Assembly (NCBI GenBank): GCA_938004065.1 | Contig: CALKWM010000039.1 | Location: forward strand, 1,313 to 65,312 | Source: an uncultured bacterium | GTDB taxonomy: Bacteria; Patescibacteriota; JAHJAL01 | Direction: 5' to 3' | DNA length: 64,000 nucleotides | Shown: piece after piece, positions 1-64,000 of the stretch | Position numbering within the stretch: position 1 is the first letter of the stretch | How the letters are laid out: each line of letters begins with the position of its first letter | Position numbers and translations under genes: made by a program | Notes under the pieces: model-generated | Database searches by the model: none | Told to the model about the DNA's origin: nothing | The model's input: the letters and a program-made list of their open reading frames with translations, nothing else

Positions 1-56
1 CAAACCTTTCCCTAAAAGGGAAAGCCGTCACTAAACTGACAGTAACTAATAGATTT

Positions 57-833
57 TTGTTCGAGTCGACATACAAAGACTCGAATGACAATTTCCGGTT
101 CAATGGTTATTTGGACGGGGACCGGATCTGTCAATCATTTTTCGATAACAATACCAATAAAAAGCACTACCTGAATGCAATTGTGCTTCAAGGTAGTCAC
201 AGTTTCTCTCAATACGCCGTCAATAAAAACGGCAAGAAATACAAAGTGGGAGACAGTCATGCCTGGAGTTTATCAGGCGATCTGGTGGAAAAGAAAATCC
301 TGATTGATGTGATCAATCCCACCGGAACTCCGATTACTGTTCACCCCACAGATCCCAATATGCTAATTGGGGGAAACACCATTAATGATAGTGGTTATCG
401 GATTGTTGGGAGCGATCCTGATCATTCAGGTCAGTTAATTGTCTCGACATATGATCCGGCTGCCGGTACTACACCAGCAGAACAAATATGTATCCGAGAC
501 GACATGGGAACTACCCAGGAAACAATGGTAGTCTATGTCGAGACCAAATATAATGATTCCGACTACAGTGCCAATAAAAAAATGGTAGTCGAAGTCAAGG
601 GAATCAACGGTGAGTGGATCTACTATGATGTTTTCGGACAGGATTACAACCTGTTTGACACTCCCGTAACGGAATTATTGATTCCCATACAAGTTACTGG
701 ACCAATTAACTTGGTAGGTTACAAATCAAATGCCTACCAGGATATTATCAATATTGGTTCCAGAAATTTTGTCATTTCAACTGTAGCCAGCTATGGCTCC
801 CGTGAGGTAACAACTTTCCCTCGCGGCTACTAA
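57..833 (+). CDS. hypothetical protein. The reading frame stays open upstream to window position 3, so the gene may be 5'-partial. TTG at 57 is the first start in frame.
   Basis: Long ORF with no in-frame stop back to the window edge. No recognisable motif. A hairpin-plus-T-run terminator follows it. Confidence 0.45.
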   Translation: MFESTYKDSNDNFRFNGYLDGDRICQSFFDNNTNKKHYLNAIVLQGSHSFSQYAVNKNGKKYKVGDSHAWSLSGDLVEKKILIDVINPTGTPITVHPTDPNMLIGGNTINDSGYRIVGSDPDHSGQLIVSTYDPAAGTTPAEQICIRDDMGTTQETMVVYVETKYNDSDYSANKKMVVEVKGINGEWIYYDVFGQDYNLFDTPVTELLIPIQVTGPINLVGYKSNAYQDIINIGSRNFVISTVASYGSREVTTFPRGY

Positions 834-848
834 TACCCAAACACCTAT

Positions 849-889
849 TTACCCTCCAAATAAACGGAGGGTAAATTTTTTTACATAAA
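849..889 (+). terminator. Rho-independent terminator (hairpin TACCCTCC..GGAGGGTA followed by a T-run).
   Basis: Perfect 8-bp stem, 8-nt loop, then AAATTTTTTT. It lies between the first ORF and the 3' end of the convergent rlmN. Confidence 0.55.
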
Positions 890-948
890 AAAGACCCCGT
901 CAAATCTAGTTATATGGGGTCTTATATTTTTTACTTACTTCTTACTTC

Positions 949-2208
949 TTATTTCTTACTACTCAACTGCCCGCACGCTCCGCCAATATCCGCTCCCATC
1001 GCCACTCGAACGGCTACCGGTACTCCCAGTTTATTTAATTCATCTTTAAATCTATTGACCCGAAAGTTATTCGGTTTTTTCATATTTAATTTATTTATCG
1101 CTCCCACTACCTCGGGAGCGCCCCTTTGGGGCTTCCCGCTCCTCCTCGGCAAGGAGGAGAAGCAAACGCAACCATTCTCTTTTTCAGTGGTGGAAAGTTC
1201 AAGGCAATTCCCCTCCTCGCAGGAGGATGGGCAACAAAGCCCGTCAGGGCGTATGGGGGTGGTGGTTTTGGTTGGCGGATTGTATGGGATTAAATTAACG
1301 AAAAACTGGTGATCGTACAAAATTTCCGCCAATTTTTTCGCTTGTTTTAGACTATCATTTAATCCCTCGATCAAGATATATTCATAACTTACTCTTCGGC
1401 TGGTTTGTTTGGAATACTCTCGGCAGACTTTCAATAATTCTTTGATCGTATTTGCCTTTGCCACATTGGGCATCAATTTCTCTCTTAACTCTTGATTTGG
1501 AGCATGCAAACTAATCGCCAGCCCAATATGCGGAAATTGCTCGAGAAATTTTTTGAGCGGTTCGATATATCCGCTGGTTGATACGGTAATCTTGCGTTTA
1601 CCTAATCCGAACATATGGTCATCGGTCAAAATTTCCACCGCTCTCGACACATTATTCAAATTCAACATCGGTTCGCCCATTCCCATAAATACGATATTAT
1701 TGATTGTATTTCCAGTTGAAAAGGTATTTCCCCTCCTTTCCAAGGAGGGGTGGTCCGATTTTCGGACCGGGGTGGTTTTTTCCAATTTCCGTGCGAAATA
1801 CAACACCTGATCAACAATCTCTTTGGCGGTTAAATTTCGTTTAAATCCCATCGCGCCGGTGGCGCAAAATTTACATCCCACCGGACAACCCGACTGGCTG
1901 GAAACACAAACCGTATTGCGTCCTTCGTGCATCATCAACACCGATTCGATCAGATTTCCATCCTCCAGTTTAAACAAAACTTTGATCGTGTCTGATTTAT
2001 CGCTTATTCTCTCGCTCACCAATTCCAAATCACTCAATTTTACGTTGAGTTTCAAATAATTCCGCACTTCTTTGGGCAAACTGGTCGCTTGCTCCCAATC
2101 GTGGATCAATTGTCTGAAAATAGCATGATTGATCTGCTTGCTTCTGAATTTCGGCCATCCGATTTGTTGTACTATCCGTTGGAACATTTTTCGTCTATCA
2201 ATTATCAA
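949..2208 (-). CDS. rlmN: 23S rRNA/tRNA adenine C2-methyltransferase RlmN (radical SAM), carrying two in-frame insertions.
   Basis: CPVGCKFCATG radical-SAM CxxxCxxC. NIVFMGMGEP motif. C-terminal MGADIGGACGQL matches the RlmN/Cfr C-terminus with its second catalytic Cys. Length 419 aa is above the usual ~350-390 because of extra segments. Confidence 0.85.
   Translation of the reverse strand: MIIDRRKMFQRIVQQIGWPKFRSKQINHAIFRQLIHDWEQATSLPKEVRNYLKLNVKLSDLELVSERISDKSDTIKVLFKLEDGNLIESVLMMHEGRNTVCVSSQSGCPVGCKFCATGAMGFKRNLTAKEIVDQVLYFARKLEKTTPVRKSDHPSLERRGNTFSTGNTINNIVFMGMGEPMLNLNNVSRAVEILTDDHMFGLGKRKITVSTSGYIEPLKKFLEQFPHIGLAISLHAPNQELREKLMPNVAKANTIKELLKVCREYSKQTSRRVSYEYILIEGLNDSLKQAKKLAEILYDHQFFVNLIPYNPPTKTTTPIRPDGLCCPSSCEEGNCLELSTTEKENGCVCFSSLPRRSGKPQRGAPEVVGAINKLNMKKPNNFRVNRFKDELNKLGVPVAVRVAMGADIGGACGQLSSKK
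1100..1260. repeat. Cluster of four GC-rich palindromes inserted in frame in the rlmN C-terminal region: GCTCCC..GGGAGC, GCCCCTTTGGGGC, CTCCTCGGCAAGGAGGAG, CCTCCTCGCAGGAGGA.
   Basis: Seen directly. A GC-rich block sits in an AT-rich gene. It encodes about 50 extra aa (..PIRPDGLCCPSSCEEGNCLELSTTEKENGCVCFSSLPRRSGKPQ..) between the conserved LIPYNP and NNFRVNRF..GVPVAVR segments of RlmN. Confidence 0.5.
1722..1775. repeat. Second in-frame palindromic insertion in rlmN (CCCCTCCTTTCCAAGGAGGGG and GGTCCGATTTTCGGACC).
   Basis: Two adjacent perfect hairpins. They encode an extra ~15 aa (TPVRKSDHPSLERRGNT) just upstream of the MGMGEP motif, relative to the RlmN consensus. Confidence 0.5.
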
Positions 2209-2330
2209 TTTTATTTATTATATGTTGTATATCTGAATTTTTAAAGCTTCAATATTCAATATCCAAATAATAAACATTAATAAAAGTATAATATTCGATT
2301 TGTTATGTTTGATATGTTTGATATTTTCCG

Positions 2331-2365
2331 CCCAAGGCGGATGCGCCTAGGGCGCAGATAGGTAT
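2331..2365. repeat. Intergenic GC-rich double palindrome (CCGCCCAAGGCGG, TGCGCCTAGGGCGCA), similar to the core of the MITE family described below.
   Basis: Seen directly in the otherwise AT-rich divergent region between rlmN and the next gene. Confidence 0.4.
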
Positions 2366-2541
2366 AACTCAATAATTTAGCAATATTTTTTTACCACAAT
2401 ATTTCAATTTTTAAATTTTCATTACGACAATTTAACCATTCAACAATACATTTACTTCACATTTTTTCAAAATATATTATCATTAACTTACAGGCAAAAT
2501 ATTTTATTTATCATTATATTAACTATTAACCCCCTCGCATT

Positions 2542-2736
2542 ATGAACAAAAAAATTCTCATGGTCTCGGCAATCTTTGTTATGCTCTCCGGCCAAATAGC
2601 TTTTGCCAGAAGCTATGACGCTTGTGTTAGTACTAGCGAATGTGATTATATCCAAGATGAAATTAGCGAGTCGCCTAGCAGTGGGAGTGATCAATTGCTA
2701 GATTATATCCGGGTTACCTCTCCAAACGGTGGGTAA
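2542..2736 (+). CDS. Signal-peptide-bearing N-terminal fragment (64 aa), in the same frame as the next ORF and separated from it by a single TAA.
   Basis: MNKKILMVSAIFVMLSGQIAFA is a signal peptide. Frame arithmetic shows 2542 and 2740 share a frame with one TAA at 2734-2736. Confidence 0.4.
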   Translation: MNKKILMVSAIFVMLSGQIAFARSYDACVSTSECDYIQDEISESPSSGSDQLLDYIRVTSPNGG

Positions 2737-2739
2737 ATC

Positions 2740-3441
2740 TTGGGTAGAAACGCCACCGGCTATGTTCAAACTTCATTATTACCTCTCGACAAGTATCAAA
2801 TCACTTGGGAATCGCTTTCCACTCAAGTCAACAAACTGGATATCCTGTATTCCCTGGATTTTGGTAACAACTATGTTCCAATCGCGGAACAAATAGACAA
2901 TGTCGGTTATTTCAACTGGACTTTGCCAAATGCCGATTCCGACCAGGCCCTGATCAGAATCAATGCCTATGGACCGACCGGTCAAAATCTTGGTTCAGAT
3001 ACTTCCAACTCTCCATTTATCATCCGCAACTACCAACCCACTTATGAAGACGTCAGCACCAATAGTTATGAATACAATGCTCTCTACATCAGCCAAAGCA
3101 TCGTGGGGCCCGTATCGGCCGGGGAAAGATTTCAAGTCAACGTTACATTTAAAAATACCGGTACTGCCACCTGGTATCGCAATAGTGATTACTCAGTTCA
3201 TCTGGGAACCGCCAACCCCCGCGATCGTTACTCCGTATTTTTAGACAACAGCTGGCTATCTACTGATCGTCCGGCGATGTTGTACGAGGATATGGTGGCG
3301 CCCGGCGAAATTGGTACTTTTGTTTTCTATCTAACCGCTCCTCAAACTGCCGGAGTATATCATGAAGCTTTCGCGCCGGTAGCCGAGGGCTTGACCTGGA
3401 TGGACTCCAGTTTGGCGATTATGACTTTCCAGGTAAATTAA
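2740..3441 (+). CDS. hypothetical secreted protein (mature part); possibly one gene with 2542..2736, interrupted by an in-frame stop.
   Basis: 233-aa ORF starting at TTG. It has no signal peptide of its own but the upstream in-frame fragment has one. A terminator follows. Confidence 0.5.
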   Translation: MGRNATGYVQTSLLPLDKYQITWESLSTQVNKLDILYSLDFGNNYVPIAEQIDNVGYFNWTLPNADSDQALIRINAYGPTGQNLGSDTSNSPFIIRNYQPTYEDVSTNSYEYNALYISQSIVGPVSAGERFQVNVTFKNTGTATWYRNSDYSVHLGTANPRDRYSVFLDNSWLSTDRPAMLYEDMVAPGEIGTFVFYLTAPQTAGVYHEAFAPVAEGLTWMDSSLAIMTFQVN

Positions 3442-3481
3442 TACCCGATTTTTTAAATTTCCTTCTTCCTTGATTTTAAAA

Positions 3482-3509
3482 AAGTAGCTTTTCAAAGCTA
3501 CTTTTTTGT
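3482..3509 (+). terminator. Rho-independent terminator (AGTAGCTTT-TCAA-AGCTACT plus TTTTTT).
   Basis: Perfect hairpin followed by a T-run directly after the 2740..3441 CDS. Confidence 0.6.
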
Positions 3510-4186
3510 CATTAAATAATACCATCCATATGATAAAAAACCCTTGAATATTGTTCAAAAGTGGATTACAATGCACTTAAGCATTTAGAAGCGGATATAC
3601 CGCAAAGCGGTCAGAAAGGATATTTTTCACATATATTATGATCAAATCATAAATGTGAGAGATATATGGTCCCCTTGCAGGCACAATTCGCAGTATATCT
3701 TTTCTTCTAAATGTGCTTTTTGGGATAATTGTTAAATTAATTTTTAACAATTATTTTTTTTGCTGATTGGATGATCGCCTTTTCTTTGCCAATATAAAAT
3801 TTTTAATGATTGGGCAAAAGGCATAATTTTTTTTGATCTTCCAATCCACTAGCAGCATTATATATCGCATCAAATTTTATGTCAACAGTTTTGTCATGAA
3901 AACCGATTATTCATCATTAAAAATTCAAAATTAACCATATCGAGCCATCCGGAAAAATCTGGTTTTCAATGACAAAAATTTTGTCATTTTTTTACTTAAG
4001 TTTCGGCCCGATCTATCGAAATCGCTCTTCTTTGACACTTATTACATTTGTTTTTATACTCCTGATCGTATCTAAAAAAAGTGCTATATGTATGCAAACA
4101 TTACCAATGATTATTGACAGATACAAAGCATATATGATACAATAATACGAATAGATATGGGGGAAAAATAAAACCAAAACAAAAAA

Positions 4187-5950
4187 ATGGAAAATCTCGA
4201 ACACAAGCTTGATTTAAAAGAATTATCCAAACCGATAGAAATCAAAACCAACTCCCAAAAAGGATTGTTTGATTCTATTGTCGATTTTTTCAAATCCAAA
4301 CCGGAAATCAATATCCTTTCCACCAGTCCCAAGCCGATAGATAAGAAGGCGGAAGACAACATCAAAATCGATCATGACCAAACCAAAAACCACTCTCAAA
4401 CATCCGATTCCTCTATGGCCCATGATTTTTTCAAAGCCCAAGACGGCAAATCAAATACCGGTCATATCAAAGAAGCGGCTGACATCAAAAAACTCAAAGA
4501 ACAAACCAATCCTTGGTTCGGACCGAACAAACAAGCCGATTTTGAAGACTCAGATCAAACCAAGCCGGTTTCGATATTGTGGTTGGTGGGCGGTGCTCTC
4601 TTGATTGTTATCGTCATTGTGATGATCTTGGGCAGTTTTGGTTTGGTAAATTTGGTCAAAGTCGGTTTTGAAAACAACTCTCTGTCAGATGCCAAACAAG
4701 CCATTAAACAAACGACTGAATATTTAACCAGTGACAATTTAGATCTGGCTCTTAGCACCATCGACACTTTGATTGAAAATGAACCCGAGAACCAGGAAGC
4801 CATTGCTTTGCAAAAAAAGATTTATTCCCTGCAGGGAGCCAAAATAATTGATACCATTGGAGAATACAAAAACTTGCCCGCTGTGGACGATAGTTTCATG
4901 CCAATCCAAGACCCACACCATCATTTTACGGTTAGTGTGCCCTCTGAATTTAAACCGATGGATTCCGCATATGATCTGAAATATAGTAACAATAACTTAA
5001 ACCTCGGCGTGAAAAAATATCCGCGGATAAATTCCATTACCGCCCTCGATAATGCCTATCTGCAGGACTTTAGTGGTAAAGATTACCTCGTTATGGACAC
5101 CAAATCGGAAACTACTTTCCTGGAAAGTAATGCCATAATCCATGTAGTAAAAATTGACAATATGTATCAATATTCAATTCTGATGCAAAAATACCATTTC
5201 GGCTACGAAATCTCGGCTTGGATGCCGACCACCAATTATCAATCCGGTTTACCCATCATCCAAAACTTTATAAAATCATTTATTTTAAGCAACGAATATA
5301 ACATCACCGGCTATCAAAATCTGGAGAGTTTCGGCAACGATCAAATCACAATATACAACTGGCCTAACACTCTCTCACCCGAACAAAAAAACGAGATCAC
5401 TGCCGGTTTAAAAAGCAGTGTTGACTACATAAATCTACATCTCAATAAGCAATATCAAGATAAATTAAATGTTTATCTCTATCCCGATTTTGACACTTTG
5501 TATCAATACACTCTTTCCAACAATAGTTTTTCCGACTACCGACAAAAAAGCATGCACATCGTTTATACCAATGCTGAAAACCACCAAAGTTTTGGATATG
5601 AAACAACCAAGATAATTTACCAATCACTGTTCGGGGAAATAACCGAGCCATTGGTCATCAATGGAGTTGCCGTTTGGCTTGATCAGACCGGCCGTGATTA
5701 TGTGGAAATTGTTAAAAACAGTGACTACATCGCATTATCCGACTTGTTTGGCGTCAATTGGGAATTGAATCAAAGCGATCTAAAATATCATGAAGCCGGC
5801 ATATTTACCGGTTATCTAATCGATAAATACGGACTCGATCAATACATCCAACTATCCAGTCTCAAAGACTTTCCCGACGCCTATCAGACGGTTTATGGAA
5901 AAAGTTTGACCTTGCTTGAATCTGAATTCAAAACCACGCTGGGAATATAG
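4187..5950 (+). CDS. hypothetical membrane-anchored protein with one TM helix and a large C-terminal domain.
   Basis: 587-aa ORF. Single hydrophobic helix ILWLVGGALLIVIVIVMILGSFGLV. No recognisable catalytic motif. Confidence 0.55.
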   Translation: MENLEHKLDLKELSKPIEIKTNSQKGLFDSIVDFFKSKPEINILSTSPKPIDKKAEDNIKIDHDQTKNHSQTSDSSMAHDFFKAQDGKSNTGHIKEAADIKKLKEQTNPWFGPNKQADFEDSDQTKPVSILWLVGGALLIVIVIVMILGSFGLVNLVKVGFENNSLSDAKQAIKQTTEYLTSDNLDLALSTIDTLIENEPENQEAIALQKKIYSLQGAKIIDTIGEYKNLPAVDDSFMPIQDPHHHFTVSVPSEFKPMDSAYDLKYSNNNLNLGVKKYPRINSITALDNAYLQDFSGKDYLVMDTKSETTFLESNAIIHVVKIDNMYQYSILMQKYHFGYEISAWMPTTNYQSGLPIIQNFIKSFILSNEYNITGYQNLESFGNDQITIYNWPNTLSPEQKNEITAGLKSSVDYINLHLNKQYQDKLNVYLYPDFDTLYQYTLSNNSFSDYRQKSMHIVYTNAENHQSFGYETTKIIYQSLFGEITEPLVINGVAVWLDQTGRDYVEIVKNSDYIALSDLFGVNWELNQSDLKYHEAGIFTGYLIDKYGLDQYIQLSSLKDFPDAYQTVYGKSLTLLESEFKTTLGI

Positions 5951-5976
5951 TTTTCTCACCTCAAATATTTTTTTAA

Positions 5977-6003
5977 AAAACCGTTATTTTTAAACGGTTT
6001 TTT
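5977..6003 (+). terminator. Rho-independent terminator (AAACCGTT-ATTTTTA-AACGGTTT plus TTTTT).
   Basis: Hairpin followed by a T-run about 25 nt after the stop codon. Confidence 0.55.
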
Positions 6004-6065
6004 TGTACCTCAAGCATGAAAGTTTTTATTTCATAATTATAATTACAACAAAAATAACAATTTGC

Positions 6066-6160
6066 AAGTAGTGCTAATTAATTTTCTTATCTGTGTCATC
6101 CTCGAATCGAAATCCGCCCAGGGCGGAGCTTCGATATCGGGGATCCAGACTATATTATTA
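6066..6160. mobile_element. Partial MITE copy: left TIR-like AGTAGTGCTAA plus the GC-rich core GTCATCCTCGAATCGAA..CCGCCCAGGGCGG..GGGGATCC; the right arm is missing.
   Basis: Sequence similarity to the complete copies at 28493-28660 and 56180-56323. Confidence 0.5.
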
Positions 6161-6374
6161 ATTTTTATTTAATACAACTCATCAATTTAGCATTTTTCAC
6201 CAATTAACAAATTAGTTAATATATCTTTTTAGTCAATAAAGACAGGCATTATCATCATTTACAACCAACTGTTATAATTGACTTTTATTTAAAACTTTGC
6301 TACATTCAAATGAAACGTCAAAACCGACGAAAAAAATAAAAGAAAATCAAAAATAAAAAGAAAATAAAAACCAA

Positions 6375-9300
6375 ATGTTATATACTTATTTTCAACAACT
6401 TGGACCCTACTTTTCCTGGATTGGCCTCTTTTGCGGTCTGTTCTTCTTTATGTATTCTGTCCGTTACTATGTAGTGTCAATACTGGTACTAATGAAAGAT
6501 CAAAAAGCATTGGCTGAGCACATGGCCGAAGAATCTTCCCGCACCAACCTCGGGTTCATCATTACCGCAGTCAATATGAACAAACACTTAAGTGAAAAAT
6601 TCAAGAAAATTTTTCAAAGTAAAAAAGTTCTCGGTTTTAAGACCACTCGCGTAAAAAATGAAGAGATGTTAAGTCATGTTACACAAACTGAAGCCGGATT
6701 TGTTACCCAAAAAGTTAACATGGCCACTTCGCAAAAATACCAAGAACTATTGGCTCGTTTACGCAATATATATTGGCAGATAAGTCAGGAGAAAAATAAA
6801 ATTGTCGTCTATCCCGCTCGTTTGGGAATCCGTAAACGCTTGCATACTATGATGATGCTCATCATCATGAAATCAAACTATCACGACTTACGTCGCAGCG
6901 TTTTAAATTATTGGTTTGAATTCAAGCAGTATTTATCAGGCAACAAAAGTTTTACGGTAGATAAAAAGAAAGCTTTAATCCAGACCAATAATTTAAATAA
7001 ATTTGCCAATTTTCCGGCCTTCTATCTGGGTTTTAAAAAGACCGTTATCGGTCAAACCAAAAAGATGGCTGTTTTGGCAAAAAGAAAAGCGTCTCTGGTC
7101 AATCTAAACAGTATTGAAATCATTGATGATCCCGCCCTGCAGCCATTTATTTCTATTCATCTGGCTTTTTACAATGAGGAAAATGTGGCGGAACGTTGTA
7201 TAGAAGCATGTTTGGCTCAAGATTATGAGCAATATGAAATAGTAATTGCCGACGATTCAAACGACCGCACCGCCGAGATATTGGCACGATATGCCCATCA
7301 TCCAAAAATCAAAATCGTCCGTCGTGACAATCGTGAAGGTTTCAAAGGCGGTGCGCTCAAAGAAGCGATCAAAGCTACCAACCCGCGTGCCAAATTCATC
7401 AATGTTTACGATGCCGACTTTGTACCACCACCAAATACCCTGAAAAACTTTATGAAGGAGTTTTTTACTCAAAACGGCAATTCCTTTGACTTAAGTGGTG
7501 AAGATAAAAATCTGGCCGCCGTTCAGGGTTATCAATGGCATGTACTAAACAAAGATGAAAACTTTGTTACCGCCGGTATCCGCTTCGGCTTTGCCGGCGG
7601 GTACATGGTGGAACGTGTCGCTCAACAATATTTTGGTGCCATGAAAATGATTGCCGGTAGTGTATTTGTTATCCGTCGCGACGTGATGGAACAATACGGC
7701 TGGCAAATGCCCGATGGTTATACTTCTATCGTGGAAGACTGGAATCTGACCATTCGTATGTACATCGACGGTTGGAAAATCGGCTATACGCCTGACATCA
7801 AAGTTCCGGCCGAATGCGTTAACTCACTTTCCAGATTGTCAAAACAACAAATCCGCTGGGCCGAAGGCCATACCTGGAATGTAAAAAAATATTTCTTCCA
7901 AGTCTTGTCCTCGGCTAAAATGACTTTGATCGAGAAACTGGAATTTTTACATTACGGCCCTTTCTATTTACAATCGGCTTTCTTTATCCTCGGTACTTTT
8001 GGTTGGATCGTGGGTGAACTGATATTTCACGCCAAAGTTCCCGGCTGGACTGCCACTCTTGGCTGGAGTCTGGTGTTTACCAACCTCATGGCTCTGCCGG
8101 TGATGTGTATCTCCGGAATTGTGTTGGAACGAGGAGAAAACCGTGATTACAATATTTTACCTTTCTTAACCTTTATTTACTACATTATCCCTTCTCTGGC
8201 CTACGCTTCCGTCCGCGGTCTGGTATCAACTCATGAAAGCGGATGGGTTCGAACCAAAAAAACCGGTTCGATTACCGATGGTATCATCGAAGGTCATATG
8301 GCGAGTAAAAATCAAAAACTCATCGACAAAAACATTGAAATATTCCAAGAAGGTTTGGAAAAAGCGGCCGCCCAATATCAAAAAGCCCATCCGATGTTCA
8401 AAGCCAAAACATCAGTAACTGAAGATTTGGCCAAAGGACGTTTGTGGATGGAATTAAAAAGAGTACCAAGATTGGGCTTGATGATTATTTTGATCATGTC
8501 CATCACTCTCGGTTCTCTGGGGTATATCGCCTCTACTGAAAAAACTCTCGCCAGTCCCGATGTACTATATCTAAATTCACCGCAATATTTAAGTTACTAT
8601 ACTGCCAATTCTCCGACAGAAATCGCTATCGGCCCCAACAACAATTCATATAGCTGGTACTCCGATCTCTGTCCGATTGGTGACGATCCGGGTGGTGTGG
8701 CCGCCGGAAATTACTCGGCCTACCTAGTACTAAACCAAAAACCTACCGTTGATAAAAACTATTCACTTTCAGTCGGTCATGTCAATGAATCGGGTGGCGA
8801 CTATCAAGCCATCACGTCCACCGGCTTGACCATCAATCAATCCACCTCCAATTTGCTTTCGATCAATCTAGGTAACGGTCCGGAAATTGTCTGTAACAAA
8901 GAAAATAAAAGAAAAATGGTCTTTACCATCAGCTATGTTGGTGCTCCTTCCGGCTGTGATTTGAACTGTGATGGAGATGATGGCGAATGCTCTGGCGAAG
9001 AGTGCTCAACTTGCGACAAAAGTGGTGATGATTGTGATTTGTCGGATATTTCAGACGAAAAGGAACAAATTATAACAAATGATATCGCCGAAGAATCAAC
9101 TACGATTTCCGATTCCAAACCAAAAAAAATTAAGCAATCCAATTTATCCGATGAATTGATATTCAATCGATCCGGCTTTTCGCCTTTTATCGAAACCGCT
9201 CATGCTACCGTCATTCCCTGCGGTGAAGAAGTGTGCAATTATACTGATGACATGAATTTCTATACTGCATTATCGGCGACCGCATCAGGCACCTATCCGA

Positions 9301-10781
9301 CCAAGGGCACCACCGCTGATCAAGTTACTCTGAGTAGATCAAATCCGACATCAAGCGGTTATCTGGATTTAAACTTGGATTTTGACTATATCGACAGTGA
9401 ATTGACCGACCCTTCCATTTCCATCAATTTTTCCGATCTGGATCTGCATGGGGATACCGTCACTTCCGGTTCCAATACCGCCACATTGTTTGAGACATTT
9501 ACTTTGTATGATACTTCTGGCAACCAATTGGCATATTTAGACAGCAGTTATGGTTCTGATGATAATTTTACTTGGAGTACACCGATTGATAAAGATTTAA
9601 TAATTGACAACACTTTACATCTGCGAGCCAGAATGACCGCTACTGTCACCCTGACCACCGGTAGTTCCATAACCTTGCAAAATACCATTGAAGGAATGTC
9701 TGATATTTCAATCTGTGGCATCTATGACTGTAGTGTTCCCGAGACAATCGAACTAACAACTTCCGATGATTGCGATGGTATCAATCTCTCCTGGACAAAA
9801 TTTACTGATGAATACATTTCTGGCTACAAATTGCTTCGTTCAACCACCGACCCTGATTTAACCTACCCTGAAGATGGTTATTATCAGTATTTAAGTGGCC
9901 AAAATACTATAAATTATCAAGACACCAATGTCGTGGATGGGCAGGGATACTATTACCGCATTGGCGCTTACCTTAACGGCCAAATTCTCTCCTATTCCGA
10001 TACTGAATACATCGTGGCTCACACCGATTGTTACAATCAGACCATCACTCCCATTCTGGATTGTGTGGATGATAACGATAACGGCATATACACAGCGCAT
10101 TTTGGTTACGACAATCCCAACTCCGCTACCGTCAACATACCGATAGGCAATAAAAACAAATTTATACCCGATCCAAAAAATCGTGGACAAATGACCAGTT
10201 TTCTCCCGGGTAATTTTTCAGACGAGTTTCAGGTGGTATTTAACGGTTTGAATCTCAAATGGGTTATAAAAAGTCCCAATGGTCAAAGCCGTTCAGTTAT
10301 CGCCAAAAAAACTTCTCCCTCTTGCTCAAGCTGTATGCCAACTATTGAGGTGGAATTCAATTGCGATATGCATAGTGTTTATGTGGAATCCGACAAAGAA
10401 CTTTCAAATGTGGTATTGGAATTGGAGGACGGAACTCATCAAAAATTTGATGACTTATCCGGATATTCCGGTACCTTTTCACCAACCGGCTCAAATGAGG
10501 GTAAATTAATTACTGGCATCTGGGTTAAATCCGGGTGTAACTCCAGTGGAGATGGGCCCGGCTATGGTGAGTATTTCCCCAATCCTTACTATCCCGAAGG
10601 GTGTCCGATCGAGCCCTGTTGTGATGACGACTTGGTAATTGAATTCAATAACGCCACCAGCACTCTTTCCACTCCTTGTATCATCGTTCCTGAATTCACA
10701 TTGTTATTTGGCGCTCCACTTGTTGGCTATCTGTATTTACGAAAAAAACAAAACGAAGCTAAAAATAAAAACAAAAAATAA
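6375..10781 (+). CDS. Giant membrane protein. An N-terminal GT2 (family-2 glycosyltransferase) processive-synthase-like domain is fused to a large extracytoplasmic Cys-rich/FN3-like domain, with a C-terminal PEF-CTERM-like sorting signal.
   Basis: GT2 motifs are present: IVIADDSND, the DxD motif YDADF, and the QxxRW motif as QQIRWAEG. Multiple TM helices. Cys-rich segment CDLNCDGDDGECSGEECSTCDKSGDDCDL. Tail VPEFTLLFGAPLVGYLYLRKKQNEAKNKNKK has a PEF tripeptide, a TM helix and a basic cluster. Confidence 0.75.
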   Translation: MLYTYFQQLGPYFSWIGLFCGLFFFMYSVRYYVVSILVLMKDQKALAEHMAEESSRTNLGFIITAVNMNKHLSEKFKKIFQSKKVLGFKTTRVKNEEMLSHVTQTEAGFVTQKVNMATSQKYQELLARLRNIYWQISQEKNKIVVYPARLGIRKRLHTMMMLIIMKSNYHDLRRSVLNYWFEFKQYLSGNKSFTVDKKKALIQTNNLNKFANFPAFYLGFKKTVIGQTKKMAVLAKRKASLVNLNSIEIIDDPALQPFISIHLAFYNEENVAERCIEACLAQDYEQYEIVIADDSNDRTAEILARYAHHPKIKIVRRDNREGFKGGALKEAIKATNPRAKFINVYDADFVPPPNTLKNFMKEFFTQNGNSFDLSGEDKNLAAVQGYQWHVLNKDENFVTAGIRFGFAGGYMVERVAQQYFGAMKMIAGSVFVIRRDVMEQYGWQMPDGYTSIVEDWNLTIRMYIDGWKIGYTPDIKVPAECVNSLSRLSKQQIRWAEGHTWNVKKYFFQVLSSAKMTLIEKLEFLHYGPFYLQSAFFILGTFGWIVGELIFHAKVPGWTATLGWSLVFTNLMALPVMCISGIVLERGENRDYNILPFLTFIYYIIPSLAYASVRGLVSTHESGWVRTKKTGSITDGIIEGHMASKNQKLIDKNIEIFQEGLEKAAAQYQKAHPMFKAKTSVTEDLAKGRLWMELKRVPRLGLMIILIMSITLGSLGYIASTEKTLASPDVLYLNSPQYLSYYTANSPTEIAIGPNNNSYSWYSDLCPIGDDPGGVAAGNYSAYLVLNQKPTVDKNYSLSVGHVNESGGDYQAITSTGLTINQSTSNLLSINLGNGPEIVCNKENKRKMVFTISYVGAPSGCDLNCDGDDGECSGEECSTCDKSGDDCDLSDISDEKEQIITNDIAEESTTISDSKPKKIKQSNLSDELIFNRSGFSPFIETAHATVIPCGEEVCNYTDDMNFYTALSATASGTYPTKGTTADQVTLSRSNPTSSGYLDLNLDFDYIDSELTDPSISINFSDLDLHGDTVTSGSNTATLFETFTLYDTSGNQLAYLDSSYGSDDNFTWSTPIDKDLIIDNTLHLRARMTATVTLTTGSSITLQNTIEGMSDISICGIYDCSVPETIELTTSDDCDGINLSWTKFTDEYISGYKLLRSTTDPDLTYPEDGYYQYLSGQNTINYQDTNVVDGQGYYYRIGAYLNGQILSYSDTEYIVAHTDCYNQTITPILDCVDDNDNGIYTAHFGYDNPNSATVNIPIGNKNKFIPDPKNRGQMTSFLPGNFSDEFQVVFNGLNLKWVIKSPNGQSRSVIAKKTSPSCSSCMPTIEVEFNCDMHSVYVESDKELSNVVLELEDGTHQKFDDLSGYSGTFSPTGSNEGKLITGIWVKSGCNSSGDGPGYGEYFPNPYYPEGCPIEPCCDDDLVIEFNNATSTLSTPCIIVPEFTLLFGAPLVGYLYLRKKQNEAKNKNKK

Positions 10782-10783
10782 TT

Positions 10784-11524
10784 ATGAAAAAGAATATCAA
10801 AAAAATTCAGAAGTTTGGAAACAAAATCAACCGACGAGCCAAAAGTGTTTTTGCCAAAATTTTCCAATCCATCCACAATTTTTTCATTAAAACCGCCGAC
10901 TTTGTCGCCACGCCCGAAAAAGACGCCTCCACCAAACATACCAAATACATCAACCTTTCAACCATTCAGTTAATAGTAATATTTGCTTGTGTAATCCTGA
11001 TTTTGATGCCTTTTGTTACTACTTTCAACGAATTTATCACCCGCATCGTGATGCGTATTGAAGCTTACAAAATTATCCAAAACCAGATTGTTCCTTATGA
11101 AGCACGAGTTGTTACTGGTTTCCTGCAAGCCATCGGCATCGAAGCCCAAGCCAGCATGACTCGTATCAATATGATGCGCGGCGACACTCCGATTGATGTT
11201 TTCATCAGCTGGAACTGTATCGGTTGGCAAAGTTTCGTCCTGCTCATCATTACCATGTTTGTCGGTTTAAAAGGACCATTTACCACCGCCAGCAAAATCG
11301 AAGTCGTCTTGATCGGAATATTGGGCACTATCCTGTTGGGACTCTTTAGAATATCGTTCATCGCTCTGATCGCTTACTATTTTGGAGAACTTTCCGCTGT
11401 AATTTTCCATGACTATGTCAGCACCATCATGATTATCATCTGGCTCATCACCTTCTGGATATTTGCCCAGCAGTTTCTGCTCCACCATATTGACTTTGTC
11501 AAAATTCCCAGCCGTAAAAAATAA
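10784..11524 (+). CDS. Putative exosortase/archaeosortase-family polytopic membrane protein.
   Basis: 246 aa with about 7 TM helices. Conserved-looking Cys in WNCIGWQS (compare the CSGxRS-type exosortase motif) and Arg in GLFRISF about 44 residues later. Its start is 3 nt after the stop of the PEF-CTERM-like protein, so the two are probably co-translated. The family call is by motif resemblance only. Confidence 0.45.
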   Translation: MKKNIKKIQKFGNKINRRAKSVFAKIFQSIHNFFIKTADFVATPEKDASTKHTKYINLSTIQLIVIFACVILILMPFVTTFNEFITRIVMRIEAYKIIQNQIVPYEARVVTGFLQAIGIEAQASMTRINMMRGDTPIDVFISWNCIGWQSFVLLIITMFVGLKGPFTTASKIEVVLIGILGTILLGLFRISFIALIAYYFGELSAVIFHDYVSTIMIIIWLITFWIFAQQFLLHHIDFVKIPSRKK

Positions 11525-11556
11525 TCATAAAAATATATCTACCAAAAAAAATAACA

Positions 11557-13638
11557 ATGGCTAAAAAACAAAAACAAATTCAAGTGATCGAAAAAACCAA
11601 AGATTATACACATTTGATCAATATCGGCATGATACTCTCGCTTATTGCCTTGCAAGCAATTCTGCTCTATCCGATGTTTTTGGACGGTTACTCCCGATTT
11701 ACCGAAAACATTGAAGCCGCTCACATCGCCAACGCCCAATATATCCTCAATCATTTTGGTGAAAAATGGAATCCGCTTTGGTATTTTGGTTTTCCTGTCC
11801 ATTTGACCTATCCGCCGGTTTTTCCATATTTAATCGCTGCTATCAGTAGTATTTCCAGTCTTTCGGTCAATTATGTTTACCGCATTCTAACCGCAATTTT
11901 CATGATCTTGACCCCATTTTCCGTATACCTATTTACTCTGTATCTAACCAGACGCAAAACAACCGCTTATCTTTCCAGTTTGTTATACATATTATTGCCT
12001 TCAATTGCTTATTTGTTTATCCCGCAGTTAGCGATGCACACACCTCTTGCCGGATACGCGCCTTTTCGTTTGATCACTTTCGCTCAATACGGTGAAGGTC
12101 CTCACCTAGGTTCAATATTTTTTATACCTCTGGCCGCCATGTATTTTATCAAAAGCTACCGTGAACCGGATATCAAAAATTATTTTTTTGCCTCGCTTTT
12201 TATCGCCCTTACCATGCTTACCAACTTGTTTGGCGGTATCGCGCTACTGATAATTTTGGGCATTATCATTCTCGGTAAAATGGCGATTTATCTGTTTGAA
12301 TTCAATCTGAAACGTTTAATTGTGATTATCCTATTATCTTATTTTTTCACCGCTTTTGTTTACGATTTGAATTTCGTTCAATCGATTTTGCAAAGTTCCT
12401 ATATTCATCCGGAAAACGCCGCCCATTGGCCACCATTTCTGGTTGTGTTTATCTCATTTACCTTTGGAATTCTGCCCATATCATTACTGATTCGCGGTCA
12501 GATGATGGGAAATGACAAAAACTTCAAATGGTTTGTTCCCGTATTATGGACTTTAGTTTTCCTGATTATACCGGTTGTGTATTATCACTTTGGGTTTTCC
12601 CTAGTTACGCAACCCAACCGTTACTTACCGGAATTACAAATAGGTTTTGGCATATTGTCTGCCATGTTTATTACTTCTCTTTGGGATCGTTATCCGGCCA
12701 CTATCAATCGGCCGACTTTGGCTAAAAAAACGGTCGCAATCAGTGTTACATTGATCACCTTGTTTTTACTTTCATATAGCTATATTTCCAATCCTTACTA
12801 TCTAATCAATCCGCAACCCATGGATAAATCATACGAGTATCAAATAGCCGGATGGCTTGACCAAAACATTGATAAATCAACCGGTGAACGAGTGTATCTG
12901 ACCGGTACTCCCGCCTTTTGGTTGACCGCTTTCAAAGAAGTGCCTCAAATTCGTGGTAGTGCCGATAACGCTCAACCCAACCCTTGGTGGGCCGACGCCT
13001 CCTATCAAATCAACAAAGGTGATGACGCCAATCTAACCAAGTCATGGCTCAACCTGATGAATGTCAAATACATTGTGATTAATTATCCGGAAAGTGGAAC
13101 CCACTATGTTGACTATGAAAACTATGATCGATTCAATGATTATGAAAGAGTGGCCGAGTTTGCTGATGGCGGATTTGCCGTTCTCCAAGTACCGGATAGC
13201 AATCTCTCGCTATTCTCTGTAGTCAATACTCAGGATGATAATTACGTCAATACTATTGCCTCCAAAAAAGATTTCAACAATATTAACAATTTTGCCGCTA
13301 TGTTAAATAGTGCGGACAATTCCAAACTTAATTATCAGATTAATTCTGCTTCCAGCTATACGATAAAATCAGATTTTATGTTAAAAGGTGATGTAATAAT
13401 TTTTAAAAGTAACTATGATCCACGCTGGGTAGCCACCGATCAAAATGGTACCAATCTAAAGATAGAGCCAATCGGACCGAATTTTGTAGAAATCACTCCC
13501 GCCACCGCCGGCGCAGTTGAGATCAGATTGACCATGACTTCCATCTGGAGCGAATATTTAGGATATATTTCGACTACAATGGCAATCGTATTTTCCGTAA
13601 TCTTGCTTTTCCGTCGCAAAAATAAATTCATTGACTAA
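11557..13638 (+). CDS. Large polytopic membrane protein with a C-terminal extracytoplasmic domain and a terminal TM helix; possible GT-C-type glycosyltransferase.
   Basis: 693 aa. About 11 N-terminal TM helices, a ~300-aa soluble region and a final hydrophobic helix. The architecture resembles the second large membrane protein in this cluster. Confidence 0.4.
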   Translation: MAKKQKQIQVIEKTKDYTHLINIGMILSLIALQAILLYPMFLDGYSRFTENIEAAHIANAQYILNHFGEKWNPLWYFGFPVHLTYPPVFPYLIAAISSISSLSVNYVYRILTAIFMILTPFSVYLFTLYLTRRKTTAYLSSLLYILLPSIAYLFIPQLAMHTPLAGYAPFRLITFAQYGEGPHLGSIFFIPLAAMYFIKSYREPDIKNYFFASLFIALTMLTNLFGGIALLIILGIIILGKMAIYLFEFNLKRLIVIILLSYFFTAFVYDLNFVQSILQSSYIHPENAAHWPPFLVVFISFTFGILPISLLIRGQMMGNDKNFKWFVPVLWTLVFLIIPVVYYHFGFSLVTQPNRYLPELQIGFGILSAMFITSLWDRYPATINRPTLAKKTVAISVTLITLFLLSYSYISNPYYLINPQPMDKSYEYQIAGWLDQNIDKSTGERVYLTGTPAFWLTAFKEVPQIRGSADNAQPNPWWADASYQINKGDDANLTKSWLNLMNVKYIVINYPESGTHYVDYENYDRFNDYERVAEFADGGFAVLQVPDSNLSLFSVVNTQDDNYVNTIASKKDFNNINNFAAMLNSADNSKLNYQINSASSYTIKSDFMLKGDVIIFKSNYDPRWVATDQNGTNLKIEPIGPNFVEITPATAGAVEIRLTMTSIWSEYLGYISTTMAIVFSVILLFRRKNKFID

Positions 13639-13845
13639 TAAAATTATCAACTATCAATATCCAATTTACAATTTTAAAATTCCAAACATCCATTCGACCG
13701 GTCTAAAGAATCTCAAATATCAACCATTCAACCATTTAGTAATTTAGCCACTCTTATAATTCACAATATGTCAATATCACAATATTTTTTCTAACTTCGA
13801 AATTTGTTAACAACAATTCAACCATTTAACCATTTATTTACTATC

Positions 13846-14529
13846 ATGAACACAAACCAAAACCAAAAACAATTACTCGATGACATCCATGCCAATATCG
13901 CCGGTGATTACTATGACGACTCGATTGCCAACAATCCGATCAAAAAAGTATTTCATCACTATCGATTTAAAAACATCGGGGAGATGTTAAACAAAAGTTC
14001 CCAAAATCTGCTCGATATCGGCTGTGCCGGTGGTACTTTTACCAATGAATTGTCTAAACATACTGATGCGAAAATAACGGCGATTGATATCTCACCGCAA
14101 GCCATCGAATACGCCAGTCGGCAATACCCCCACATCGATTTTCAAGTTCATGACGCCGCCGAAGAGTATTTCCCTTTCCCGGACAATAGTTTTGAAACCG
14201 TTACCATGCTGGAAACTTTGGAACATGTTTTAAATCCGGTAGAAATTCTACAAGACATCAAACGAGTGGTCAAAGACGATGGCGAGGTAATTATCCTGGT
14301 ACCCTCCGAGAACTGGCATTTCAGGTTGGGATGGGAGATCTGGACCAGACTGCCGGGCAACATCGGCGGTGCGGCCTGGGATGAATCACATGTTCAACGA
14401 TTTGATGGGCACAAACTACGTCATCTGATGGAATTTATCGGTTACGAAATACTGGAGGAACGATGGTTTAACTTGGGACTACTGGTTGCTGTCAAAGCCC
14501 GCCCGAAATATCCGAATATTAATTATTAA
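13846..14529 (+). CDS. Class I SAM-dependent methyltransferase.
   Basis: LDIGCAGGTFTNEL is SAM-binding motif I. The acidic D at the end of beta-2 is in ITAIDIS. The ORF track begins at 13804 but the internal ATG at 13846 is the likelier start. Confidence 0.7.
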   Translation: MNTNQNQKQLLDDIHANIAGDYYDDSIANNPIKKVFHHYRFKNIGEMLNKSSQNLLDIGCAGGTFTNELSKHTDAKITAIDISPQAIEYASRQYPHIDFQVHDAAEEYFPFPDNSFETVTMLETLEHVLNPVEILQDIKRVVKDDGEVIILVPSENWHFRLGWEIWTRLPGNIGGAAWDESHVQRFDGHKLRHLMEFIGYEILEERWFNLGLLVAVKARPKYPNINY

Positions 14530-14560
14530 GCAATATGCAATATGCAATATGCAATATGCA
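14529..14560. repeat. Microsatellite (GCAATAT) x4.
   Basis: Four perfect tandem 7-mers immediately after the methyltransferase stop codon. Confidence 0.6.
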
Positions 14561-14605
14561 ACAACAATTACCAAGTTTCAATATCCAAGTATATTGCAAA
14601 ATACA

Positions 14606-14757
14606 AAATGTCATCCTTCAACCTGATCCGCCTTGGGTGGACAAGCGATTCAGGATCCCGTAACAAATTTTCAATGATTAATTATCAAAATAAATCAAAT
14701 AGATCCTGAATTGCTCGAATATTCGCTTCGCTCATTTCGGGTTCAGGATGACAAATT
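14606..14757. mobile_element. MITE-like element of the same core family, with TIR GTCATCCT../..AGGATGAC and internal GGATCC-containing GC hairpins.
   Basis: TGTCATCCTTCAACCTGATCCGCCTTGGGTGG..GGATCCCG and ..GGGTTCAGGATGACA form inverted ends. The core resembles the other copies. Confidence 0.45.
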
Positions 14758-14793
14758 TATTCTTCAATTTTATTTTTAATTCGTAATTATTAA

Positions 14794-17526
14794 TTGTATT
14801 CATCAATTATGAGAGCCAACTACCACAAAATTTTATTAATTTTCGATCTGGCGATAATCATCGCCTTGACGGTGTACTTGAGTTTCGCTACCGGCATGTG
14901 GCATGGCTATCCGATTGGAACGGATGCCTATGCTCACTTATCCAAAGTGAAATTTATGTACGAAAATTTTCCCAATTTTGAATGGTATTCCTATTGGGCA
15001 AACGGGATGCCGATGTTTTTGTGGTACAGTATCGTGCCATACCTCTTCATCTTGATTCTCAAATATTTGGGCTCCTCCTATGAACTTTCAATTCAATTGA
15101 TGTCAATCGCTAGTATTTTCGTAATGGTGTATTCCATCTATCGCATTGTATTATTTGGATCCAAAAATCGGATGGCGGGATTTTTGGCAGCCCTTGTCGC
15201 GCTCACCATGCCGGCCATCTGGGGACGTATGGCGATGGGGGAGATACCTCGTCTGATTGGTACCATGTTTTTGCCTCTGTCATGGCTAATGGTTATTTAT
15301 TATCTCAACACTCAAAAACCCGGACGCTGGTTAAAATTTGCTACCATCATCTCTTTGGCTTTGGCTTTCAGCGGTCACTTTATCATCACCGGTATCACTT
15401 TAGCCACCATTTTGGTAATATTTTATTTTCATGGCGGTATTAAAAAATCTTTGGAAAATATCACTCACTTAGTAATACCAGGAATGTTACTTTCATTTTT
15501 TACCGTTTTGCCATTTTTTATCTCCGCCGGTATCAAGCAGGTGTTTGGTGAAGGTTTGTTTGCCGGGGAAAGTTCTCACGCCCCCACCAATCTATGGAAA
15601 TTTGTTACCACTTTGTTTCCTCTAAACGACCGCATCGCCTGGATCGACAATGATTATGGTGCCAGTTTTCACTGGCTGGTCTTGCCGCTGGTGGCGATAT
15701 TTGTTTTTCTTGCCCTTCATCATCGTGAAAAGCACATCAACCAACAAACGGTTTTCTCCGAATGGCACATCTTGAAATCATTTTGCTATCTGAGTTTATT
15801 TATAACTCTGTTTGGCACTGCCATGTATTTTGGCTATCCTGGTAACCTGTATAACGCCTCGCTTCCTCCAACCGACGCCTTTTTCTATCTATCACTAACA
15901 CTGCCGGTCGTGATCGGTCTGGGTTTCCACTATGGTCTGGCCAGATTTCACAATCGCGCCATTGTCTTTGTCTTTAGTGTCATCTCTCTTGTTTTCGTTG
16001 CCGGAATACTCTATCCGCTCCCTGACTTCACGATCAAAGCCAATGATAACTATCGATATTTCAACAAGGAAAATACCGTCCAACAAGAATTTGCCGATAC
16101 TATCGGGGAAAATCCTGATCAAAATTATCGCTTCGCACACAACAACTCGTTTATCGCCGTTTGGTTTAACTATGATTTCAATATTCCGCAAATCCGTGAC
16201 TACTATTCTCAGGCCTTGCTAAACAACAATGAAAAATTTTGGTTTGAAAATGCTGTCTTTGCTCTCAATGATAACTATCAAGAAGTCAAATACTTGCTCG
16301 ACTGGTTTGGTGTCAAATGGCTATCGGTTTCTTATCCCAATTTCAATTTTGATAAATTCACCAACAATTCAGATCTGTTTACTCCCGTAGCATCCAACAA
16401 TAGTCCAATCAAAGAAGAACGCATTTCCACTTTCGAATATCGTAAGCCCAGCCCGATATTTGCCGCTACTGATGCCAAAACGATTCTCGTAATCGGTGAT
16501 GATGCCGCTTACAATAATCTGCTGATTTCCCTTTCCAAAACTGACCTGGGGTCCGATCAGATAATTCCGATCAAAGCTGAACAAAACGTTGAGTTCTATG
16601 ATTTGGCATACCTCCAAAGATTTGATGCGGTAATGCTCTACAACTTTACCTATCTGGAAAAAGAACATGCTTTTAACATGCTCGATCGGTATGTCTATCA
16701 AGGCGGGTCACTATTAATCGAATCATCCGGTGTCCTGTCCAAGCCCGACGGTGAAATTGCCTTCCTGCCATTTCCGGTTACCGAAATCAATCCGGGAGAT
16801 TTTGGCCGGGATTGGGATTTCAAAACTCAAGCCAATACTCTGAGCGAACCGGTTAACACTGCTGATTTCGGTCCGGCCATCTATGGTGGCGAATTACCTT
16901 GGAGTATGTTGTATGTTGAACCCGAAAACCTGCGTGATAACGCTTTCCCTATACTCTCAAATCACGGCAAAATCGTAGTCGCCGGTATGGACCATGGTGA
17001 CGGCCATGTTATCTGGAGCGGGTTAAACATGTTCTACCATTTCAATAACTATCCGCAAAACGGTGAACGTGATTTGATTACCAATATCATCAACAATATC
17101 ACCAAAAACGAAGCCAAACATCAGATAGTTAGCGGTGAACTGACCAATCCGCAATATCGTCAAATCAATATCGAAAAGTCATCATCATATACCGGCGTCT
17201 TACTCAAAGAAAATAATTTTGATTCCTGGAATGCGTACAATAACGGCCAAAAAACAGAAATCTACACCGCCGGACCCAATATGATGTATGTCTTGCTGGA
17301 TAAAAATTCCGACCAACCGCAACTGATCGAATTTACATATCGTCGGCTGTGGTTTGAATATCTCGCCTGGAGCATTTCTCTAATTTATTTCGTTTGGTTA
17401 ATATATGCCGTCTTTGTCCATCGCGATATGGTGGAAGAACTAAAACAAAAATCCAGAACCATTTCCAAAAAAAATAAATCCAACCAAAAACATAAAACCA
17501 AAGTGGTTAAACGCTCTAAAACTTAA
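14794..17526 (+). CDS. Large polytopic membrane protein, YfhO-like / GT-C-like (putative polyprenyl-phosphate-sugar-dependent glycosyltransferase).
   Basis: 910 aa. About 13 N-terminal TM helices, a ~450-aa extracytoplasmic domain, and a terminal TM plus a Lys-rich tail. It sits next to a CsbB/GtrB-like GT2, as in csbB-yfhO pairs. The family call is by architecture, not by motif. Confidence 0.45.
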   Translation: MYSSIMRANYHKILLIFDLAIIIALTVYLSFATGMWHGYPIGTDAYAHLSKVKFMYENFPNFEWYSYWANGMPMFLWYSIVPYLFILILKYLGSSYELSIQLMSIASIFVMVYSIYRIVLFGSKNRMAGFLAALVALTMPAIWGRMAMGEIPRLIGTMFLPLSWLMVIYYLNTQKPGRWLKFATIISLALAFSGHFIITGITLATILVIFYFHGGIKKSLENITHLVIPGMLLSFFTVLPFFISAGIKQVFGEGLFAGESSHAPTNLWKFVTTLFPLNDRIAWIDNDYGASFHWLVLPLVAIFVFLALHHREKHINQQTVFSEWHILKSFCYLSLFITLFGTAMYFGYPGNLYNASLPPTDAFFYLSLTLPVVIGLGFHYGLARFHNRAIVFVFSVISLVFVAGILYPLPDFTIKANDNYRYFNKENTVQQEFADTIGENPDQNYRFAHNNSFIAVWFNYDFNIPQIRDYYSQALLNNNEKFWFENAVFALNDNYQEVKYLLDWFGVKWLSVSYPNFNFDKFTNNSDLFTPVASNNSPIKEERISTFEYRKPSPIFAATDAKTILVIGDDAAYNNLLISLSKTDLGSDQIIPIKAEQNVEFYDLAYLQRFDAVMLYNFTYLEKEHAFNMLDRYVYQGGSLLIESSGVLSKPDGEIAFLPFPVTEINPGDFGRDWDFKTQANTLSEPVNTADFGPAIYGGELPWSMLYVEPENLRDNAFPILSNHGKIVVAGMDHGDGHVIWSGLNMFYHFNNYPQNGERDLITNIINNITKNEAKHQIVSGELTNPQYRQINIEKSSSYTGVLLKENNFDSWNAYNNGQKTEIYTAGPNMMYVLLDKNSDQPQLIEFTYRRLWFEYLAWSISLIYFVWLIYAVFVHRDMVEELKQKSRTISKKNKSNQKHKTKVVKRSKT

Positions 17527-17551
17527 AAAAATATAATAATTATTTAAAAAA

Positions 17552-18325
17552 ATGAAAAACAAAAAACGAAAAATTGTCATTATTCCAACCTACAACGAAA
17601 TCGAAAATATCCAAGATATTATCGAGGAGATATTTACCATTGTTCCCGATATTCACATCATGATCATCGACGATAACTCACCCGATGGTACCGCCGACAT
17701 CGTAACCAAACTTCAGGCCTTTTACAAAAACCTGCATTTGGTCAAACGTACCGGCAAACTTGGGCTGGGAACCGCCTACAAACTGGGATTTCGACTGGCA
17801 TTAAAAAACGGTTATGATTACATCATGGAAATGGATGCCGACTTTTCTCACGATCCGGCGGTTTTGGAAAATTTCTTTCTCAACATCGAAAACTATGATC
17901 TGGTCATCGGCTCTCGATACGTCGCCGGTGGACGGCTGGTCAACTGGCCATTTATGCGCTGGTTGCTTAGCTATGGAGCCAGTACCTACATCAGGTTGAT
18001 TACCAGTTTGCCGATCAAAGATACCACTGCCGGCTTCAAATGCTTTCGGCGCGAGGTTTTGGAATCGATCAACTTGACCCAAGTTTTATCCGAGGGCTAC
18101 TCCTTCCAAATCGAAATGCATTACAAAGCTTGGAAAAACGGCTGGAGCATCAAAGAAATCCCAATCACTTTTGTCGATCGTAGTTATGGCCAATCCAAAA
18201 TGAACTGGAAAATTATTGCCGAGGCCTTTTTGATACCATGGAAATTAAAACTGCAACCGGTCTATGAATACATTCGCCGTGAAAAAGTTAGATTCGATTT
18301 TGAAGATATTGATTTTGATAAATAA
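17552..18325 (+). CDS. GT2 polyprenyl-phosphate sugar transferase (Dpm1/GtrB/CsbB-like).
   Basis: IVIIPTYNEIENI and IIDDNSPDGTADIV are typical of dolichyl/undecaprenyl-phosphate GT2 enzymes. ADFSHDP supplies the DxD-like motif. Confidence 0.8.
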   Translation: MKNKKRKIVIIPTYNEIENIQDIIEEIFTIVPDIHIMIIDDNSPDGTADIVTKLQAFYKNLHLVKRTGKLGLGTAYKLGFRLALKNGYDYIMEMDADFSHDPAVLENFFLNIENYDLVIGSRYVAGGRLVNWPFMRWLLSYGASTYIRLITSLPIKDTTAGFKCFRREVLESINLTQVLSEGYSFQIEMHYKAWKNGWSIKEIPITFVDRSYGQSKMNWKIIAEAFLIPWKLKLQPVYEYIRREKVRFDFEDIDFDK

Positions 18326-18383
18326 AAAGTAAAGATTAACCCTCTTAAAACTTTTTTATCTCGTTTTTTATCGGGAGTTTTTT

Positions 18384-19511
18384 TCAATCAATTTCAATCA
18401 CCTGCCCATCTTTGATTTCTTTGACCGAGTACTGGATCCAAACCAAATCGCCGTTTTTATCGAAACGATAATCACCGATAATTCCGCTATAATTCTTTAA
18501 ATTATAGAAATAATTTTTTACCAAATCGGCGTCGTAACCTTCGCTTACCATCGCTTGTTTAAACAAATATACACCATCATAGGCCGCGCCCAGATAAAAT
18601 TCAAATGTTGGCTGGCCGTATTTGGCCGTGAAATTTGTGAGGAAATTGTCTGCCACCACATTATCCCGATCCAATGATGGATTATCGACAATTTTTATCC
18701 CTTCCGCATCTTTTCCGGCAATCTCTAAAGCAGTGGCGCCGGCCACCACATTGGTTCCAAATAGGGGAGTGTCCAGTTTAGCTTCAAAAATCTGCTTCAC
18801 GATTTTTCCTCCACTGGCTTCCGTTTGTGGATTTATCAATATTGCCTGCGGATTTTTGGCTTTGATTTCGCCGATATATGATTTGAAATCGCTGTCCATC
18901 GTGGAATACAGGCCATCATAAACCAGCTTACCGCCGGCTTTTTCATACTCCTCTTTGAAAACATTTCGCAAGTCGATAGCATAATCAGTACTTTCACTGA
19001 TCACGGCAACGGTTTTGTATTGTTTGGAAATTAGATTTGCCAATGCTTTTCCGATGTCGGCATCGGATGGTGTGTTACGAAATATAAAATCGCCGGCCAA
19101 GGTTACATCCGGACTGGATGAAGAAGGGGAGATGGCTACCGCCTGGGAGCTGTTTAACAACGGAGCTATCGCCAATGTTTCCCCACTGCAAACACCCCCG
19201 ATGATAAATTTTACTTTTTCCGTATCGATCAATTTTTGAGCCGCCATTTGTGCGCCGTTTTCCTCGCACAAACCATCTTCCGCGATCAATTTAATTTGTT
19301 TGCCCATGATCCCGCCGGATTGATTGATCTCATCAACCGCCAATTTCACCGCATTCAAAATCGGCTCGCCGTAACTTTTGGCATCACCGGACAATGGGCC
19401 GACAAACCCGATTTTCACCTCATCAACTTTATCCCATTCATTGATTGATACCACTTTACATCCGGTCGCAAACAACAGTAACGCCAATGCGATCGATAAA
19501 ATCTTCTTCAT
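18384..19511 (-). CDS. ABC transporter substrate-binding lipoprotein (LivJ/Peripla_BP_6-like, branched-chain amino acid type); orphan, with no permease adjacent.
   Basis: Lipobox LLFATGC. The type-I periplasmic-binding-protein segment GFVGPLSGDAKSYGEPILNAVKLAVDEINQSGGIMGKQIKL is present. Confidence 0.75.
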   Translation of the reverse strand: MKKILSIALALLLFATGCKVVSINEWDKVDEVKIGFVGPLSGDAKSYGEPILNAVKLAVDEINQSGGIMGKQIKLIAEDGLCEENGAQMAAQKLIDTEKVKFIIGGVCSGETLAIAPLLNSSQAVAISPSSSSPDVTLAGDFIFRNTPSDADIGKALANLISKQYKTVAVISESTDYAIDLRNVFKEEYEKAGGKLVYDGLYSTMDSDFKSYIGEIKAKNPQAILINPQTEASGGKIVKQIFEAKLDTPLFGTNVVAGATALEIAGKDAEGIKIVDNPSLDRDNVVADNFLTNFTAKYGQPTFEFYLGAAYDGVYLFKQAMVSEGYDADLVKNYFYNLKNYSGIIGDYRFDKNGDLVWIQYSVKEIKDGQVIEID

Positions 19512-19654
19512 TTTTATAATTTAATTAATGCTATGTATTTTCATCATATATAAACACCAACTAATTGTAAAAACATCTTGAAAAAACCTTAATTATATCC
19601 TATATTTAGATTTGTAATTTAAAAAAATATCATACAAAAAGAGGTGAAAAAAAA

Positions 19655-20158
19655 TTGTTTAAAAAAATTATCTCATTAATTTTTTCTTTTTTACTCTTAG
19701 TAAACGTAGCCAATGCCCAAGTAAAAAAATCTGTTTCAATCGCCATCATTGGAGCCGAGAATTCCGATCAAATGGTAATTTATTTGTCAGCTTTCGGCAA
19801 TGACTTACAGAGGATTAAATTATCCGCAGACAATACAATTGTTGTACCAAACAATAGAGAGATTTGGCTGTATGTGCCATATGACAAAGACAAATATGAC
19901 ACTTTATTAATTGATAATATTCCGGTCTATGAACGTACGGTCATTAGTCTCTCCCAAACACATAACGAGTATTGTTTTTGGGTGGTTTTAAATGAACAAC
20001 CACCGGGGATTCATAAGGTTGAATTTATATCCGGTGGGCAGAGTTTCTTTTTTTCTATTCAAGCAATGGAAAATTTTGAAACAAATATCGTGAAATATTG
20101 CGAGGAAGTCAAAAAAATTTACGAATTCCTCCCGAGAGGATATTTGATTGAAAACTAA
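19655..20158 (+). CDS. hypothetical secreted protein.
   Basis: Signal peptide MFKKIISLIFSFLLLVNVANA. No other motif recognised. Confidence 0.45.
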   Translation: MFKKIISLIFSFLLLVNVANAQVKKSVSIAIIGAENSDQMVIYLSAFGNDLQRIKLSADNTIVVPNNREIWLYVPYDKDKYDTLLIDNIPVYERTVISLSQTHNEYCFWVVLNEQPPGIHKVEFISGGQSFFFSIQAMENFETNIVKYCEEVKKIYEFLPRGYLIEN

Positions 20159-20198
20159 TTGCTCAACAAGTTAAGATTGCCAAAAATAATTAAAATAA

Positions 20199-20248
20199 TC
20201 GATCCCCGATCCGGAGCACCCTACGGGCTTCCGGTCGAGAATGACAGA
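20199..20248. repeat. MITE-core-only fragment (GATCCCCGATCCGGAGCACCCTACGGGCTTCCGGTCGAGAATGACAGA).
   Basis: It shares the GGATCCCCGAT and CGAGGATGACAGA-like ends of the MITE core but lacks the AT-rich TIR arms. Confidence 0.4.
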
Positions 20249-20254
20249 CAAAAT

Positions 20255-20293
20255 AATAATTTTTTTAAAAATCCCCCGATAACCTCGGGGGAT
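20255..20293 (-). terminator. Rho-independent terminator for tyrS (ATCCCCCGA-GGTTA-TCGGGGGAT, then a T-run on the minus strand).
   Basis: Perfect 9-bp GC stem 5 nt after the tyrS stop, followed on the minus strand by TTTTTAAAAAAATT. Confidence 0.6.
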
Positions 20294-20298
20294 TAATC

Positions 20299-21426
20299 TT
20301 ATCTACTAACTATACTGTTCAATTCCCGCAACAATTCTTTCTTTTCCGGTTTATCAAATTCATCTCGTATCGGTTTTAACAAATCTATCAAAAATTCCGC
20401 CACCGCATTTTTCAAATCCATTGGATGTAATTCTCCTTTGGCAAATGTTTTCTTTAGCTCTTCAATACTATTTAACTCCATATCACCGCCATGTTCCGGT
20501 TTTCTTTTGATGATCAATTTATCCTGATGTGTAAAAACCAAATTCTCCACCCAGTCGATAATCGGATTGAACTCCACTTCACCTTCCGGACAAAATGCTT
20601 TGGCAATTTTTTGGCGAATCTCTTCCTCGCTATCATGGACAAAAACAGCACTGTTTGGAACCGATTTGCTCATCTTCATGGTTGACCACAAATCTTGTTT
20701 ATTCATCTCGTCTGGTATCGGCCAAACTGACGGTTTTTGCAGTCCAAGCAACAATTTGTGATGTATTCCCACCGGCTTGACGATATTTTCGCCCAATTTC
20801 AAAGGATTTATTTTTAATTTCATTGCCACATCTCTCGCGATTACCTGGGCTTTTCTTTGATCATTGCCGGCATGTGGCAGATGAATCTGCATCGTGAAAA
20901 TATCGGAAACCTGCATCGCCGGGTACATTAATTTTGCAAAATCCACTGCATCACCTTCATTTCTACCCATAATTGTGATACTGCGTTTCATTCTGGCAAG
21001 TGTTGTGTTCTTGGATATTTCAACAACCGTTTCCCAAAATTGATTATTTTCCTTGTACAAATCAGAACCCAAAACGAATGTCAATTTTTTCGAGTTACCA
21101 CCCAACACTTCAAAACACAATTTCAAAGTGTGTGCGAAATAATCATGAGCAAACTTGGCGATTTTTTTTCTGTCCCCACCCAATTTATCATTGATCCAGC
21201 TGTGCCAGTCGGCCAGAAATACATGACAATTCACTCCCGCGTCCATGATGTCTTTGACTTTTTGCATACATACCAGACCTGTTCCCAGATGCACCATGCC
21301 GGAAATTTCAAAACCAATGTAGTGGTTGAGTGGCTGACCTGATTCTATCATCTTTTTCAAATCTTCTTCCGTCATAACTTCGGCTGTGTTTTGAGAAATC
21401 AATTTAATTTTTTTGTCATTAGTCAT
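20299..21426 (-). CDS. tyrS: Tyrosyl-tRNA synthetase, archaeal/eukaryal type.
   Basis: Class I synthetase with KMSKS. The C-terminal GELHPMDLKNAVAEFLIDLLKPIRDEF, and the preceding EEIRQKIAKAFCPEGEVEFNPII, closely resemble my recollection of Methanocaldococcus jannaschii TyrRS, which is not a bacterial TyrS/TyrZ. Confidence 0.85.
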   Translation of the reverse strand: MTNDKKIKLISQNTAEVMTEEDLKKMIESGQPLNHYIGFEISGMVHLGTGLVCMQKVKDIMDAGVNCHVFLADWHSWINDKLGGDRKKIAKFAHDYFAHTLKLCFEVLGGNSKKLTFVLGSDLYKENNQFWETVVEISKNTTLARMKRSITIMGRNEGDAVDFAKLMYPAMQVSDIFTMQIHLPHAGNDQRKAQVIARDVAMKLKINPLKLGENIVKPVGIHHKLLLGLQKPSVWPIPDEMNKQDLWSTMKMSKSVPNSAVFVHDSEEEIRQKIAKAFCPEGEVEFNPIIDWVENLVFTHQDKLIIKRKPEHGGDMELNSIEELKKTFAKGELHPMDLKNAVAEFLIDLLKPIRDEFDKPEKKELLRELNSIVSR

Positions 21427-21488
21427 AATTTTTTCTTATTACTTATTTCTTATTTCTTAATTCTTGTTCGCGCCTTCGGCGCGAAAAA

Positions 21489-21560
21489 TCCGGCGGGTAG
21501 GAATCGAACCTACCTTTCTGGTTTTACAGACCAGCGCATAAACCTCTCTGCCACCGCCGG
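21489..21560 (-). tRNA. tRNA-Tyr (anticodon GTA), class I structure with a 4-nt variable loop, C1:G72, discriminator A73, and no encoded CCA.
   Basis: Cloverleaf folded by hand. Acceptor CCGGCGG/CCGCCGG. D-stem GCAG/ATGC. Anticodon stem CTGGT/ACCAG with loop CTGTAAA (U33, anticodon GTA, A37). Variable loop AAAG. T-stem GTAGG/CCTAC with loop TTCGATT. It lies 57 nt upstream of tyrS on the same strand. Confidence 0.8.
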
Positions 21561-22285
21561 AAAACATTTCAAGTTCTAATTTCTAATTTTTAAGTTTTAA
21601 AGTTACAAATAACATACAAAATATTGACTGTGATAATTTTTTTTCTTGCTTCTTTTGTCATGTGTCTTGATTCTTGTTAAATGCAATTTAATATATAAAA
21701 AAACTCATCTTCGAATACAAACTTTTTTACAAAAATTTGTATCCAAGGACGAGTTTTCTCGCGGTACCACCTTGGTTTATTGATCTATTGCTAAATCAAT
21801 CTCAGTAAGTGTCAAACAACACTTTAGTATATGATAACGGTTACTTTCCGTCAGGCCTTACTTGTGATTTCTGACCTGCCACATCGAAATGGGTGTAATT
21901 TGTTTAGTCCCAAATCTAAATATCGTGTTTAATAATAAATTGTTAAAAACTCTATTCGCATATTACAAACCGATTATAGCAAATATGTATTCATTTGTCA
22001 AGAACGTATTCAGAGCATAAATTTTGTCATAATATCATCCACAAAAGATATTTTTAAAAAACATTAGTGTATAAATTTATCAATTAGATAAATCCAGCAA
22101 GTCTTCTCAAATACATTTTTTTAGAAGCAATATTTTTGTTAAAATAATAAAGATGACAATTTTTCCATTTGGAAAAAATAATAATATGGGAAAAAAAATT
22201 ATAAATAAAAGCGACTTTTGAGGAGTGATTTTTTTATCCTCATTTTTTTAATTTTTTACTAGCCGGTAAGTTAATTTGTAAAAAA

Positions 22286-22684
22286 ATGAAAACATTGGAA
22301 ACTGCCAAAAAATTTGAATCTGAAAAATGGCAAGAAATTATTAATCAAAAAGAGATTGAACAGGACATAAGACTGGATATCAAAAACCAAAATGATAAAG
22401 AATTGCTTAGAATGGCCAAAGCCATCATTATCCAACTGGAAAACAAAAATTTTGGCGAAGAGATTATGGCAGAAATAAATACTCTACTGCAAAGCTATGC
22501 CAAAGCAGATCATATCGACAAACAGCATATTTGCCGAACGATAATAAATCGGGTAGCCAAATATTTGGAAATTGACACCAAGATGGAGTACAGCGGTTAT
22601 GAAACACGGCTAAATATGCCAAAAAAATCGATCCGTCAGACGAAAATAGTTCAAATGGCTCAGGCGATACCGAATTCACTCTGA
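22286..22684 (+). CDS. hypothetical protein.
   Basis: 132-aa ORF upstream of the kinase in a different frame. No motif recognised. Confidence 0.4.
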   Translation: MKTLETAKKFESEKWQEIINQKEIEQDIRLDIKNQNDKELLRMAKAIIIQLENKNFGEEIMAEINTLLQSYAKADHIDKQHICRTIINRVAKYLEIDTKMEYSGYETRLNMPKKSIRQTKIVQMAQAIPNSL

Positions 22685-22701
22685 TTTTTGATAAATCAAA
22701 T

Positions 22702-23514
22702 GTGGAGGAATTAGAGAAAGAAATTGAAATTGATCGAAAATCAGGCAAATTAACTATGGTGAATTATAATATGGTTATGGAAAAAGAAAAGGTCGATAAA
22801 TTAGTCACAATGCAAAACTCTATCCAAAATTATCGTGAATACAACCATGAATTAAAAAATTGTTATTCAGCCGGATTATTGGCCATTGAATGTGCATATA
22901 ATAGTTTAAGTACGCAGATTGGTGAAGAAAAAATGGCTATTGAGAAAAAAATATTTGATGAAAAAATCGGTTACGCCAAAAAACTACTTTGTTTGGGACC
23001 GGAAAAATTTGCTATGTTAGGAGAGTCAAAATCCGTGGTCGATTGTGGAGAAATAGTTGATTCACAAGTGGATTTATTCCGCGATTATCTGCAAGGAGAA
23101 AATATCAGTATTAAAATTATCAAAGATAACAAATTTTATTTAAGAAATGCTTCACCACATAAATTGCGAGTAGTGATAAGTAATCTCATCAAAAACGCCG
23201 AAGAAGCTTTCGCCGGAATCGAAAAACCGGACAAAAAAATCCTCCTTTTATTTGATTATCACAATGGTTATAACTGTTTAAAAATTGTTGATAATGGCAA
23301 AGGTATGTCAGAAAACGAGAAAGAGAAAATTTTCCTAAAAAACTATTCATCCAAAGGTGATGGTCGAGGTATCGGCATGTCGATAGTCAAAAAATATATC
23401 GAAGAACTCGGGGGTAAGTTAGAGGTACAAAGCGCCAAAGAAAAATACACCGAAATGTGCTTGAAATTCCCCGAAAGTATTTGTATCAGCAAAAATTGTC
23501 AACGAAAAGATTGA
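22702..23514 (+). CDS. Small cytoplasmic sensor histidine kinase (HisKA-like H-box plus HATPase_c).
   Basis: H-box YNHELKNCYSAGLL. The N-box is in NLIKNAEEAF, and the G1/G2 boxes are DNGKGMS and GDGRGIGMSIVKKY. Confidence 0.65.
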   Translation: MEELEKEIEIDRKSGKLTMVNYNMVMEKEKVDKLVTMQNSIQNYREYNHELKNCYSAGLLAIECAYNSLSTQIGEEKMAIEKKIFDEKIGYAKKLLCLGPEKFAMLGESKSVVDCGEIVDSQVDLFRDYLQGENISIKIIKDNKFYLRNASPHKLRVVISNLIKNAEEAFAGIEKPDKKILLLFDYHNGYNCLKIVDNGKGMSENEKEKIFLKNYSSKGDGRGIGMSIVKKYIEELGGKLEVQSAKEKYTEMCLKFPESICISKNCQRKD

Positions 23515-23679
23515 TATTATGGCGATACAATGGCTTCACATTTTTATGATTTGTTTTAAAATGATATGACATGATTCTAGTCATAGTCACTATTTATTTC
23601 AGCGGTTTCTTGTGCTACTCTATAAGTAAAGATAACAAAAATAAAACTTTTTCCCTTGCATTTTTTAGGAAAAGTTTTC

Positions 23680-24924
23680 ATGAAAAATTTATATAAAACC
23701 ATAATTACTCTGATCATCATCCCGGTAATTTTTTTATTGTCCCCAGCCAAAATCCTGGCATACAAAGATTTACCGATCTCCGATTCGGCAACAACTAAAT
23801 ACATCTATCGTTTTTGGAGCCCTGTTTTCAAGGGTCATTTTTTCACCATGGACCATGCCGAAGCCAATCGAGTGGCCAACGAGGACAGTAACTGGAATTT
23901 TGAACAGATTGCCTACAGCGCCTATGCCATGCAATCTGAAGCAACCTTGCCCGTTTATCGTTTTTGGAGTCCGGTATTTCATGGACATTTTTATACCATC
24001 AATCCGGAAGAATGGATGCGAGTCAAAGACACCGATTCCAACTGGAATTACGAATGGATCGCCTATTATGCATATCCACCAACCTATACCGGTGAAGCCA
24101 AAAATGTTTATCGTTTTTGGAGTCCCGTTTTTCTCCATCACTTTTTTACTATCGACGAAGAGGAGATGAAGCGTGTCCGTGATACCGATCCCAATTGGGA
24201 CTACGAGGGAATCGCCTTCAAAGTCCCGCCGGGTGACACCAATCAGACAATCACCGGTGATGAGAAAAAGCTGATTGAAAGCGAAACCGCCGCTATCCAA
24301 GTCGATGAAATTAGCGATGTAACCAGTCAATACCCGGCTCAGGCCAAAACTGGAGAAAAACTTATCGCTACCAAAGTTTATCTACTTAATACCGGTCAGG
24401 ATCCAATTGATTATAGTCTGTATGATTTTATTTTAAAAAATCCGGAAAATGGCCAAACCTACCAACCTCAACCCATCGCCGAACCGGTTTTGGTTGGCGG
24501 TAAACTTTCACCCGGGGAAAGTGTTGAAGGTAATCTCACGTTTTCCATCCCGACCGATTTAAACAATCCCGTTCTGCAATACTCGAGCGACAACATGGAG
24601 ATAAAAAACAATCGAATCGAAGTCAATCTGGATATCACCCCCAGCGTCGTCATCATTTCCAGCGGTGTCATAACGGACCAATTTTCTTCCCAAAAAATCG
24701 TCGGTACGGTCAAAAACAATACCAAAACTCCGGTTAGACACGTCAAAATAACCGCCAGTTATTTTGATGAATCTATGGAACAAATCGGCGAAAATTTTAG
24801 TTATGCCGAAAAAGCCAGTATCGATTTTCTCCAACCCGGCGATACCGCCGATTTCAAAATCTGGTACTCGAGCAACCCATCTGTCAAGTACTATGAATTA
24901 ACTCTAAACTGGCAGACAAACTAG
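23680..24924 (+). CDS. Secreted protein with three tandem ~50-aa repeats (YRFWSPVF.GHF.T...SNWN.E.IAY) and a C-terminal Ig-like/DUF4352-like region.
   Basis: Signal peptide. Three repeats visible by eye. The repeat resembles the YRFYNxxTGxHFYT...GWxYEGIAFY repeat family (DUF5648-like); that family assignment is from memory. The start was chosen at the internal Met MKNLYKT. Confidence 0.55.
   Translation: MKNLYKTIITLIIIPVIFLLSPAKILAYKDLPISDSATTKYIYRFWSPVFKGHFFTMDHAEANRVANEDSNWNFEQIAYSAYAMQSEATLPVYRFWSPVFHGHFYTINPEEWMRVKDTDSNWNYEWIAYYAYPPTYTGEAKNVYRFWSPVFLHHFFTIDEEEMKRVRDTDPNWDYEGIAFKVPPGDTNQTITGDEKKLIESETAAIQVDEISDVTSQYPAQAKTGEKLIATKVYLLNTGQDPIDYSLYDFILKNPENGQTYQPQPIAEPVLVGGKLSPGESVEGNLTFSIPTDLNNPVLQYSSDNMEIKNNRIEVNLDITPSVVIISSGVITDQFSSQKIVGTVKNNTKTPVRHVKITASYFDESMEQIGENFSYAEKASIDFLQPGDTADFKIWYSSNPSVKYYELTLNWQTN
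23797..24250 (+). repeat. Coding tandem repeat, 3 units of ~147-153 bp.
   Basis: TATCGTTTTTGGAG(C/T)CC recurs at 23806, 23953 and 24106. Confidence 0.7.
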
Positions 24925-24948
24925 ATTAATTTAATGATATATCAAAAA

Positions 24949-24977
24949 CAGCCGTATTATTCACGGCTGTTTAATAT
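24949..24977. terminator. Bidirectional terminator hairpin (AACAGCCGT-ATTATTC-ACGGCTGTT) between convergent genes.
   Basis: Perfect 9-bp stem with A/T runs on both sides. Confidence 0.55.
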
Positions 24978-25000
24978 AGAATCAAAGAAAAAAATACCAA

Positions 25001-26578
25001 TTATTTACTAAACAATTGATCGATCACCAACTGTCCATTATCTTCCTGGGCGTGTAAACTTAACTTTGTTGCCAATATTGCCACCTCTCTTTCGTATCGG
25101 GACAGTTCGGCAAATTCTTGTGAATTGACCAAACTTGTACTTTTTTTTACCACATCTTGTTTAACATTTCCCAAGGTAATTTCAATCAGATCTAAAAATT
25201 CACCTCTGCTGATAGTTAAATCAATTGTTCTTTCTTGCGGGGGCTTTATGATTTTTGACTCCATGCTTTTTCCCGCTTGTAATGAATTAATATTTTCCTG
25301 TTTTCCCGTTTTCTGAATTTTTTCCGCGTGTTCTTTCAATGCTTCAACCATCTGCCATTTTTTGAGAAAATCAATTATCTGCGGACAATAACTGGCAAAA
25401 ATATCCTGTTTTTGCACTGATTGCGCTAACTTCTGGAGATCATCCAAACGAAAATATCTTTTAATTTTTTCTAAAACGCTCACGCCGGCAGTCTGTTTGA
25501 GTTGTGCTTCAGATTTATTCATCTCTCGTAAATCAATGCTCACATTGATCTTGCTTGATTTTTCTTCGGAATTATTTTCAATTTGTCTTTTGATTAACTG
25601 ATTTTTGCGCTGGAATTTTTCTATTTCCCCAATTTGTATCTCGTTCAAAGCCAATTGATATTCAACTTTTTTCACTTTGTTCAATTGGTGAAAATAGAAA
25701 AAATACTTTGCTTGTAACAACAGTTCACTCTCAATCTTGTCTTGCCAAGCATTCTTGACTCGTTCCAAATATGGTAAATGTTTAAATTTTGACAGTAACT
25801 CATCCGGCAGTAAATCCGGTTTTTCATCAGCCAAATTTTCCACCAAAATATTTATTTGCGCACTTTTTTTAGTTTTGATGGCATCAACCAGTGTTTTGGT
25901 CATTAGTTGGCCGGTGGCTTTTTCTCCAATAGTATCGGTTAAATCGCGGATGTCTTTGTCAATAAACAATTCTTGTGTAAGTAAATCGATCTTGCCGATA
26001 TTTTCAAATGGATTGCTGTTTTGGTCCAAGTTATTTAACCGAGCATCAAAAGTATTGATATATTTTTTGTACCGGTTAATGATTTCGTCCAAATCATTTT
26101 TGATGTATTCGTTATATTTTTCTTTGTAAAACACATCGGAAAATCCCTTAAAGCAATCCAGCTTCATCTGCATTTCAGCAATATACTGGGCGGTAGCTTG
26201 ATTGCCGGCAATTTTATGTTGTAAGAAACCGATATATTCATTTCTTTTCTGTTCAATCTCTTGATCGATGATTTTTATCAAATCCTCATCCGTCTTTGAT
26301 GTGGACAATCTTTCAATCTCCTGAGTTAAAAACTCATTTTGATTTTCGACATAAGTCAATTTACTTTGCAATAAATCTATTTGAAAATTCGTAAAATCAT
26401 CAAAAACATCGGGGTATTTGATAACCTTTTTATCGCCATTACTGCCAACGGATTCAATCTTTGGTGTTAGTAGCAGTTTTGAGATAATCAACCCCTTGTT
26501 AAAATCTGCCGATTCGATATGATTGGACCCATCTTTTCTTTGATAGTCGTTCGGTTCTTGTCCCGGAGCGTTTTTCAT
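25001..26578 (-). CDS. hypothetical coiled-coil protein.
   Basis: 525 aa, rich in E/K/Q/L with heptad-like stretches. No catalytic motif. Confidence 0.5.
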   Translation of the reverse strand: MKNAPGQEPNDYQRKDGSNHIESADFNKGLIISKLLLTPKIESVGSNGDKKVIKYPDVFDDFTNFQIDLLQSKLTYVENQNEFLTQEIERLSTSKTDEDLIKIIDQEIEQKRNEYIGFLQHKIAGNQATAQYIAEMQMKLDCFKGFSDVFYKEKYNEYIKNDLDEIINRYKKYINTFDARLNNLDQNSNPFENIGKIDLLTQELFIDKDIRDLTDTIGEKATGQLMTKTLVDAIKTKKSAQINILVENLADEKPDLLPDELLSKFKHLPYLERVKNAWQDKIESELLLQAKYFFYFHQLNKVKKVEYQLALNEIQIGEIEKFQRKNQLIKRQIENNSEEKSSKINVSIDLREMNKSEAQLKQTAGVSVLEKIKRYFRLDDLQKLAQSVQKQDIFASYCPQIIDFLKKWQMVEALKEHAEKIQKTGKQENINSLQAGKSMESKIIKPPQERTIDLTISRGEFLDLIEITLGNVKQDVVKKSTSLVNSQEFAELSRYEREVAILATKLSLHAQEDNGQLVIDQLFSK

Positions 26579-26740
26579 AAATATTCATTAATTTAAACTT
26601 TTTAAAATATAACAATAATTTATCATATTGGCAATGATTAAATTAATCATAATACACTACCACAGCTTGCCTTTGGATTTAAAATTTGTTAAGTTATGAA
26701 TTGGAAGGCAAAATAATTATTCATATCATTATAGACAAAC

Positions 26741-27328
26741 ATGAAAACAAATCTTGATTCAATCAAGGATTATTCATTTGACCGGCAAGTATTGGCCAGT
26801 CAAAACAGTATGGATTTCCTGGCCAAAATGAAAGAGAAATACACATCCGGCAATACCGATAAAAAGGTTTCCATGGACAATGTTGCTGTCGTACCCAACA
26901 ACAGCTTTATTGATTACCGAAAAGATGTTTTTGAAAGACGGGCTAAACACGATTGGCTCAAGCGATTGGAAAACAAATACACTGCCAAAAACACCGATAC
27001 CGGTTTATCCGGCAATCATTTGGAAAAAGCCAAGGCGGGGAGTTTTTTTGAAAACAATGCCCCATCTTCCGCTCCCCAAAATTCATCCGGAAATTTATCC
27101 AAATGGCAACGCATACAAGCCATAAAAAACTATATCAAATTTTGTTCCGCCACCGAACCGACGCCCGCCATCGCTTCCACTTCTGACTCGACCGATGCAC
27201 AATCATGCACTTCTCCGGTAATACCAGATTGTGTCAATCAACCGTCGCTAGGAAACCGTTTATGGACCGGAGTGAAAGATGTTGTATCCGGAGTAAAAAA
27301 TTTCTTTACCGGAATTTTCAAGCGATAA
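26741..27328 (+). CDS. hypothetical protein.
   Basis: 195-aa ORF. No motif recognised. Confidence 0.4.
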   Translation: MKTNLDSIKDYSFDRQVLASQNSMDFLAKMKEKYTSGNTDKKVSMDNVAVVPNNSFIDYRKDVFERRAKHDWLKRLENKYTAKNTDTGLSGNHLEKAKAGSFFENNAPSSAPQNSSGNLSKWQRIQAIKNYIKFCSATEPTPAIASTSDSTDAQSCTSPVIPDCVNQPSLGNRLWTGVKDVVSGVKNFFTGIFKR

Positions 27329-27348
27329 ACAACATTTTTTTTTAAATA

Positions 27349-27391
27349 AAAACAAAAGCCACCTTAAAATATTCTAAGGTGGCTTTTGTTT
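27349..27391. terminator. Bidirectional terminator (AAAGCCACCTTA..TAAGGTGGCTTT).
   Basis: 12-bp perfect stem between convergent ORFs, flanked by A and T runs. Confidence 0.6.
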
Positions 27392-27420
27392 AAAATTGTC
27401 TTGTTTTTAAATAGAACTAT

Positions 27421-28413
27421 CTACAAATCATACTTCATCAACTCCTTTTCGATCGTGCCAATTTCTTGTTTCAATGCGCTAAGTAACAAAACATAATTCA
27501 CATTGCTATTTTTTTCAATCTTCTCTTCGATATCCACTTTGGCAAATTCAATCGCTTGCTTCAATTTTTGGACTAAATCCGCGTATTCTTCACTTGCTTT
27601 TGGATTGTTTTTAAAATTATCCAAGGATTTAAAACAAATATTTTTCCAGTTTTTGCGATATCGATCAACGGTGCAGTCGCCATGCCAGGTGGCGGGTGTA
27701 AATGCTTTGGTCCATTCGGTAAAGTCATCAGTCAAGCCATGTTTACTGGCATATATGTATTCTTTTAAACAACCTTTGGAAATTCGTTTTTCAAACTGGG
27801 CCAGTTTATTAACTTCTTTACTTAAACTGCCATCGTGGTTTTGATCGATAGTTTCATAACCCTTTACAATCTCTTTTAAACCCGCAACGGCATTTAAAAA
27901 ATTTTCATCACCAGCTGGATTGTCATAGTCATAAGAGTGTTCAAACTGTTCTACCAAAGTGTTCAATGTTTTTTTGATAAATTTATGTTCTTTTTTGGAA
28001 ATTATTTTTTGTCCCATCTTGCCCAGATAACCGGCGTACTTTTCACCATCGGCTATGTTAAAGTTTAACTTTTTTGCCTCCGTCTCGCCATCTTGATGAA
28101 ACGCTTTGACCGTTGAATTTACCGGTTCAAAAGAAAGCCCGATCTCATTTAATACATCACCGTATTTGGTTACGATAGTTTGGGCATGGACGGCACTTTT
28201 ATCGTTCTCAAAAACGGTATTTTTTTCATCTTTACCCAACTGCATAACATATCGAGCCAGCATTGATCCCATGTTATGATATTTGTCAAATGCTTCGATC
28301 TCGTCCATTAAATTATCAATAGATACATCTTTATTGGCTAATAAATCAATATTGCTCTTAGTTTCTTTACTCATTAAAATATTTTTAGAATTAAAACAAG
28401 CTAAACATATCAT
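27421..28413 (-). CDS. hypothetical protein.
   Basis: 330-aa ORF. No motif recognised. Confidence 0.45.
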   Translation of the reverse strand: MICLACFNSKNILMSKETKSNIDLLANKDVSIDNLMDEIEAFDKYHNMGSMLARYVMQLGKDEKNTVFENDKSAVHAQTIVTKYGDVLNEIGLSFEPVNSTVKAFHQDGETEAKKLNFNIADGEKYAGYLGKMGQKIISKKEHKFIKKTLNTLVEQFEHSYDYDNPAGDENFLNAVAGLKEIVKGYETIDQNHDGSLSKEVNKLAQFEKRISKGCLKEYIYASKHGLTDDFTEWTKAFTPATWHGDCTVDRYRKNWKNICFKSLDNFKNNPKASEEYADLVQKLKQAIEFAKVDIEEKIEKNSNVNYVLLLSALKQEIGTIEKELMKYDL

Positions 28414-28492
28414 AAAATTAGCAAAAAGTCAATAGTTTTTTAAATTAATATAACCCATTTAACACTTACGCGTCTAATTAAAAAGAGATAAG

Positions 28493-28660
28493 TTAAATAA
28501 TGAGTAGTGCTAATTTATTTTCTTATCTGTCATCCTCGAATCGATCCGCCTTGCCTGCCCGCCTTGGGTGGGGGCGGAGCTTCGATAACTTGTCCGCCTC
28601 GGGTGGATCGGGGATCCATACCATATTTCTTATTATTATTTAGCACCACTCATTAAATAA
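28493..28660 (+). mobile_element. Complete MITE (~168 bp): 20-bp TIRs TTAAATAATGAGTAGTGCTAA / TTAGCACCACTCATTAAATAA flanking the GC-rich hairpin core CTGTCATCCTCGAATCGA..CCGCC..GGCGG..CGGGGATCC.
   Basis: The TIRs match with one mismatch. The internal palindromes are perfect. Related copies occur at 6066, 14606, 36564, 55066, 56180 and 63623. Confidence 0.7.
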
Positions 28661-28720
28661 TAAAAAAATACTAATCAATTCTTTTTTGATCAGTATTTAT
28701 CTTTTATTAATATCAAACAT

Positions 28721-29728
28721 TTACTCCACAAACGGCCCCTGGAAATGGATATGACAGTCGGGAAAAATTGTGGTCGGAGCGCCAATCGGGATAATCATTG
28801 GATTTTTTTTGACAAAATGTCCGAGATTGCTCACCTTGAGCATATGCAAAGGATCTCCATCCAGTTTTCTTTCCTTGATCACGTCACCCAACACGTATTC
28901 AAACAAGTTGTCCATATCTTCCTGATGAGTGGTATAACTGAAATGATATCGTCGCAAATCAAGTGAAAATATCTTTTGGTCCATATCACCGATAACCAGC
29001 GCTCGAATATGTCTAAATATCCCCCGTTCATCGAGGGCAATAATCAATCGGTGTAAGTCCTCAATATCGATTCCCACCTCTTCGATAAACAAAATATATG
29101 GCTCCCAAGACCTGGGGTTAATATCGCAAATATCCAGCAAATCGCGAAAAGTTGAAATATTGCCCCCGATAGCGATTCCGGTGATGGGTTTATCCGGAGT
29201 GGGCTCGGTCAGCCAGCGGTATTCCGGCTCGATAAAAACCAGTTCATTGCGAATCCCTTTTAACATCTCAAAAAATATCCGGTTGTTTTTGTCTCGAAAT
29301 AATCCCAGGGCATTACTGTAATGAAAAGTCATTAACCTGATCTTGAAATACAGATAGTTAATTAAAAAAACTGTATCCGAAAACCCATTTACTATCGGTC
29401 GATTGCGTTTAATGTTTTTTAGATCTTTTTCATTTAAGTGTCTGATAATGTCCTCGCATCCGGTACCTCCCATAACCGGCAACAGCCAGTTCGAATTTCT
29501 AATCGCTTTGCGAAAATTCTTTAAACGTTCTCGCTCGGATCCGGATAGGTAGCTAGGATTGATTTTAGTTTCATGGATATTGAATTCTTTTGTTTTGGAG
29601 TAAAGATTTTTTAATTTTGTTACAGTTTGCAAATACAGCTTTTCCTCCCGCTTTTCAATCGGACTGGAGGTATGAATCATGCTGATCAGTGAATCAGTGG
29701 TTAATTTCTGGGGTTTAATTAAGTTCAT
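28721..29728 (-). CDS. Ld-carboxypeptidase (peptidase S66, LdcA/MccF-like).
   Basis: Ser-nucleophile motif NGFSDTVFL (G-[FY]-S-D-x-T). C-terminal NLGHFVKKNPMIIPIGAP is a GHxxxxxP motif. Confidence 0.6.
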   Translation of the reverse strand: MNLIKPQKLTTDSLISMIHTSSPIEKREEKLYLQTVTKLKNLYSKTKEFNIHETKINPSYLSGSERERLKNFRKAIRNSNWLLPVMGGTGCEDIIRHLNEKDLKNIKRNRPIVNGFSDTVFLINYLYFKIRLMTFHYSNALGLFRDKNNRIFFEMLKGIRNELVFIEPEYRWLTEPTPDKPITGIAIGGNISTFRDLLDICDINPRSWEPYILFIEEVGIDIEDLHRLIIALDERGIFRHIRALVIGDMDQKIFSLDLRRYHFSYTTHQEDMDNLFEYVLGDVIKERKLDGDPLHMLKVSNLGHFVKKNPMIIPIGAPTTIFPDCHIHFQGPFVE

Positions 29729-29935
29729 TTTTTACCTCCCGATGAAGTTTTATACAAATAAGATAAAAAATAAACACCGGTAAACCTAAATCTACCAGCA
29801 CTCCCTTGATAATATCATATTCTGGAAATAAATCAAGGGGTAAATAAATCATTAAAAAAATTTCCCCAGATTATTTCCTAAACATTTCTGCTAAGATTAA
29901 ACGGTAATTATTTTTTTTGTGCCCATTCTTTTTAT

Positions 29936-31243
29936 ATGTCCAAAATCAAACCAAAAATCGATCTGAACTCACGTTTCCAGGAAACATTGGATCTGATGGA
30001 AAACACCCGTGACAATATATTTTTAACCGGTAAAGCCGGTACCGGTAAATCGACCCTATTGCAATATTTTCGAACTACTACCGCCAAAAAAATTGTGGTC
30101 GTTGCTCCCACCGGTGTCGCCGCCCTCAATGTATCCGGCCAGACTATTCATTCATTTTTTCGATTTGCACCCGGGATTTCACCGGAAGATATCAAATTTG
30201 AAAAAAAATCCAAAAAACTCACTCAGATATTGAAAAAACTGGATATGATTATTATTGACGAGATCTCCATGGTGCGGGCGGATTTACTGGACTGTATCGA
30301 TGAGTCATTGCGATATTATTTACTTAACAACAAACCGTTCGGTGGCATCCAGATGGTGTTTATCGGAGATTTATTTCAATTGCCGCCGATCGTGGTGGGG
30401 GAGGAGGAGATGCGCAAATTCCGCACCCAATATCCCAGTCCGTACTTTTTCTCCGCCAACGTCATGCAGCAAATAGATATCAAAATAATCGAACTGGAAA
30501 CTATCTATCGCCAGTCCGATCAGATCTTTATCGACCTGCTCAACAAAATCCGTACCAATCGGGCCGATAGTGATGACATCAGTCTGCTTAATTCACGTTG
30601 CCAGGTTGATTATTTTGAACCTGAAGATATGTACATCACTCTCACCACCACCAACATTGCCGCCGACGATATTAACAAATATAAACTGGCCCAACTCACT
30701 ACCAAGTCCTATCTGCTAGCGGGAGAGCTGGCCGGAGATTTTTCCACCAAACAATTGCCGACGCAGGTTGATCTGGAAGTTAAAATCGGCTCGCAAATCA
30801 TGTTGTTAAACAACGATGCCGCCGATCGTTGGGTTAATGGTAGTATGGGGCGGATCATCGACATCACCAACAATCAATTTGATGATGATATCGTGTTGGT
30901 GGTCAAACTCGACAACGGTGAAACAGTTGAAGTGGATCGATACACCTGGCGGGCCACATCGTATTTCTATAACCCTGATACAAAAATCATGGATTCCGAA
31001 ACTGTCGGTTCGTTTACCCAATATCCTATCCGTCTCGCTTGGGCCGTTACAATCCACAAAAGTCAGGGAAAAACTTTTAACCACGTCGTTCTCGACATCG
31101 GCCGTGGGGCTTTTGCCCACGGCCAGACCTATGTCGCCATCAGTCGGGTAACCAGTTTACAGGGACTGCTCTTGCGCCGTCCCATCTCTCCCCGCGATAT
31201 CTCGATTGATACTCAAGTAGTGGAGTTTATGGCCAAAAAGTAA
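29936..31243 (+). CDS. PIF1/RecD-like superfamily-1 DNA helicase.
   Basis: Walker A GKAGTGKST. Walker B IIIDEISMV. C-terminal TIHKSQGKTF motif. Confidence 0.75.
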   Translation: MSKIKPKIDLNSRFQETLDLMENTRDNIFLTGKAGTGKSTLLQYFRTTTAKKIVVVAPTGVAALNVSGQTIHSFFRFAPGISPEDIKFEKKSKKLTQILKKLDMIIIDEISMVRADLLDCIDESLRYYLLNNKPFGGIQMVFIGDLFQLPPIVVGEEEMRKFRTQYPSPYFFSANVMQQIDIKIIELETIYRQSDQIFIDLLNKIRTNRADSDDISLLNSRCQVDYFEPEDMYITLTTTNIAADDINKYKLAQLTTKSYLLAGELAGDFSTKQLPTQVDLEVKIGSQIMLLNNDAADRWVNGSMGRIIDITNNQFDDDIVLVVKLDNGETVEVDRYTWRATSYFYNPDTKIMDSETVGSFTQYPIRLAWAVTIHKSQGKTFNHVVLDIGRGAFAHGQTYVAISRVTSLQGLLLRRPISPRDISIDTQVVEFMAKK

Positions 31244-31355
31244 ACCCAATTCAACACCCTTTTTGAATATCGACAATTACCCCCCGGCGAAGTGTTTTTA
31301 GCAATAAAAAAAGGCCATAAAAATTGCCATATAAACATAAAATACCTCTCTTTAA

Positions 31356-31694
31356 TCACACCGGCACCAAACTGATTTTTTTGATTATTTTCAATAATTC
31401 ATCAATTTGGAAAGGTTTGTCCAAAATATATTTTACACCCAGCGAATAAATTTTTTCTTTTTCATATTCGTCAATATCACCGCCCATGACAATGACATTG
31501 CTATTATTTTGTCTTTCTTCCAGATAAGATATTGTGTCGATACAACTAAAATCTATCATTATAATTTCGACATCTTCAATTGAATCATTAATGTCAACAT
31601 TTTTACTGAAAATAGTTTCGAACCCTTGAATTTTAAAAACCTGTTCTAAAACACCAATGAACATGGGTTCATCTTCGAAAATCAATATTTTCAT
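31356..31694 (-). CDS. Stand-alone response-regulator receiver (CheY-like).
   Basis: The acidic pocket is in ILIFEDEP, the putative phospho-Asp is in IIMIDFS, and the conserved Lys is in LDKPF. The start was chosen at the Met preceded by AGGAGG. Confidence 0.55.
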   Translation of the reverse strand: MKILIFEDEPMFIGVLEQVFKIQGFETIFSKNVDINDSIEDVEIIMIDFSCIDTISYLEERQNNSNVIVMGGDIDEYEKEKIYSLGVKYILDKPFQIDELLKIIKKISLVPV

Positions 31695-31704
31695 AAATTT
31701 CCCC

Positions 31705-31710
31705 CTCCTA
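31705..31710 (-). promoter_or_regulatory. Shine-Dalgarno AGGAGG 8 nt upstream of the receiver ATG.
   Basis: The plus-strand CCTCCT is the reverse complement of AGGAGG. Confidence 0.5.
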
Positions 31711-31923
31711 GGTTTTTTAACGTTCATAAAACCATTATTACCAAAAGAAGATTAAGTATTTATTAATTTGAAATTAATAAAATATTAAGATTTGTAATTA
31801 TGATGAGTTAGGATAAAAGAAATTACAAATAAGTTATTAAAAATATAACCAAAAAATTATTTTCCAAAATATCTTTACATAACGAACGGAAGTAAAAAAA
31901 TTACTTCCGTTTTAAATAAAAAT

Positions 31924-32622
31924 TTACAATTTATTTTTTAATTCTTTTTGAACAACTACCAAAAAATCGGGATGATAACTCTCCCAAAAATCCTCACCAT
32001 ATTTATAAATTAACTTCAAAATCTTTTCAGTGTCTTTTTGTATATAGATTATCTCCCTTCCATGCACTTTGGAAAGTGATTTTTTGGCGCACCATTCAAA
32101 ATGATTATAATCATTTATCTGGTTAAGTTTTTCCTTTCCTCTTGGAGAAAAAGTCCAGACCAATTCATGGAGATCAATGTCGCAAAGAAGCTTTACTCCC
32201 ATTTCTTCTCTCATTGCTTTCACCAATTTTAGGCCCTGCCAGATTATAGGCAAATCTGAAAGAATCAATTTGTCGAACCGAAGTTTTAGGAAAATCGGTT
32301 TTTTTGATATTTCTGGTTTTGTCAAAAATATCTTTTTTGCGTATTTAGTATTACGGTGTTTGGCGATGGCCGGTATAAAAAAGATATGTGTTCCATCGAT
32401 TAAATACAAATTTTCTACTCTCAAATTGTAATCTCCTACCCGTCCTTCGGAAACAATGCCCTGTAGATATATTTTTTTTGCATGGTAATCCACTTTTAAC
32501 CAACCTTGTTCCTTGTTTTGTTCCGATAAAAACGGTTCATACAGAAATCCGTCACTTTCCATGAGGTGGTCCATGGTATTTCTTCTATATGACAAATTTA
32601 GTCTTTGATCCATATCATCCAC
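31924..32622 (-). CDS. hypothetical protein.
   Basis: 232-aa ORF. No confident motif. Confidence 0.4.
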   Translation of the reverse strand: MDDMDQRLNLSYRRNTMDHLMESDGFLYEPFLSEQNKEQGWLKVDYHAKKIYLQGIVSEGRVGDYNLRVENLYLIDGTHIFFIPAIAKHRNTKYAKKIFLTKPEISKKPIFLKLRFDKLILSDLPIIWQGLKLVKAMREEMGVKLLCDIDLHELVWTFSPRGKEKLNQINDYNHFEWCAKKSLSKVHGREIIYIQKDTEKILKLIYKYGEDFWESYHPDFLVVVQKELKNKL

Positions 32623-32836
32623 AACCTCCTTAAATTTTTAAATTTCACAAACGAAAAATTCTTTGTTATCAAGATATCATTTACGGGAATTGTTGGCAAT
32701 ATCATGTTTAATATAAATATTTTAAAAATTTTTAATTTGACTTTTGCTCTCAAATATTATACAAATAAATAACCAAATTGATTTTTAAATCTGTTTGAAA
32801 TTAGATAAACAGGTTTTTTTATTTTTTATTGAAATT

Positions 32837-34633
32837 ATGGAAATCAGAAATATCGCCATCATCGCCCACGTTGATCATGGCAAAACTACCCTGACTGACG
32901 CTATCATGCGTCAAACCGGTATCGCCAAAGAAGGCGAAACCATGGATGTCAACGCCCTCGAACAAGAGCGTGGAATTACCATATACTCCAAGAACACATC
33001 CGTTTTTTACAAAGACACCAAAATCAACATTGTTGATACTCCCGGCCACGCCGATTTCGGCAGTGAGGTGGAACGGGTTTTGCGCTCAATTGACTCAGTA
33101 GTACTGGTAGTTGATGCCCAAGAAGGCCCCATGCCGCAAACCAAATTTGTTCTCAAGAAATCTCTCGAACTGGGGCTGAAACCAATCGTCGTTATCAACA
33201 AAATCGACAAACCGGCCGCCCGTCCCGATATCGTTCACGAAATGGTGTTTGAATTATTTTACGATCTCGGCGCCAATGATGAACAGCTGGATTTTCCGGT
33301 TATTTATGCCATTGGTCGTGATGGTATTGCCAAATCCAAACTCGCCGATGACAGCCACGACCTCACTCCTCTGCTGGATTTGATTTTGTCGCATGTGCCA
33401 CCTGTATCGGCCGATATCGACGCTCCGCTTTCCGCTCAGCCATTCAATTTGGGTTATGACAATTTTCTCGGTCGCTTGGCCATCGCCCGCATCTATGAAG
33501 GCCGGATCAAAACCGGCCAAACCGTAACTATCAAAAAAATCGATGGTGCTATCGCTACCGGCAAAGTGGTTAAACTGTTTACATATCAAGGCATGGCCAG
33601 ACAGGAAACACCAAATGCCGTCGCTGGAGATATTGTCATGATTGCCGGACTGCCCAACATCTACATCGGCGACACTATTTGTGATACCCCCGATCAGGCC
33701 ACACTGCCGGCTATCAAAATTGACGAGCCAACCATTTGCCTGAATTTTTTGGTCAATGACTCTCCTTTTGCGGGTCAGGACGGCACTTGGGTTACCAATC
33801 GTCAGATCCGGGAACGGCTGGAAAAAGAGTTGGAGATAAACGTTGGCTTAAAAATTGATTTCTCCAACAATTCATATTACAAAGTTTACGGCCGAGGTGA
33901 ATTGCATATCGCCATTCTGTTGGAAAACATGCGTCGTGAAGGATATGAGATTCAGGTTTCTCAGCCCAAAGTAATCATCAGAGAAGAAAATGGAGTGAAA
34001 GTTGAACCATTTGAAGAACTGACTATCGACGTACCGGTGGAATACTCGGGCGTTGTAATCGAAAAACTATCTCGTCGCAAAGGAGTTATGACCAATATGA
34101 CCAATACCGGCCATCAGACCAGATTGATTTTTCAAATTCCGACTCGCGGTCTGTTGGGTTATCGCGGTGATTTTATGGTGGATACTCGCGGTGAAGGCAT
34201 ACTTTGCAGTGAGTTTGTCGGTTTTAAACCCCATGTCGGACCCATCGAACGACACGCCGTTGGCGCGATGGTTTCCATGATTGGTGGCAAAGCGTTGGCT
34301 TTCTCGCTCTGGAATCTGCAGGACCGCGGACAACTCTACATCACCGCCAATACCCCGGTCTATGAAGGTATGATCATCGGCAATGTTGCCAAAGGAGTTG
34401 ATCTGGCGGTTAATCCGATCAAAGGCAAGCAACTGACCAACATCCGCGCTGCCGGTAGTGACGAAGCGATCCATCTCGTTCCGCCAATTACTATCTCCAT
34501 CGAAAGAGGTTTGGAAATCATTAACGATGATGAATACCTCGAAGTAACTCCCAAAAATGTTCGTTTGCGTAAGCAATCCCTGAAAGAAGTTGATCGCATT
34601 CGTGACAACAGGAAGAAAAACAGAGATATTTAA
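32837..34633 (+). CDS. typA: Translational GTPase TypA/BipA.
   Basis: N-terminal [17 protein letters not shown] (G1), DTPGHADF (G2/G3) and NKIDK (G4). The ~600-aa length and C-terminal region are BipA-like. The start was chosen at MEIRNIA. Confidence 0.9.
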
Positions 34634-34635
34634 AA

Positions 34636-34676
34636 TACCGAAATTAAGCCCGCTAAAAATTTTAGCGGGCTACATT
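34636..34676 (+). terminator. Rho-independent terminator (AAGCCCGCTAAAA..TTTTAGCGGGCT).
   Basis: 12-bp stem directly after the typA stop, followed by an AT-rich T-containing run. Confidence 0.55.
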
Positions 34677-35460
34677 TATTATTTCTTGAAATATTCGTAT
34701 AATTCCTCCCAGAATTTGATCCGTTCTTGTTTCTCCTGATCATTTTCCGGGGTATTCTTTATATCATCGGTTTGTATCGGAATTTCCGATTCCTGATAAT
34801 TTTTTTTGGTGTTTGTTTTTCTTGTTCTCCTGTTGATTTTTTTCACCCCCCTTTAAAAATATCCATTTTAAAAATTTTATTCTTAAATCACTTTTCATAA
34901 TTACTTTACATCTATCATAAATAATGCAAACAAAGTGTTTATGACGTTTTGTCTTTAGAAGTCTTTATGATGAATTACAAATAATTTTATTATAAATTAA
35001 CACACGGCGCTCTTGGCGCAGGGCAGTTCACAAAAAAATTTGAATATTCGATTATTTTTATAAACTTCTTTCACAACTTTAATCTTTTATTCCCATTTTC
35101 TTCCTTGTATTTCTTGATTAGACGCAAGAAAAACAAGGTTTTCACCATGTCATCATCGGGAAACTCTTCCTCCGCCTTGGCGTGCAATTCTTCCTTCACA
35201 TCTTCCGGAATCCATTCATCAACAGTGATAATTTCCACTTCGCTCATTGTTAAAATACCTCCTTTGAAAAATCCAGATTATTTTTAAATCAATTCTAGCA
35301 TAAAAATTCAATACATATTTCCCCATACAAAAATGGCCAACCGGACTAATTGTTGGCGTTATTAAAAATTATGTTTTTTTTCTTCATTTTTAAGTATTTT
35401 TTTAAACTGCTAAAAAAAGATTATAATTAAAGCAATTAACATACTATAAAAACTTAAAAA

Positions 35461-36054
35461 ATGCCTCGTCCAAAAAGAAGAAATAAAACCAATCGAAAGC
35501 AAGTTAAAAATAGACCGAAAATCTACGCTTTTATCGAAAGCCAAAACTTAAACCTCGGCACCGGCAAAGATCTGTTCAACAAGAATAAGCGAAAAATCTA
35601 TACCGGCTGGAAATTGGACTTCAAAAAATTTCGCATCTATCTCAAAGATAAATTCAGGGTTACTCAAGCATTTCTATTTATCGGGTATATCGAAAATAAC
35701 CAAAAATTATACCGTGAATTAAAAAAATTTGGATATCAATTAGTATTTAAACCAACTACTAAAGATGCGTTTGGTGTGCCCAAAGGAAATATTGACGCTG
35801 AATTAGTCCTTCATACTGCAGCTATCGAATATAAAAACTATAATCAAGCCATAGTTGTTTCCGGTGATGGTGATTTTCGTTGTCTCTATGAATTTTTAAA
35901 GAAAAATAAAAAACTGTCCAAAATAATTATTCCAAATAAAAAAGCGGCCTCAACATTGCTACGACCGTTTGATAAATATAAGAAACATTTGGAAGATGAC
36001 AGACAGAAATTACAGTATAAAAAAACGGGAGGCGTGCACTCATCCAACACGTAG
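35461..36054 (+). CDS. NYN-domain (LabA-like) putative ribonuclease.
   Basis: IYAFIESQNL supplies the N-terminal acidic residue. GNIDAELVL and VVSGDGDF are NYN/LabA signatures. Confidence 0.65.
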   Translation: MPRPKRRNKTNRKQVKNRPKIYAFIESQNLNLGTGKDLFNKNKRKIYTGWKLDFKKFRIYLKDKFRVTQAFLFIGYIENNQKLYRELKKFGYQLVFKPTTKDAFGVPKGNIDAELVLHTAAIEYKNYNQAIVVSGDGDFRCLYEFLKKNKKLSKIIIPNKKAASTLLRPFDKYKKHLEDDRQKLQYKKTGGVHSSNT

Positions 36055-36236
36055 TTGGAGGCTCGTATTCTCCCTCATGATTAGTTTAATTGTAAAAAAA
36101 TATTAGTAGTTTGTCAAGTTTAAAAATACCCACAAAAATGAGAGACGTTACAATGAAATACATAATTTCACGCTCGTTTCTCTCTCTCACGATTAATGCA
36201 ATTATTCAAATAATTTATTTTTAAAACTATAATATA

Positions 36237-36548
36237 ATGAAACAAGAAAATTTAACAATCACCGCACTCAAACAAGCCCTCGGGGTAACGATTTATGTAT
36301 TGTTGGTTGGCACTGTTATGTCATTTGGCAACGAGATCTTCGGCACCAAACCAAACCTCTTGGGCCCGGTCGCTTTTCTGATGTTATTTGTCATCTCCGC
36401 CGCCATCACCGGTTATTTGGTTGTCGGGAAATCTATCCTCATGTACCTTGACGGTGCCAAAAAATCGGCGGTCCAACTATTTGGTTTGACGATACTGTGG
36501 TTGTTTTTGTTTATGATGTTGGCTTTTCTGGGAATGATAGTTTTTTAG
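36237..36548 (+). CDS. Small membrane protein (3 TM helices).
   Basis: 103-aa hydrophobic ORF. Confidence 0.4.
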   Translation: MKQENLTITALKQALGVTIYVLLVGTVMSFGNEIFGTKPNLLGPVAFLMLFVISAAITGYLVVGKSILMYLDGAKKSAVQLFGLTILWLFLFMMLAFLGMIVF

Positions 36549-36563
36549 ATCAAATCAGTATTG

Positions 36564-36690
36564 TTAATAATGAGTAGTGCTAAATAAAAATAAGAAATAT
36601 GGTATGGATCCCCGATATCGAAGCTCCGCCCTGGGCGGATTTCGATTCGAGGATGACAGATAGGAAATTAATAAGCACTACTCATTAATT
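36564..36690 (-). mobile_element. MITE copy (~127 bp, short variant) in inverted orientation.
   Basis: TIRs TTAATAATGAGTAGTGCTAA / TTAATAAGCACTACTCATTAA. Core GGATCCCCGATATCGAAGCTCCGCCCTGGGCGGATTTCGATTCGAGGATGACAG is the reverse complement of the core in the 6066 copy. Confidence 0.7.
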
Positions 36691-36844
36691 CTATTTGGCA
36701 TTTCTTTTTTTGGTTCCTGCCCGATCTTCTTTTAATATTTGGCGCTTTTCGTTTACTTAAGAAAACGCAGTATCAAAATTTTGCTTGGCGATTACATTAA
36801 ACGGAACTTTTTAATGATAGTTCAAGTAAATTGCCGACATTTAA

Positions 36845-36875
36845 AAGAAACCACCAGCTTTATTGCCGGTGGTTT
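36845..36875 (-). terminator. Terminator hairpin (AAACCACC..GGTGGTTT) downstream of the minus-strand lipoprotein gene.
   Basis: 8-bp stem flanked by A/T runs. Confidence 0.45.
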
Positions 36876-36889
36876 ATAAAATACATTTT

Positions 36890-37591
36890 TTAGTATTGAA
36901 CTGAATTAGTCCGCGGAGATTCCCTAAACAGTCCTTCCCTTTTCAATGCTGTATCGGGACAACTTTCCAGATAACTCTGGATTTGTTCGATATTTAGATC
37001 ATGAAAATGATCCAAAATATCGGATGTAGTCGGATCGGGATTGGTCGGAAAATCTGATCCGGTTTGTTGATTGATTTGGTCAACAATACCGGCATAAATT
37101 GCCATATACTCTGCCAATGTGTATCGGCCGGCAAAATTAGCTTGATAAGATTCGGCAAAACTCATCCCGTTTTCCCGATCAAGCCAGAATTGAAATGTAC
37201 TGGCAACCAGTTGCGGAAAAAAACCGTTGTACTTGCCACTATTAACCTCATAATTACAGGCATGGTACAACCGCAATTCAAAATCACCGAAACCGTCTTC
37301 TTGACCCAACAGATCTTGATTTTCCAACAGAGCCAAGAGCAAGACCGGATTACAATTGTTCTCTCTGGCACAATAGAAAATCAACTCCGCCGGTGATAGA
37401 TTGTGAGCCGGATTGCCGTTTTTTAATTGTTCCATCACCAGCTCGTCTTTCCCGCTTGACCACTCGATCGACTTGTTTAGCGGATCGGCGCTGCGGATAG
37501 TCTGAATAATCGGCGTAACCGCGTCATCACCGCAACCGGCTGTCAACATCATTAGCAGTAGCAACAGGGCAAGAAACACAATTCTTTTCAT
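36890..37591 (-). CDS. hypothetical lipoprotein.
   Basis: Lipobox LLMMLTAGC. Confidence 0.5.
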   Translation of the reverse strand: MKRIVFLALLLLLMMLTAGCGDDAVTPIIQTIRSADPLNKSIEWSSGKDELVMEQLKNGNPAHNLSPAELIFYCARENNCNPVLLLALLENQDLLGQEDGFGDFELRLYHACNYEVNSGKYNGFFPQLVASTFQFWLDRENGMSFAESYQANFAGRYTLAEYMAIYAGIVDQINQQTGSDFPTNPDPTTSDILDHFHDLNIEQIQSYLESCPDTALKREGLFRESPRTNSVQY

Positions 37592-37767
37592 TCATATCCC
37601 CTCCTACAAAATTTTTTTAATAATTCGATAGCTTGGTATAATTTAACGAAAAATTTGTCCAAAAGCAATGTTTTGTTGATGATTATTGATGAATGTTAAA
37701 AAGTTGGTCTTGATATAATTAAAGGTATAATACAAACAGTGATTATTTGTTCTAAAAATTTTTTCAA

Positions 37768-38115
37768 ATGTCCAACATCAAAAACCTAACCCAAAAATTA
37801 ATAAATTTCCGCGACGCGCGAGATTGGAAACAGTTCCACAAACCCAAAGATATGGCTATTTCTCTCTCGCTGGAAGCTTCCGAATTATTGGAACATTTTC
37901 AATGGAAAAGTGAGCAAGAAATTGAAGAGTATTTGAAAGATCATAAAAATGATCTGGCCGATGAACTGGCGGATGTTCTAAATACTTTGCTGATGATTTG
38001 CTACGACCTTGATATCAATATCATCGAAGCTTCAGAAAAGAAATTGATCAAAAACAATTTGAAATATCCGGTGGAGAAAGCGAAGGGAAAACATACGAAG
38101 TATAGCAAGTTGTAG
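37768..38115 (+). CDS. MazG-like nucleotide pyrophosphohydrolase (small all-alpha NTP-PPase).
   Basis: FRDARDWKQFH..SLEASELLEHFQW..ELADVL has the EExxE/D metal-binding pattern of MazG-like/HisE-type NTP-PPases. It is about 80% identical to the paralog at 40796..41143. Confidence 0.65.
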   Translation: MSNIKNLTQKLINFRDARDWKQFHKPKDMAISLSLEASELLEHFQWKSEQEIEEYLKDHKNDLADELADVLNTLLMICYDLDINIIEASEKKLIKNNLKYPVEKAKGKHTKYSKL

Positions 38116-38295
38116 AGGGATTAAGGCAAAACACGATTTTTTAAAATATAGTTTTCCAGCTTTATTATTCGCAAATATTTTTCAAAGTTAAATTTACAGT
38201 CTTAAAAATATATGCAAATTGTTATTTTTAAAATGATTGATGCTAAATTGGATATTATACCGGCTACTGAACAATATTTCAAATACTTACCAGAT

Positions 38296-39178
38296 GAGTA
38301 ATATCAAGCACTTGGAACATTGGATATTAGATAAGATAGTAAATTAGCTGGTTTTGAAACAATTTCTTTGTAGTTGAATCTAGCTAGAAATTCTTGCAGA
38401 TATTCTGATAGTTTTTCTTTAGTGACATGATGATAAATTCTTCGAAGCATAGTTTTAAGTAAAGCCCATACTCTTTCAATAGCTGATGAATATTTTAACT
38501 GCCAACGATCATGGTATTCAATTCTGTGGCCATAACCATACCATTCAATATCAATGTAGCTTAAGAATCCATCAGTAGTAATTAGACTGTCAGTTAATAT
38601 ATTATCTGTTAAAAACTTTTCTACTATTCCTTGTTCTCTGGTTTCGACAATCTCTAAGCAGATGTGATCAAACTCCCGATTAACAGCTCCAATAATTACC
38701 GATTGGTTACCATTTCTTCTTTTACCAATAAAACATTCATCAACAATAATATCACCACCTAACATCAAATCATCTCGCGGTAAGTTCTTTCTTAAGTGTG
38801 AATAAATTCTCCTAATTGATGGATATGACACTTCAATTAAATCTTGGGCTATTCTTAAAGGAACCTTCTCGCTAAAACAATGGATAGCTTTTAGTATTTG
38901 TCTGATTGTTAATTTGGAATACTTGAAGCCTAACGATATTCTAAGACTGAATTTATAACGGCATTTTCGACACCAATACCGATTAGATAGTTGTCTAACA
39001 TATCTGATTCTGCCACATCTCGGACATTTGATTTTAGACAAATACTTTTTCTTTACTAATTTAACAGCTTGTTTTTCATCAAGAAGTTTAATAAATTTAG
39101 ACATAGGAACAGATTAGATGATTAAGATGTATGATATTTTAATTATTTAACATCTGTTCCAATTTCTTTATATAACTC
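38296..39178 (-). mobile_element. IS1595-family insertion sequence (883 bp) with imperfect ~25-bp TIRs and an 8-bp target-site duplication TACCAGAT.
   Basis: Left end GAGTAATATCAAGCACTTGGAACA; reverse complement of the right end GAGTTATATAAAGAAATTGGAACA. TACCAGAT lies directly outside both ends, at 38288-38295 and 39179-39186. Confidence 0.75.
38304..39104 (-). CDS. IS1595/ISXO2-like DDE transposase with an N-terminal zinc ribbon.
   Basis: CPRCG..CRKCRYKF zinc ribbon, then a DDE region (VDECFIGKR..TDGF..YGYGHRIEYH). Confidence 0.75.
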   Translation of the reverse strand: MSKFIKLLDEKQAVKLVKKKYLSKIKCPRCGRIRYVRQLSNRYWCRKCRYKFSLRISLGFKYSKLTIRQILKAIHCFSEKVPLRIAQDLIEVSYPSIRRIYSHLRKNLPRDDLMLGGDIIVDECFIGKRRNGNQSVIIGAVNREFDHICLEIVETREQGIVEKFLTDNILTDSLITTDGFLSYIDIEWYGYGHRIEYHDRWQLKYSSAIERVWALLKTMLRRIYHHVTKEKLSEYLQEFLARFNYKEIVSKPANLLSYLISNVPSA

Positions 39179-39417
39179 TACCAGATGACCAAGAAATTAA
39201 TAATAACTAGTCAATTATTAATCTACAATTTAATCAAACAAAACCGGCTAATTTGCGTTGGCTGGTTTTTTTATGCAGTTATAATTTTGTAGTTAAATAA
39301 TTTTTTTCCAAATAAATCAGGATCGATCAACGTAGGTTATAATTAAATTGTCCGACCCAACAATCATTACAAGCTCAATAGTTACTTAACTGACTCGAAA
39401 ATTTTAGAAGAAAACAA

Positions 39418-39920
39418 ATGAAAAAAATTACCGTCAATGACAAAATGCAGTCAAATTATTCCTATCTACTCACCGAGCCGATGGGAAAAAATTTTGACCC
39501 GCGTTTTAAACCGGAGCTGACGCCCAAAGAAATGCTGGCGATGGGAATATTTTGTGGGCGATATATGCCGATTGCGTAAATGAATTTCCCAAAAACTGGT
39601 TCATCAAGGCCAAGTTTGCCAAAGAAAAACGCGACTGCACCCTCAATTTTTTCCGGGTCAACGCCAGTATGCCTTTGTCTTACTGGGAGAAAAAGGGTTG
39701 GATTTATCCGGAAGATCCTCGGGGTTGGTTTCAATGGTATTGCCGATATTTTATGGGTCGCCGAATACCGGTGGAAGATGACCGGCAGATCAAACGCTGG
39801 ATGCAAATGAAAAGACACATCTCCCAGATCAAACGTAATTGTGTAACCGGAGATTGGGACTGTCGCACCAAACAACGGCAGGCGCTCCTGTATTGGGCGT
39901 ACGACTCGAGGAGGTATTAG
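39418..39920 (+). pseudogene. Frameshifted conserved hypothetical gene (..GIFCGRYM then shifts by one frame to DCVNEFPKNWF..) in a GC-rich foreign block.
   Basis: One ORF runs 39418-39579 (MKKITVNDKMQ..LAMGIFCGRYMPIA*). An ORF in another frame runs 39552-39920. Joined across a 1-nt shift near 39565 they read as one protein; the flanking amino-acid pattern suggests continuity. Confidence 0.45.
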
Positions 39921-40005
39921 AATAGATATTTTTTAAGAGATATTTGCAACCGGATAAATGATAAAATTTAGATAGAATCAATTTTTTAAATATTATAAAA
40001 ATATT

Positions 40006-40788
40006 ATGAACAAAATGTATTCAAGAGTGGCCGCCATCATTGCCTTTATCGTCATGGTCGTGCTTAACTATCTGGCGGTCTCACTCCCGCTGGGTGGTCG
40101 CGACACCGGCGCTATTTCCGATGCTTATCCCAATCTGTTCGCCCCGGCGGGATACGCTTTCTCGATCTGGGGACTGATCTATACCCTGCTGGCGATCTAT
40201 GTTGTCTATCAGCTAGTGCGGGGAAACAAACTGACCGATCAAATCAATCGGATATTTATCATCAACGCCTTATTCAATGCCGGCTGGCTCATCGCCTGGC
40301 ACTACGATGTGATCTGGCTGTCGGTTATCATCATGCTCGGTCTGCTCATCACTCTGATCAAAATCGCTGATTTATTGAAAGTGCAAAAACTGACCAAAGC
40401 CGAACACTGGCTGGTCCGCTTGCCTTTTAGTATTTATTTCGGCTGGATCACGGTGGCGACGATTGCCAATGTGACGATACTCTTGGTCAGTCTGGGTTGG
40501 AATGGTTTTGGCCTGTCGGAAGTTTTCTGGACGGTGGCGATATTGCTGGTCGGCACGCTGATCGGCACCTGGCGGACCATCCTTGACCGTAACATCCCCT
40601 ACGCACTGGTGCTGATCTGGGCCTACGGCGCGATCCTGGCCAAGCATCTCTCCGGCGGCGAATTCGCCGGCCAATATCCGGCGGTGATTTACGTGGTTGT
40701 GTTTTGTCTGGTGGTTTTTGGAGGGAGTATGATCTATGTGACAGGGAAAAATTTGAGGGTGGGAAGTAGGGGGAGAGATTTAATTTAA
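40006..40788 (+). CDS. TspO/MBR-like tryptophan-rich membrane protein; GC-rich, likely acquired.
   Basis: FAPAGYAFSIWGLIYTLLAIYVVYQ, several WxxxW-type aromatic motifs, and 5-7 TM helices. GC content is visibly higher than in the neighbouring sequence. Confidence 0.45.
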   Translation: MNKMYSRVAAIIAFIVMVVLNYLAVSLPLGGRDTGAISDAYPNLFAPAGYAFSIWGLIYTLLAIYVVYQLVRGNKLTDQINRIFIINALFNAGWLIAWHYDVIWLSVIIMLGLLITLIKIADLLKVQKLTKAEHWLVRLPFSIYFGWITVATIANVTILLVSLGWNGFGLSEVFWTVAILLVGTLIGTWRTILDRNIPYALVLIWAYGAILAKHLSGGEFAGQYPAVIYVVVFCLVVFGGSMIYVTGKNLRVGSRGRDLI

Positions 40789-40795
40789 TCAAAAT

Positions 40796-41143
40796 ATGAA
40801 AAATATCGATGATCTGACCCAAAAAATTATCACCTTCCGCGATGCGCGGGATTGGAAGCAATTTCACAACCCCAAAGACTGTGCCATCTCGCTTTCTTTG
40901 GAAGCCAGTGAAGTGCTGGAGCATTTTCAATGGAAAAGCGAGAAAGAAATTGAAGATTATTTGAAAGTTCATAAAGACGATCTGGCGGAAGAACTGGCCG
41001 ATGTTTTCAATTATTTGCTGTTGATGTGCCATGATCTGGAGATTGATATTATGGAGGCATCGGAAAAGAAGCTAATACAAAACAATTTGAAATATCCGGT
41101 AGAGAAAGCGAGAGGGAGGCATACGAAGTATAGTGAGTTGTAA
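40796..41143 (+). CDS. MazG-like nucleotide pyrophosphohydrolase (paralog of 37768..38115).
   Basis: Same motifs. The protein is about 80% identical to the other copy. Confidence 0.65.
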   Translation: MKNIDDLTQKIITFRDARDWKQFHNPKDCAISLSLEASEVLEHFQWKSEKEIEDYLKVHKDDLAEELADVFNYLLLMCHDLEIDIMEASEKKLIQNNLKYPVEKARGRHTKYSEL

Positions 41144-41186
41144 AATTAATACATTAGTTTAATACCTTTACAGAAATTAATAATAA

Positions 41187-41705
41187 ATGATCAAAAAAGT
41201 TAAAATACAGAAAAGTGAGAAGATAAATATTTATATCGATGGCGCCAATCTTGATAAAGGCATCAAGGATTTGGGTTGGAATTTGGATTATAAAAGATTT
41301 TATCGCTGGTTGAAAGATAAATATAAATTTAAAAATATCTATTTGTTTATCGGGCTGGTGCCCAGATTTAAGGATTTATATAAATATTTGCAAGAGATTG
41401 GTTATGTCTTGGTGTTCAAAGAAACAACCAGTGACGGTGATGGTAACGTGAAAGGCAATTGTGATGCAGATTTGGTATTAGCAGTGAGCAGAGATTTTTA
41501 TGAAGACAAATTTGATAAATCAATAATTGTTTCAAGTGATGGTGATTATGCTAGTATGATTAAATTTTTGAAAGACAAGAAGGCTATAAAAATATTATTA
41601 TCACCGAACAATAAATGCTCGATTTTACTCAAGCGTACCGGAGTGCCGATTTCCTATCTCAATTATCAAAAAAGAAAAATTCAGCAAAATAGAAAAAACC
41701 CCTAA
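41187..41705 (+). CDS. NYN-domain (LabA-like) putative ribonuclease (divergent paralog of 35461..36054).
   Basis: NIYIDGANLDKG, GNCDADLVL and VSSDGDY are NYN motifs. Confidence 0.65.
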   Translation: MIKKVKIQKSEKINIYIDGANLDKGIKDLGWNLDYKRFYRWLKDKYKFKNIYLFIGLVPRFKDLYKYLQEIGYVLVFKETTSDGDGNVKGNCDADLVLAVSRDFYEDKFDKSIIVSSDGDYASMIKFLKDKKAIKILLSPNNKCSILLKRTGVPISYLNYQKRKIQQNRKNP

Positions 41706-41859
41706 TAGAGACGGAACTCTAGCAGGGTTTTTTTCGTAGTGATTGGTTTTATTATATGAAAATTGGGATGGTTGGTCAAGAAAGGTAAATATATTTAAGA
41801 AATTTAAATTTATTCCAAGAATTGTTCAATAAATATTTGAGCGAATACAAAGGTTAAAT

Positions 41860-43137
41860 TATGTCCAAAAAAGAAGTACAAACTAGAATTAAGGTAAATA
41901 AACTACTCGAAGAAACCGGGTGGCGGTTTTTTGATAGCGAAACATGGCCGACCAATATCCGGCGGTTATTTATGCAGTTGTGTTTTGTCTGCTCGTTTTT
42001 GGGGGGAGTATAATTTATGTGATAGGGAAAAATGCGAGGGTGGGGAGGTAGATTCCAAGAAAGACTTATCAAAATTAAATTGAGTCAAAACCCTCTTACG
42101 TCCACCTTTGGAGGGAAGCGACACTAACGATATTATTTAAATTAACTATATCCTGTATGGCGCGAATTATTATAAAAAACAACTAGTACTCTTTATATGA
42201 TTTTGATAACGAAGCGGAATTTGAAAAAGCGGTTATTGAAAATCAGAAGTATATTTTCGGAAAAGATTCAATTTATATTGACGTAAAAAAAAGAATAGGA
42301 CGGGATAATCATCGCGGGATTCCTGATGCATTTTTAATTGATTTCTATGATACCAATAAACCGCAACTATATATAATTGAAAATGAGATTGCATCTCATG
42401 ACGTGTATTCAAATATTACTGAGCAAATCGCGCGTTTTGGCACTAGTATTGTTTCTTCTGCAAACGAAATACGCAATATATTAATCAAGGCAGTTGAAAG
42501 CGAACCAAAAACAATAAAAGAAATTGAGCGGTATTTACTGCAAACGGTATTTAAGAATATCACAGAACTAATGATTTTTCTCACCGAAGAAAATGATATT
42601 AAAATCGTAGTTGCAATCAATGAAATTACAACCGATCTGAATCTTGCTTTTAAGATTTTTAAGAATCCGCCGGACTTAGTTTTATTGCAACGCTATATAT
42701 ACGGAAATGATGTTTCATACTATTACGAACCGATGCGTGAAGAAATTGAAGATATTGAAACAGAGAAAAGCAAAACTGGCGAAGCCGTAGATTTCAATAC
42801 AGTTGTTTGTGCTGCATTAGAAGACGGTTTCAAACACGCATATAAGGAAAATAATGCTTGGTGGGCTATTCGGCTTTCACAAGAAGCGAGAGAAAAATTG
42901 AAGTATTTAGCGATTTATGAAAAAGCGCCGGTTGCGCATATTAGTCATTATGCAGAAATTGATAGGATTGAACCATACAAAGATACTGGTAAATACATTC
43001 TGTTTTTAAAAAATAAAAAAACAGTAAAACCGATCAAGCTTGGCACAGGAAAAAAAGGTGAAGCACCACAAGCGCCAAGATATACTACGCTTGAAAAACT
43101 ATTAAACGCTGATTCAATAAGTGAATTATGGAGTTGA
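41860..43137 (+). pseudogene. Disrupted PD-(D/E)xK / HsdR_N-like nuclease-family gene. Its N-terminus (41860-~41940) and body (42187-43137) are in the same frame, separated by a ~245-bp insertion that includes a duplicated TspO 3' fragment.
   Basis: N-terminal MSKKEVQTRIKVNKLLEETGWRF matches the ETRxKxIDxxLxxxGW start of HsdR_N/Mrr-type restriction proteins. The body has GIPDAFLIDF..LYIIENE. Stops lie between the two parts. Confidence 0.45.
41941..42050 (+). repeat. ~110-bp duplicated copy (about 85% identical) of the 3' end of the TspO-like gene (40666-40775).
   Basis: Aligned by eye: GGCC(G)ACCAATATCCGGCGGT(T/G)ATTTA..GTGTTTTGTCTG..GGGAGTAT.ATTTATGTGA.AGGGAAAAAT..GAGGGTGGG.AGGTAG. Confidence 0.6.
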
Positions 43138-43289
43138 TAATTAATAATATAAAGAATCATAAGAATACTATTATCAAATAATTTGGATGTTCTTGCTATT
43201 CCGAAAAATTTTTGTAAGATTAGGTATAACGAAGTATCCACTTGTTTCTATCGGTATTTTATAATGTTCTTTTTTAATAAGATATTAAT

Positions 43290-44888
43290 ATGTCTAAATT
43301 TAAAGATATTCCTCTAATCGATAGGCCAAGAGAAAGATTTTTAGTAAAAGGCCCAGATGTGCTTTCAAAAAGCGATCTTTTAGCGATTTTACTTGGTAGT
43401 GGAATCAAGGGGAAAAATGTAAAACAACTTTCCGAACAAATCATCAGGAAATTTAGCAACAAATTTTTAGATATTACTGTTGATGATCTTTTAGAAATTC
43501 CTGGAATTGGAAAAGCGAAGGCATTGCAGATTGTTTCTGCTCTCGCTTTGGTTAAAAGATTTTACAATGAACTTGGACCAAAAGATAATGTTGTTTTGTC
43601 CGTGCAAGACGCCGTTTCACTAACTTCTGAAATTAGAAACAAGAAAAAGGAATATTTAGTTTGTCTTTATCTGAATGCCCGAAATGTTTTGCTAAAAAAA
43701 GAAATTATCTCAATCGGAACGCTTGATAAAAGTTTAATTCATCCGCGAGAAATATTTGGCCCCGCCGTAGAATTAAGAGCGGCAGGAGTTGTTCTTTTGC
43801 ATAATCACCCGTCTGGCGATGTTGAGCCAAGCAAGCAGGATATTGAAGTAATCAATAAAATTCTTGAGGCCGGCAAAATTATGGGGGTGAATGTTATTGA
43901 TTTTATTATTGTTAGTGAAAATGACTTACACAGCATTTTTCAGTCATCACAGAAAGAAATCACGCATTATGTATCTGACGGGGGGCAGAATTCACTTTTT
44001 GATCTGCTTGAAACCGAACAGCAAACCTATACTCCGACAATAAAAAAAATACATAAAGTGTATTTTTACCCTGAAAGCAGAGCAAAGGCGGGTCGCTTTC
44101 AACTACAAAATAGACGCTATTTAGGAAATAAATACAAATTACTTGGATTTATTGAAGATATTATAAACGAAAAATGCAACGGCTTTAGTGTTTTTTGCGA
44201 TATTTTTGCGGGAACAGGAGTTGTCGCGGAACGATTTAACGAGAAAAATATCAAAGTGATTGCTAACGATTTTTTATCGAGCAATTTTATACCACTTAAA
44301 GCATTTTTAGGAACATCAAAAATAGACTTTGAGGAGATAGAGCACAAAATAAATTTACTCAATGAACTAAAAGCAACAGATGACAATTATTTTTCTGAAA
44401 ACTTTGGCGATACATATTTTACTTTAGAAAACGCAAGAAAAATTGGCGCAATTAGAGAAAAGATAAATAAGTTAAGCAATAATGAGGACGAAGAAGCGGT
44501 TTTAATTGCCTCATTGCTTTATGCGGTGGATAAAGTGGCAAATACCGTAGGGCATTATGACGCTTTCCGTAAAAAATTAGACACGGTGCAACCTTTGCGG
44601 CTTTTAGTGCCTGATTTTGAGGCGGAAAACAATATAAATAACGAAATATACAAGGAAGATGCCAATCAACTAATCAGAAAAATAAGTTGCGATGTTTTAT
44701 ACATTGATCCACCCTACAATTCACGCCAGTATTCAGATGCTTATCACCTTTTAGAAAATCTTGCTGCTTGGAAAAAACCGATCGTGCATGGCAAGGCGAA
44801 AAAAATGGATCGTTCGCATATCAAAAGCGATTACTGCTTGCAATCTGCGGCCAAAGCCTTTGCTGATTTAAATTATAACTATAATTGA
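43290..44888 (+). CDS. Fusion protein: N-terminal RadC-like JAB/MPN domain plus C-terminal D12-class (Dam-like) N6-adenine DNA methyltransferase.
   Basis: RadC signature HNHPSGD (JAMM) with upstream helix-hairpin-helix IPGIGKAKAL. C-terminal half has YLGNKYKLL, SAM motif I DIFAGTGVV and motif IV LYIDPPYNSRQYS. Confidence 0.7.
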   Translation: MSKFKDIPLIDRPRERFLVKGPDVLSKSDLLAILLGSGIKGKNVKQLSEQIIRKFSNKFLDITVDDLLEIPGIGKAKALQIVSALALVKRFYNELGPKDNVVLSVQDAVSLTSEIRNKKKEYLVCLYLNARNVLLKKEIISIGTLDKSLIHPREIFGPAVELRAAGVVLLHNHPSGDVEPSKQDIEVINKILEAGKIMGVNVIDFIIVSENDLHSIFQSSQKEITHYVSDGGQNSLFDLLETEQQTYTPTIKKIHKVYFYPESRAKAGRFQLQNRRYLGNKYKLLGFIEDIINEKCNGFSVFCDIFAGTGVVAERFNEKNIKVIANDFLSSNFIPLKAFLGTSKIDFEEIEHKINLLNELKATDDNYFSENFGDTYFTLENARKIGAIREKINKLSNNEDEEAVLIASLLYAVDKVANTVGHYDAFRKKLDTVQPLRLLVPDFEAENNINNEIYKEDANQLIRKISCDVLYIDPPYNSRQYSDAYHLLENLAAWKKPIVHGKAKKMDRSHIKSDYCLQSAAKAFADLNYNYN

Positions 44889-45751
44889 CTATGAAAAAAT
44901 CAAATTCAATTATCTTATTTAAACAAAAACAAGTTAGGCGTATTTGGGACGAAGAAAAAGAACTTTGGTATTTTTCGATCGTAGATGTGGTTGAAATATT
45001 GACGGATAGTCCAAGACCTAGAAAATACTGGAACGCCTTAAAAACCAAGCTAAAAGAGGAAGGAAGCGAGTTGTCCCAAAAAGTGGGACAACTGAAATTA
45101 GAGGCGGCTGATGGGAAAAAATACCTCACAGATGTAGCTGACACAGAAACTCTTTTGAGATTAATTCAATCGATACCATCGCCTAAAGCTGAACCCTTTA
45201 AACTTTGGCTGGCAAAAGTTGGCTATCAAAGGATTGAAGAAACCGAAGATCCTGAACTTGCCATTGATAGAGCGATGAAAACTTACTTGCAAAAAGGATA
45301 TTCGAAAGAGTGGATAAATCAACGGTTAAAAAGCATTGAGGTTAGAAAAGAGCTTACTGACGAATGGCAAATTAGAGGCATGAAAGAGGGATTGGAATAC
45401 GCAATATTGACGGATGAAATCACAAAAGCTTGGGCTGATAAAAATGTTAGAGATTACAAAAAATTTAAAGGATTGAAAAAAGAAAATTTGCGAGACAATA
45501 TGACAAATTTGGAATTGGTGCTCAATATGTTGGCTGAGGTTTCTACCGCAGAAATATCCAAAAAGCAAAAACCAAAAGGATTGGAAGAAAACAAGGGAGT
45601 AGCTCGCAAAGGTGGGTTTGCCGCTAAAAAGGCAAGACTTGAAATTGAAAAACAAACAGGTGAAAGGGTTGTTAGCTCAAAAAATGCAAAACATTTACAA
45701 GTAAAGGCAAAAAAATTTAAATCTTTGCCTAAAGAAAATAATCAAGAATAA
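44885..45751 (+). CDS. Bro-N domain protein, DinD-like (DNA-damage-inducible protein D family).
   Basis: N-terminal RRIWDEEKELWYFSIVDVVEIL is Bro-N-like. The C-terminal half resembles E. coli DinD (GLKKxN..NMxxxELxxN..). Confidence 0.5.
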   Translation: MTMKKSNSIILFKQKQVRRIWDEEKELWYFSIVDVVEILTDSPRPRKYWNALKTKLKEEGSELSQKVGQLKLEAADGKKYLTDVADTETLLRLIQSIPSPKAEPFKLWLAKVGYQRIEETEDPELAIDRAMKTYLQKGYSKEWINQRLKSIEVRKELTDEWQIRGMKEGLEYAILTDEITKAWADKNVRDYKKFKGLKKENLRDNMTNLELVLNMLAEVSTAEISKKQKPKGLEENKGVARKGGFAAKKARLEIEKQTGERVVSSKNAKHLQVKAKKFKSLPKENNQE

Positions 45752-45753
45752 TC

Positions 45754-46671
45754 ATGTCAATACAAATTCTATCAAATTTGAACTATCCAATTGGCAATAT
45801 AATTAGCCAAGAATTACAGAACGCAAATTCGGCAAAAATCGCTGTCGCTTTTTTGAAGTATTCGGGCGTAAAGGTTATCGAGAAGCCATTGGATAATTGC
45901 TTGAGAAATAATGGCAATATTGAAATTATTGCAGGACTTGATTTTAAAACAACTGACCCGCAATCAATGCATTATTTAATACAACTGCAAAAACAAACGC
46001 CAAATTTGAAATTTTATTGTTATGGCGACAAGGATGAGAACAAGACCGATGTTGTTTTTCACCCCAAAATTTATTTGTTTGAAAAAGCACGAGAGACTAC
46101 TGGCATTGTTGGAAGCACGAATTTGACACGAGGTGGTTTGCTTTCTAATTTTGAAGTAAATGTTGTAATTAAAGAGACAAAACCACTTTATTTTTCGCAG
46201 CTTCAAGCAATTTATAATTTCGTAAAATTTACGGATTCTGTTTTCTCTCCAGACGAAGAATATTTAGCGGGATACTCCGATGTTTATAAAGCATTTTTGC
46301 AAAACGAACAGAAAGCAACAAAAGACAAAGGCATTCAAAATGTTGTTCGTCAAATAAATAAGCGAGCTGAATCTTTGCCCGGAACAGTGCCATCAGTCAA
46401 AAGCTTGATTATTGATGTTATTAAAAAAGGAAAAGAACAAGGCGTGGAATTTGTGTCATTACAGACAATTTATGAAGAAGTTGAAAAAATTGTCGAAGAG
46501 AAAAAACTAAATTACAAAATGGATACTTTTAGAAACTCCATCAGAGGGGAACTAAACAAACACGAAACACATAGCAAGCACCCTGATAATATGGATTTAT
46601 TTATCCGATCATTAGAACGAAAGGGATTTTATTCATTAACCGATAAAGGTAAAAATTATGAAGGGCGATAA
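45754..46671 (+). CDS. PLD-superfamily nuclease (HxK..GSxN) with a ~160-aa C-terminal domain; candidate BfiI/NgoAVII-like restriction endonuclease.
   Basis: HPKIYLFEKARETTGIVGSTNLT carries the HxK(x)4D..GSxN phospholipase-D nuclease signature. A DNA methyltransferase lies immediately downstream. Confidence 0.6.
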   Translation: MSIQILSNLNYPIGNIISQELQNANSAKIAVAFLKYSGVKVIEKPLDNCLRNNGNIEIIAGLDFKTTDPQSMHYLIQLQKQTPNLKFYCYGDKDENKTDVVFHPKIYLFEKARETTGIVGSTNLTRGGLLSNFEVNVVIKETKPLYFSQLQAIYNFVKFTDSVFSPDEEYLAGYSDVYKAFLQNEQKATKDKGIQNVVRQINKRAESLPGTVPSVKSLIIDVIKKGKEQGVEFVSLQTIYEEVEKIVEEKKLNYKMDTFRNSIRGELNKHETHSKHPDNMDLFIRSLERKGFYSLTDKGKNYEGR

Positions 46672-46794
46672 AAATATTCAACAACGAATTGCCTGTCTGG
46701 AGGCAAAAATTGAACACAAAATCAATTATTCTTCTGGAAGCGTGGATGACGAAAGCCGAATTGATGATTTATCTTGCGAACTTTTAAAACTTGA

Positions 46795-47541
46795 AGAGGC
46801 GATTGCATAAAAATACTAAACGAAAAAATTGATGAAAGATCAGTTGAATTGATTTTTGCCGATCCGCCCTACAATCTTTCGGGAAACGGTTTGAAATGGG
46901 AAGGCAATAAAACAGGTGGTAATTGGTACATGGTCAATGAGGAATGGGACAAAATGACTGCTCCTGAATATATGCAATTTACCCGCAAATGGATCGGGGG
47001 CTGTCATAAAGTTTTGAAAGATAACGGCTCAATTTATATTTCTTGCACTTATCACAATCTTGCAGAGGTGATGATCGTTCTCAAACAACAGGATTTTAAG
47101 ATTAACAATGTCATTGTTTGGCGAAAGACAAATGCTATGCCGAATATGACAAAAAGAGTTTTTACACACTCCACGGAATTTGTCGTCTGGGCCGTAAAAG
47201 GCAAAAAATGGATTTTCAATTATGCAGAATTAAAAAAGATAAATCCTGAAAAACAAAAGGATGGTTCAGAAAAACAAATGAGAGATGTCTGGTCGCTTCC
47301 TTTGGTCCAAGGAAAAGAAAGGTTAAGAGGAAAAGACGGACGCGCTTTGCATCCAACTCAAAAGCCAGAGGAAATGTTAAAACGAATAATTATCGCTTCC
47401 TCAAACAAAGGCGACACTGTTTTAGATCCTTTTTTAGGTAGCGGAACAACGGCCTTTGTTGCTAAAAAATTAAGACGAAATTGGATCGGCATTGAAAAAA
47501 GCGGAAAATATGTTGATATGGCAAATAAAAGAATGAAATAG
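46795..47541 (+). CDS. Beta-class N6-adenine/N4-cytosine DNA methyltransferase (N6_N4_Mtase). The N-terminus is unclear: the first canonical start is TTG at 46849, the conserved GDCIKILNEKIDERSVELIFADPPY begins right after a TGA, and a possible frameshift links it to the ATG at 46658.
   Basis: Motif IV DPPY near the N-terminus, then HPTQKP and FLGSGTT (motif I), which is the beta-class order. The frame was analysed by hand around 46780-46800. Confidence 0.7.
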   Translation, partial: RGDCIKILNEKIDERSVELIFADPPYNLSGNGLKWEGNKTGGNWYMVNEEWDKMTAPEYMQFTRKWIGGCHKVLKDNGSIYISCTYHNLAEVMIVLKQQDFKINNVIVWRKTNAMPNMTKRVFTHSTEFVVWAVKGKKWIFNYAELKKINPEKQKDGSEKQMRDVWSLPLVQGKERLRGKDGRALHPTQKPEEMLKRIIIASSNKGDTVLDPFLGSGTTAFVAKKLRRNWIGIEKSGKYVDMANKRMK

Positions 47542-47951
47542 TCAGGGCTATTTTTCTACTAGCGGCCATTTATAAGATCATTGAGCGAATCAACATCTTT
47601 TTCCTCGAGTAGTGTGCCAAGATGCATATCACTCCTGACACCTAGTGCTACATCATATCGTTTTTCGATAGTACCAACATGTGTATCTGATCATTTTTGG
47701 CGATGGTGACCGTTCTCATTACGAGTGCGGTATCCCTTCATGCCTGAGCATCATTTTTCATGATAACCTCCAGCATTACAGCGAGTGGACTAATCTTCGG
47801 GACAGTTAATCTGCCAGTAGTTATCAGATGTGTCAACGAATAAAGTCTTAATCGCCCTGTTCAATTATTATATTTCCACAACACTATTGTTAATTTTTGA
47901 TATAATTTTTATATAATATTATTACAAGATAGCGAAAGATTGGAGGTAAAA

Positions 47952-48134
47952 ATGTATAAATCTAAATCAGGAATGATTTTTGCTAATTGTGAAGAATGTG
48001 GCGAAGAGCTCAATGAAATGGAACAAGAATTTTGCGACAAGAAATATCTGGAAATTGGTATGTTAAAAGCTATATGCAGTGAATGTTTATCAAAAAACTA
48101 CGAAGGTAAATTTCCATATTTACCGAAAAAGTAA
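47952..48134 (+). CDS. Small zinc-ribbon protein (CxxC..CxxC).
   Basis: CEECG..CSEC. GGAGGT Shine-Dalgarno 6 nt upstream of the ATG. Confidence 0.45.
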   Translation: MYKSKSGMIFANCEECGEELNEMEQEFCDKKYLEIGMLKAICSECLSKNYEGKFPYLPKK

Positions 48135-48206
48135 TTTATAATTAAAATTTAACCACTATCTTGTAATTTTAATATATATGAATAACTTACCCCCGCCGAA
48201 AAAAGA

Positions 48207-48536
48207 GTGATCATCGACAAGGGTACGGAAGCGCCTTTTTCCGGCGAATATGTAAATACCAAAGACGAAGGGGTATATGTCTGCCGGCAGTGCGAAGCGC
48301 CACTTTATCGTTCCCAGGACAAATTTGATTCCGGTTGCGGCTGGCCGAGTTTTGATGACGAGATCGCCGCCGGGGCGGTGAAAAGAGTGCCGGACCCTGA
48401 CGGACAGCGCACGGAAATAGTTTGCGCGCGGTGCGGTGGTCATCTGGGCCATGTTTTCACCGGCGAAAAGTTGACGGCCAAAGATGTGCGGCATTGCGTC
48501 AATTCGATCTCGATGATATTTATTCCCAAAAAATAA
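48207..48536 (+). CDS. msrB: Peptide methionine sulfoxide reductase MsrB; the N-terminus is possibly disrupted by a 1-nt frame change at 48178-48210.
   Basis: [37 protein letters not shown], with CxxC..CGWP and the catalytic Cys in [10 protein letters not shown]. The conserved LTPAEKRV lies in frame upstream with no start, while an ATG ([10 protein letters not shown]) sits in the adjacent frame. Confidence 0.75.
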
Positions 48537-48540
48537 TAGC

Positions 48541-49032
48541 ATGAATAAAAAGATAATATTGGCCGGGGGCTGTTTCTGGGGACTGGAAGAACTTTTTCGC
48601 CGGCAAAAAGGAGTGCTGGATATCACCGCCGGTTACACCGGCGGAAGCAATGCTGATCCGACCTACGAAAACCATCCCGGTCACGCCGAAGCGCTGGAGA
48701 TCGTGTACGATGACACCCGTACCGATTTTTGGCATTTGCTCGATTTCTTTTTTCAGATCCACGATCCCACCACTTTGAACCGGCAGGGCAATGATTTCGG
48801 CGATTCTTATCGTTCGGCGATATTTTATCAAAACGAGGAGGAGAAAAAGCAGGCCGAAGATTTTATCAAAATTGTCGATGATTCCGGGCGCTGGCCGAAT
48901 CCGGTGGTGACCACGCTGGAGCCGTTTACCGGATTTTATCCGGCCGAAGAATATCATCAGGATTATCTGCAGAAAAATCCGGGTGGCTACACCTGCCATC
49001 GGATTTATTTTGATAGTTATTTGCCGGAATGA
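48541..49032 (+). CDS. msrA: Peptide methionine sulfoxide reductase MsrA.
   Basis: ILAGGCFWGLEELF is the MsrA GCFWG active-site motif. Confidence 0.85.
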   Translation: MNKKIILAGGCFWGLEELFRRQKGVLDITAGYTGGSNADPTYENHPGHAEALEIVYDDTRTDFWHLLDFFFQIHDPTTLNRQGNDFGDSYRSAIFYQNEEEKKQAEDFIKIVDDSGRWPNPVVTTLEPFTGFYPAEEYHQDYLQKNPGGYTCHRIYFDSYLPE

Positions 49033-49035
49033 TTT

Positions 49036-49100
49036 CTGGATCCCCGCCCGCCGCGGCGGGCGGACAGGCCCTATTCCGCCCGAGGCGAATCGAGGATGAT
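49036..49100. repeat. GC-rich palindrome CCGCCCGCCGCGGCGGGCGG plus a MITE-core-like fragment (GGATCCCC..CCGCCCGAGGCG..CGAGGATGA).
   Basis: Perfect 20-bp palindrome immediately after the msrA stop, carrying the core-end motifs of the MITE family. Confidence 0.45.
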
Positions 49101-49270
49101 ACATAAAAGAGAAAAATGCCCGTGAATTTTGGCATTATTTTGCTAATATTCACGGTAAATTGACTTTTTGGCGTGAATTATTAATTGGCGGAAAATTAAT
49201 CATGATTTAATTTTTTGTTTAATCCATATTAATTCTTCCTTGGTATAATTAAAGTGTCTTAGAATAAAAG

Positions 49271-50302
49271 GTGAATAAAATGTCCCGACCAGATTTGCCC
49301 AACCAGAGTGACAAATTTCTCCTCTACACCTCTCCCGCCGGTGAGATAAAAATCGAAGTCTTTTTTCAAGACGAGACTGTCTGGCTCACCCAGAAAAAAA
49401 TGGCGGAATTGTTCGGTGTAGATAAACGCACGATCAGCGAGCATTTAAAGAATATTTACCATAGCGGCGAGTTGAAAGAGAATTCAACTGTCCGGAAATT
49501 CCGGACAGTTCAAAAAGAAGGCGAGAGACAGATAGTCAGAGAAATCGAATACTACAACCTCGACGCTATCATCTCCGTCGGTTACCGAGTCAACTCCTCT
49601 CGCGCCACCCAATTTCGCATTTGGGCCACAAAAACATTGCGGGAGTTCATCATCAAAGGCTTTGTACTCGATGACAATCGTTTGAAAAACGGGCAATATT
49701 TTGGCCAAGATTATTTTCAGGAATTACTGGAGCGTATCCGCTCGATCCGGGCGAGTGAACGAAGGGTGTATCAGAAAATTACCGATATATTTGCCGAATG
49801 CAGTATTGATTATGATGAAAATTCCGAAATAACAAAAAATTTCTATGCCATGATTCAAAATAAATTTCATTTTGCCATTTCCGGCAAAACAGCGGCTGAG
49901 ATAATATACGATCGCGCCAATGCCAAAGAAATGAATATGGGAATGACTACCTGGAAACACGCGCCGAAGGGAAGAATATTAAAATCGGACGCGGTGATTG
50001 CCAAAAATTATTTAGCAGAAAAAGACATCAAACGACTAGAACGAACAGTATCTAGTTATTTTGACTATTTAGAGAATCAAGTGGAAAACCGAGTGACTAT
50101 GACCATGGATTATCTAACGGAGAGTGTTGATAAATTTTTGTCATTCAACGATTATAAGTTATTGGCAGGGAAGGGAAAAGTTTCACAACAAAAAGCCAAG
50201 AAAAAAGCACATTCCGAATATGATAAATTTAATAAGACACAAAAAATAGAATCTGATTTTGATAAATTCTCCCAAAATATATTAAATAAAATTAAACCAT
50301 GA
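49271..50302 (+). CDS. RhuM-family (Virulence_RhuM) protein, typical of mobile islands.
   Basis: [32 protein letters not shown] matches the RhuM signature. Confidence 0.7.
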
Positions 50303-51048
50303 TTAAAAAAGAAGAAGTAAAAAATATCGTCAAAAAAAGTTACACCCAAATTGCCAAAGCGGGAAGTTGTTGCGGCTGCAGTTGTGGGCAAAAAGATGAA
50401 TCCGAGCGGATTGCTACTGAAATCGGGTATGCCCAGGATGATATCGCCAAATTTTCCGATGCCAATCTGGGCCTTGGTTGCGGTAATCCGGTGGCGATGG
50501 CGGAGATGAAAGAGGGGGATGTGGTGTTGGATCTTGGATCCGGGGCCGGCTTTGATTGTTTTTTGTCAGTGAGACAAGTGGGGCCATCCGGTCGGGTGAT
50601 TGGAGTAGATATGGTATCGGAGATGGTGGAGAAAGCTAAAGCTAATGCGGATAAGTATGACTACCAAAATGTTGTATTTCATCTGGGCGAGATCGAGCAT
50701 TTGCCGATCGAGGATGGCTTGGTGGATATCGTGATCAGTAATTGCGTGATCAATCTCTCACCGGACAAAGACGCGGTTTTTACCGAAGCTTATCGGGTGT
50801 TAAAACCGGGTGGCAAGATGTTTGTATCAGATATTGTTTTACTCAAAGAATTGCCGGAGGAAGTGCGCAACAATCCGCAACTATTGTCCGGATGTGTCGC
50901 CGGCGCCTTACTCAAAGATGATTATATCGGGAAAGTAAAAAATGCCGGCTTTGAGGTGGAAGTATTGGCGGAGGACAAAGACATCAGCAAGAAGCAATAC
51001 AAAGGGATGCCACTGGAAAGTCTCAAACTGAAAGCAGTCAAGAAATGA
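50299..51048 (+). CDS. ArsM-like SAM-dependent methyltransferase (arsenite methyltransferase family).
   Basis: N-terminal Cys cluster GSCCGCSCG. Motif [15 protein letters not shown] Cys follows in LLSGCVAGA. Conserved Cys residues are characteristic of ArsM. Confidence 0.55.
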
Positions 51049-51179
51049 TCGTGTCGGATAATGGAAATTTATGAAGAGTAAATCTTAAAAAAACTTAAAA
51101 ATAGTTACCACCAATTTTGCCTGGACGATCATGACGGGATACTATAAATATATGAATAAATAATATCAAAAGGAGTATC

Positions 51180-51485
51180 GTGGTCAAAAAAAGTGTCGGG
51201 AAAAAAGAAAATATCTGCAATGAAAAATATTGGGAAAAGAAGTTTGGCAAGGATTTTGAAAAGAAAATAGAGAAAAAATTTGCCAATTGGGACAAATGTC
51301 AGGCGAGCAAATGGCATTCCGATTGTGGTATGGGCGGCGGATTCTACTTTTTGGCAATGATTGGCGCGGCGGTCTATTTTGTTCAACAGGCCTCCGGTTT
51401 TTGGCCAACTATCGTCGCGATTCTAAAAGCTATAGTCTGGCCGGCATTTTTGGCTTACGAGGTTTTTTCGCAATTGGCGATGTAA
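51180..51485 (+). CDS. Small hypothetical membrane protein.
   Basis: 101 aa with 2 C-terminal TM helices. Confidence 0.35.
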   Translation: MVKKSVGKKENICNEKYWEKKFGKDFEKKIEKKFANWDKCQASKWHSDCGMGGGFYFLAMIGAAVYFVQQASGFWPTIVAILKAIVWPAFLAYEVFSQLAM

Positions 51486-51520
51486 CATTTCTTTTTGGAA
51501 AAAACTAGTTAACTAATTTT

Positions 51521-52228
51521 ATGACTCAAATCATTAAACAAATCCGCCAGGAGCTAAAGAAAAACAGTGATGTGCACACCGCGTCCACCGGGCAAAAATT
51601 TTTCAAAGAAAAGGTAAAAATCCATGGTGTCAAAACGGCCGTTGTGACGAAAATTGCCAAGGCCTTTGACCGGGATATTTTGGCGATGGATAAAAAGGAA
51701 GTTTTTGAGTTGTGCGAGGAGCTGTGGCGGTCGGGCTACCTGGAAGAATCATTTATTGCCTGTCATTTTTCCTATCGAATCCGCAAAAATTTTGCGCCGG
51801 CTGATTTTAAAATATTTGCCAAATGGGTGAATGATTATGTTTCCAATTGGGCTTCCTGCGACACTTTTTGCAATCACACTATCGGTACTTTGGTAGAAAT
51901 GTATCCAAAGCATCTAGAAAATCTTAAACAATGGGCCAAGTCGGATAATCGCTGGGTGAAAAGAGCGTCGGCCGTCACCCTGATAGTTCCCGCTCGCCAT
52001 GGTAAATTTTTAAAAGACATTTTCGAAATTGCTGATATTATGCTTTTGGATAGCGATGATATGGTCCAAAAAGGTTATGGATGGATGCTCAAAGTCGCCA
52101 GCCAAACATATCAAAAAGAAGTGTTTGAATATGTCATGAAAAATAAAGCCCGGATGCCCCGCACGGCCCTGCGCTACGCGATCGAAAAAATGCCGAAAAA
52201 TTTGAAACTAAGAGCAATGGCGAAATAA
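51521..52228 (+). CDS. DNA alkylation repair protein (AlkD/AlkC-like HEAT-repeat family).
   Basis: 235 aa. Its length, composition and segments such as [30 protein letters not shown] resemble the DNA_alkylation family. Motif-level only. Confidence 0.55.
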
Positions 52229-52265
52229 AACAATATCATATAACAATAATCGGGAGAGTAGAACA

Positions 52266-53039
52266 ATGAACGACGAGACCAAATCCATCCATGAATTCGA
52301 TTTTGATCTGATTTGCGAGTATTTTTCCAGTATTGAAAGACAGGGGCCGGGCAGTCCGGAAGTGACGCTCAAGGCACTCAGTTTTGTTGATAGTTTAAAC
52401 GAAAATTCACGCATTGCCGACATCGGCTGTGGGACGGGGGCGCCGACAATGACGCTGGCGCAACATACCACCGGACAGATCACGGGCATAGATATCTTTC
52501 CCACTTTTATCGATTTGTTCAACACCAATACCAAAAATTTGAATTTGGCAGACAGGGTCAAAGGAGTGGTCGGCTCGATGGAAAATTTGCCATTCGGGGA
52601 GGAAAAGCTGGATCTGATCTGGTCGGAAGGGGCGATTTACAATATCGGCTTTGCCAAGGGCTTAGAAGAGTGGCGCCGGTTTTTGAAACCGGGCGGATAT
52701 ATTGCCGTGTCCGAGGCGTCGTGGTTTACTGATGAACGGCCGGAAGAAATCGATAATTTTTGGACAGAAGCTTACGCCGAAATTGACACCATTGCCAACA
52801 AAGTGGCGCAAATGCAAAAGGCCGGTTATGTACCTGTGGCCACTTTTATCCTGCCCGAGAAATGCTGGATCGACAATTTTTATCAGCCGCAAATAACCGC
52901 CCAGGAAATATTCCTACAAAAACACGCCGGTAACAAAACCGCCGAAGAATTTATCGCCAACGAAAGGCGGGAGGCGGAATTATATGATAAATACAAAGAT
53001 TATTACGGCTATGCTTTTTATATTGGTAAAAAAATCTAA
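52266..53039 (+). CDS. Class I SAM-dependent methyltransferase.
   Basis: [13 protein letters not shown] is motif I. Confidence 0.7.
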
Positions 53040-53059
53040 ATCAATAAATAAGGCAAACC

Positions 53060-53398
53060 ATGGACGACCAAGTCAAAAAGTATTTTGCCAAACTTGAATC
53101 CCCGCAAAAAGAGATATTGGAAAAAGTCAGGCAAACAATACAAAAATCGGCACCAGAAGCTTCGGAAAAATTAAGTTATGGTGTTCCTTCCTTTGTTCTG
53201 AAGGGCGGTTCGATCATGTATGCCGCTTTCAAAACCCACATCGGCCTCTATCCCGAGCCGGCGACAATCAAAAAATTTGCCAAAGAATTAAAAGATTACG
53301 AAACTGCCAAAGGGACGATCAAATTTCCCATCGACAAATCAGTTCCATACGATTTAATTGAAAAAATTACTAAATACAAAAACAAACCAAAAACATAA
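53060..53398 (+). CDS. DUF1801 (YdhG-like) small protein.
   Basis: SYGVPSFVLKGGSIMYAAFKTHIGLYP is typical of DUF1801. Confidence 0.5.
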   Translation: MDDQVKKYFAKLESPQKEILEKVRQTIQKSAPEASEKLSYGVPSFVLKGGSIMYAAFKTHIGLYPEPATIKKFAKELKDYETAKGTIKFPIDKSVPYDLIEKITKYKNKPKT

Positions 53399-53434
53399 GC
53401 CGACACAAAACAGTTTTATACTTTTTTTTCAATT

Positions 53435-53782
53435 TCACCTCACCTGCGCCATTAGATCGCAGTCGGGTTTGATATAGACCGAGTAGATGCCATTGATCCA
53501 GTAGCGGTCAAATGACATATGGGTTTCCAGCCGGCCGGTGATCGGGGTCTGGGGAAAGATCCAAAAATAGCGGTTTTCCTGAAAAGTGCCGGATATTTTT
53601 TGCTGAGTTTTGGGGATCAACTTAACTTCAAATGTCTGCGGATACCCACGGCCAAAATTGCCGATGATTTTGGTGTACTGATTTTTGGGACAAAAGGTTT
53701 CTCTCATTTTTTTGATGTCAATTGAATAAAAAAATACTATAAAGAAATTGAAGAACAGATTTATAATGTGTCGGGTTAACAT
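53435..53782 (-). CDS. hypothetical protein.
   Basis: 115-aa ORF, GC-moderate. No motif recognised. Confidence 0.35.
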   Translation of the reverse strand: MLTRHIINLFFNFFIVFFYSIDIKKMRETFCPKNQYTKIIGNFGRGYPQTFEVKLIPKTQQKISGTFQENRYFWIFPQTPITGRLETHMSFDRYWINGIYSVYIKPDCDLMAQVR

Positions 53783-53890
53783 TCATATCCTATTTGGTGT
53801 ATCTCGATTGAGGGAATGATATTGATTATGACGGGGATGATTATGTGGTTTATAAATATTTAGTCCACGCAGAAGGGGAATATAATCTTA

Positions 53891-54313
53891 TTAATCAAAA
53901 AATGATTTGATAGAAGTTGAGTGATTGGTTTGAGGTGTAATTACTTGATGGCAGTTTGATAGTTGACCACCAAAACAACCTGGTTTGCTACCACCTATAT
54001 AAACCAATACGTATCCCAGTCCGTTGCAGTCACATTGGTAACGGTTAATGACGATCCTGTCCATACCATCAGCTACCGGACCGGAAGAGTAGTATATTTT
54101 TTTGTTGGTAAAAAAATAAACTGTTAAAATGACAAGAAGGGCCAGAGATAATGCGATTTTAAGCCGAAAATTGGAAATAAATAGCACCGAATAGCTGAGT
54201 GTAGCTATAAGTCCTACAAAAACAATATCAAACTTGATAAAAGTATGTAAAAACAACCAGATGATCAACCAAAAGAGAATAAAATACAGCAGAAAACGAT
54301 AATCAATTCTCAT
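53891..54313 (-). CDS. Small hypothetical membrane protein.
   Basis: Three N-terminal TM helices. Confidence 0.4.
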   Translation of the reverse strand: MRIDYRFLLYFILFWLIIWLFLHTFIKFDIVFVGLIATLSYSVLFISNFRLKIALSLALLVILTVYFFTNKKIYYSSGPVADGMDRIVINRYQCDCNGLGYVLVYIGGSKPGCFGGQLSNCHQVITPQTNHSTSIKSFFD

Positions 54314-54408
54314 TATATGTTATTGATAAAAAGTATTCTGTTTATATAATAACAAAATCACTCCTATCAGCAATATTCGCCAATCGCAACAATCGTTTAA
54401 AAAAAATC

Positions 54409-55035
54409 TTAGGATTTTGTGGCAAAAATATTTACCCACTGATCTAAAGTCTCTTCAAATATGTTCGTTGAAATTTTGATAATTTTGAAATCACAAGACA
54501 ATAACAATTTTTTTAATTCATCTTTGCTATAAAAAGCAAAAAATTTGGATCTACCATCTTTATATCTCTTATTAACAACATTTTTTTCACCATTTCCCTG
54601 TTTGACGGAGATATACAACAATCCTTGCGGTCGGAGAACTCTATGAAATCCCTGCAAGGTATTTTTGGCCTGTTTTTTGGGGATATGCAAAAACGAAGCA
54701 CAAGACCAGATGCCATCAAAACTCTCGTCCGCAAAACCCAGATTTCTCATGTCCATTTTTTTGAAATTCGCTTTGGGAGCGTTAGTGACCGCCAGCTTGA
54801 TAAAATTAGCGGTCATATCAATTCCGGTTACTTCCAATCCGTGTTCTAAAAAATACCTAGCATCACGGCCCGGACCACAACCGATATCCAAGACTTTATG
54901 GCCGGGAATGTTTTCTAAAAAATAATCCGCCAAATCTTTGATAATATTTATGTCATTTCGAGCATTGAAATAATCTTTTGCGGTTTTTTCATATGTTTGA
55001 ATGGTTTTGGCGACTTCGTCTTCTTGATTTAACAT
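54409..55035 (-). CDS. Class I SAM-dependent methyltransferase.
   Basis: VLDIGCGPGRDARYF is motif I; VTGIDM is the post-I acidic residue. Confidence 0.7.
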   Translation of the reverse strand: MLNQEDEVAKTIQTYEKTAKDYFNARNDINIIKDLADYFLENIPGHKVLDIGCGPGRDARYFLEHGLEVTGIDMTANFIKLAVTNAPKANFKKMDMRNLGFADESFDGIWSCASFLHIPKKQAKNTLQGFHRVLRPQGLLYISVKQGNGEKNVVNKRYKDGRSKFFAFYSKDELKKLLLSCDFKIIKISTNIFEETLDQWVNIFATKS

Positions 55036-55065
55036 TTCTAAACAATAAAAATTATAAAGTCAATT

Positions 55066-55160
55066 TATAAGTAGTACTTGTGATTTTTTTATCTGTCATC
55101 CTCGAGTCGAAAGCGAGGAACGAGTGATTAGACATCGGGGATCCATTCCATATTTCATAT
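55066..55160. mobile_element. Partial/degenerate MITE copy (core GTCATCCTCGAGTCGAAAGCGAGGAACGAG..CATCGGGGATCC).
   Basis: Similarity to the core and left TIR region of the other copies. Confidence 0.5.
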
Positions 55161-55253
55161 TTGTAATTATTGTCAATCTTCTGTTTGCATAACTGAAGTG
55201 TTAATGTCTGGTATAATATTATTATAATATATTTGTTGTTTTGGAGTACAAAA

Positions 55254-55562
55254 ATGAAACATTGCGAAGCATGCGGGATGCCGATGAGTGAACCGTCACA
55301 TTTTGCCAAAGGGGATGAAAATTCGCAGTTTTGTCTCTATTGCGTCAATGAGGACGGTAGTGTCAAAACCAGTACCGAAATATTTGAAGGTGGAGTACAA
55401 TATTTTATGACTCAAGTTGGCGACGATCGGCCATTGGCGGAGCGAATCACTCGCAAAAATATGAATATGCAAAGTTACTGGCAGGGTAAAAACGAACCAA
55501 TATTGCAGGGTGAACAAGCTACCGATGAGGAGTTTACGGAATTGATGAAAAAGATGGGGTAA
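55254..55562 (+). CDS. Zinc-ribbon domain protein.
   Basis: CEACGMP..CLYC, two CxxC pairs. Confidence 0.45.
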   Translation: MKHCEACGMPMSEPSHFAKGDENSQFCLYCVNEDGSVKTSTEIFEGGVQYFMTQVGDDRPLAERITRKNMNMQSYWQGKNEPILQGEQATDEEFTELMKKMG

Positions 55563-55605
55563 AATTTTTGTATATAATAAAATCATTATCATTCTTTTTT
55601 TTCCT

Positions 55606-56151
55606 ATGCCCAAAAAATTTCACATCTTATTTTTATTTCCTTTCCTATTTTTCCTCTCCTCCTGTGCGCCTCAATCACCCACTGAGAAAATAAACCACAC
55701 TTCCATCTCACACGATCCGGTCTATACCATCGGCAATGAGTCAGCCGATCAAGCGGTGCAGGAATATTTTCAATCGCAAACTGATTTTAGTTGGCAGACC
55801 GAGGAGGAATCTAAGAATATATGCGTGTTTGACAAACTCGATCAAAACGAGCTCTTTCCACATTATCTCTGGGTGCATTGTAGCGAGTTTAAATTGGTTG
55901 ATGGTAAAGTCAGGGAATTAAGCGGATCCTCAATACCGGCTAAAATCGATTACCCCAATGAATTATCATTTTTTGACCCAGCCAAATTCACCCACGAAAT
56001 TCCCGGCAGTGGAACCAACTACCCGACAGACATCAGAAAAATTTTCCCGGATGATATCGAAAATCTGGCTCTAAGTTATGACGCGACCGCCATCAGCGAA
56101 TATATCAAACAAGTGGCGGAGGCAGATTTGACAACTGCCATAACAGAGTAA
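55606..56151 (+). CDS. hypothetical lipoprotein.
   Basis: Lipobox FFLSSCAP. Confidence 0.5.
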   Translation: MPKKFHILFLFPFLFFLSSCAPQSPTEKINHTSISHDPVYTIGNESADQAVQEYFQSQTDFSWQTEEESKNICVFDKLDQNELFPHYLWVHCSEFKLVDGKVRELSGSSIPAKIDYPNELSFFDPAKFTHEIPGSGTNYPTDIRKIFPDDIENLALSYDATAISEYIKQVAEADLTTAITE

Positions 56152-56179
56152 TTGTTTCTCAAATTACACGATATATAAA

Positions 56180-56323
56180 TTAATGAGTAGTGCTAAATAA
56201 AAATAAGAAATATGGTATGGATCCCCGATCCGCCCGAGGCGGACAGGTTGTCTAATCGCTCGTTCCTCGCTTTCGACTCGAGGATGACAGATAAGAAAAT
56301 TAATTAGCATTACTCATTATTTA
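56180..56323 (-). mobile_element. Complete MITE copy (~144 bp) in inverted orientation, abutting the stop codon of the PEP-enzyme gene.
   Basis: TIRs TTAATGAGTAGTGCTAA / TTAGCATTACTCATTA. Core GGATCCCCGATCCGCCCGAGGCGGACAGG..CGACTCGAGGATGACAG. Confidence 0.7.
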
Positions 56324-58447
56324 TTATTTTTTTCTCTTCAAAATCTTAACCATACCCTGATTGGCGTCCACTTCAACCAAATCTCCTTTTTTTAGATACT
56401 TTGTCGCGATTTTTGTACCAACAACACAAGGAATTTTCAATTCACGCGCGATAATAGCCGCATGACAGGTAATTCCTCCTTCATCGGTTATTATCGCTTT
56501 AACCATTTTCATATAAGGAATAAAATGGGGAGTGGTTTGTATAGCGACCAATATTTTGCCCTTTATTAAATGGTTTTTAATTCTTAATTCAGATTTATCT
56601 TTAACAATAACAACACTTCCTTTTATCACTTTCTTGGAATTGTAGGCAACTTCTCCTGAAATCTCAGTGGCACTTATTGGTTTATTAGATTCTTTGTCTA
56701 ATTTTATAAAGTATTTTTGAATCTCCCTGATAACATTTGAATCATCGATAATTTCTTGCTTATAATTTCTTGAATTTAAATAAATAAATTTTTGACTCTT
56801 TCTCAATATTATTTTTTTCTGTATAACTTCATCGGTTAATTTTTTCCGCAACCAGTCCTTAACTTCATTCATTGTTAAAAATTTCATCAGTAACAATGGA
56901 TCGAGATTTATATTCTTTTTCGAAATCAAATATGTAAAAAAATGGAACAAATTTTCGCCCATCGCTTCTTCTTTAAACGCTACGCTGTTTCTCCATGTAT
57001 CATGCACTCTCGCTATCTTCTCCGTGTTTTTAATATTATGAATATTTTCAGATAATTTAAGTCCCAACGAAAAAATAATTAAAAAATGAGCACTCGCTAT
57101 CTCATAAAGAGAAAGTATTGTGTTAAATAGTTTTACACTCTCGCCATAATTATCATTTTTGATAGCTAAGTTAAGTTTTTTCCCTTTGGCTTCAATTTTC
57201 CTATAAACAACATCGTTTTTTGTCACATAATTCACCAAAATTTTAGGGTTTTTCAAAATTCTCTCATTTGATACGGCGTGAAAACTCTTGGCTTGTAAAA
57301 GATTAAATACTCTTATCGGATAATTTTTCTTTATCGGAATCAGCAATGTATCAGCAAAACGCATCCCATAATTTCGCTCAATATGTTTATAACCACCAGT
57401 TTTTGCAGAAAAAAACAATAGAGATTCATCAGCCCTTACCCCAAAAAACCACTTCTGACTTTTTAAATAATCAAGAATATTTTGGTTGGCAGAAATTACA
57501 TTATGAATAGTTGTAATTGGACGAGTTTGAAGGATATAAAAATGGTCTCTTTCTTTCGCCCATTCTATGTCGCAAGGAAAACCAAAATGATTCTCAATTT
57601 TTACAATCAGTTCAGACAATTCTCTAATTTCTGTATCAGTTAAAACCTGCTTCTTCCCTTTTGCTCCTAAATTCTTCCATTTATTGCCACCCCCGGCTTT
57701 TTTGTGTCTTGCTTTTGATTGCTCATTTACATTTACATCCAAAATCTTGAATCCTTGTTTATCTACCACATAACTATCGGGAGTGATTGCACCGGAAACA
57801 ATCGCCTCCCCCAAACCAAATCCGGCCTCAATAATTATCTGATTTTTGTCTTGGGTAACCGGATGGACTGAAAAAGCGATTCCCGATTTTTCACTGTTTA
57901 CCATTTTTTGTACAACGACCGCCACTGAAATTTTTTTCCGGTCCAATCGCTTTTCATGTCTGTAAATAATCGCTCTGGGAGTAAATAATGAAGCCCAACA
58001 TTTTTTTACATTTTTCAAAAGTGCACCTTCCGTTGTATTCAAAAAACTATCCAATTGTCCCGCCCAAGACGCGGAAACCGAATCTTCTCTCGTTGCGGAA
58101 GAACGAACCGCGACCAATTTACAATCTAATTTCTTATGAGATTTCAAGATTTCCGCTTTTATATCTGCCGGCATTTCTCCGGAAAGAATCATTGCTCGTA
58201 TTTTTTCCGACGCATTCTTAACAGTAAGGATCTCTTTGTAATCAATTTTATCAAAAACAGTATCAAATTTAACATCCAAATCATTTTCCAAGATAAATCT
58301 CTCCAACGCATTGGCTACAATGACAAAACCTTCAGGAACCGGGATTCCCGTCCGAGTCATCTCTCCGAGAGAAGCACCTTTACCTCCGGCGATTTTCGTA
58401 TCCGTTATGGAGATTTGTGCCAAGGTTTTGATTATACTTTTTGTCAT
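56324..58447 (-). CDS. PEP-utilizing enzyme-family protein with a PpsA-like N-terminal ATP-grasp/pyruvate-phosphate-dikinase domain and a C-terminal phosphohistidine swivel domain, but no PEP/pyruvate TIM-barrel domain (rifampin-phosphotransferase-like architecture).
   Basis: N-terminal TDTKIAGGKGASLGEM..GIPVPEGFVI. C-terminal ITDEGGITCHAAIIARELKIPCVVG carries the mobile-domain His. Confidence 0.65.
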   Translation of the reverse strand: MTKSIIKTLAQISITDTKIAGGKGASLGEMTRTGIPVPEGFVIVANALERFILENDLDVKFDTVFDKIDYKEILTVKNASEKIRAMILSGEMPADIKAEILKSHKKLDCKLVAVRSSATREDSVSASWAGQLDSFLNTTEGALLKNVKKCWASLFTPRAIIYRHEKRLDRKKISVAVVVQKMVNSEKSGIAFSVHPVTQDKNQIIIEAGFGLGEAIVSGAITPDSYVVDKQGFKILDVNVNEQSKARHKKAGGGNKWKNLGAKGKKQVLTDTEIRELSELIVKIENHFGFPCDIEWAKERDHFYILQTRPITTIHNVISANQNILDYLKSQKWFFGVRADESLLFFSAKTGGYKHIERNYGMRFADTLLIPIKKNYPIRVFNLLQAKSFHAVSNERILKNPKILVNYVTKNDVVYRKIEAKGKKLNLAIKNDNYGESVKLFNTILSLYEIASAHFLIIFSLGLKLSENIHNIKNTEKIARVHDTWRNSVAFKEEAMGENLFHFFTYLISKKNINLDPLLLMKFLTMNEVKDWLRKKLTDEVIQKKIILRKSQKFIYLNSRNYKQEIIDDSNVIREIQKYFIKLDKESNKPISATEISGEVAYNSKKVIKGSVVIVKDKSELRIKNHLIKGKILVAIQTTPHFIPYMKMVKAIITDEGGITCHAAIIARELKIPCVVGTKIATKYLKKGDLVEVDANQGMVKILKRKK

Positions 58448-58668
58448 AATTTATTATCAGCATCTAAAAGCTCAAAGCATCAATCGTCTCGACTTTTTCG
58501 GGACTCCTTGTTTACATTATATCAATATTTATCTTGATTTTTTTTAAACTAAAAACAAGACAACAAAACACTGACTGCTAAAAAACTTATGTCAGATAAC
58601 CTATTAAAAAAATATATATTTTAGTGTTACAGTTAAATTAGGAAATGATTGTTTATATTTAAAATTTT

Positions 58669-60078
58669 ATGAAAAAAAATTTCTTTTTCACCCTGGCAAT
58701 AGTCTGTCTAACTGGTTTCGTTGAACCTGTTTGGGCCATCGATGTGCCGATCGGAGTCAAAGAACAGGAAGTAACGGCGATTTATCAGCCGGCGCCCAAT
58801 TTGGGAGGCGGTTATCGGCCTGATGGCAGCGACGCCTGGGATTATTGTATTGAAGACGGTTGTCATTATAATCCGCAGGTGGGCGATCGGGTAAAAGTGG
58901 ATGCCATGCAGGGCTGGCGGATGACTTTTTGGAATGTCGGCGAAATGGGCGGGGAAAATAAAAAAATGGCCAAACTGGAACAGGTGCGCGAATTTTTGAA
59001 TGCCGGCGAGGTGGTAACGGAAGTAGTACCGCCACTGACGGCGGATTCATTTAAAAGCGGTATTACTTACAGCAAAATTATTTCCGAGCCGGCAACCGAT
59101 ATTATTGAACCGTATATCAATCCCAAATACACTTTTACGCTTGGATTTACCGGCGGTCCCAATGGGGTTTTCTGGGAAATCAACGGGGAGCGGCAACATC
59201 CGAGCGGCAAAGAGATCCGCGGTGATGTGAAAAAAGGCGACGATGATATTTATTATATTCAAATGAGCGGGGCCTTTAGCGCCCAACTAAAAATTGATGA
59301 TCCAAAAGTTTTTGACGGGTTTGTTGAGAGTTGGGACAATGCCAATGTGATTTGGGAAGGCGGTTATAGCTATGGTTTTTCCGATTATGGCGGGGAGGTG
59401 TGGGTGGAGGACAGTGAAGGCGAGGCTTATTCGGCTGAGGATTTCAGCGGTAGCAGTGCCCAACAGATTTCGGAAGGTATGGTGGTTAAAACGGGATTGA
59501 ACAGTTATGCCGTAATTCAGTTAAATAGTGAAGGAGCTCGGCTAGTGGTCGGGCCCAATTCACAGGTCAAGATGAAACGGCCGGAATCAGGATTTTTCGA
59601 CACCAATATGGGCCGGATGATTTTAAAGGTTAAGCGCAACGTAGAGTTGATGATCAAAGAAGGGAGAATGGAAGTCATCATGAATCAGGCGGTGGCCGGA
59701 CGAAAGGGGACGGTAGCGGTATTTGTCGAGGAAGAGGGGAAGTCAACTGTCAAAGTATTGGAAGGAGAGATGTATTTGAAGGCCAATGTTGACGGCGAGA
59801 GTCAGGATATTAAATCCGGGCAAATGCTGTCGGCCGATAAAAATGGACTGAGTGAATTGCAAACACTAGATATTGAACAGGAATTGAAATTATGGGAGGA
59901 GATAGTCCCAAAAGCGGTAGTGGATGATGTCAGGCAGACGATAGTGGAAAATGTAGCAGTCGGTGCGTCTACTGTTTGGTGGAAAACCAGTTATTTATGG
60001 TATGTCTTGATTGGTTTGGGAATAATAGTCATCTTGGCCGTAATTATAATAGTTGCAGTTTTTAAAAAGAAAAAATAA
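58669..60078 (+). CDS. Membrane-anchored secreted protein with a FecR-like domain.
   Basis: Signal peptide and C-terminal TM. GMVVKTGLNSYAVIQLNSEGARLVVGPNSQV resembles a FecR/DUF4974 beta-sandwich. Weak. Confidence 0.4.
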   Translation: MKKNFFFTLAIVCLTGFVEPVWAIDVPIGVKEQEVTAIYQPAPNLGGGYRPDGSDAWDYCIEDGCHYNPQVGDRVKVDAMQGWRMTFWNVGEMGGENKKMAKLEQVREFLNAGEVVTEVVPPLTADSFKSGITYSKIISEPATDIIEPYINPKYTFTLGFTGGPNGVFWEINGERQHPSGKEIRGDVKKGDDDIYYIQMSGAFSAQLKIDDPKVFDGFVESWDNANVIWEGGYSYGFSDYGGEVWVEDSEGEAYSAEDFSGSSAQQISEGMVVKTGLNSYAVIQLNSEGARLVVGPNSQVKMKRPESGFFDTNMGRMILKVKRNVELMIKEGRMEVIMNQAVAGRKGTVAVFVEEEGKSTVKVLEGEMYLKANVDGESQDIKSGQMLSADKNGLSELQTLDIEQELKLWEEIVPKAVVDDVRQTIVENVAVGASTVWWKTSYLWYVLIGLGIIVILAVIIIVAVFKKKK

Positions 60079-60088
60079 ATATATTATT

Positions 60089-60301
60089 ATGGCCAAAAAA
60101 CTGGTTCGATATTTGTTTAAAAATCTAATCGTAGTACTAGGATTGGTTTTGATGTGGCGGGGAGTTTGGTATGTGTTGGATGCGATCGATAAATGGCTTT
60201 TTGGCGGTAGTCATTTCTGGACCGGATTGATCGGTATCTTAGTCGGCCTATTGATCCTGTATTTACCTGACAAAAATTTGGACGAGATCAAGCGATTGTA
60301 A
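60089..60301 (+). CDS. Small membrane protein.
   Basis: Two TM helices. Start taken at the internal Met. Confidence 0.3.
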   Translation: MAKKLVRYLFKNLIVVLGLVLMWRGVWYVLDAIDKWLFGGSHFWTGLIGILVGLLILYLPDKNLDEIKRL

Positions 60302-60318
60302 TTTTGAATAAAATGGCT

Positions 60319-61776
60319 TTAGAAAATCTTGTTAACCAAAGTATAAGTGGCAAAGATACCGTAAAATACAAATATTGTCACGACCATAGCTTTGCGGATG
60401 ATACCGGCCTGCAATGCCGGTGGCAGCACTTTCCAATTCATCCAATTGACCATACCGACATGCACAAACATCGCGACCGCATTGATAACCGCGCCAACTA
60501 CCAGCAAAGTTTTCGGTTCGGTAAAATCAAAAGCAAACAGTATAATCCCGAACAAGATCTGGACCCACAAAAAGAAATAGTAAAGACAGGAAAGATTGAC
60601 CCGGCCCTCGGAGTGATTTTTGATAATAGTCAGCGCATAATTTTCCGACATAATCCGGGAAGTGGAATCGAGAACACCCAACTGAGTTTGCCAGAGCATG
60701 ACAGCAACCGCAATCATAAATAGACCTCCCCAGTGATTGCCGAGTAATTGTCCGATCATGCCGGCTTCGTTGATCACAAAATTGATGCTCTGATCATTGT
60801 CGGCCAGATTGTGAACGGTCACAAAACTCAAAACCATCAGCAGAATTATACTAAACGCTCCGATCATCCAGAATACAATAGCATGCTCCAAGTTTACTCT
60901 TTTCCACCATTCATAGAAACGGGCGAGGTTTTCTTTGGTCAAAACAAAATCTTGACCGGTCATTTTGATTTTCTGCTGGACAAGAGCGCCGTGAAACAGT
61001 CCGCCGATCTTCTGGGCGTATCTGGCCATACCATAACCTTTTTCCCGAATATAAATCGACTGGGTGAGATTGAGATTGCCTCCGGCGCCGGCATATGCAA
61101 AAGCTCCGAGAAATACTATCAAATCGATATTGTCGGGTAACCAGCGATAACCTTCCCCGATCCCGACCAGGCCTTTTGCCAGAGCCAACCAGTCGGCGGG
61201 AGTGGTGAGCATAAAAGCAAAGACCACCAGCATTGGTACTGCCAGTAAGATTATTAACTGGGTAACTTTTTCAATAATATCATAGATAGTTTTGCCAACA
61301 CTGAGGATAATGCCGATAACAATCAAACCGGCCATGGCGATCCATTTGAACTCACTAAAATCCAGATAGATCCCCAGCACTTTGGCGGAAGCGGCCATCA
61401 TTCCGGGTAAACCAAAACCGACAAAAGTGGATATGACAAACCACCATGGCGCCCAACGAAAAATTCTAACCAATCCGGAAAAAACCGATTCTCCTTTGGC
61501 CAGAGTGTATCGTTCGATCTCCATATTTATGAAAAACTGGAAGGTAATTCCCAAAACGGCGGCCCACGCCAAGCCCAGGCCGTAATTGGCTGATAAATAC
61601 GGCCAGAGTATCACTTCACCACTACCCAGACCCAGGGCCAGAATGATAAAACTGGGGCCGATCATTTTCCAGATACTGATCGGTTGGGGAAAAGGTTTGT
61701 TTTTTTTCATAATTTGATTTGATTCTTTTACTACAATTTGATTGTACCATTGAAAAAAAATGAGGAAAAAAGACAA
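60319..61776 (-). CDS. Nramp-family (MntH-like) divalent metal transporter homolog.
   Basis: About 11 TM helices. The TM1 region GPSFIILALGLGSGE is Nramp-like, but the canonical DPGN is replaced. Confidence 0.45.
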   Translation of the reverse strand: MSFFLIFFQWYNQIVVKESNQIMKKNKPFPQPISIWKMIGPSFIILALGLGSGEVILWPYLSANYGLGLAWAAVLGITFQFFINMEIERYTLAKGESVFSGLVRIFRWAPWWFVISTFVGFGLPGMMAASAKVLGIYLDFSEFKWIAMAGLIVIGIILSVGKTIYDIIEKVTQLIILLAVPMLVVFAFMLTTPADWLALAKGLVGIGEGYRWLPDNIDLIVFLGAFAYAGAGGNLNLTQSIYIREKGYGMARYAQKIGGLFHGALVQQKIKMTGQDFVLTKENLARFYEWWKRVNLEHAIVFWMIGAFSIILLMVLSFVTVHNLADNDQSINFVINEAGMIGQLLGNHWGGLFMIAVAVMLWQTQLGVLDSTSRIMSENYALTIIKNHSEGRVNLSCLYYFFLWVQILFGIILFAFDFTEPKTLLVVGAVINAVAMFVHVGMVNWMNWKVLPPALQAGIIRKAMVVTIFVFYGIFATYTLVNKIF

Positions 61777-61860
61777 TATTTTTTAGCTTACAATAAAAAG
61801 GTTACAATAGTGATATAAAACAATTATGTTTAATTTTTCTTTTCTTATACTAACAAATAT

Positions 61861-62796
61861 ATGAAAATTGTCCTGGATATTTTACTCATCGTTCTATTGT
61901 TTTCCGGTCTGTCTTGGTTGGCGGATATGGTGGTTAGATATGTAAAAAAAATTGCTACTGTTCTGCACTTACAAATGGTTACCGTCGGAATCATATTTGG
62001 ACTGATTACCACTCTGCCTGAATTGTCATTGGGCTTGAATGCAACAATTCAAGATGTCCCGACTTTGGCCGTGGGCAATCTGATCGGAGGAATGATTGTC
62101 ATGCTGTGCTTGATAACCGGAGCCAATATTATGATCAATCGATCAATTGTAACGGATGGAAATTTTCGAACCATTTTACCCAAAGCGCTGATAATTTTTT
62201 CACCGATTATTCTAGGTATAGATGGAAATTATTCTTTGTGGGACGGTCTGATCATGATTGGTCTGTATATCGGAATGATTTACTATATGTATGTCAGCAA
62301 GGCATTGACGACTATCCCCAAAAAACAAACGGTGAAAATTGAAGTCAATCAGCTGATCCGATCGGCTTTTTTGGTATTGATCGGGATGGTGGGAATTTTG
62401 TTGATTTCAGACTGGATAATCAATATCACATTGGAACTTTTAAATTATTTTAAAGTCAGTCAATTGGTGGTTGGATTATCAGTTTTTGCTATCGGGACCA
62501 ATTTGCCTGAAATTATAATCGCGCTAACCGCCTGGAAAAAGAAAACTCCTGATTTGTCCATTAGTCACGTAGTCAGTTCCGCCTTTACCAATGTGCTGGT
62601 TTTGGGACTATTGGCCAGCATGAAGCCGATTGACTTTTTTATCGATCTCGATTTCATGGTAATGGTATTATTTTTGCTTTTGGCCTTGCTATACTATATT
62701 TTGTTTTACCGGAGCGACAAAAAATTTATCTTCTCTGAAGGGGTTTTTCTTGTGGTAATTTATTTTCTGTTTATTATTGCTACCTTGATCAACTGA
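61861..62796 (+). CDS. CaCA-family cation/Ca2+ exchanger (YrbG-like).
   Basis: Alpha-repeats GNLIGGMIV..GAN and GTNLPEIIIAL (the GxSxPE signature). Confidence 0.65.
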   Translation: MKIVLDILLIVLLFSGLSWLADMVVRYVKKIATVLHLQMVTVGIIFGLITTLPELSLGLNATIQDVPTLAVGNLIGGMIVMLCLITGANIMINRSIVTDGNFRTILPKALIIFSPIILGIDGNYSLWDGLIMIGLYIGMIYYMYVSKALTTIPKKQTVKIEVNQLIRSAFLVLIGMVGILLISDWIINITLELLNYFKVSQLVVGLSVFAIGTNLPEIIIALTAWKKKTPDLSISHVVSSAFTNVLVLGLLASMKPIDFFIDLDFMVMVLFLLLALLYYILFYRSDKKFIFSEGVFLVVIYFLFIIATLIN

Positions 62797-62948
62797 TCCA
62801 TGAGCAAAGTCGTTTATTATGTTCCATATGAAAGTATTATCAGGTGAAATATATCTAAAGAATCTGTTATTATTGAAACATAGACAATATTTTGACAATT
62901 TATTTATATTCAAAATAACACTATTTATATTTCATAACGATCAATAAA

Positions 62949-63551
62949 ATGAAAAATTTCTTTTGGGTGCCGGTTTTGCTACTATTAATTTTCGCCGGAT
63001 GCGATTTAAACAAAATTAATACCAACCGGGAGGTAACAATGGGTAAAATGACCGAGTCCGAAGCTCAAGAGATAGCCGAAAAAACTTGCATCAAAGGTGG
63101 TGAGGCCTTGACTTCGGGGGGCACTTACAATCCCAATTCCAAAACCTGGTGGTTTGATGCCAATCTCAACTCCACTCAACCGGGATGCAATCCCGCCTGC
63201 GTGGTCAACGAAGCCACTAAAACCGCCGAAATCAACTGGCGTTGTACCGGTTTAATCGAACCGATTGAAACTGTGGATGGCGAATTGCCACCAATGGAAA
63301 TATTTACCAGATTGTTTGCGATCAAATACCCGGATCAAAATGACACAATTTCTGTCGAAGTAACCAACGTAACGGCCGATCACGCCCGGGGCAGTGTCAG
63401 TTTCGCCGACGGAATGGCCGGTGGTAATTGGCTGGCGGCCAAAACCGATGGAGAATGGCAAATTGTTTACGACGGCAATGGCGTTATTCCCTGCAGTTTG
63501 CAAACTGATTATGGATTTCCGGAAGAGATGCTGTCGGATTGTGCCGAATAA
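62949..63551 (+). CDS. hypothetical lipoprotein.
   Basis: Lipobox LLIFAGCD. Confidence 0.5.
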   Translation: MKNFFWVPVLLLLIFAGCDLNKINTNREVTMGKMTESEAQEIAEKTCIKGGEALTSGGTYNPNSKTWWFDANLNSTQPGCNPACVVNEATKTAEINWRCTGLIEPIETVDGELPPMEIFTRLFAIKYPDQNDTISVEVTNVTADHARGSVSFADGMAGGNWLAAKTDGEWQIVYDGNGVIPCSLQTDYGFPEEMLSDCAE

Positions 63552-63622
63552 TTCACAGTATCAGTATTCCCCATATCTACCCCGCCTCTCTAGTTCTTAC
63601 ACTAGCACCGCTTTAGAATAAA

Positions 63623-63700
63623 CAATATTTTATGAGTAGTGCCAAATAGTTTTCTTATCTGTCATCCTTTTTCTTATTTACCTAGCACTTCTCATTATTT
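63623..63700. mobile_element. Degenerate MITE remnant (the TIR arms ATGAGTAGTGCCAA / TAGCACTTCTCAT are retained; the GC core is deleted).
   Basis: TTCTTATCTGTCATCC joins directly to TTTTTCTTATT between the TIR-like arms. Confidence 0.45.
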
Positions 63701-63741
63701 TGTCAAAATATTTTTAAATTATTTTTATAAATCATCTCCGT

Positions 63742-64000
63742 ATGCCTAAACAAAAAAACGATATTGGGGTAATTGGTTTGTCGGTAATGGGCGCCAATCT
63801 GGCAATGAATATTGCCGATCATGGATTTTCTATCTCTGTTTACAATCGGTCTCGGGAAAAAACCGACAATCTATTGCGTGATTATCACCAAGATAATTTA
63901 ACTGCTTACTACTCACCAAATGAGTTTGTTGATAGTTTGTCCAACCCCAAAACTATTATTTTAATGATCGAAGCCGGCAATCCGGTCGATATGGTGATCG
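63742..64000 (+). CDS. gnd: 6-phosphogluconate dehydrogenase (decarboxylating); 3'-partial at the window edge.
   Basis: MPKQKNDIGVIGLSVMGANLAMNIADHGFSISVYNRSREKT is the Rossmann N-terminus typical of Gnd. Confidence 0.8.
   Translation, partial: MPKQKNDIGVIGLSVMGANLAMNIADHGFSISVYNRSREKTDNLLRDYHQDNLTAYYSPNEFVDSLSNPKTIILMIEAGNPVDMVI

Follow-up and report, generated by a model that had tools for sequence, protein, structure and literature searches.

The rlmN gene of a candidate-phyla-radiation (CPR) bacterium, which encodes an rRNA/tRNA methylase (TIGR00048, dual-specificity RNA methyltransferase), contains two GC-rich blocks of hairpins across which the reading frame remains uninterrupted. The gene was analyzed within a 64-kb stretch of the genome, hereinafter the window (Table 1). 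Its product scored 319.3 bits against TIGR00048, a curated equivalog with a cutoff of 290, the match being split into two stretches because of the inserts, and also matched the Radical_SAM and RlmN_N domains. In the database, the product (P0001) is annotated from the ATG at position 2187 and is 412 aa long. Independent contigs from NCBI, ENA, and Logan encode the identical protein, a finding that speaks against an artefact of assembly. As the initial annotation maintained, the conserved catalytic segments are intact: C101, C108, C112, C115, and C412, comprising the CX3CX2C motif and both catalytic cysteines, are invariant in the RlmN alignment, and the two mechanistic cysteines tested, counterparts of C118 and C355 of Escherichia coli, are both kept. 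The same annotation called rlmN essential, which is not justified: rlmN knockouts of E. coli are viable, and the gene is dispensable in model bacteria.

Table 1. Features of the rlmN locus in window coordinates (R1, covariance model of the repeat family described below)
Feature	Position	Strand	Description
rlmN CDS	949..2208	-	419 aa from TTG start; ORF list, TIGR00048 and Radical_SAM matches
Perfect hairpin	1099-1120		CGCTCCC/GGGAGCG (+ strand)
Site 1b	1106..1165	+	antisense to rlmN, right half of doublet; hairpins 1139-1159 and 1120-1132
Perfect hairpin	1120-1132		GCCCC TTT GGGGC (+ strand)
Perfect hairpin	1139-1159		CTCCTCCT/AGGAGGAG (+ strand)
Doublet spacer (38 nt)	1166..1203	-	encodes ..LELSTTEKENGCVCF; rearranged relative to sister strain L001
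Site 1a	1204..1271	-	degenerate sense copy, left half of inverted doublet; R1 match
Perfect hairpin	1212-1226		CCTCCT CGC AGGAGG (+ strand)
Perfect hairpin	1239-1250		GCCC GTCA GGGC (+ strand)
Non-palindromic rest of variable site-2 loop	1700..1723	-	encodes TFSTGNTI; orthologue alignment
Site-2 insert	1724..1781	-	one canonical two-hairpin copy, sense; R1 65.6 bits, E = 3e-18, model 1-56 full length
Hairpin 2 of site-2 copy	1730..1750		perfect 9-bp stem, CCCCTCCTT TCC AAGGAGGGG (+ strand)
Hairpin 1 of site-2 copy	1752..1768		perfect 7-bp stem, GGTCCGA TTT TCGGACC; the family's variable hairpin

The solved structures nearest to the product are 6FZ6, 3RF9, and 5HR7. Compared with 6FZ6, the product has 20 additional residues (144-163), and a 64-aa segment (residues 314-377) stands in place of 5 residues. 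Block 1 thus adds about 59 aa and block 2 adds 20 aa; given these alignment extents, the earlier estimates of about 50 and 15 aa were too low. The GC content is 0.60 in block 1 and 0.53 in block 2, compared with 0.40 in the rest of the gene and 0.38 in the window. Within the 231 nt of the two blocks lie 4 of the 12 perfect hairpins of the window (perfect stem of at least 7 bp, GC of at least 60%; binomial P = 8e-8), and the folding of each block beats all 200 of 200 shuffles (z = -3.3 for both). The initial description of stacked GC-rich hairpins that leave the frame open was confirmed.

In the AlphaFold2 model, the pLDDT falls below 50 only at residues 153-164, residues 315-372, and the C-terminal tail, and exceeds 90 in the core. 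Both insert loops are modeled as disordered and lie between secondary-structure elements, and the model suggests that the inserts are surface-exposed. Both loops vary in length among orthologues; at the site-2 loop, 31 of the 120 closest homologues carry an insert of at least 8 aa.

The repeat family and its copies in rlmN

A search with a pattern derived from the three copies in rlmN identified at least 119 loci in many phyla, the source genome not being among the matches listed; about 3 matches would be expected by chance, a rough estimate that assumes uniform base composition. Because this seed was taken from the rlmN copies, part of the similarity is by construction. The loci also share traits that are absent from the pattern, namely, CCG after the tag, a hairpin-forming middle, CAC, a hairpin 2 extended by TT/AA, and a tail reading AGCTTT. 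The repeat unit consists of a AAAACCACC(C/T)C tag, hairpin 1 of arbitrary sequence, (C)AC, a conserved hairpin 2 (CCCTCCTT-loop-AAGGAGGG), and an A/T-rich tail. In hairpin 1, compensatory double changes were detected in 6/6 pairs, and none of 500 shuffles reached the observed covariation score. The family was observed in CPR, Bacteroidota, Acidobacteriota, Planctomycetota, Nitrospirota, Armatimonadota, and Proteobacteria; among the cultivable Bacteroidota, it is present in Mesonia (Mesonia phycicola DSM 21425), Gelidibacter, and Carboxylicivirga. Complete genomes rich in copies include OY763044.2, OY762448.1, and OY970060.1.

We built a covariance model, R1, from non-CPR copies only (AAAACCACCCC, variable hairpin, CACCCCTCCTT-loop-AAGGAGGGG), and it matches all three rlmN sub-blocks (site 2, 1a, and 1b). 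Block 2 corresponds to one canonical element copy and block 1 to two copies in opposite orientations, an inverted doublet. The site-2 copy (58 nt; AAAAAACCACCCCG-[GGUCCGAAAAUCGGACC]-CA-[CCCCUCCUUGGAAAGGAGGGG]-AAAUAC) encodes KTTPVRKSDHPSLERRGN, a segment that is missing from 6FZ6, and is 85% identical to a betaproteobacterial copy. The doublet, with 1a in sense and 1b in antisense, spans about 170 nt with its spacer, and its outer ends read AAAACCACC... and ...GAGGT(A/G)GT. Its two halves are weak R1 matches only: site 1a (AAAACCACCACCCCC..GCCCTGACGGGC..CCTCCTGCGAGGAGGGGAAT) scored 18.8 bits (E = 8e-4; 18.7 bits and E = 4e-4 with filters off), and site 1b scored 16.4 bits (E = 4e-3), its extra stem at 1099-1120 drawing on flanking sequence. 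Judging from comparison with protein P0003 (PPTGNCGVCFKKPN), the doublet spacer may keep the ancestral loop.

In other genomes, the family is mostly intergenic and located at the 3' ends of genes. Among the matches listed, 105/134 copies lie outside ORFs; as for the genes on either side, 27 cases are convergent, 35 tandem, and 1 divergent. Adjacent pairs among the matches listed in other phyla are predominantly inverted, with 27 of 33 in the "+ then -" order and 6 of the other kind; site 1 shows the same "+ then -" arrangement. The termini of doublets in other phyla are inverted repeats (AAAACCACCCC...GGGGTGGTTTT). Inspection of 25 doublet flanks and of the rlmN sites revealed no target-site duplication, and no pair of empty and filled sites for the same element was seen.

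Copies of the family also lie in frame in aroA (EPSP synthase) and in SNF2 helicases of Bacteroidota metagenome-assembled genomes (MAGs). A search for coding adaptation of the family, that is, open frames and lengths divisible by 3, found none: the lengths fall into all three classes mod 3, and frames stay open no more often than in shuffled sequences, which implies that the coding copies are a selected subset. A general function as a Shine-Dalgarno (SD)-sequestering translational leader was rejected. An ORF of at least 70 aa directly follows only 8/134 copies, and an ATG ORF of at least 12 aa directly follows 9/140 among the matches listed; the two orientations are equally frequent in tandem gene contexts; and Bacteroidota, in which the family is common, rarely use SD sequences. 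Searches of Rfam 15 left the element unmatched in 14 loci at the gathering score and, at E ≤ 1-10, produced no credible match for the window and 5 loci, only miRNA-like hairpin noise. We found no description of the element in the literature searched by sequence strings and keywords.

In 82.6 kb of the source genome (the window and two flanking loci; R1, filters off), no further copy of the family was detected, and blastn of the inserts against the window yielded self-similarity only. All 3 copies in these 82.6 kb thus reside in one gene, whereas other genomes show a multi-copy, extragenic distribution. The initial expectation of a repeat with other copies consequently held for other genomes and failed in this part of the source genome. 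The initial annotation also likened the palindromes to the cores of the intergenic MITEs of the window. This kinship was rejected, as those MITEs, with AT-rich terminal inverted repeats (TIRs) and a GTCATCCTCGA...GGATCGGGGATC core, are unmatched by R1 and represent a different family. Separately, the core of this MITE family was observed in frame in the rlmN of the relative L005. Among the other genes of the window, the best candidate for a hairpin insert, at 31099-31124 in a PIF1-like helicase, turned out to be a native conserved motif.

No RAYT or other transposase was found in the 82.6 kb of the source genome. With two divergent CPR RAYT-like queries, tblastn gave no match in the window, L001, or L002, and none in 762 kb flanking family copies in other phyla, the latter being a weak test of a RAYT association of the family. 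The element lacks the tetranucleotide (GTAG/GTGG or CGTC) that REPs carry 5' of the hairpin foot, and the window holds 0 instances of GTAGGGGC. The conserved 5' tag of the element is CCAC(C), with GTGG occurring on the other strand only, 3' of the hairpin; CGTC begins some copies of hairpin 1, not copies in general.

Strain comparison and turnover at the insertion sites

The flanking rlmN DNA of the sister strain L001 is 94-97% identical to that of the window. At site 2, L001 carries GTAGGGGCAGGCCTTGCGCCTGCCCGTAC, a GTAG-type REP hairpin, in place of the element found in the window. The 1a position of L001 is occupied by a canonical copy (R1, 53.5 bits) that is unalignable with the window 1a copy, and the antisense 1b copy of L001 (R1, 29.1 bits, E = 5e-7) is 97% identical to its counterpart in the window. 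The two proteins, P0001 and that of L001, are 85-87% identical overall, with the differences concentrated in the variable insert segments; outside these segments, most nucleotide differences leave the protein unchanged. Orthologues lacking the insert exist at 61-66% identity. Derivation of the site-2 copy from the L001 1a copy was rejected, the identity between them (80%) being not above the 85% to the betaproteobacterial copy; the two copies belong to different subtypes (C and T variants).

GTAG hairpins are present in rlmN of the relatives L001, L003, L005, and L007, and other palindromic repeat families occupy the same rlmN loops in relatives. The GTAG hairpins of more distant relatives (13 in 21 kb and 9 in 11 kb) cluster around a RAYT-like gene, which is present together with them in L003 and L005, and lie in frame both in rlmN, next to the RAYT gene, and in the RAYT gene itself. 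The presence of different repeat families in one loop of two near-identical alleles shows fast turnover. The rlmN copies belong to the repeat family, are in frame, and differ between near-identical strains. With an R1 built from unrelated phyla matching three sub-blocks, alleles that differ despite 94-97% identical flanks, relatives with other palindromic repeat families at the same loops, and inserts in loops modeled as disordered, the initial reading of in-frame repeat insertions resembling Rickettsia palindromic elements (RPEs) has gained support.

Explanations for the inserts

The inserts are probably selfish insertions of the REP/RPE type, three copies of a palindromic repeat that were kept in permissive loops of rlmN. 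The element would have been inserted as DNA by an enzyme acting in trans; by analogy, the relatives suggest, as the best guess, a single-strand HUH/Y1 (RAYT-like) transposase. Selection would have removed insertions that shifted the frame, introduced stops, or fell into structured parts of RlmN, and the surviving insertions would mark permissive loops. The inserts would be translated into flexible, GC-codon-biased peptides and would be selfish or neutral passengers that play no part in RlmN function. Where the genome is small and genes are densely packed, copies within genes may persist longer than those between genes, since an imprecise deletion would inactivate the gene. Several observations count against this reading: the confinement of the three copies to one gene within 82.6 kb, the failure to find a transposase in the sequence searched, the lack of a visible target-site duplication or empty/filled pair, the missing GTAG or CGTC tag, a cross-phylum conservation that is atypical for REPs, and the weak matches of 1a and 1b.

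Co-option, in which the hairpins have a role in the rlmN mRNA (in its stability, in pausing at internal AGGAGG sequences, or in attenuation) or the loops have one in the protein, for example, through the six-cysteine stretch GLCCPSSCEEGNCLELSTTEKENGCVCF in a radical-SAM enzyme, appears unlikely. It would agree with a site-2 copy as canonical as the best intergenic copies (65.6 bits, perfect stems), the near-identity of 1b between strains, the three copies in one gene with none elsewhere in 82.6 kb, and the Cys-rich inserts of P0010 and P0001. The Cys codons, however, are an expected by-product of GCA/TGC palindromes, and the content of both sites has been swapped between strains with nearly identical flanks. 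Moreover, insert-free orthologues exist, the inserts are disordered in the model, the coding strand has no terminator-like site, and the same family occurs in unrelated genes and mainly between genes. We consider it quite unlikely that rlmN is inactive or decaying, with inserts piling up under relaxed selection: all 419 codons are open, every invariant residue is kept, including the CX3CX2C motif and both catalytic cysteines, the score exceeds the TIGR00048 equivalog cutoff, the modeled core is confident (pLDDT above 90), and, the variable insert segments aside, nucleotide differences from L001 are mostly silent. The dispensability of rlmN in model bacteria and the three or more inserts that differ in content between strains would fit decay.

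Ordinary lineage-specific loop expansions that form hairpins by chance, with no mobile origin, are very improbable. Although the length of the site-2 loop varies in many RlmN homologues, such expansions would not account for the full-length match (E = 3e-18) to a family delineated from other phyla, the hairpin enrichment (P = 8e-8), the replacement of whole segments between near-identical alleles, or the doublet architecture shared with intergenic copies. The presence of GC-rich hairpins within a gene of an AT-rich genome is also reminiscent of byp elements, and the inserts might stay untranslated through ribosomal bypassing or RNA removal, as with the GC-rich byp elements of Magnusiomyces mitochondria or T4 gene 60. 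We give very little credence to this scenario, given that no stop codon follows a take-off site, that the lengths in the family are not adapted in either direction, and that with three copies in frame and stop-free, bypass is not needed. Finally, the source is a MAG and repeats are error-prone, but an assembly chimera or misassembly at repeats is extremely improbable considering the identical 412-aa protein on several NCBI, ENA, and Logan contigs, the presence of block 1b in the sister allele, and the frame kept in both alleles.

Relation to known repeats and significance

According to the passages on RPEs in PMC3733652 (citing Ogata et al. 2000), these short palindromic repeats are inserted in frame in genes that stay functional, with intergenic copies also present, and add tens of residues, sometimes at two sites per gene. 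The rlmN elements resemble RPEs, as characterized there, in their insertion in frame into a conserved gene, in loops predicted to be exposed, a likeness that concerns the insertion mode only. Unlike the RPEs of that account, the host belongs to Patescibacteria/CPR, the element combines two hairpins with a CCACC tag as opposed to the CGTC-tagged single hairpins of RPE-4 and RPE-6, and one gene is affected in 82.6 kb. GTAG/CGTC REPs are GC-rich hairpins located mostly downstream of genes, where the neighboring genes are convergent or in tandem, and frequently form inverted dimers; some are intragenic as singles, dimers, or clusters encoding 20-82 aa (Di Nocera et al. 2013, PMC3733652). The GTAG hairpins in rlmN of L001, L003, L005, and L007 follow exactly this pattern. 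The window element, by contrast, has neither tag, contains a second, sequence-conserved hairpin (CCCCTCCTT/AAGGAGGGG), and is conserved across phyla, whereas REPs are described as species-specific.

As in REPIN/BIME systems, inverted doublets are a common unit, and the RAYT-like Y1 transposase of the relatives is ringed by hairpins (Bertels & Rainey 2011, PMC3116915; Quentin et al. 2018, PMC6006769); unlike in those systems, no RAYT was found near family copies or in the sampled part of the genome, and the guide tetranucleotide is not classical. The doublet with TIRs, about 90-170 bp, non-coding, and multi-copy, is reminiscent of MITEs in genes (PMC10969869, PMC2229807). It differs from MITEs in that no target-site duplication or parent IS was seen and in that single half-elements are common. 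The GC clusters of yeast mitochondrial DNA and byp elements are likewise GC-rich palindromes that invade coding sequences of AT-rich genomes and are polymorphic between strains. Those elements, however, are organellar, and byp is bypassed in translation, which nothing suggests here.

In-frame selfish DNA is a known kind of element, and the repeat family itself is one for which no description was found in the literature searched. More tentatively, and with considerable doubt, the family could represent a mobile or structured element, so far undescribed, whose sequence is conserved across bacteria and which has coding sequence as its last refuge in streamlined CPR genomes. If so, the conservation would imply a dedicated, conserved partner, perhaps a transposase of new specificity or a factor of the host reading the CCACC tag and the SD/anti-SD-like hairpin, and the element would colonize permissive protein loops again and again.

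If the rlmN copies are selfish insertions, as is probable, the CPR joins the hosts known to carry selfish DNA within coding sequences, alongside those of RPEs and intragenic REPs. The copies also offer a tangible origin for variation in the length of CPR proteins and map, by natural experiment, the loops of a radical-SAM enzyme that tolerate insertions. The repeat itself may be of greater importance than its occurrence in rlmN, as sequence conservation across distant phyla is unusual for REP-like elements, and the cultivable Bacteroidota that carry it make its function and mobilizing enzyme testable.

GC-rich blocks in rlmN

The minus-strand ORF 949..2208 of this Patescibacteria (CPR) MAG (GCA_036848155.1, contig DAIUKQ010000004.1) encodes a 419-residue RlmN (TIGR00048, 319 bits versus a cutoff of 290) that also matched Radical_SAM and RlmN_N in the profile search. 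As the initial annotation held, hairpin blocks lie in frame within this gene: the reading frame of this AT-rich gene is open through two GC-rich blocks (see the table). Of the 12 perfect GC-rich hairpins in the 64-kb window, 4 lie in these blocks (binomial P = 8e-8), and each block has a more stable fold than any of 200 shuffles (z = -3.3). Comparison with the solved structure 6FZ6 of RlmN shows residues 144-163 to be additional and residues 314-377 to stand in place of five residues, so the earlier insert sizes of about 15 and 50 residues were too low. The catalytic segments were correctly considered intact: the orthologue alignment shows conservation of the radical-SAM cysteines as well as of the two mechanistic cysteines. 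AlphaFold2 modeling gave a core pLDDT above 90 and values below 50 only at residues 153-164 and 315-372 and in the C-terminal tail, regions lacking secondary structure; both inserts fall in loops modeled as disordered. Describing rlmN as essential is not justified because the gene is dispensable in Escherichia coli. No terminator-like site was found on the coding strand inside rlmN.

The loops that harbor the blocks vary among orthologues, and the blocks have been exchanged between near-identical strains. In the closest relative, a sister strain (locus L001, protein P0002), rlmN DNA outside the blocks is 94-97% identical to that of the window, whereas site 2 (block 2) contains an unrelated sequence with the perfect hairpin GTAGGGGCAGGCCTTGCGCCTGCCCGTAC; at site 1 (block 1), the 5' half is unalignable and the 3' half is 97% identical. 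At 61-66% protein identity, the loops of orthologues are short at sites 1 and 2 alike. In the rlmN genes of more distant relatives (L003, L005, and L007), site 2 or other loops contain different perfect GC hairpins, again in frame, and 31 of the 120 closest RlmN homologues have a site-2 loop insert of at least 8 aa. Site-2 inserts of other CPR RlmN proteins (P0033, P0015, and P0017/P0103/P0060) resemble translated repeats (e.g., SPFEKGGLRGIF...SPLKGEGE; HGLRGFETDNADNKIHPQNQPKI), suggesting that several repeat families strike this loop.

The rlmN inserts had also been considered akin to the intergenic MITEs of the window, but the two families are unrelated. Seven copies of the MITE-like family were seen, all between genes, with AT-rich terminal inverted repeats (TAATGAGTAGTGCTAA... 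/ ...TTAGCACTACTCATTA) and a modular, GC-rich core (GTCATCCTCGA...ATCGGGGATCC) with variable internal hairpins. The GC core of this family (GGGATCCCCGAT..CCGGAGCGCTGCGCTTCCGGTCGGGGATGAC) is present in frame in a third rlmN loop (aa 76-98) of L005, a relative at 50% identity. The strongest hairpin of the window (31099-31124, GGCCGTGG..CCACGGCC, -21 kcal/mol), located in a PIF1-like helicase, was rejected as an insert because it encodes the native helicase motif GRGAFAHGQTYVA. A GC-rich island at ~48100-49100, with overlapping ORFs on both strands that lack a Pfam match, holds several perfect GC hairpins (48626, 49044, and 49057). Upstream of rlmN, the AT-rich sequence contains a double GC hairpin (2325-2358; CCGCC CAA GGCGG and GCGCC TAG GGCGC), across which the window and L001 match at 96.5% identity over 665 nt; synteny ends just past it, at about 2447.

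Coordinates of rlmN blocks, repeats, and associated genes
Feature	Locus	Position	Remarks
rlmN block 1	window	1099-1271	GC 0.60 vs 0.40 in rest of rlmN
rlmN block 2	window	1724-1781	GC 0.53 vs 0.40 in rest of rlmN
MITE-like copy	window	~6067-6187(+)	
MITE-like copy	window	20200-20245(-)	
MITE-like copy	window	28500-28655(+)	
MITE-like copy	window	~36568-36687(-)	
MITE-like copy	window	~55066-55170(+)	
MITE-like copy	window	~56175-56318(-)	
MITE-like copy	L002	~15030-15160	
MITE-like core in rlmN	L005	10228-10295	aa 76-98
Gene with in-frame doublet	L054	2961-4337(-)	aa 301-322
Gene with in-frame doublet	L090	5230-7998(-)	
Gene with in-frame doublet	L120	1-2364(+)	
Element region with MK[AV]LIIK ORF	L031	22-168	Armatimonadota MAG JBIJDE01
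Element region with MK[AV]LIIK ORF	L041	1962-2108	Armatimonadota MAG JBIJDE01
Element region with MK[AV]LIIK ORF	L046	6276-6422	unclassified "uncultured bacterium" MAG
Element region with MK[AV]LIIK ORF	L034		unclassified "uncultured bacterium" MAG
Element region with MK[AV]LIIK ORF	L050		unclassified "uncultured bacterium" MAG
Element copies	L021	374-430, 795-870	Carboxylicivirga
RAYT-like gene	L003	6861-7463(+)	
RAYT-like gene	L005	6646-7317(-)	

A two-hairpin repeat element

Window site 2, the sense half of window site 1 (1a), and site 1a of L001 share a common plan: AAAACCACC, a hairpin, and then CCTCCT..AGGAGG. The search pattern derived from these three copies matched at least 119 loci in species-representative genomes; carriers among the matches listed include Bacteroidota, Acidobacteriota, Planctomycetota, Nitrospirota, Armatimonadota, Proteobacteria, and two Roizmanbacteria. 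The matches agree beyond the pattern: CC(G) follows the tag, the middle segment is arbitrary in sequence but always hairpin-forming, CAC precedes the second hairpin, which has a TT/AA extension, and the tail resembles AGCTTT. Among 19 aligned copies, hairpin 1 showed compensatory double changes at 6 of 6 pairs, a count biased by the choice of seeds with a foldable middle segment; its covariation score was matched by none of 500 shuffles and was far higher than that of any shifted register.

A covariance model of this two-hairpin element (R1), built from these aligned non-CPR copies only, matched window site 2 over its full length (65.6 bits, E = 3e-18), L001 site 1a (53.5 bits), L001 site 1b in antisense orientation (29.1 bits), and window sites 1a and 1b (18.8 and 16.4 bits, respectively). 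Thus, the element forms an inverted doublet in block 1 and occurs as one canonical copy in block 2, and both blocks are in-frame members of a dispersed repeat family, which supports the core of the initial proposal of a repeat-derived, RPE-like insertion. Derivation of window site 2 from L001 site 1a was ruled out: their identity (80%) does not exceed that between site 2 and a betaproteobacterial copy (85%), and the subtypes differ. Rfam 15 contains no family for this element, and no description was found in the literature searched by sequence and keywords, so that this widely conserved repeat is apparently undescribed.

Copies in other genomes

Among the matches listed, 105 of 134 copies lie outside ORFs; the neighboring genes were convergent in 27 cases, tandem in 18 + 17, and divergent in 1, without orientation bias, a distribution like that reported for REPs (PMC3733652). 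Neighboring copies in this set form 27 "+ then -" inverted pairs versus 6 others, with the outer ends AAAACCACCCC...GGGGTGGTTTT; rlmN site 1 is arranged in the same way. In-frame doublets were also found in EPSP synthase (aroA) and SNF2-family helicases of Bacteroidota (Raineyaceae) MAGs, and in the EPSP synthase, a single continuous Pfam match spans the insert. Element lengths show no preference for any residue mod 3, nor are open frames commoner than in shuffled sequence; coding copies therefore represent a filtered subset rather than an adaptation of the element. A Shine-Dalgarno-sequestering leader was tested and rejected as its general role.

In one group of genomes (loci L031, L034, L041, L046, and L050), a small hydrophobic ORF (MK[AV]LIIK..IIL.S.Y, about 20-31 aa), resembling a type I toxin-like peptide, is conserved right after hairpin 2, starting 10 nt past its AGGAGG arm; in L031, L041, and L046, its sequence is the 51-nt spacer of an element doublet. 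In Carboxylicivirga, identical copies with identical flanks occur on several contigs, ~370 nt beyond the 5S rRNA gene where visible, so the element may follow each rRNA operon.

Proposed mobilization and strain-level turnover

The rlmN inserts resemble, in their mode of insertion, the documented intragenic GTAG and CGTC REPs, including RPE-4 and RPE-6 of Rickettsia, which occur as singles, dimers, or clusters encoding 20-82 aa, sometimes at two sites per gene (PMC3733652). The defining GTAG or CGTC tag was looked for and is absent from the two-hairpin element, which places it outside these classes. It also differs from classified REPs in having two hairpins, one of them conserved in sequence, and in its conservation across phyla, whereas REPs are described as species-specific (PMC6006769). 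A trans-acting enzyme would have inserted the element as DNA, after which selection would have retained only frame-preserving insertions in permissive loops, to be translated into flexible peptides.

Our best guess for the mobilizing enzyme is a Y1/HUH transposase, because relatives pair RAYT (REP-associated tyrosine transposase) genes with hairpins invading the same gene, rlmN. The rlmN hairpins of L003 and L005 are GTAG tagged, and copies of these hairpins (13 in 21 kb and 9 in 11 kb, respectively) are grouped around a RAYT-like gene that scores 30.7 and 27.8 bits for Y1_Tnp (Pfam) and 53 and 61 bits for REP-associated tyrosine transposase (NCBIfam); in relatives, rlmN is about 2.5 kb away from the RAYT cluster. 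These RAYT-like genes themselves hold in-frame GTAG hairpins between the HUH and Tyr motifs, genome-specific and the same as in the respective rlmN (VGAGSPRPS; GTQQRAPT). The portion of the host genome that was sampled yielded no RAYT, and neither did the surroundings of element copies in other genomes.

The expectation of further copies was borne out only in other genomes: in 82.6 kb of the host genome (record positions 33974-116576), R1 detected none, even with filters off, besides the three in rlmN. This restriction could mean that the family is near extinct here, surviving only where deletion is costly; alternatively, rlmN segments might have been swapped by recombination, or rlmN might be a true hot spot. 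The main value of the rlmN case lies in the strain-level turnover of the inserts and in an apparently undescribed, widely conserved repeat.

Follow-up and report, generated by a model that had tools for sequence, protein, structure and literature searches.

The archaeal/eukaryal-type tyrosyl-tRNA synthetase (TyrRS) gene and the tRNA-Tyr gene described here probably belong to one transcription unit of a bacterium of the Patescibacteria (CPR), in which a promoter, a tyrosine T-box leader, a remodelled bacterial tRNA-Tyr gene and an archaeal-type tyrS follow one another. We propose more tentatively that this T-box closes a self-referential loop, gating both the gene of its own ligand, tRNA-Tyr, and the archaeal-type synthetase that inactivates this ligand, and that the version in the window (the whole 64-kb stretch of DNA that was analysed) is a natural transcriptional T-box without the Stem I elbow platform. 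All features of the unit lie on the (-) strand. The T-box and promoter upstream of the tRNA gene were absent from the first reading of this DNA, and their presence changes the nature of the locus.

The tyrS gene (20299..21426), identified as an open reading frame and by profile matches, encodes a TyrRS of 375 aa. Pfam tRNA-synt_1b (PF00579; E 4e-38) covers residues 31-350 and is the only domain, the S4-like C-terminal domain that binds the variable arm (V-arm) in bacterial TyrRS being missing. The protein scored 422.2 bits with the NCBIfam tyrosine--tRNA ligase equivalog NF006330 (PRK08560), for which the cut-off is 220; scores with the tyrS model TIGR00234 (103.4 bits) and the trpS model TIGR00233 (105.1 bits) were under the respective cut-offs of 113.8 and 176.75. 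The closest solved structures were three TyrRS chains, namely 2cyc (E 2e-128), 7fg6 and 2cya, of which 2cyc and 2cya are archaeal enzymes, and the bacterial TyrRS structure 1h3e was matched with an E-value of 3e-5 only. The original prediction of an archaeal/eukaryal-type and not a bacterial enzyme was borne out by these results, and its statement that the C-terminus is very close to that of Methanocaldococcus jannaschii (Mj) TyrRS held in part. The C-terminal motif ELHPMDLKNAVAE is common to both proteins, but overall identity is 37%, and among solved structures the window TyrRS is closest to 2cyc, a long form of 375 aa with which it aligns end to end.

Amongst the catalytic motifs, HLGT starts at residue 46 and KMSKS occupies residues 251-255. 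The Tyr-binding residues Y36, Y168, Q172, D175 and Q190 align with Mj Y32, Y151, Q155, D158 and Q173. Additionally, R148, R191, K192, H334 and D337 align with R132, R174, K175, H283 and D286 of MjTyrRS, and R148, R191, K192 and D337 are invariant in an alignment of 28 TyrRS sequences. Mj Asp286 presumably reads G34. Arg132, Arg174 and Lys175 of the Mj enzyme take part in reading C1:G72 (PMC1934993), and by alignment these putative C1:G72-reading residues are kept in the window TyrRS. A terminator lies 3' of tyrS (20262..20294), with the hairpin AAUCCCCCGA-GGUU-AUCGGGGGAUU followed by UUUU; the scan found this hairpin on the + strand, and its - strand reading was taken from the sequence.

Upstream of tyrS, ARAGORN reported a single tRNA in the whole 64 kb, tRNA-Tyr(GTA) at 21488..21561 (-), and the Rfam tRNA model placed it at 21560..21489 (-) with 64.3 bits (E 1e-11); the gene is given here as 21489..21560. 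The tRNA reads CCGGCGG UG GCAG AGAGGUUU AUGC G CUGGU CUGUAAA ACCAG AAAG GUAGG UUCGAUU CCUAC CCGCCGG A, and has C1:G72, C2:G71, A73, a variable loop of 4 nt and no encoded CCA. Both programs agree with the class I tRNA with anticodon GUA, C1:G72 and A73 that had been read from the sequence at first, and the tRNA scan proposed at that time returned no class II tRNA-Tyr in the 64 kb. C1:G72, A73, GUA and the absence of a long variable arm together make up the archaeal/eukaryal tRNA-Tyr identity set, as defined in PMC5370408 and PMC1934993, and the window tRNA has them all. A GC hairpin, CGCGCC-GAAG-GCGCG (21469..21483, read from the sequence and folded), starts 5 nt past the 3' end of the tRNA and is not present in relatives. 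It was considered as a terminator and rejected because no U-run stands behind it; a role as 5' stabiliser of the tyrS mRNA once the tRNA is excised is only a guess.

The promoter scan identified a sigma-70-type promoter at 21973..22001 with TTGACA, a 17-nt spacer and TATAAT (12/12 matches), plus a TG ahead of the -10. It precedes a T-box leader (21742..21932) comprising a short Stem I, Stem II, IIA, Stem III and an antiterminator, which was located with Rfam RF00230 and with our own covariance model. RF00230 is matched over the full model (1-219) with 67 bits (E 9e-14 to 2e-14), under its gathering score of 93, and our own model gave 123 bits. The leaders of five relatives are also full-length matches under the gathering score of 93 (67.8-87.9 bits); across the six distinct leaders the RF00230 E-values run from 1e-13 to 1e-18, and the leader always lies between promoter and tRNA. 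In 5/5 relatives, a -35-like hexamer, a spacer of 16-17 nt and a TGn-extended -10, as read from the sequences, stand right before the leader. Alignment of the six leaders showed that 91.8% of cells pair (slid controls, 31-48%), that both partners have changed in 13 pairs, and that 100% of cells pair in the antiterminator helices, compensatory changes included.

A motif common to the six leaders gave the position of the specifier codon, UAC (Tyr; 21895..21897), which is followed by A and then a CCC helix. The surrounding GAA(A/U)UAC(U/A)CC is kept in 6/6 leaders at the 3' end of the specifier loop, and UAC is complementary to the anticodon GUA, the genes downstream being tRNA-Tyr and tyrS. The nucleotide 3' of the specifier is A in the window, and U instead of the usual purine in 4/6 leaders. 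The T-box core GGUGGUACCGCG (21760..21771, with UGGU at 21769..21766) was the sole match in the 64 kb at up to one mismatch (0.02 expected), its pattern occurred across 174 loci at T-box sites only, and UGGUACC is present in 6/6 leaders. The UGGU bulge would base-pair with the 3'-terminal ACCA of uncharged tRNA-Tyr, matching A73-C-C-A and thus also the discriminator base. Downstream, RNAfold showed an intrinsic terminator (21697..21754; U7 at 21703..21697) of -31 kcal/mol, and the 5' strand of its long hairpin, CUCGUCCUUGG, is also the antiterminator strand, which makes the two helices mutually exclusive. Folding of the whole leader gave z = -6.1. Terminator hairpins of -18 to -31 kcal/mol across the leaders, followed by U6-7, are present in all relatives. 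From these sequence features we infer a tyrosine-specific T-box in the window, which by homology would act through tRNA-dependent antitermination.

The order T-box, tRNA-Tyr, tyrS recurs in five further distinct loci. In these relatives, only 5-14 nt separate the terminator U-run from the tRNA, and 13-21 nt separate the tRNA from the ATG; such gaps leave separate promoters no room and thus argue for a single transcript. Amongst bacterial loci with this TyrRS type, 32 others have a co-oriented tRNA-Tyr gene directly upstream, and this tRNA has C1:G72 and A73 in every case; the pairing of the two genes is thus more than a coincidence. The tRNA-tyrS arrangement is therefore shared by related genomes, a point raised in the original prediction, and the self-consistent synthetase/tRNA pair described there stands as a matched and, in our reading, co-transcribed one. 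Further T-boxes were sought in 174 loci (~1 Mb) with the core motif and our own covariance model, and by Rfam on 25 bacterial loci, and these searches brought up no T-box lineage besides the three found before; Rfam scans of Chloroflexota, Dormibacterota and Planctomycetales loci found no T-box. Grouping of the T-box lineages as one clade was tried in a bootstrapped NJ TyrRS tree, and a single origin is not claimed because the three together obtained 1% support.

In the window, 62 nt separate the tRNA 3' end from the tyrS ATG, both on the (-) strand, and comparison with relatives revealed an A+T-rich spacer of 136 nt (21561..21696) between terminator and tRNA in the window lineage only. This spacer holds a weak promoter-like site, ATGACA-17-AATTAT (21661..21633; 9/12 matches), so that the tRNA and tyrS of the window may escape the switch in part or altogether. 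Carried further, the window T-box could be a decaying relic whose leader only terminates, with tRNA and tyrS driven by a promoter in the spacer. The distal Stem I is indeed lost, RF00230 positions 12-101 being replaced by 39 nt, and with it the elbow-binding platform, a region that is matched in L004 and L086 (full-length Stem I) and that, according to a review (PMC7583486), transcriptional T-boxes require, its loss being tolerated mainly by translational T-boxes of actinobacteria. However, a relic should show damage, and here a perfect 12/12 extended promoter stands before an intact set of elements, namely UAC-A, the full-consensus core, Stems II, IIA and III, and the antiterminator with its overlapping terminator. 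Natural T-boxes with a short Stem I work via Stem II contacts (PMC7583486), and the 9/12 site in the spacer lies in DNA rich in such matches, with 19 found in this stretch versus 8.5 expected. Altogether, we consider a relic T-box unlikely.

Under the preferred reading of one unit running from the promoter through the T-box and tRNA-Tyr to tyrS, the TyrRS would descend from an archaeal (DPANN-like) enzyme and, having no V-arm-binding S4-like domain, would read C1:G72, A73 and the anticodon, a charging specificity expected by homology. The resident bacterial tRNA-Tyr would have been adapted to this enzyme by a flip of its first two acceptor pairs to C1:G72 and C2:G71, and its variable arm, now useless, would have been deleted in the sub-lineage of the window. 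The T-box would read the anticodon through the specifier UAC and the free 3'-ACCA through the UGGU bulge, and could still sense the remodelled tRNA because it reads neither the 1:72 pair nor the variable arm. As expected from known T-boxes, a build-up of uncharged tRNA-Tyr would stabilise the antiterminator, allowing RNA polymerase to pass the terminator and go on to transcribe the tRNA gene and tyrS. RNase P and 3' processing would then free the tRNA, again by homology, with CCA addition also needed for the window tRNA, and its excision would remove the leader from the tyrS mRNA. Fresh TyrRS would recharge the tRNA pool and turn the switch off. A T-box that gates tRNA-Tyr and tyrS in this manner would govern the gene of its own ligand plus the ligand-inactivating enzyme. 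The direct observations behind this scheme are sequence features, conservation, covariation and gene order.

To assess the descent of the tRNA, sequences were compared without the variable region. The window tRNA then shows 82-97% identity with 15 further CPR class I tRNA-Tyr sequences (from 16 further loci, L173 being a duplicate of L172) and 70-80% identity with most CPR class II (V-arm) C1:G72 tRNA-Tyr. Values were 68% with M. jannaschii tRNA-Tyr, mostly via an identical acceptor stem, and 57% with the archaeal-looking L073 tRNA, in a comparison whose archaeal side is very small (one archaeal tRNA-Tyr). Within this very small archaeal sample, the window tRNA is not closer to archaeal than to bacterial tRNA-Tyr genes. 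Its U8-G9 and D-arm (GCAGAG.GGUUUAUGC) fit the class II type (e.g., L085, GCAGAGCGGUCAAUUGC) and not the archaeal GUUCAGCCUGGUAGAAC, and its T-arm also resembles that of CPR class II C1:G72 tRNA-Tyr. Additionally, the C1:G72 tRNA of L071 matches E. coli tRNA-Tyr, the sequence of which was verified, in D-arm and T-arm. A bacterial descent also fits the tRNA-Thr / tRNA-Tyr / tRNA-Thr / tRNA-Trp cluster that houses the tRNA in many CPR loci. The window tRNA is probably of bacterial origin, a tRNA-Tyr whose top pairs were flipped and whose V-arm was deleted, and its import from archaea is unlikely. Of the two histories first suggested for the pair, co-evolved is the better word, and co-acquired is disfavoured because the tRNA is closer to CPR class I and most CPR class II tRNA-Tyr and has a D-arm of class II type.

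A joint transfer of the tRNA gene and tyrS from a DPANN archaeon is, for similar reasons, hard to credit. It would explain why the relatives of the TyrRS at 58-61% identity are DPANN archaea, why the tRNA is class I as in archaeal tRNA-Tyr, and why the acceptor stem CCGGCGG/CCGCCGG-A is the same as in M. jannaschii tRNA-Tyr. However, 0/55 archaeal-labelled loci have a tRNA-Tyr inside 3 kb of the TyrRS gene, so that the presumed donors show no module of this kind, and both the identity values and the class II type of U8-G9 and D-arm, set against one archaeal tRNA-Tyr, point to a bacterial source.

Equally improbable is that the pair forms an auxiliary, conditional second system, with housekeeping left to a tyrS of canonical bacterial type and a G1:C72 tRNA-Tyr of class II elsewhere in the genome. 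An extra archaeal-type synthetase under T-box control has a precedent in the class I LysRS of Bacillus cereus (PMC2916919). In many CPR loci, tRNA-Tyr is found within a tRNA-Thr / tRNA-Tyr / tRNA-Thr / tRNA-Trp cluster, and the window pair stands outside it. Nonetheless, sister CPR lineages have the C1:G72 tRNA in this very housekeeping cluster, and C1-G72 pairs are treated as the Tyr identity of these organisms by Mukai et al. (PMC5370408). In so reduced a genome, a second Tyr system that shares the anticodon but does not cross-react with the first would be redundant, and no second TyrRS/TrpRS (class Ic) was found in the 64 kb when a profile of 28 TyrRS was run against all six-frame ORFs.

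The bacterial host context was confirmed by the TypA of the window, which is 72-83% identical to Patescibacteria proteins, its best matches, and by the position of the locus mid-way in a 120-kb contig with bacterial neighbours. Two further sequencing runs independently yielded the same locus sequence, and its G+C, like that of the flanks, gave no compositional hint of a recent transfer. Bins of CPR and DPANN, which occur together, do cross-contaminate (PMC5370408), but given these observations, and the bacterial promoter, T-box and intrinsic terminators around the gene, the chance that an archaeal fragment was mis-assembled or mis-binned into a bacterial contig is negligible.

An archaeal-type Tyr pair in CPR is a textbook-breaking, already published exception to domain-specific tRNA identity. 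The text of Mukai, Reynolds, Crnkovic and Soll 2017 (Life 7:8, PMC5370408) describes archaea/eukarya-type TyrRS in Parcubacteria, Microgenomates, WS6 and WWE3 with C1-G72 tRNA-Tyr, in which the V-arm is kept in many and missing in some, and deduces a DPANN-related origin of the enzyme and bacterial descent of the V-arm-bearing tRNAs. A tRNA-synthetase operon is described in that text for tRNA-Trp/TrpRS-A, and it does not describe tRNA-Tyr/tyrS adjacency, the Thr-Tyr-Thr-Trp cluster position or a T-box. The new element appears to be the placement of both genes behind a bacterial T-box that senses the same tRNA. Searches of the open-access literature, which are weak evidence, found no report of T-boxes in CPR/Patescibacteria/Parcubacteria or of a T-box upstream of a tRNA gene or controlling the gene of its own ligand, and nothing relevant on archaeal TyrRS in Chloroflexota.

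The locus suggests a route for an identity swap in which a tRNA already present in the bacterium was changed, by a flip of its top pairs and loss of its V-arm, and none was imported, and in which the bacterial regulatory RNA may have survived or been recruited because the T-box reads unchanged parts of the tRNA. A riboswitch over the gene of its own ligand would be a design not described for T-boxes, with positive feedback via the tRNA and negative feedback via the synthetase. If this is the sole tRNA-Tyr gene of the genome, the supply of an essential tRNA would depend on the same tRNA being there already. The window leader could serve as a natural test case for a transcriptional T-box without the Stem I platform, and about 1.7 kb would provide compact parts for synthetic biology, namely a promoter, a T-box, a tRNA and an orthogonal-type TyrRS.

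The transcriptional T-box riboswitch of Bacillus subtilis tyrS was reportedly described by Grundy and Henkin in 1993. The window leader resembles this T-box (RF00230) in its UAC specifier, its UGGN bulge pairing with NCCA, its mutually exclusive terminator and antiterminator and the tyrS downstream, and L004 and L086 resemble it in their full-length Stem I as well. It differs in its archaeal-type enzyme, in its Patescibacterium host, in sensing a class I tRNA with C1:G72 and in having the gene of this tRNA between leader and ORF. With the 'ultrashort' Stem I T-boxes of actinobacterial ileS (Sherwood, Grundy and Henkin 2015, as summarised in PMC7583486), it shares a truncated Stem I with no platform, a retained Stem II/IIA and a specifier in an apparent terminal loop. 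The actinobacterial T-boxes, however, are translational and sequester the SD, whereas the window has the transcriptional platform of a terminator with U7. B. cereus lysK (PMC2916919) is alike in placing a bacterial T-box over a synthetase type otherwise typical of archaea, but there the LysRS is a second, auxiliary enzyme, the unit has no tRNA gene and the tRNA identity set is unchanged. Finally, the engineered E. coli of Iraha et al. 2010 (PMC2887954), in which an archaeal TyrRS-tRNA-Tyr pair replaces the native one, shows that a bacterium can live on such a pair; unlike the window pair, that one was put in place by engineering, has a tRNA of truly archaeal origin and is under no riboswitch control.

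The original prediction had claimed an archaeal-type rather than bacterial TyrRS, and beside it a class I tRNA with anticodon GUA, a 4-nt variable loop, C1:G72 and A73; both descriptions held. The 375-aa ORF of tyrS (21426..20299, minus strand) encodes a W/Y synthetase of class I, as shown by its match to Pfam PF00579 (E 4e-38), that clears the NCBIfam equivalog model for tyrosine--tRNA ligase, NF006330, with 422 bits against a cut-off of 220, and that stays under the cut-offs of the other tyrS model, TIGR00234, and of the trpS models. Its best solved relatives were the TyrRS chains 2cyc, 7fg6 and 2cya, of which 2cyc and 2cya are the Pyrococcus horikoshii and Aeropyrum pernix enzymes. The alignment with 2cyc (375 aa) runs end to end (E 2e-128), whereas the bacterial Thermus chain 1h3e was matched only at E 3e-5. 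The C-terminus does share ELHPMDLKNAVAE with M. jannaschii (Mj) TyrRS, in line with the closeness proposed, but that enzyme is not the closest relative (1j1u, E 1.5e-49, 37% identity).

A scan of the window by ARAGORN returned a single tRNA with a short variable loop, tRNA-Tyr(GTA) at 21560..21489 (minus strand; Rfam tRNA 64.3 bits), which is also the sole tRNA gene found by Rfam in the 64 kb; one Rfam family scored above its gathering score across 1..64000. Split by the Rfam structure line it reads CCGGCGG-UG-GCAG-AGAGGUUU-AUGC-G-CUGGU-CUGUAAA-ACCAG-AAAG-GUAGG-UUCGAUU-CCUAC-CCGCCGG-A, with C1:G72, C2:G71, discriminator A73 and no encoded CCA, and tyrS follows on the same strand after 62 nt. 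His283 and Asp286 of MjTyrRS, which read G34 of the anticodon, align with H334 and D337 of the window enzyme, and the S4-like domain, the bacterial binder of the long variable arm (V-arm), is absent. In MjTyrRS, C1 is read by Arg174 (and by Arg132 via water) and G72 by Lys175 (Tsunoda et al. 2007, PMC1934993). These correspond in a global alignment to R191, R148 and K192; the tyrosine-pocket residues are conserved, and R148, R191, K192 and D337 are invariant amongst 28 aligned relatives. From its sequence, the window TyrRS can thus be expected to recognise the archaeal set of identity elements.

The host belongs to the bacterial group Patescibacteria (CPR), and the bacterial surroundings noted at first reading were borne out: the window TypA/BipA is 72-83% identical to proteins of the Patescibacteria group, Buchananbacteria, Falkowbacteria and Paceibacterota, and the neighbors of tyrS are of bacterial type (glycosyltransferase, ABC substrate-binding protein, histidine kinase, LD-carboxypeptidase and PIF1-like helicase). 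The G+C content of tyrS (0.39) is similar to that of its flanks, and the 64-kb window contains no further gene for a class Ic synthetase. Assembly GCA_036848155.1 encodes an identical TyrRS protein on its 120-kb contig DAIUKQ010000004.1, as do contigs obtained independently from two other sequencing runs. Many window ORFs lacked a family match, such as 14794-17526 (910 aa, membrane-like), 25001-26578 and 27421-28413. On the plus strand, 43290-44888 is one ORF with an uncommon fusion of a RadC-like JAB domain to a D12-class N6-adenine DNA methyltransferase, and 23656-24924 encodes a secreted-looking protein with three tandem repeats 'YRFWSPVF.GHF.T...E...V' (DUF5648) plus DUF4352 and an FxLYD domain.

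Three elements that precede the tRNA on its own strand had been overlooked: a promoter, a T-box leader and a terminator. The promoter is a perfect extended TTGACA-17-TGnTATAAT (22001..21973, minus, by promoter scan); divergent from it, 22286-23514 (plus) carries a 132-aa ORF without family match and then a short histidine kinase (270 aa, HATPase_c only) with no obvious sensor domain and no adjoining response regulator. The leader (21932..21742, minus) matched the Rfam T-box model over its full length; the score of 67 bits (E about 1e-13) falls short of the gathering score, 93. It has the sequence hallmarks of a T-box. The specifier UAC, followed by A, lies at the 3' end of the Stem I loop (21897..21895, minus), Stem II carries GAAA...AGUA motifs, and Stems IIA and III are present. 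The T-box core GGUGGUACCGCG (21771..21760, minus) has one match in the whole window, where 0.02 would be expected by chance, and the UGGU within it complements the A73-C-C-A end of the tRNA. The 3' strand of the antiterminator, CUCGUCCUUGG, doubles as the 5' strand of the terminator, a long hairpin plus U7 ending at 21697 (minus).

The order of promoter, T-box, class I C1:G72 tRNA-Tyr and tyrS recurs in five further distinct sequences amongst the fetched TyrRS-bearing loci (L numbers). L004, from a genome labelled 'Ca. Peribacteria' (TyrRS 65% identical to the window's), scored 71.4 bits for the Rfam T-box, and L169/L170 of the same group (91.5% to L004) 67.8 bits, or 50 bits for L170 with its 5' end cut. 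The metagenome contig L086 (61% to the window) scored 87.9 bits, and L171 (84% to L086) and L172/L173 (83.5% to L086) of its group 84.5 and 83.5 bits. GAA(A/U)UAC(U/A)CC and UGGUACC are present in every T-box relative, as is a terminator (-18 to -21 kcal/mol) with U6-7 behind it. Across four helices (23 pairs) of the six leaders, 91.8% of cells were paired versus 31-48% with partners slid, and 13 pairs had changed on both sides. In the relatives the U-run ends 5-14 nt 5' of the tRNA, and 13-21 nt separate the tRNA's CCA from the ATG; since these gaps leave no space for separate promoters, leader, tRNA and tyrS must, as judged from this layout, form a single transcript. No T-box was found in the remaining fetched loci by core motif, a purpose-built covariance model or Rfam (run on 25 bacterial loci), and the neighbor-joining (NJ) tree does not settle whether the T-box lineages form a single group.

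The window copy departs from its relatives in that L004 and L086 retain the distal, elbow-binding Stem I platform that it lacks; in its truncated Stem I, 39 nt take the place of 90 in the model. According to a review (Zhang, PMC7583486), transcriptional T-boxes require this platform, and a short Stem I typifies the translational T-boxes of actinobacteria. Together with a 136-nt spacer between U7 and the tRNA (minus) containing a weak promoter-like site (21661..21633, minus, by promoter scan), this would fit a relic; we consider this reading rather unlikely. The window leader may either use a short-Stem-I mode leaning on Stem II or reflect relaxed control in this genome. A GC hairpin follows the tRNA (21483..21469, minus).

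For a functional T-box, the working proposed here is modelled on homologous transcriptional T-boxes that have been characterised. Uncharged tRNA-Tyr would pair through its anticodon with UAC and through its free ACCA end with UGGU, stabilising the antiterminator and allowing read-through, while charged tRNA could not do so and the terminator would form. Read-through would yield both tRNA-Tyr itself and the tyrS message. The tRNA would be cut out by RNase P at its 5' end and by processing at its 3' end, with CCA added in the case of the window, and this excision would separate the leader from the tyrS mRNA. The resulting loop would feed back positively by supplying more ligand and negatively by supplying more TyrRS, which charges the ligand. 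Since the tRNA features read by a T-box do not include the 1:72 pair or the V-arm, a bacterial riboswitch could serve a tRNA with archaeal synthetase identity.

Related genomes were found to share the tRNA-tyrS arrangement. The 174 loci fetched came from species-representative genomes, metagenomes and exact-protein look-ups; homologues at 58-65% identity were from CPR bacteria mixed with DPANN or Asgard archaea. In 32 bacterial loci besides the window's own organism, tyrS is immediately preceded on its strand by a tRNA-Tyr(GTA), which is of class II (83-87 nt, V-arm) in 16 of them and of class I (73-76 nt) in the other 16, and all 32 tRNAs begin CC and end GG-A (C1:G72, C2:G71, A73). No tRNA-Tyr was found within 3 kb of tyrS in the 55 archaeal-labelled loci. 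In one of these relatives, L033 (Nanoarchaeota), two separate ORFs matched the TyrRS query, which may reflect a tandem duplication or a single gene that is split or frameshifted. In many CPR loci (L005-L008, L049, L052, L085, L087-L089, L099, L101, L164-L168) the pair sits inside a conserved cluster tRNA-Thr(TGT), tRNA-Tyr, tyrS, tRNA-Thr(GGT), tRNA-Trp, or a variant order, and a Portnoybacteria-like group has rpsB, tsf, an ORF, tRNA-Thr, tRNA-Tyr, tyrS. The resemblance of this cluster to the bacterial thrU-tyrU-glyT-thrT suggests that tyrS was inserted beside a resident tRNA-Tyr. A bootstrapped NJ tree gave one main CPR TyrRS clade with moderate support (76% with L026).

The origin of the window tRNA was approached through identities computed with the variable region removed and the window tRNA as reference. 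These were 82-97% to other CPR class I tRNAs (15 sequences; L173 duplicates L172), 70-80% to most of the 16 CPR class II C1:G72 tRNAs, 68% to M. jannaschii tRNA-Tyr (the common part is mostly the identical acceptor stem) and 57% to the tRNA of L073, which has an archaeal-looking D-arm and an enzyme that branches with archaea. The likeness in U8-G9, in the D-arm (GCAGAG.GGUUUA-UGC versus GCAGAGCGGUCAAUUGC in class II L085) and in the T-arm (GUAGGUUCGAUUCCUAC versus GUAGGUUCGAAUCCUAC in L049 and L088) ties the window tRNA to the class II bacterial type, and the class II C1:G72 tRNA of L071 shares its D-arm and T-arm sequences with E. coli tRNA-Tyr (E. coli sequence verified). From this kinship, and with one archaeal tRNA-Tyr compared, we read the window tRNA as a remodelled bacterial tRNA-Tyr, its top pairs flipped and its V-arm deleted, which apparently co-evolved with the enzyme; of the two histories first offered, co-acquisition is disfavored, as the tRNA is nearer to most CPR class II tRNAs than to the Mj or L073 tRNAs.

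Some loci stood apart. The class I tRNA-Tyr of L007 belongs to the same family as the window's, yet the TyrRS of L007 lies beside that of L006 within the class II group (74% bootstrap with L007), which suggests a second V-arm loss or a tRNA gene exchange between lineages. L073, with its tRNA-Tyr (690-762; D-arm GUUCAAUGGUAGAAC) and a TyrRS amongst archaeal sequences in NJ trees, may represent an independent transfer, perhaps one in which the tRNA was imported too. L079 (65-140) is labelled Gammaproteobacteria, but as a 2-kb contig with CPR-type content it is probably mis-binned. Additionally, the same archaeal-type TyrRS (53-59% identity) was seen in Chloroflexota/Dehalococcoidia-, Dormibacterota- and Planctomycetales-labelled genomes (L014, L022, L024, L031, L034, L042, L047, L050, L051, L059, L065, L066; match ~3001-4120 in each), the Chloroflexota/Dehalococcoidia-labelled carriers including complete 4.2-4.4 Mb chromosomes (OZ244848.1, OZ243944.1, OZ250185.1). 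Five sampled loci (L024, L034, L042, L059, L066) formed their own clade in the NJ tree (100% bootstrap). These non-CPR loci had no adjoining tRNA-Tyr, and the five scanned with Rfam had no T-box.

The archaeal-type Tyr pair in CPR is already known, and the window pair is a further example: archaea/eukarya-type TyrRS with C1-G72 tRNA-Tyr was described in Parcubacteria, Microgenomates, WS6 and WWE3, where many of the tRNAs retain the V-arm, hence a bacterial origin, and V-arm-less forms exist (Mukai, Reynolds, Crnkovic, Soll, Life 2017, PMC5370408). Amongst bacteria, that study placed the archaeal-type TyrRS in CPR only (PMC5370408), and no paper on it in Chloroflexota-type genomes was found in the searchable literature. 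Nor did that literature yield a paper on a T-box riboswitch in CPR, Patescibacteria or Parcubacteria, or on a T-box upstream of a tRNA gene. The tyrS gene of B. subtilis has a T-box. This leader and the T-box that controls the archaeal-type class I LysRS of B. cereus (PMC2916919) are the nearest precedents of the window locus.

Follow-up and report, generated by a model that had tools for sequence, protein, structure and literature searches.

A miniature inverted-repeat transposable element family with an SRM-like hairpin core in a Patescibacteria genome

The window analysed here, a stretch of 64,000 nucleotides from a Patescibacteria metagenome-assembled genome (MAG), contains copies of a short intergenic element with terminal inverted repeats (TIRs), arm-less hairpin units, and one intact IS1595-family insertion sequence with the only transposase of the window (Table 1). 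Searches of the window with nhmmer profiles of the left and right arms yield six arm-bearing copies and no more (E-values 1e-11 to 1e-16), and six oriented copies align end to end in MAFFT. The three copies that a preliminary description had called full align over their whole length and are tied to further loci by mechanical repeat finding, which bears out the original claim of a multi-copy, intergenic, non-coding inverted-repeat element whose copies can be aligned. Words shared by the copies occur far more often in the window than shuffling predicts (TGTCATCCTCGARTCGA, 6 matches against 0.24 expected; ATCGGGGATCCATWCCATATTTC, 4 against 0; AATGAGTAGTGCTAA, 12 against 1.6), and a 49-nt repeat (D11) is 100% identical between 36568-36616 and 56181-56229. 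A further ~21 kb outside the window was read on the same contig (DAIUKQ010000004.1, 120 kb, assembly GCA_036848155.1, in which the window is 43026-107025; 85 kb in total). With the three flanking loci found there, in segments L002 and L005, these 85 kb carry nine arm-bearing loci. Copies are 64-154 bp long, with one dimer of 247 bp, all within the ~300 bp expected of a MITE (miniature inverted-repeat transposable element), and those at 6064, 55067, L002 12919 and L005 2838 are decayed. All are intergenic and non-coding, holding only spurious open reading frames (ORFs) of 28-49 aa in varying frames.

Table 1 Features of the window and its flanks, with the sequences flanking each testable copy
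Feature	Coordinates	Strand	TIRs or ends	Core	Left / right flank	Flank match	Duplication coordinates
Full copy, 154 bp	28500-28653	+	ATGAGTAGTGCTAA / TTAGCACCACTCAT (13/14)	TGTCATCCTCGA...TCGGGGATCC; modules A (expanded) + C	TAAATA / TAAATA	6/6	28494-28499 and 28654-28659 (6 bp)
Full copy, 116 bp	36570-36685	-	13/14	Module A, one long hairpin	GAATTA / TATTAA	3/6	
Full copy, 135 bp	56183-56317	-	13/14	Modules B+C	TAAATA / TAATTT	4/6	
Complete but decayed copy, 119 bp	6064-6182	+	GCAAGTAGTGCTAA / TTAATACAACTCAT	Module A	CAATTT / CAATTT	6/6	6058-6063 and 6183-6188
Degenerate copy	55067-~55181	+	Left degenerate, ATAAGTAGTAC; right lost	Module B intact; tail GGGGATCCATTCCATATTTC			
Internal-deletion derivative, 64 bp	63632-63695	+	Both present (11/14)	Linker and CTGTCATCC kept; hairpin lost	TATTTT / TATTTT	6/6	63626-63631 and 63696-63701
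Diverged arm-bearing copy, outside window	L002 12919-13026				TATTTA / TATTAA	5/6	
Dimer, 247 bp, outside window	L002 14437-14683		Left unit without right TIR		AAATTT / AAATTT	6/6	
Arm-bearing copy, outside window	L005 2838-2970				TAATCA / TATCAA	3/6	
Arm-less SRM-like unit, left of inverted pair	14609-14657	+		TGTCATCCT..CCTGA..TCAGGATC			
Arm-less SRM-like unit, right of inverted pair	14702-14753	-		TGTCATCCTGAA...TTCAGGATC			
Arm-less SRM-like unit, between convergent genes	20201-20246	-		TGTCATTCTCGA-CCGG..CCGG-ATCGGGGATC			
Arm-less SRM-like unit, two nested GC hairpins	49039-49101	-		TATCATCCTCGA...GGGGATCC			
Intact IS1595-family insertion sequence, only transposase in window	38296-39178	-	GAGTAATATCAAGC.../GAGTTATATAAAG...		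8-bp duplication TACCAGAT		

The copy first reported as partial at 6066-6160 is in fact complete, with both TIRs and a perfect target-site duplication (TSD), and it shares an identical module A with the 36570 copy. Two other reported partial copies, at 55066-55160 and 63623-63700, do belong to the family and have different limits from those first given (Table 1). The 64-bp copy at 63632 keeps CTGTCATCC and is therefore a deletion derivative, not an ancestral empty frame. As originally noted, one copy abuts a stop codon: the left TSD of the 56183 copy lies directly 3′ of the TAA of a 707-aa PPDK_N/PEP-utilizers gene, with only these 6 bp between element and stop. At 36553-36567 a degenerate TIR-like 15-mer adjoins the 36570 copy and may be a remnant of an older one at this site.

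The conserved TIR common to all copies is 14 bp long, ATGAGTAGTGCTAA, and the four best copies match it at 14/14, 13/14, 13/14 and 13/14 positions. The 20-bp arms proposed at first resolve into this TIR and a 6-bp AT-rich TSD; the consensus ends given then, TTAAATAATGAGTAGTGCTAA, take in one copy's TSD and flanking sequence, and the 'TTAAATA' tips of the copy placed at 28493 are likewise TSD and flank rather than TIR. Duplications had been expected to be TA/TAA-like; they are present, but are 6 bp long and AT-rich, perfect in 4/8 testable copies and imperfect in the other 4/8. With element boundaries at ATGAGT...ACTCAT and k=6, 39/48 flank positions match. Over all boundary offsets (-4 to +4) and duplication lengths (2-10) scanned, only shift 0 with length 6 yields four perfect matches of at least 5 bases, and when left flanks are paired anew with right flanks (20,000 permutations), the result never comes up to 39 matches or to four perfect pairs. 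The mean over these permutations is 27.7/48, the AT-rich target flanks raising background similarity, which shows that AT-rich targets are preferred. All 24 departures from the TIR consensus affect one arm, and none (0/24) is mirrored or compensated on the other. Such one-sided changes fit two protein-binding ends that decay independently and argue against a selected long stem. On the basis of the 14-bp TIRs, the 6-bp TSDs and the dispersed non-coding intergenic copies, the family is a non-autonomous DNA transposon, that is, a miniature inverted-repeat transposable element (MITE) of 64-154 bp.

Between the arms lies a GC-rich oriented hairpin of the form TGTCAT-stem...stem-ATCCATWCC. This core, CTGTCATCCTCGA...TCGGGGATCCATWCCATATTTC, is found in every arm-bearing copy except the 64-bp form, and its orientation relative to the arms is constant. 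The 8-bp closing stem, ATCCTCGA/TCGGGGAT, contains a T·G pair and so forms only on the TGTCAT strand, whose predicted fold is more stable than that of the complementary strand for RNA (-42.9 against -30.5 kcal/mol in one example) and DNA alike; predicted folds of whole copies are strong (z -5 to -8). Core units span 39-88 nt, with loops of 29-70 nt made of nested hairpins, and copies differ by whole modules, the observed cores being A, A+C, B, B+C, B′ and B′+C. Module A is a CCGCCC-AGG-GCGG hairpin on an ATCGA/TCGAT stem, and module C is an optional 20-nt segment, ACTTGTCCGCCTCGGGCGGA, that occurs in both arm subfamilies. All ten core units (five arm-bearing copies and four arm-less units in the window, together with the flank copies) read (T)GTCAT-stem...stem-C, one having ATCAT. 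Insertion of the core with an 8-bp TTTCTTAT duplication was considered and is weakened by the finding that ATATTT is the hairpin's own conserved tail in other organisms.

The core had been taken for a novel part of the MITE; its sequence instead points to a known hairpin class. The dRS3 repeat of Neisseria is part of a longer oriented 'NTS', CGTCATTCCCGCGMAVGCGGGAATCYRG, and NTS-like 'Ssn-related motifs' (SRMs) are spread across phyla (PMC11893778, Nat Commun 2025). NTS and SRM sequences are bound and cut as single-stranded DNA (ssDNA) by small GIY-YIG nucleases (SsnA), a function assigned to these hairpins only recently; binding depends most on the C that immediately follows the palindrome, and cleavage on the three bases upstream of it (PMC11893778). 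The window core carries an oriented TGTCAT before the stem and a C right after it, the positions reported as critical for SsnA. Matches to the right end of the core, ATCGGGGATCCATWCCATAT, in JGI metagenomes come from only two loci, L086 and L087, both of which are arm-less simple hairpins, TGTCATCCCCGA-(TTCGA or CCTGA, n5)-TCGGGGATCCATTCCATATTT, adjoining other GTCAT-stem-loop-stem-ATC units. Units at these two loci match the SRM pattern, and the ends of the window core are identical to them at 32-33/34 positions. A relative with a 67% identical PPDK carries TGTCATCCCGCAcctgaTGCGGGATCCAT.

The strict SRM pattern, HGTCWYN(0-2)YYVSBRHN(0-5)WNVSBRGN(0-2)RNCYNB (PMC11893778), matches once in L086, three times in L087, twice in L092 and five times in L094. 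It has no match in the window, L002 or L005, even with the loop relaxed to 90 nt, because a T stands in the 5′ stem arm of the window cores where A, C or G is required (CCTCGA against CCCCGA in strict SRMs, giving the T·G pair). This stem change and the swollen loop place the window core outside the published SRM definition, so that the GC core is best described as a derived SRM, not a MITE invention: the homology of its ends is established, its membership of the SRM class at most putative. Shared with NTS/SRM are the oriented (C/T)GTCAT immediately 5′ of a GC-rich closing stem of 8 bp, a C as the first base beyond the palindrome, an ATCCAT-type tail, and the dispersal of units, which also occur in inverted pairs. 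In contrast to NTS/SRM, whose loop is 0-5 nt, the window units have loops of 29-70 nt, most copies are embedded between transposon TIRs, and no ssnA-like gene was found nearby within the 85 kb. The class is defined by a hairpin-forming inverted repeat of 20-50 nt; the window units, at 39-88 nt with multi-hairpin loops, retain the 8-bp closing stem, which covaries between units (ATCCTCGA/TCGGGGAT against ATCCTGAA/TTCAGGAT). L094, a contig carrying capsid and protease genes, is of phage origin, and such hairpins thus also travel in phage genomes. A search of IMG/VR with two patterns gave one match on the same contig as L087, a phage; eight 18-mer matches in IMG/VR were discarded as chance, being without other features of the element.

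Given that the core is a derived copy of a known hairpin class, the arm-less units once listed as core-only fragments are independent hairpin units and not broken MITEs. Those at 20199-20248 and 49036-49100 had rightly been recognized as the same hairpin type as the core, and only their status as MITE fragments falls. The supposed degenerate MITE at 14606-14757 is a pair of arm-less units in inverted orientation, of which the 14702 unit has a stem, ATCCTGAA/TTCAGGAT, that differs from the stem of the MITE core by three compensated pairs. The 49039 unit sits 7 bp past msrA (ORF end 49032). A further reported member, at 2331-2365, consists only of two generic GC hairpins, TCCGCCCAAGGCGGA and TGCGCCTAGGGCGCA, without TGTCAT/GGATCC ends, and does not belong to the family; generic GC hairpins are enriched in the window (26 against 2.1 expected).

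No cognate transposase had been evident at the outset, and this stands for the 85 kb read. The IS1595-family element was rejected as the mobilizing partner since it has other TIRs and an 8-bp rather than a 6-bp TSD. Its ends and those of the MITE both have GAGTA/GAGTT near the tip, and it is an intact element with a fresh TSD in the same genome; however, the TIRs match at 8/12 positions, in an AT-rich context, and their tips do not line up, being shifted by 2 nt. Each assembly in which the IS1595 element occurs has a single copy of it. Pfam searches of called genes and our own scans found no autonomous element with MITE-matching TIRs in the 85 kb, and no GIY-YIG gene among its called genes and ORFs, where a crude motif scan was also negative; nor do the 85 kb contain a Y1_Tnp/RAYT gene. 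A genome with NTS/SRM repeats would be expected to encode an Ssn nuclease (GIY-YIG cd10448), in many cases with the motif on either side of its gene.

We think it reasonably likely that the family is a MITE with TIRs and a 6-bp TSD that was moved by a DDE-type transposase, and that its SRM hairpin was captured once as a passenger. Such a transposase, encoded elsewhere or lost, would bind the TIRs and move the element by cut-and-paste or by copying. One hairpin of the NTS/SRM class (TGTCAT-stem-loop-stem-ATCCATWCCATATTT) would have lodged between the arms before the family amplified; that this happened a single time is probable from the constant orientation of hairpin relative to arms, the one observation behind it. 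The loop may then have diversified as nested GC hairpin modules were gained, lost or exchanged, and one copy would have lost its hairpin by internal deletion. The hairpin would most likely be a passenger spread by the MITE and not the engine of its mobility.

A more ambitious proposal, which we consider speculative and rather unlikely, is that the DDE-type MITE serves as a dispersal vehicle for Ssn-target hairpins in this reduced genome of the candidate phyla radiation (CPR); alternatively, the MITE may recruit an Ssn-type nuclease through the hairpin for its own mobility. The Ssn study left open how SRM/NTS repeats multiply (PMC11893778). An SRM-like hairpin inside a TIR/TSD transposon provides a concrete, testable route by which Ssn-target hairpins could be multiplied. 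Were the MITE indeed the vehicle, that question would be answered for one lineage, and the element would seed ssDNA-cleavage sites, as control points of recombination or transformation, beside many genes. The nested modular growth of the loop also shows how motifs drift out of the published SRM pattern, so pattern-based SRM counts may be underestimates.

Mobility could instead reside in the hairpin, which would spread through ssDNA by means of an Ssn-type GIY-YIG or a REP/RAYT-like Y1 enzyme with the arms secondary, much as has been proposed for REP/BIME and NTS-ssnA-NTS units. The dispersal of arm-less hairpin units on their own is consistent with this, as are the nesting of hairpins within hairpins (module C, TGTCCGCCTCGGGCGGATC, is bounded by TGTC...ATC, and both arm subfamilies include copies with and without it), the strand asymmetry of stem pairing through G·T pairs, and the NTS-ssnA-NTS gene architecture, which is that of mobile elements such as insertion sequences (PMC11893778). 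We nevertheless regard a hairpin-driven spread as improbable, because the 6-bp direct duplications lie outside the AT-rich TIRs and not beside the hairpin, and the 85 kb contain neither a Y1 nor a GIY-YIG gene. Elements that transpose as ssDNA, the IS200/IS605 family among them, are not known to generate a TSD. The 63632 copy has TIRs and a perfect TSD without a hairpin, although loss of the hairpin before or after insertion would both be compatible with that arrangement.

An immobile fossil is an equally doubtful alternative to the DDE-type MITE. Here the diversity would stem from recombination, gene conversion and slippage, and the apparent TSDs from a strict preference for AT-rich targets or from chance. 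The 85 kb in view hold no transposase with matching ends, several copies are decayed (those at 6064, 55067, L002 12919 and L005 2838), the core is a mosaic of modules and the background similarity of the flanks is high. Against this, arm segments are 100% identical between some copies, as in the 49-nt D11 repeat, four TSDs are perfect, and the family was not found in the sampled loci of the nearest relatives.

By Gnd identity (78% aa), the nearest GTDB genome is titled 'Patescibacteria group bacterium', and those PPDK homologues that are named by their sources are mostly from Patescibacteria, the nearest being 74% and 67% identical. The composite is absent from the orthologous loci of these nearest relatives (Gnd 78%, PPDK 74%/67%), which are too distant for precise empty sites. 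An exact 21-mer across the arm/core junction has no match in 185,579 species-representative genomes, and the composite was not found outside this organism in species-representative genomes, JGI metagenomes, IMG/VR or the loci of relatives. A search with a 49-aa MITE-encoded peptide gave no matches, look-ups with ORFs called inside the copies found no other copies, and the hairpin sequences matched only unrelated primers in the full-text literature. The failure to find the family in the sampled loci of these relatives suggests a burst that was recent and confined to this lineage.

The orientation of the copies relative to neighbouring genes is mixed. The 6064 and 63632 copies are co-directional with their neighbours, the 28500 copy is antisense to both, the 36570, 56183 and 20201 units lie between convergent genes, and the 55067 and L005 2838 copies lie between divergent gene starts. 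The pgl-zwf junction, otherwise a tight operon, contains a 108-bp copy here compared with 9 bp and no element in a relative (L006; Gnd 78% identical). Orientations are also mixed on both sides of the GC-skew minimum, and a replication-strand bias was rejected accordingly. Most sites touch a gene 3′ end, and the copies had been suggested to act as terminators. That role is not supported: a terminator scan flags one inner hairpin in one copy and is at background overall (11 against 8.5), no T-run follows the hairpin stems, orientation is mixed, and two sites lie at divergent starts and one in the pgl-zwf junction. No copy matches an Rfam family at gathering score, the only such matches in the window being to tRNA-Tyr, and nothing across 28440-28720 scores better than E=1.3. 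Selected structured RNAs (terminators, mRNA stabilizers or small RNAs) rather than mobile DNA are therefore a very remote prospect, despite the strong folds of whole copies, the gene 3′ ends touched at most sites and the G·U pairs that favour one strand, given these orientations, terminator counts and Rfam searches, the interrupted pgl-zwf junction, the presence of TSDs and the want of any compensated TIR change. In view of the mixed orientation, the background-level terminator scan and the absence of Rfam matches, we treat effects on neighbouring genes as incidental.

The Correia elements of Neisseria are ~100-155 bp long, with 26-bp TIRs, a TA duplication and internal-deletion variants. Like these and other bacterial MITEs, the present family is of small size, has TIRs and target duplications, occupies intergenic AT-rich targets, occurs in long and internally deleted short forms, is non-coding and reaches a high copy density. 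Unlike the Correia elements, to which it is unrelated in sequence, it makes a TSD of 6 bp instead of 2 bp, has TIRs of 14 bp, harbours a hairpin repeat from another, independent class, and resides in a Patescibacteria MAG. Mosaic intergenic repeats are also known, as the BIMEs of Escherichia coli, pneumococcal BOX (boxA-boxB(n)-boxC) and neisserial NIMEs. The present family resembles them in its modularity, with constant ends and interchangeable hairpin modules (A, B, B′, with or without C), and in forming dimers (the L002 copy in Table 1), but those repeats are not known to have a TIR and TSD frame. In NIMEs, which are treated with dRS3 in PMC1797815 and PMC11893778, dRS3 hairpins flank a variable unit, whereas here the hairpin is inside and AT-rich TIRs are outside. 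Assignment to RAYT-associated REP/BIME was rejected, as the hairpin head is GTCAT, not GTAG, and Y1_Tnp is absent from the 85 kb. MITEs had been described before, as had mosaic hairpin repeats and SRMs; what is new is a MITE family with an SRM-like passenger, and the searchable literature yielded no description of a MITE in Patescibacteria/CPR.

Patescibacteria have small genomes in which, on the usual view, mobile DNA is scarce. A MITE density of ~1 per 9 kb that breaks short-read assemblies matters for the assembly and annotation of Patescibacteria MAGs. Gene callers place ORFs of 29-31 aa in the copies. A Logan contig from the same strain is 100% identical and both starts and stops inside copies, showing that the repeat interrupts short-read assembly.

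Perfect GC-rich hairpins with a stem of at least 6 bp number 26 across the whole window, against 2.1 in Markov simulations, an enrichment of approximately 12-fold. The motif TCCGCC-N3/4-GGCGGA recurs both within the MITE family and outside it, for example at 2327-2341. Hairpins are also found in coding sequence: the rlmN-like gene carries GC-rich hairpins inserted in frame, especially at 1100-1260 and 1731-1768 (examples are CCCCTCCTTGGAAAGGAGGGG and CATCCTCCTGCGAGGAGGGGAAT), through which the protein gains about 70 aa near its C terminus and in a loop. These insertions are reminiscent of the Rickettsia palindromic elements, which lie inside genes. Separately, ORF 23656-24924, encoding a DUF5648/DUF4352 protein, contains internal tandem repeats (23803-24217; three units of about 150 bp, 64-71% identical).

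MITE copies and the hairpin-bearing gene
Feature	Position	Strand	Remark
Dimeric MITE	L002 14437-14683 (contig 110410-110656)		Shortly beyond the window's right edge
Diverged MITE copy	L002 12919-13026		Occupies the pgl-zwf gap
rlmN-like radical-SAM gene	949-2208	-	Intact, 412-419 aa

The MITE loci on the same contig beyond the window include two in L002. The dimer consists of a left unit, which has core modules A and C but no right TIR, followed directly by a full unit that belongs to the other arm subfamily and has core B'; a perfect AAATTT/AAATTT duplication is present at the outermost flanks. The ATG of a 5'-nucleotidase gene directly adjoins the right TSD. The diverged copy fills a gap between pgl and zwf that is 9 bp in a relative (L006), and the final base of the stop codon of pgl is supplied by the first base of the copy. 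Within the window, a degenerate TIR-like 15-mer (36553-36567) adjoins the 36570 end of the MITE copy at 36570-36685, a second (38232-38246) lies 50 bp from the end of the IS1595-family IS, and the 17-mer AAAAATAACAATTTGCA is common, in inverted orientation, to the left flank of the copy starting at 6064 (6050-6066) and to 38213-38229. These sequences may be remnants of older MITE copies, or a favoured target.

The region 37700-47600, which includes the intact IS1595-family IS, resembles a mobile or defence island. Also present are duplicated MazG-like genes (37768-38115 and 40796-41143, 77% nucleotide identity), likewise duplicated NYN genes, and genes for a RadC-Dam fusion, a Bro-N protein, a PLD-family nuclease and an N4/N6 methyltransferase, as well as a 101-nt direct repeat (40666-40766 and 41947-42047, 86% identical). 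The cumulative GC skew of the window reaches its minimum at approximately 39-40 kb.

At 14609-14753, two SRM-like hairpins of inverted orientation are separated by a 44-bp AT-rich spacer. The pair is palindromic overall, with ends TGTCATCCT...AGGATGACA, and may represent, on a small scale, the SRM-gene-SRM arrangement reported for ssnA. Hairpins that fit the published SRM (Ssn-related motif) pattern strictly occur in other contigs. A 25.9-kb phage contig of 49.5% GC (L094/L087; IMGVR_UViG_3300020083_000066, Ga0194111_10001863) has five within 9 kb, among structural genes (capsid, XkdF-type protease). A simple SRM unit in another contig (L086 1805-1860) has one purP-like gene on either side and is flanked by direct CTAGAT repeats, a single case that may be due to chance.
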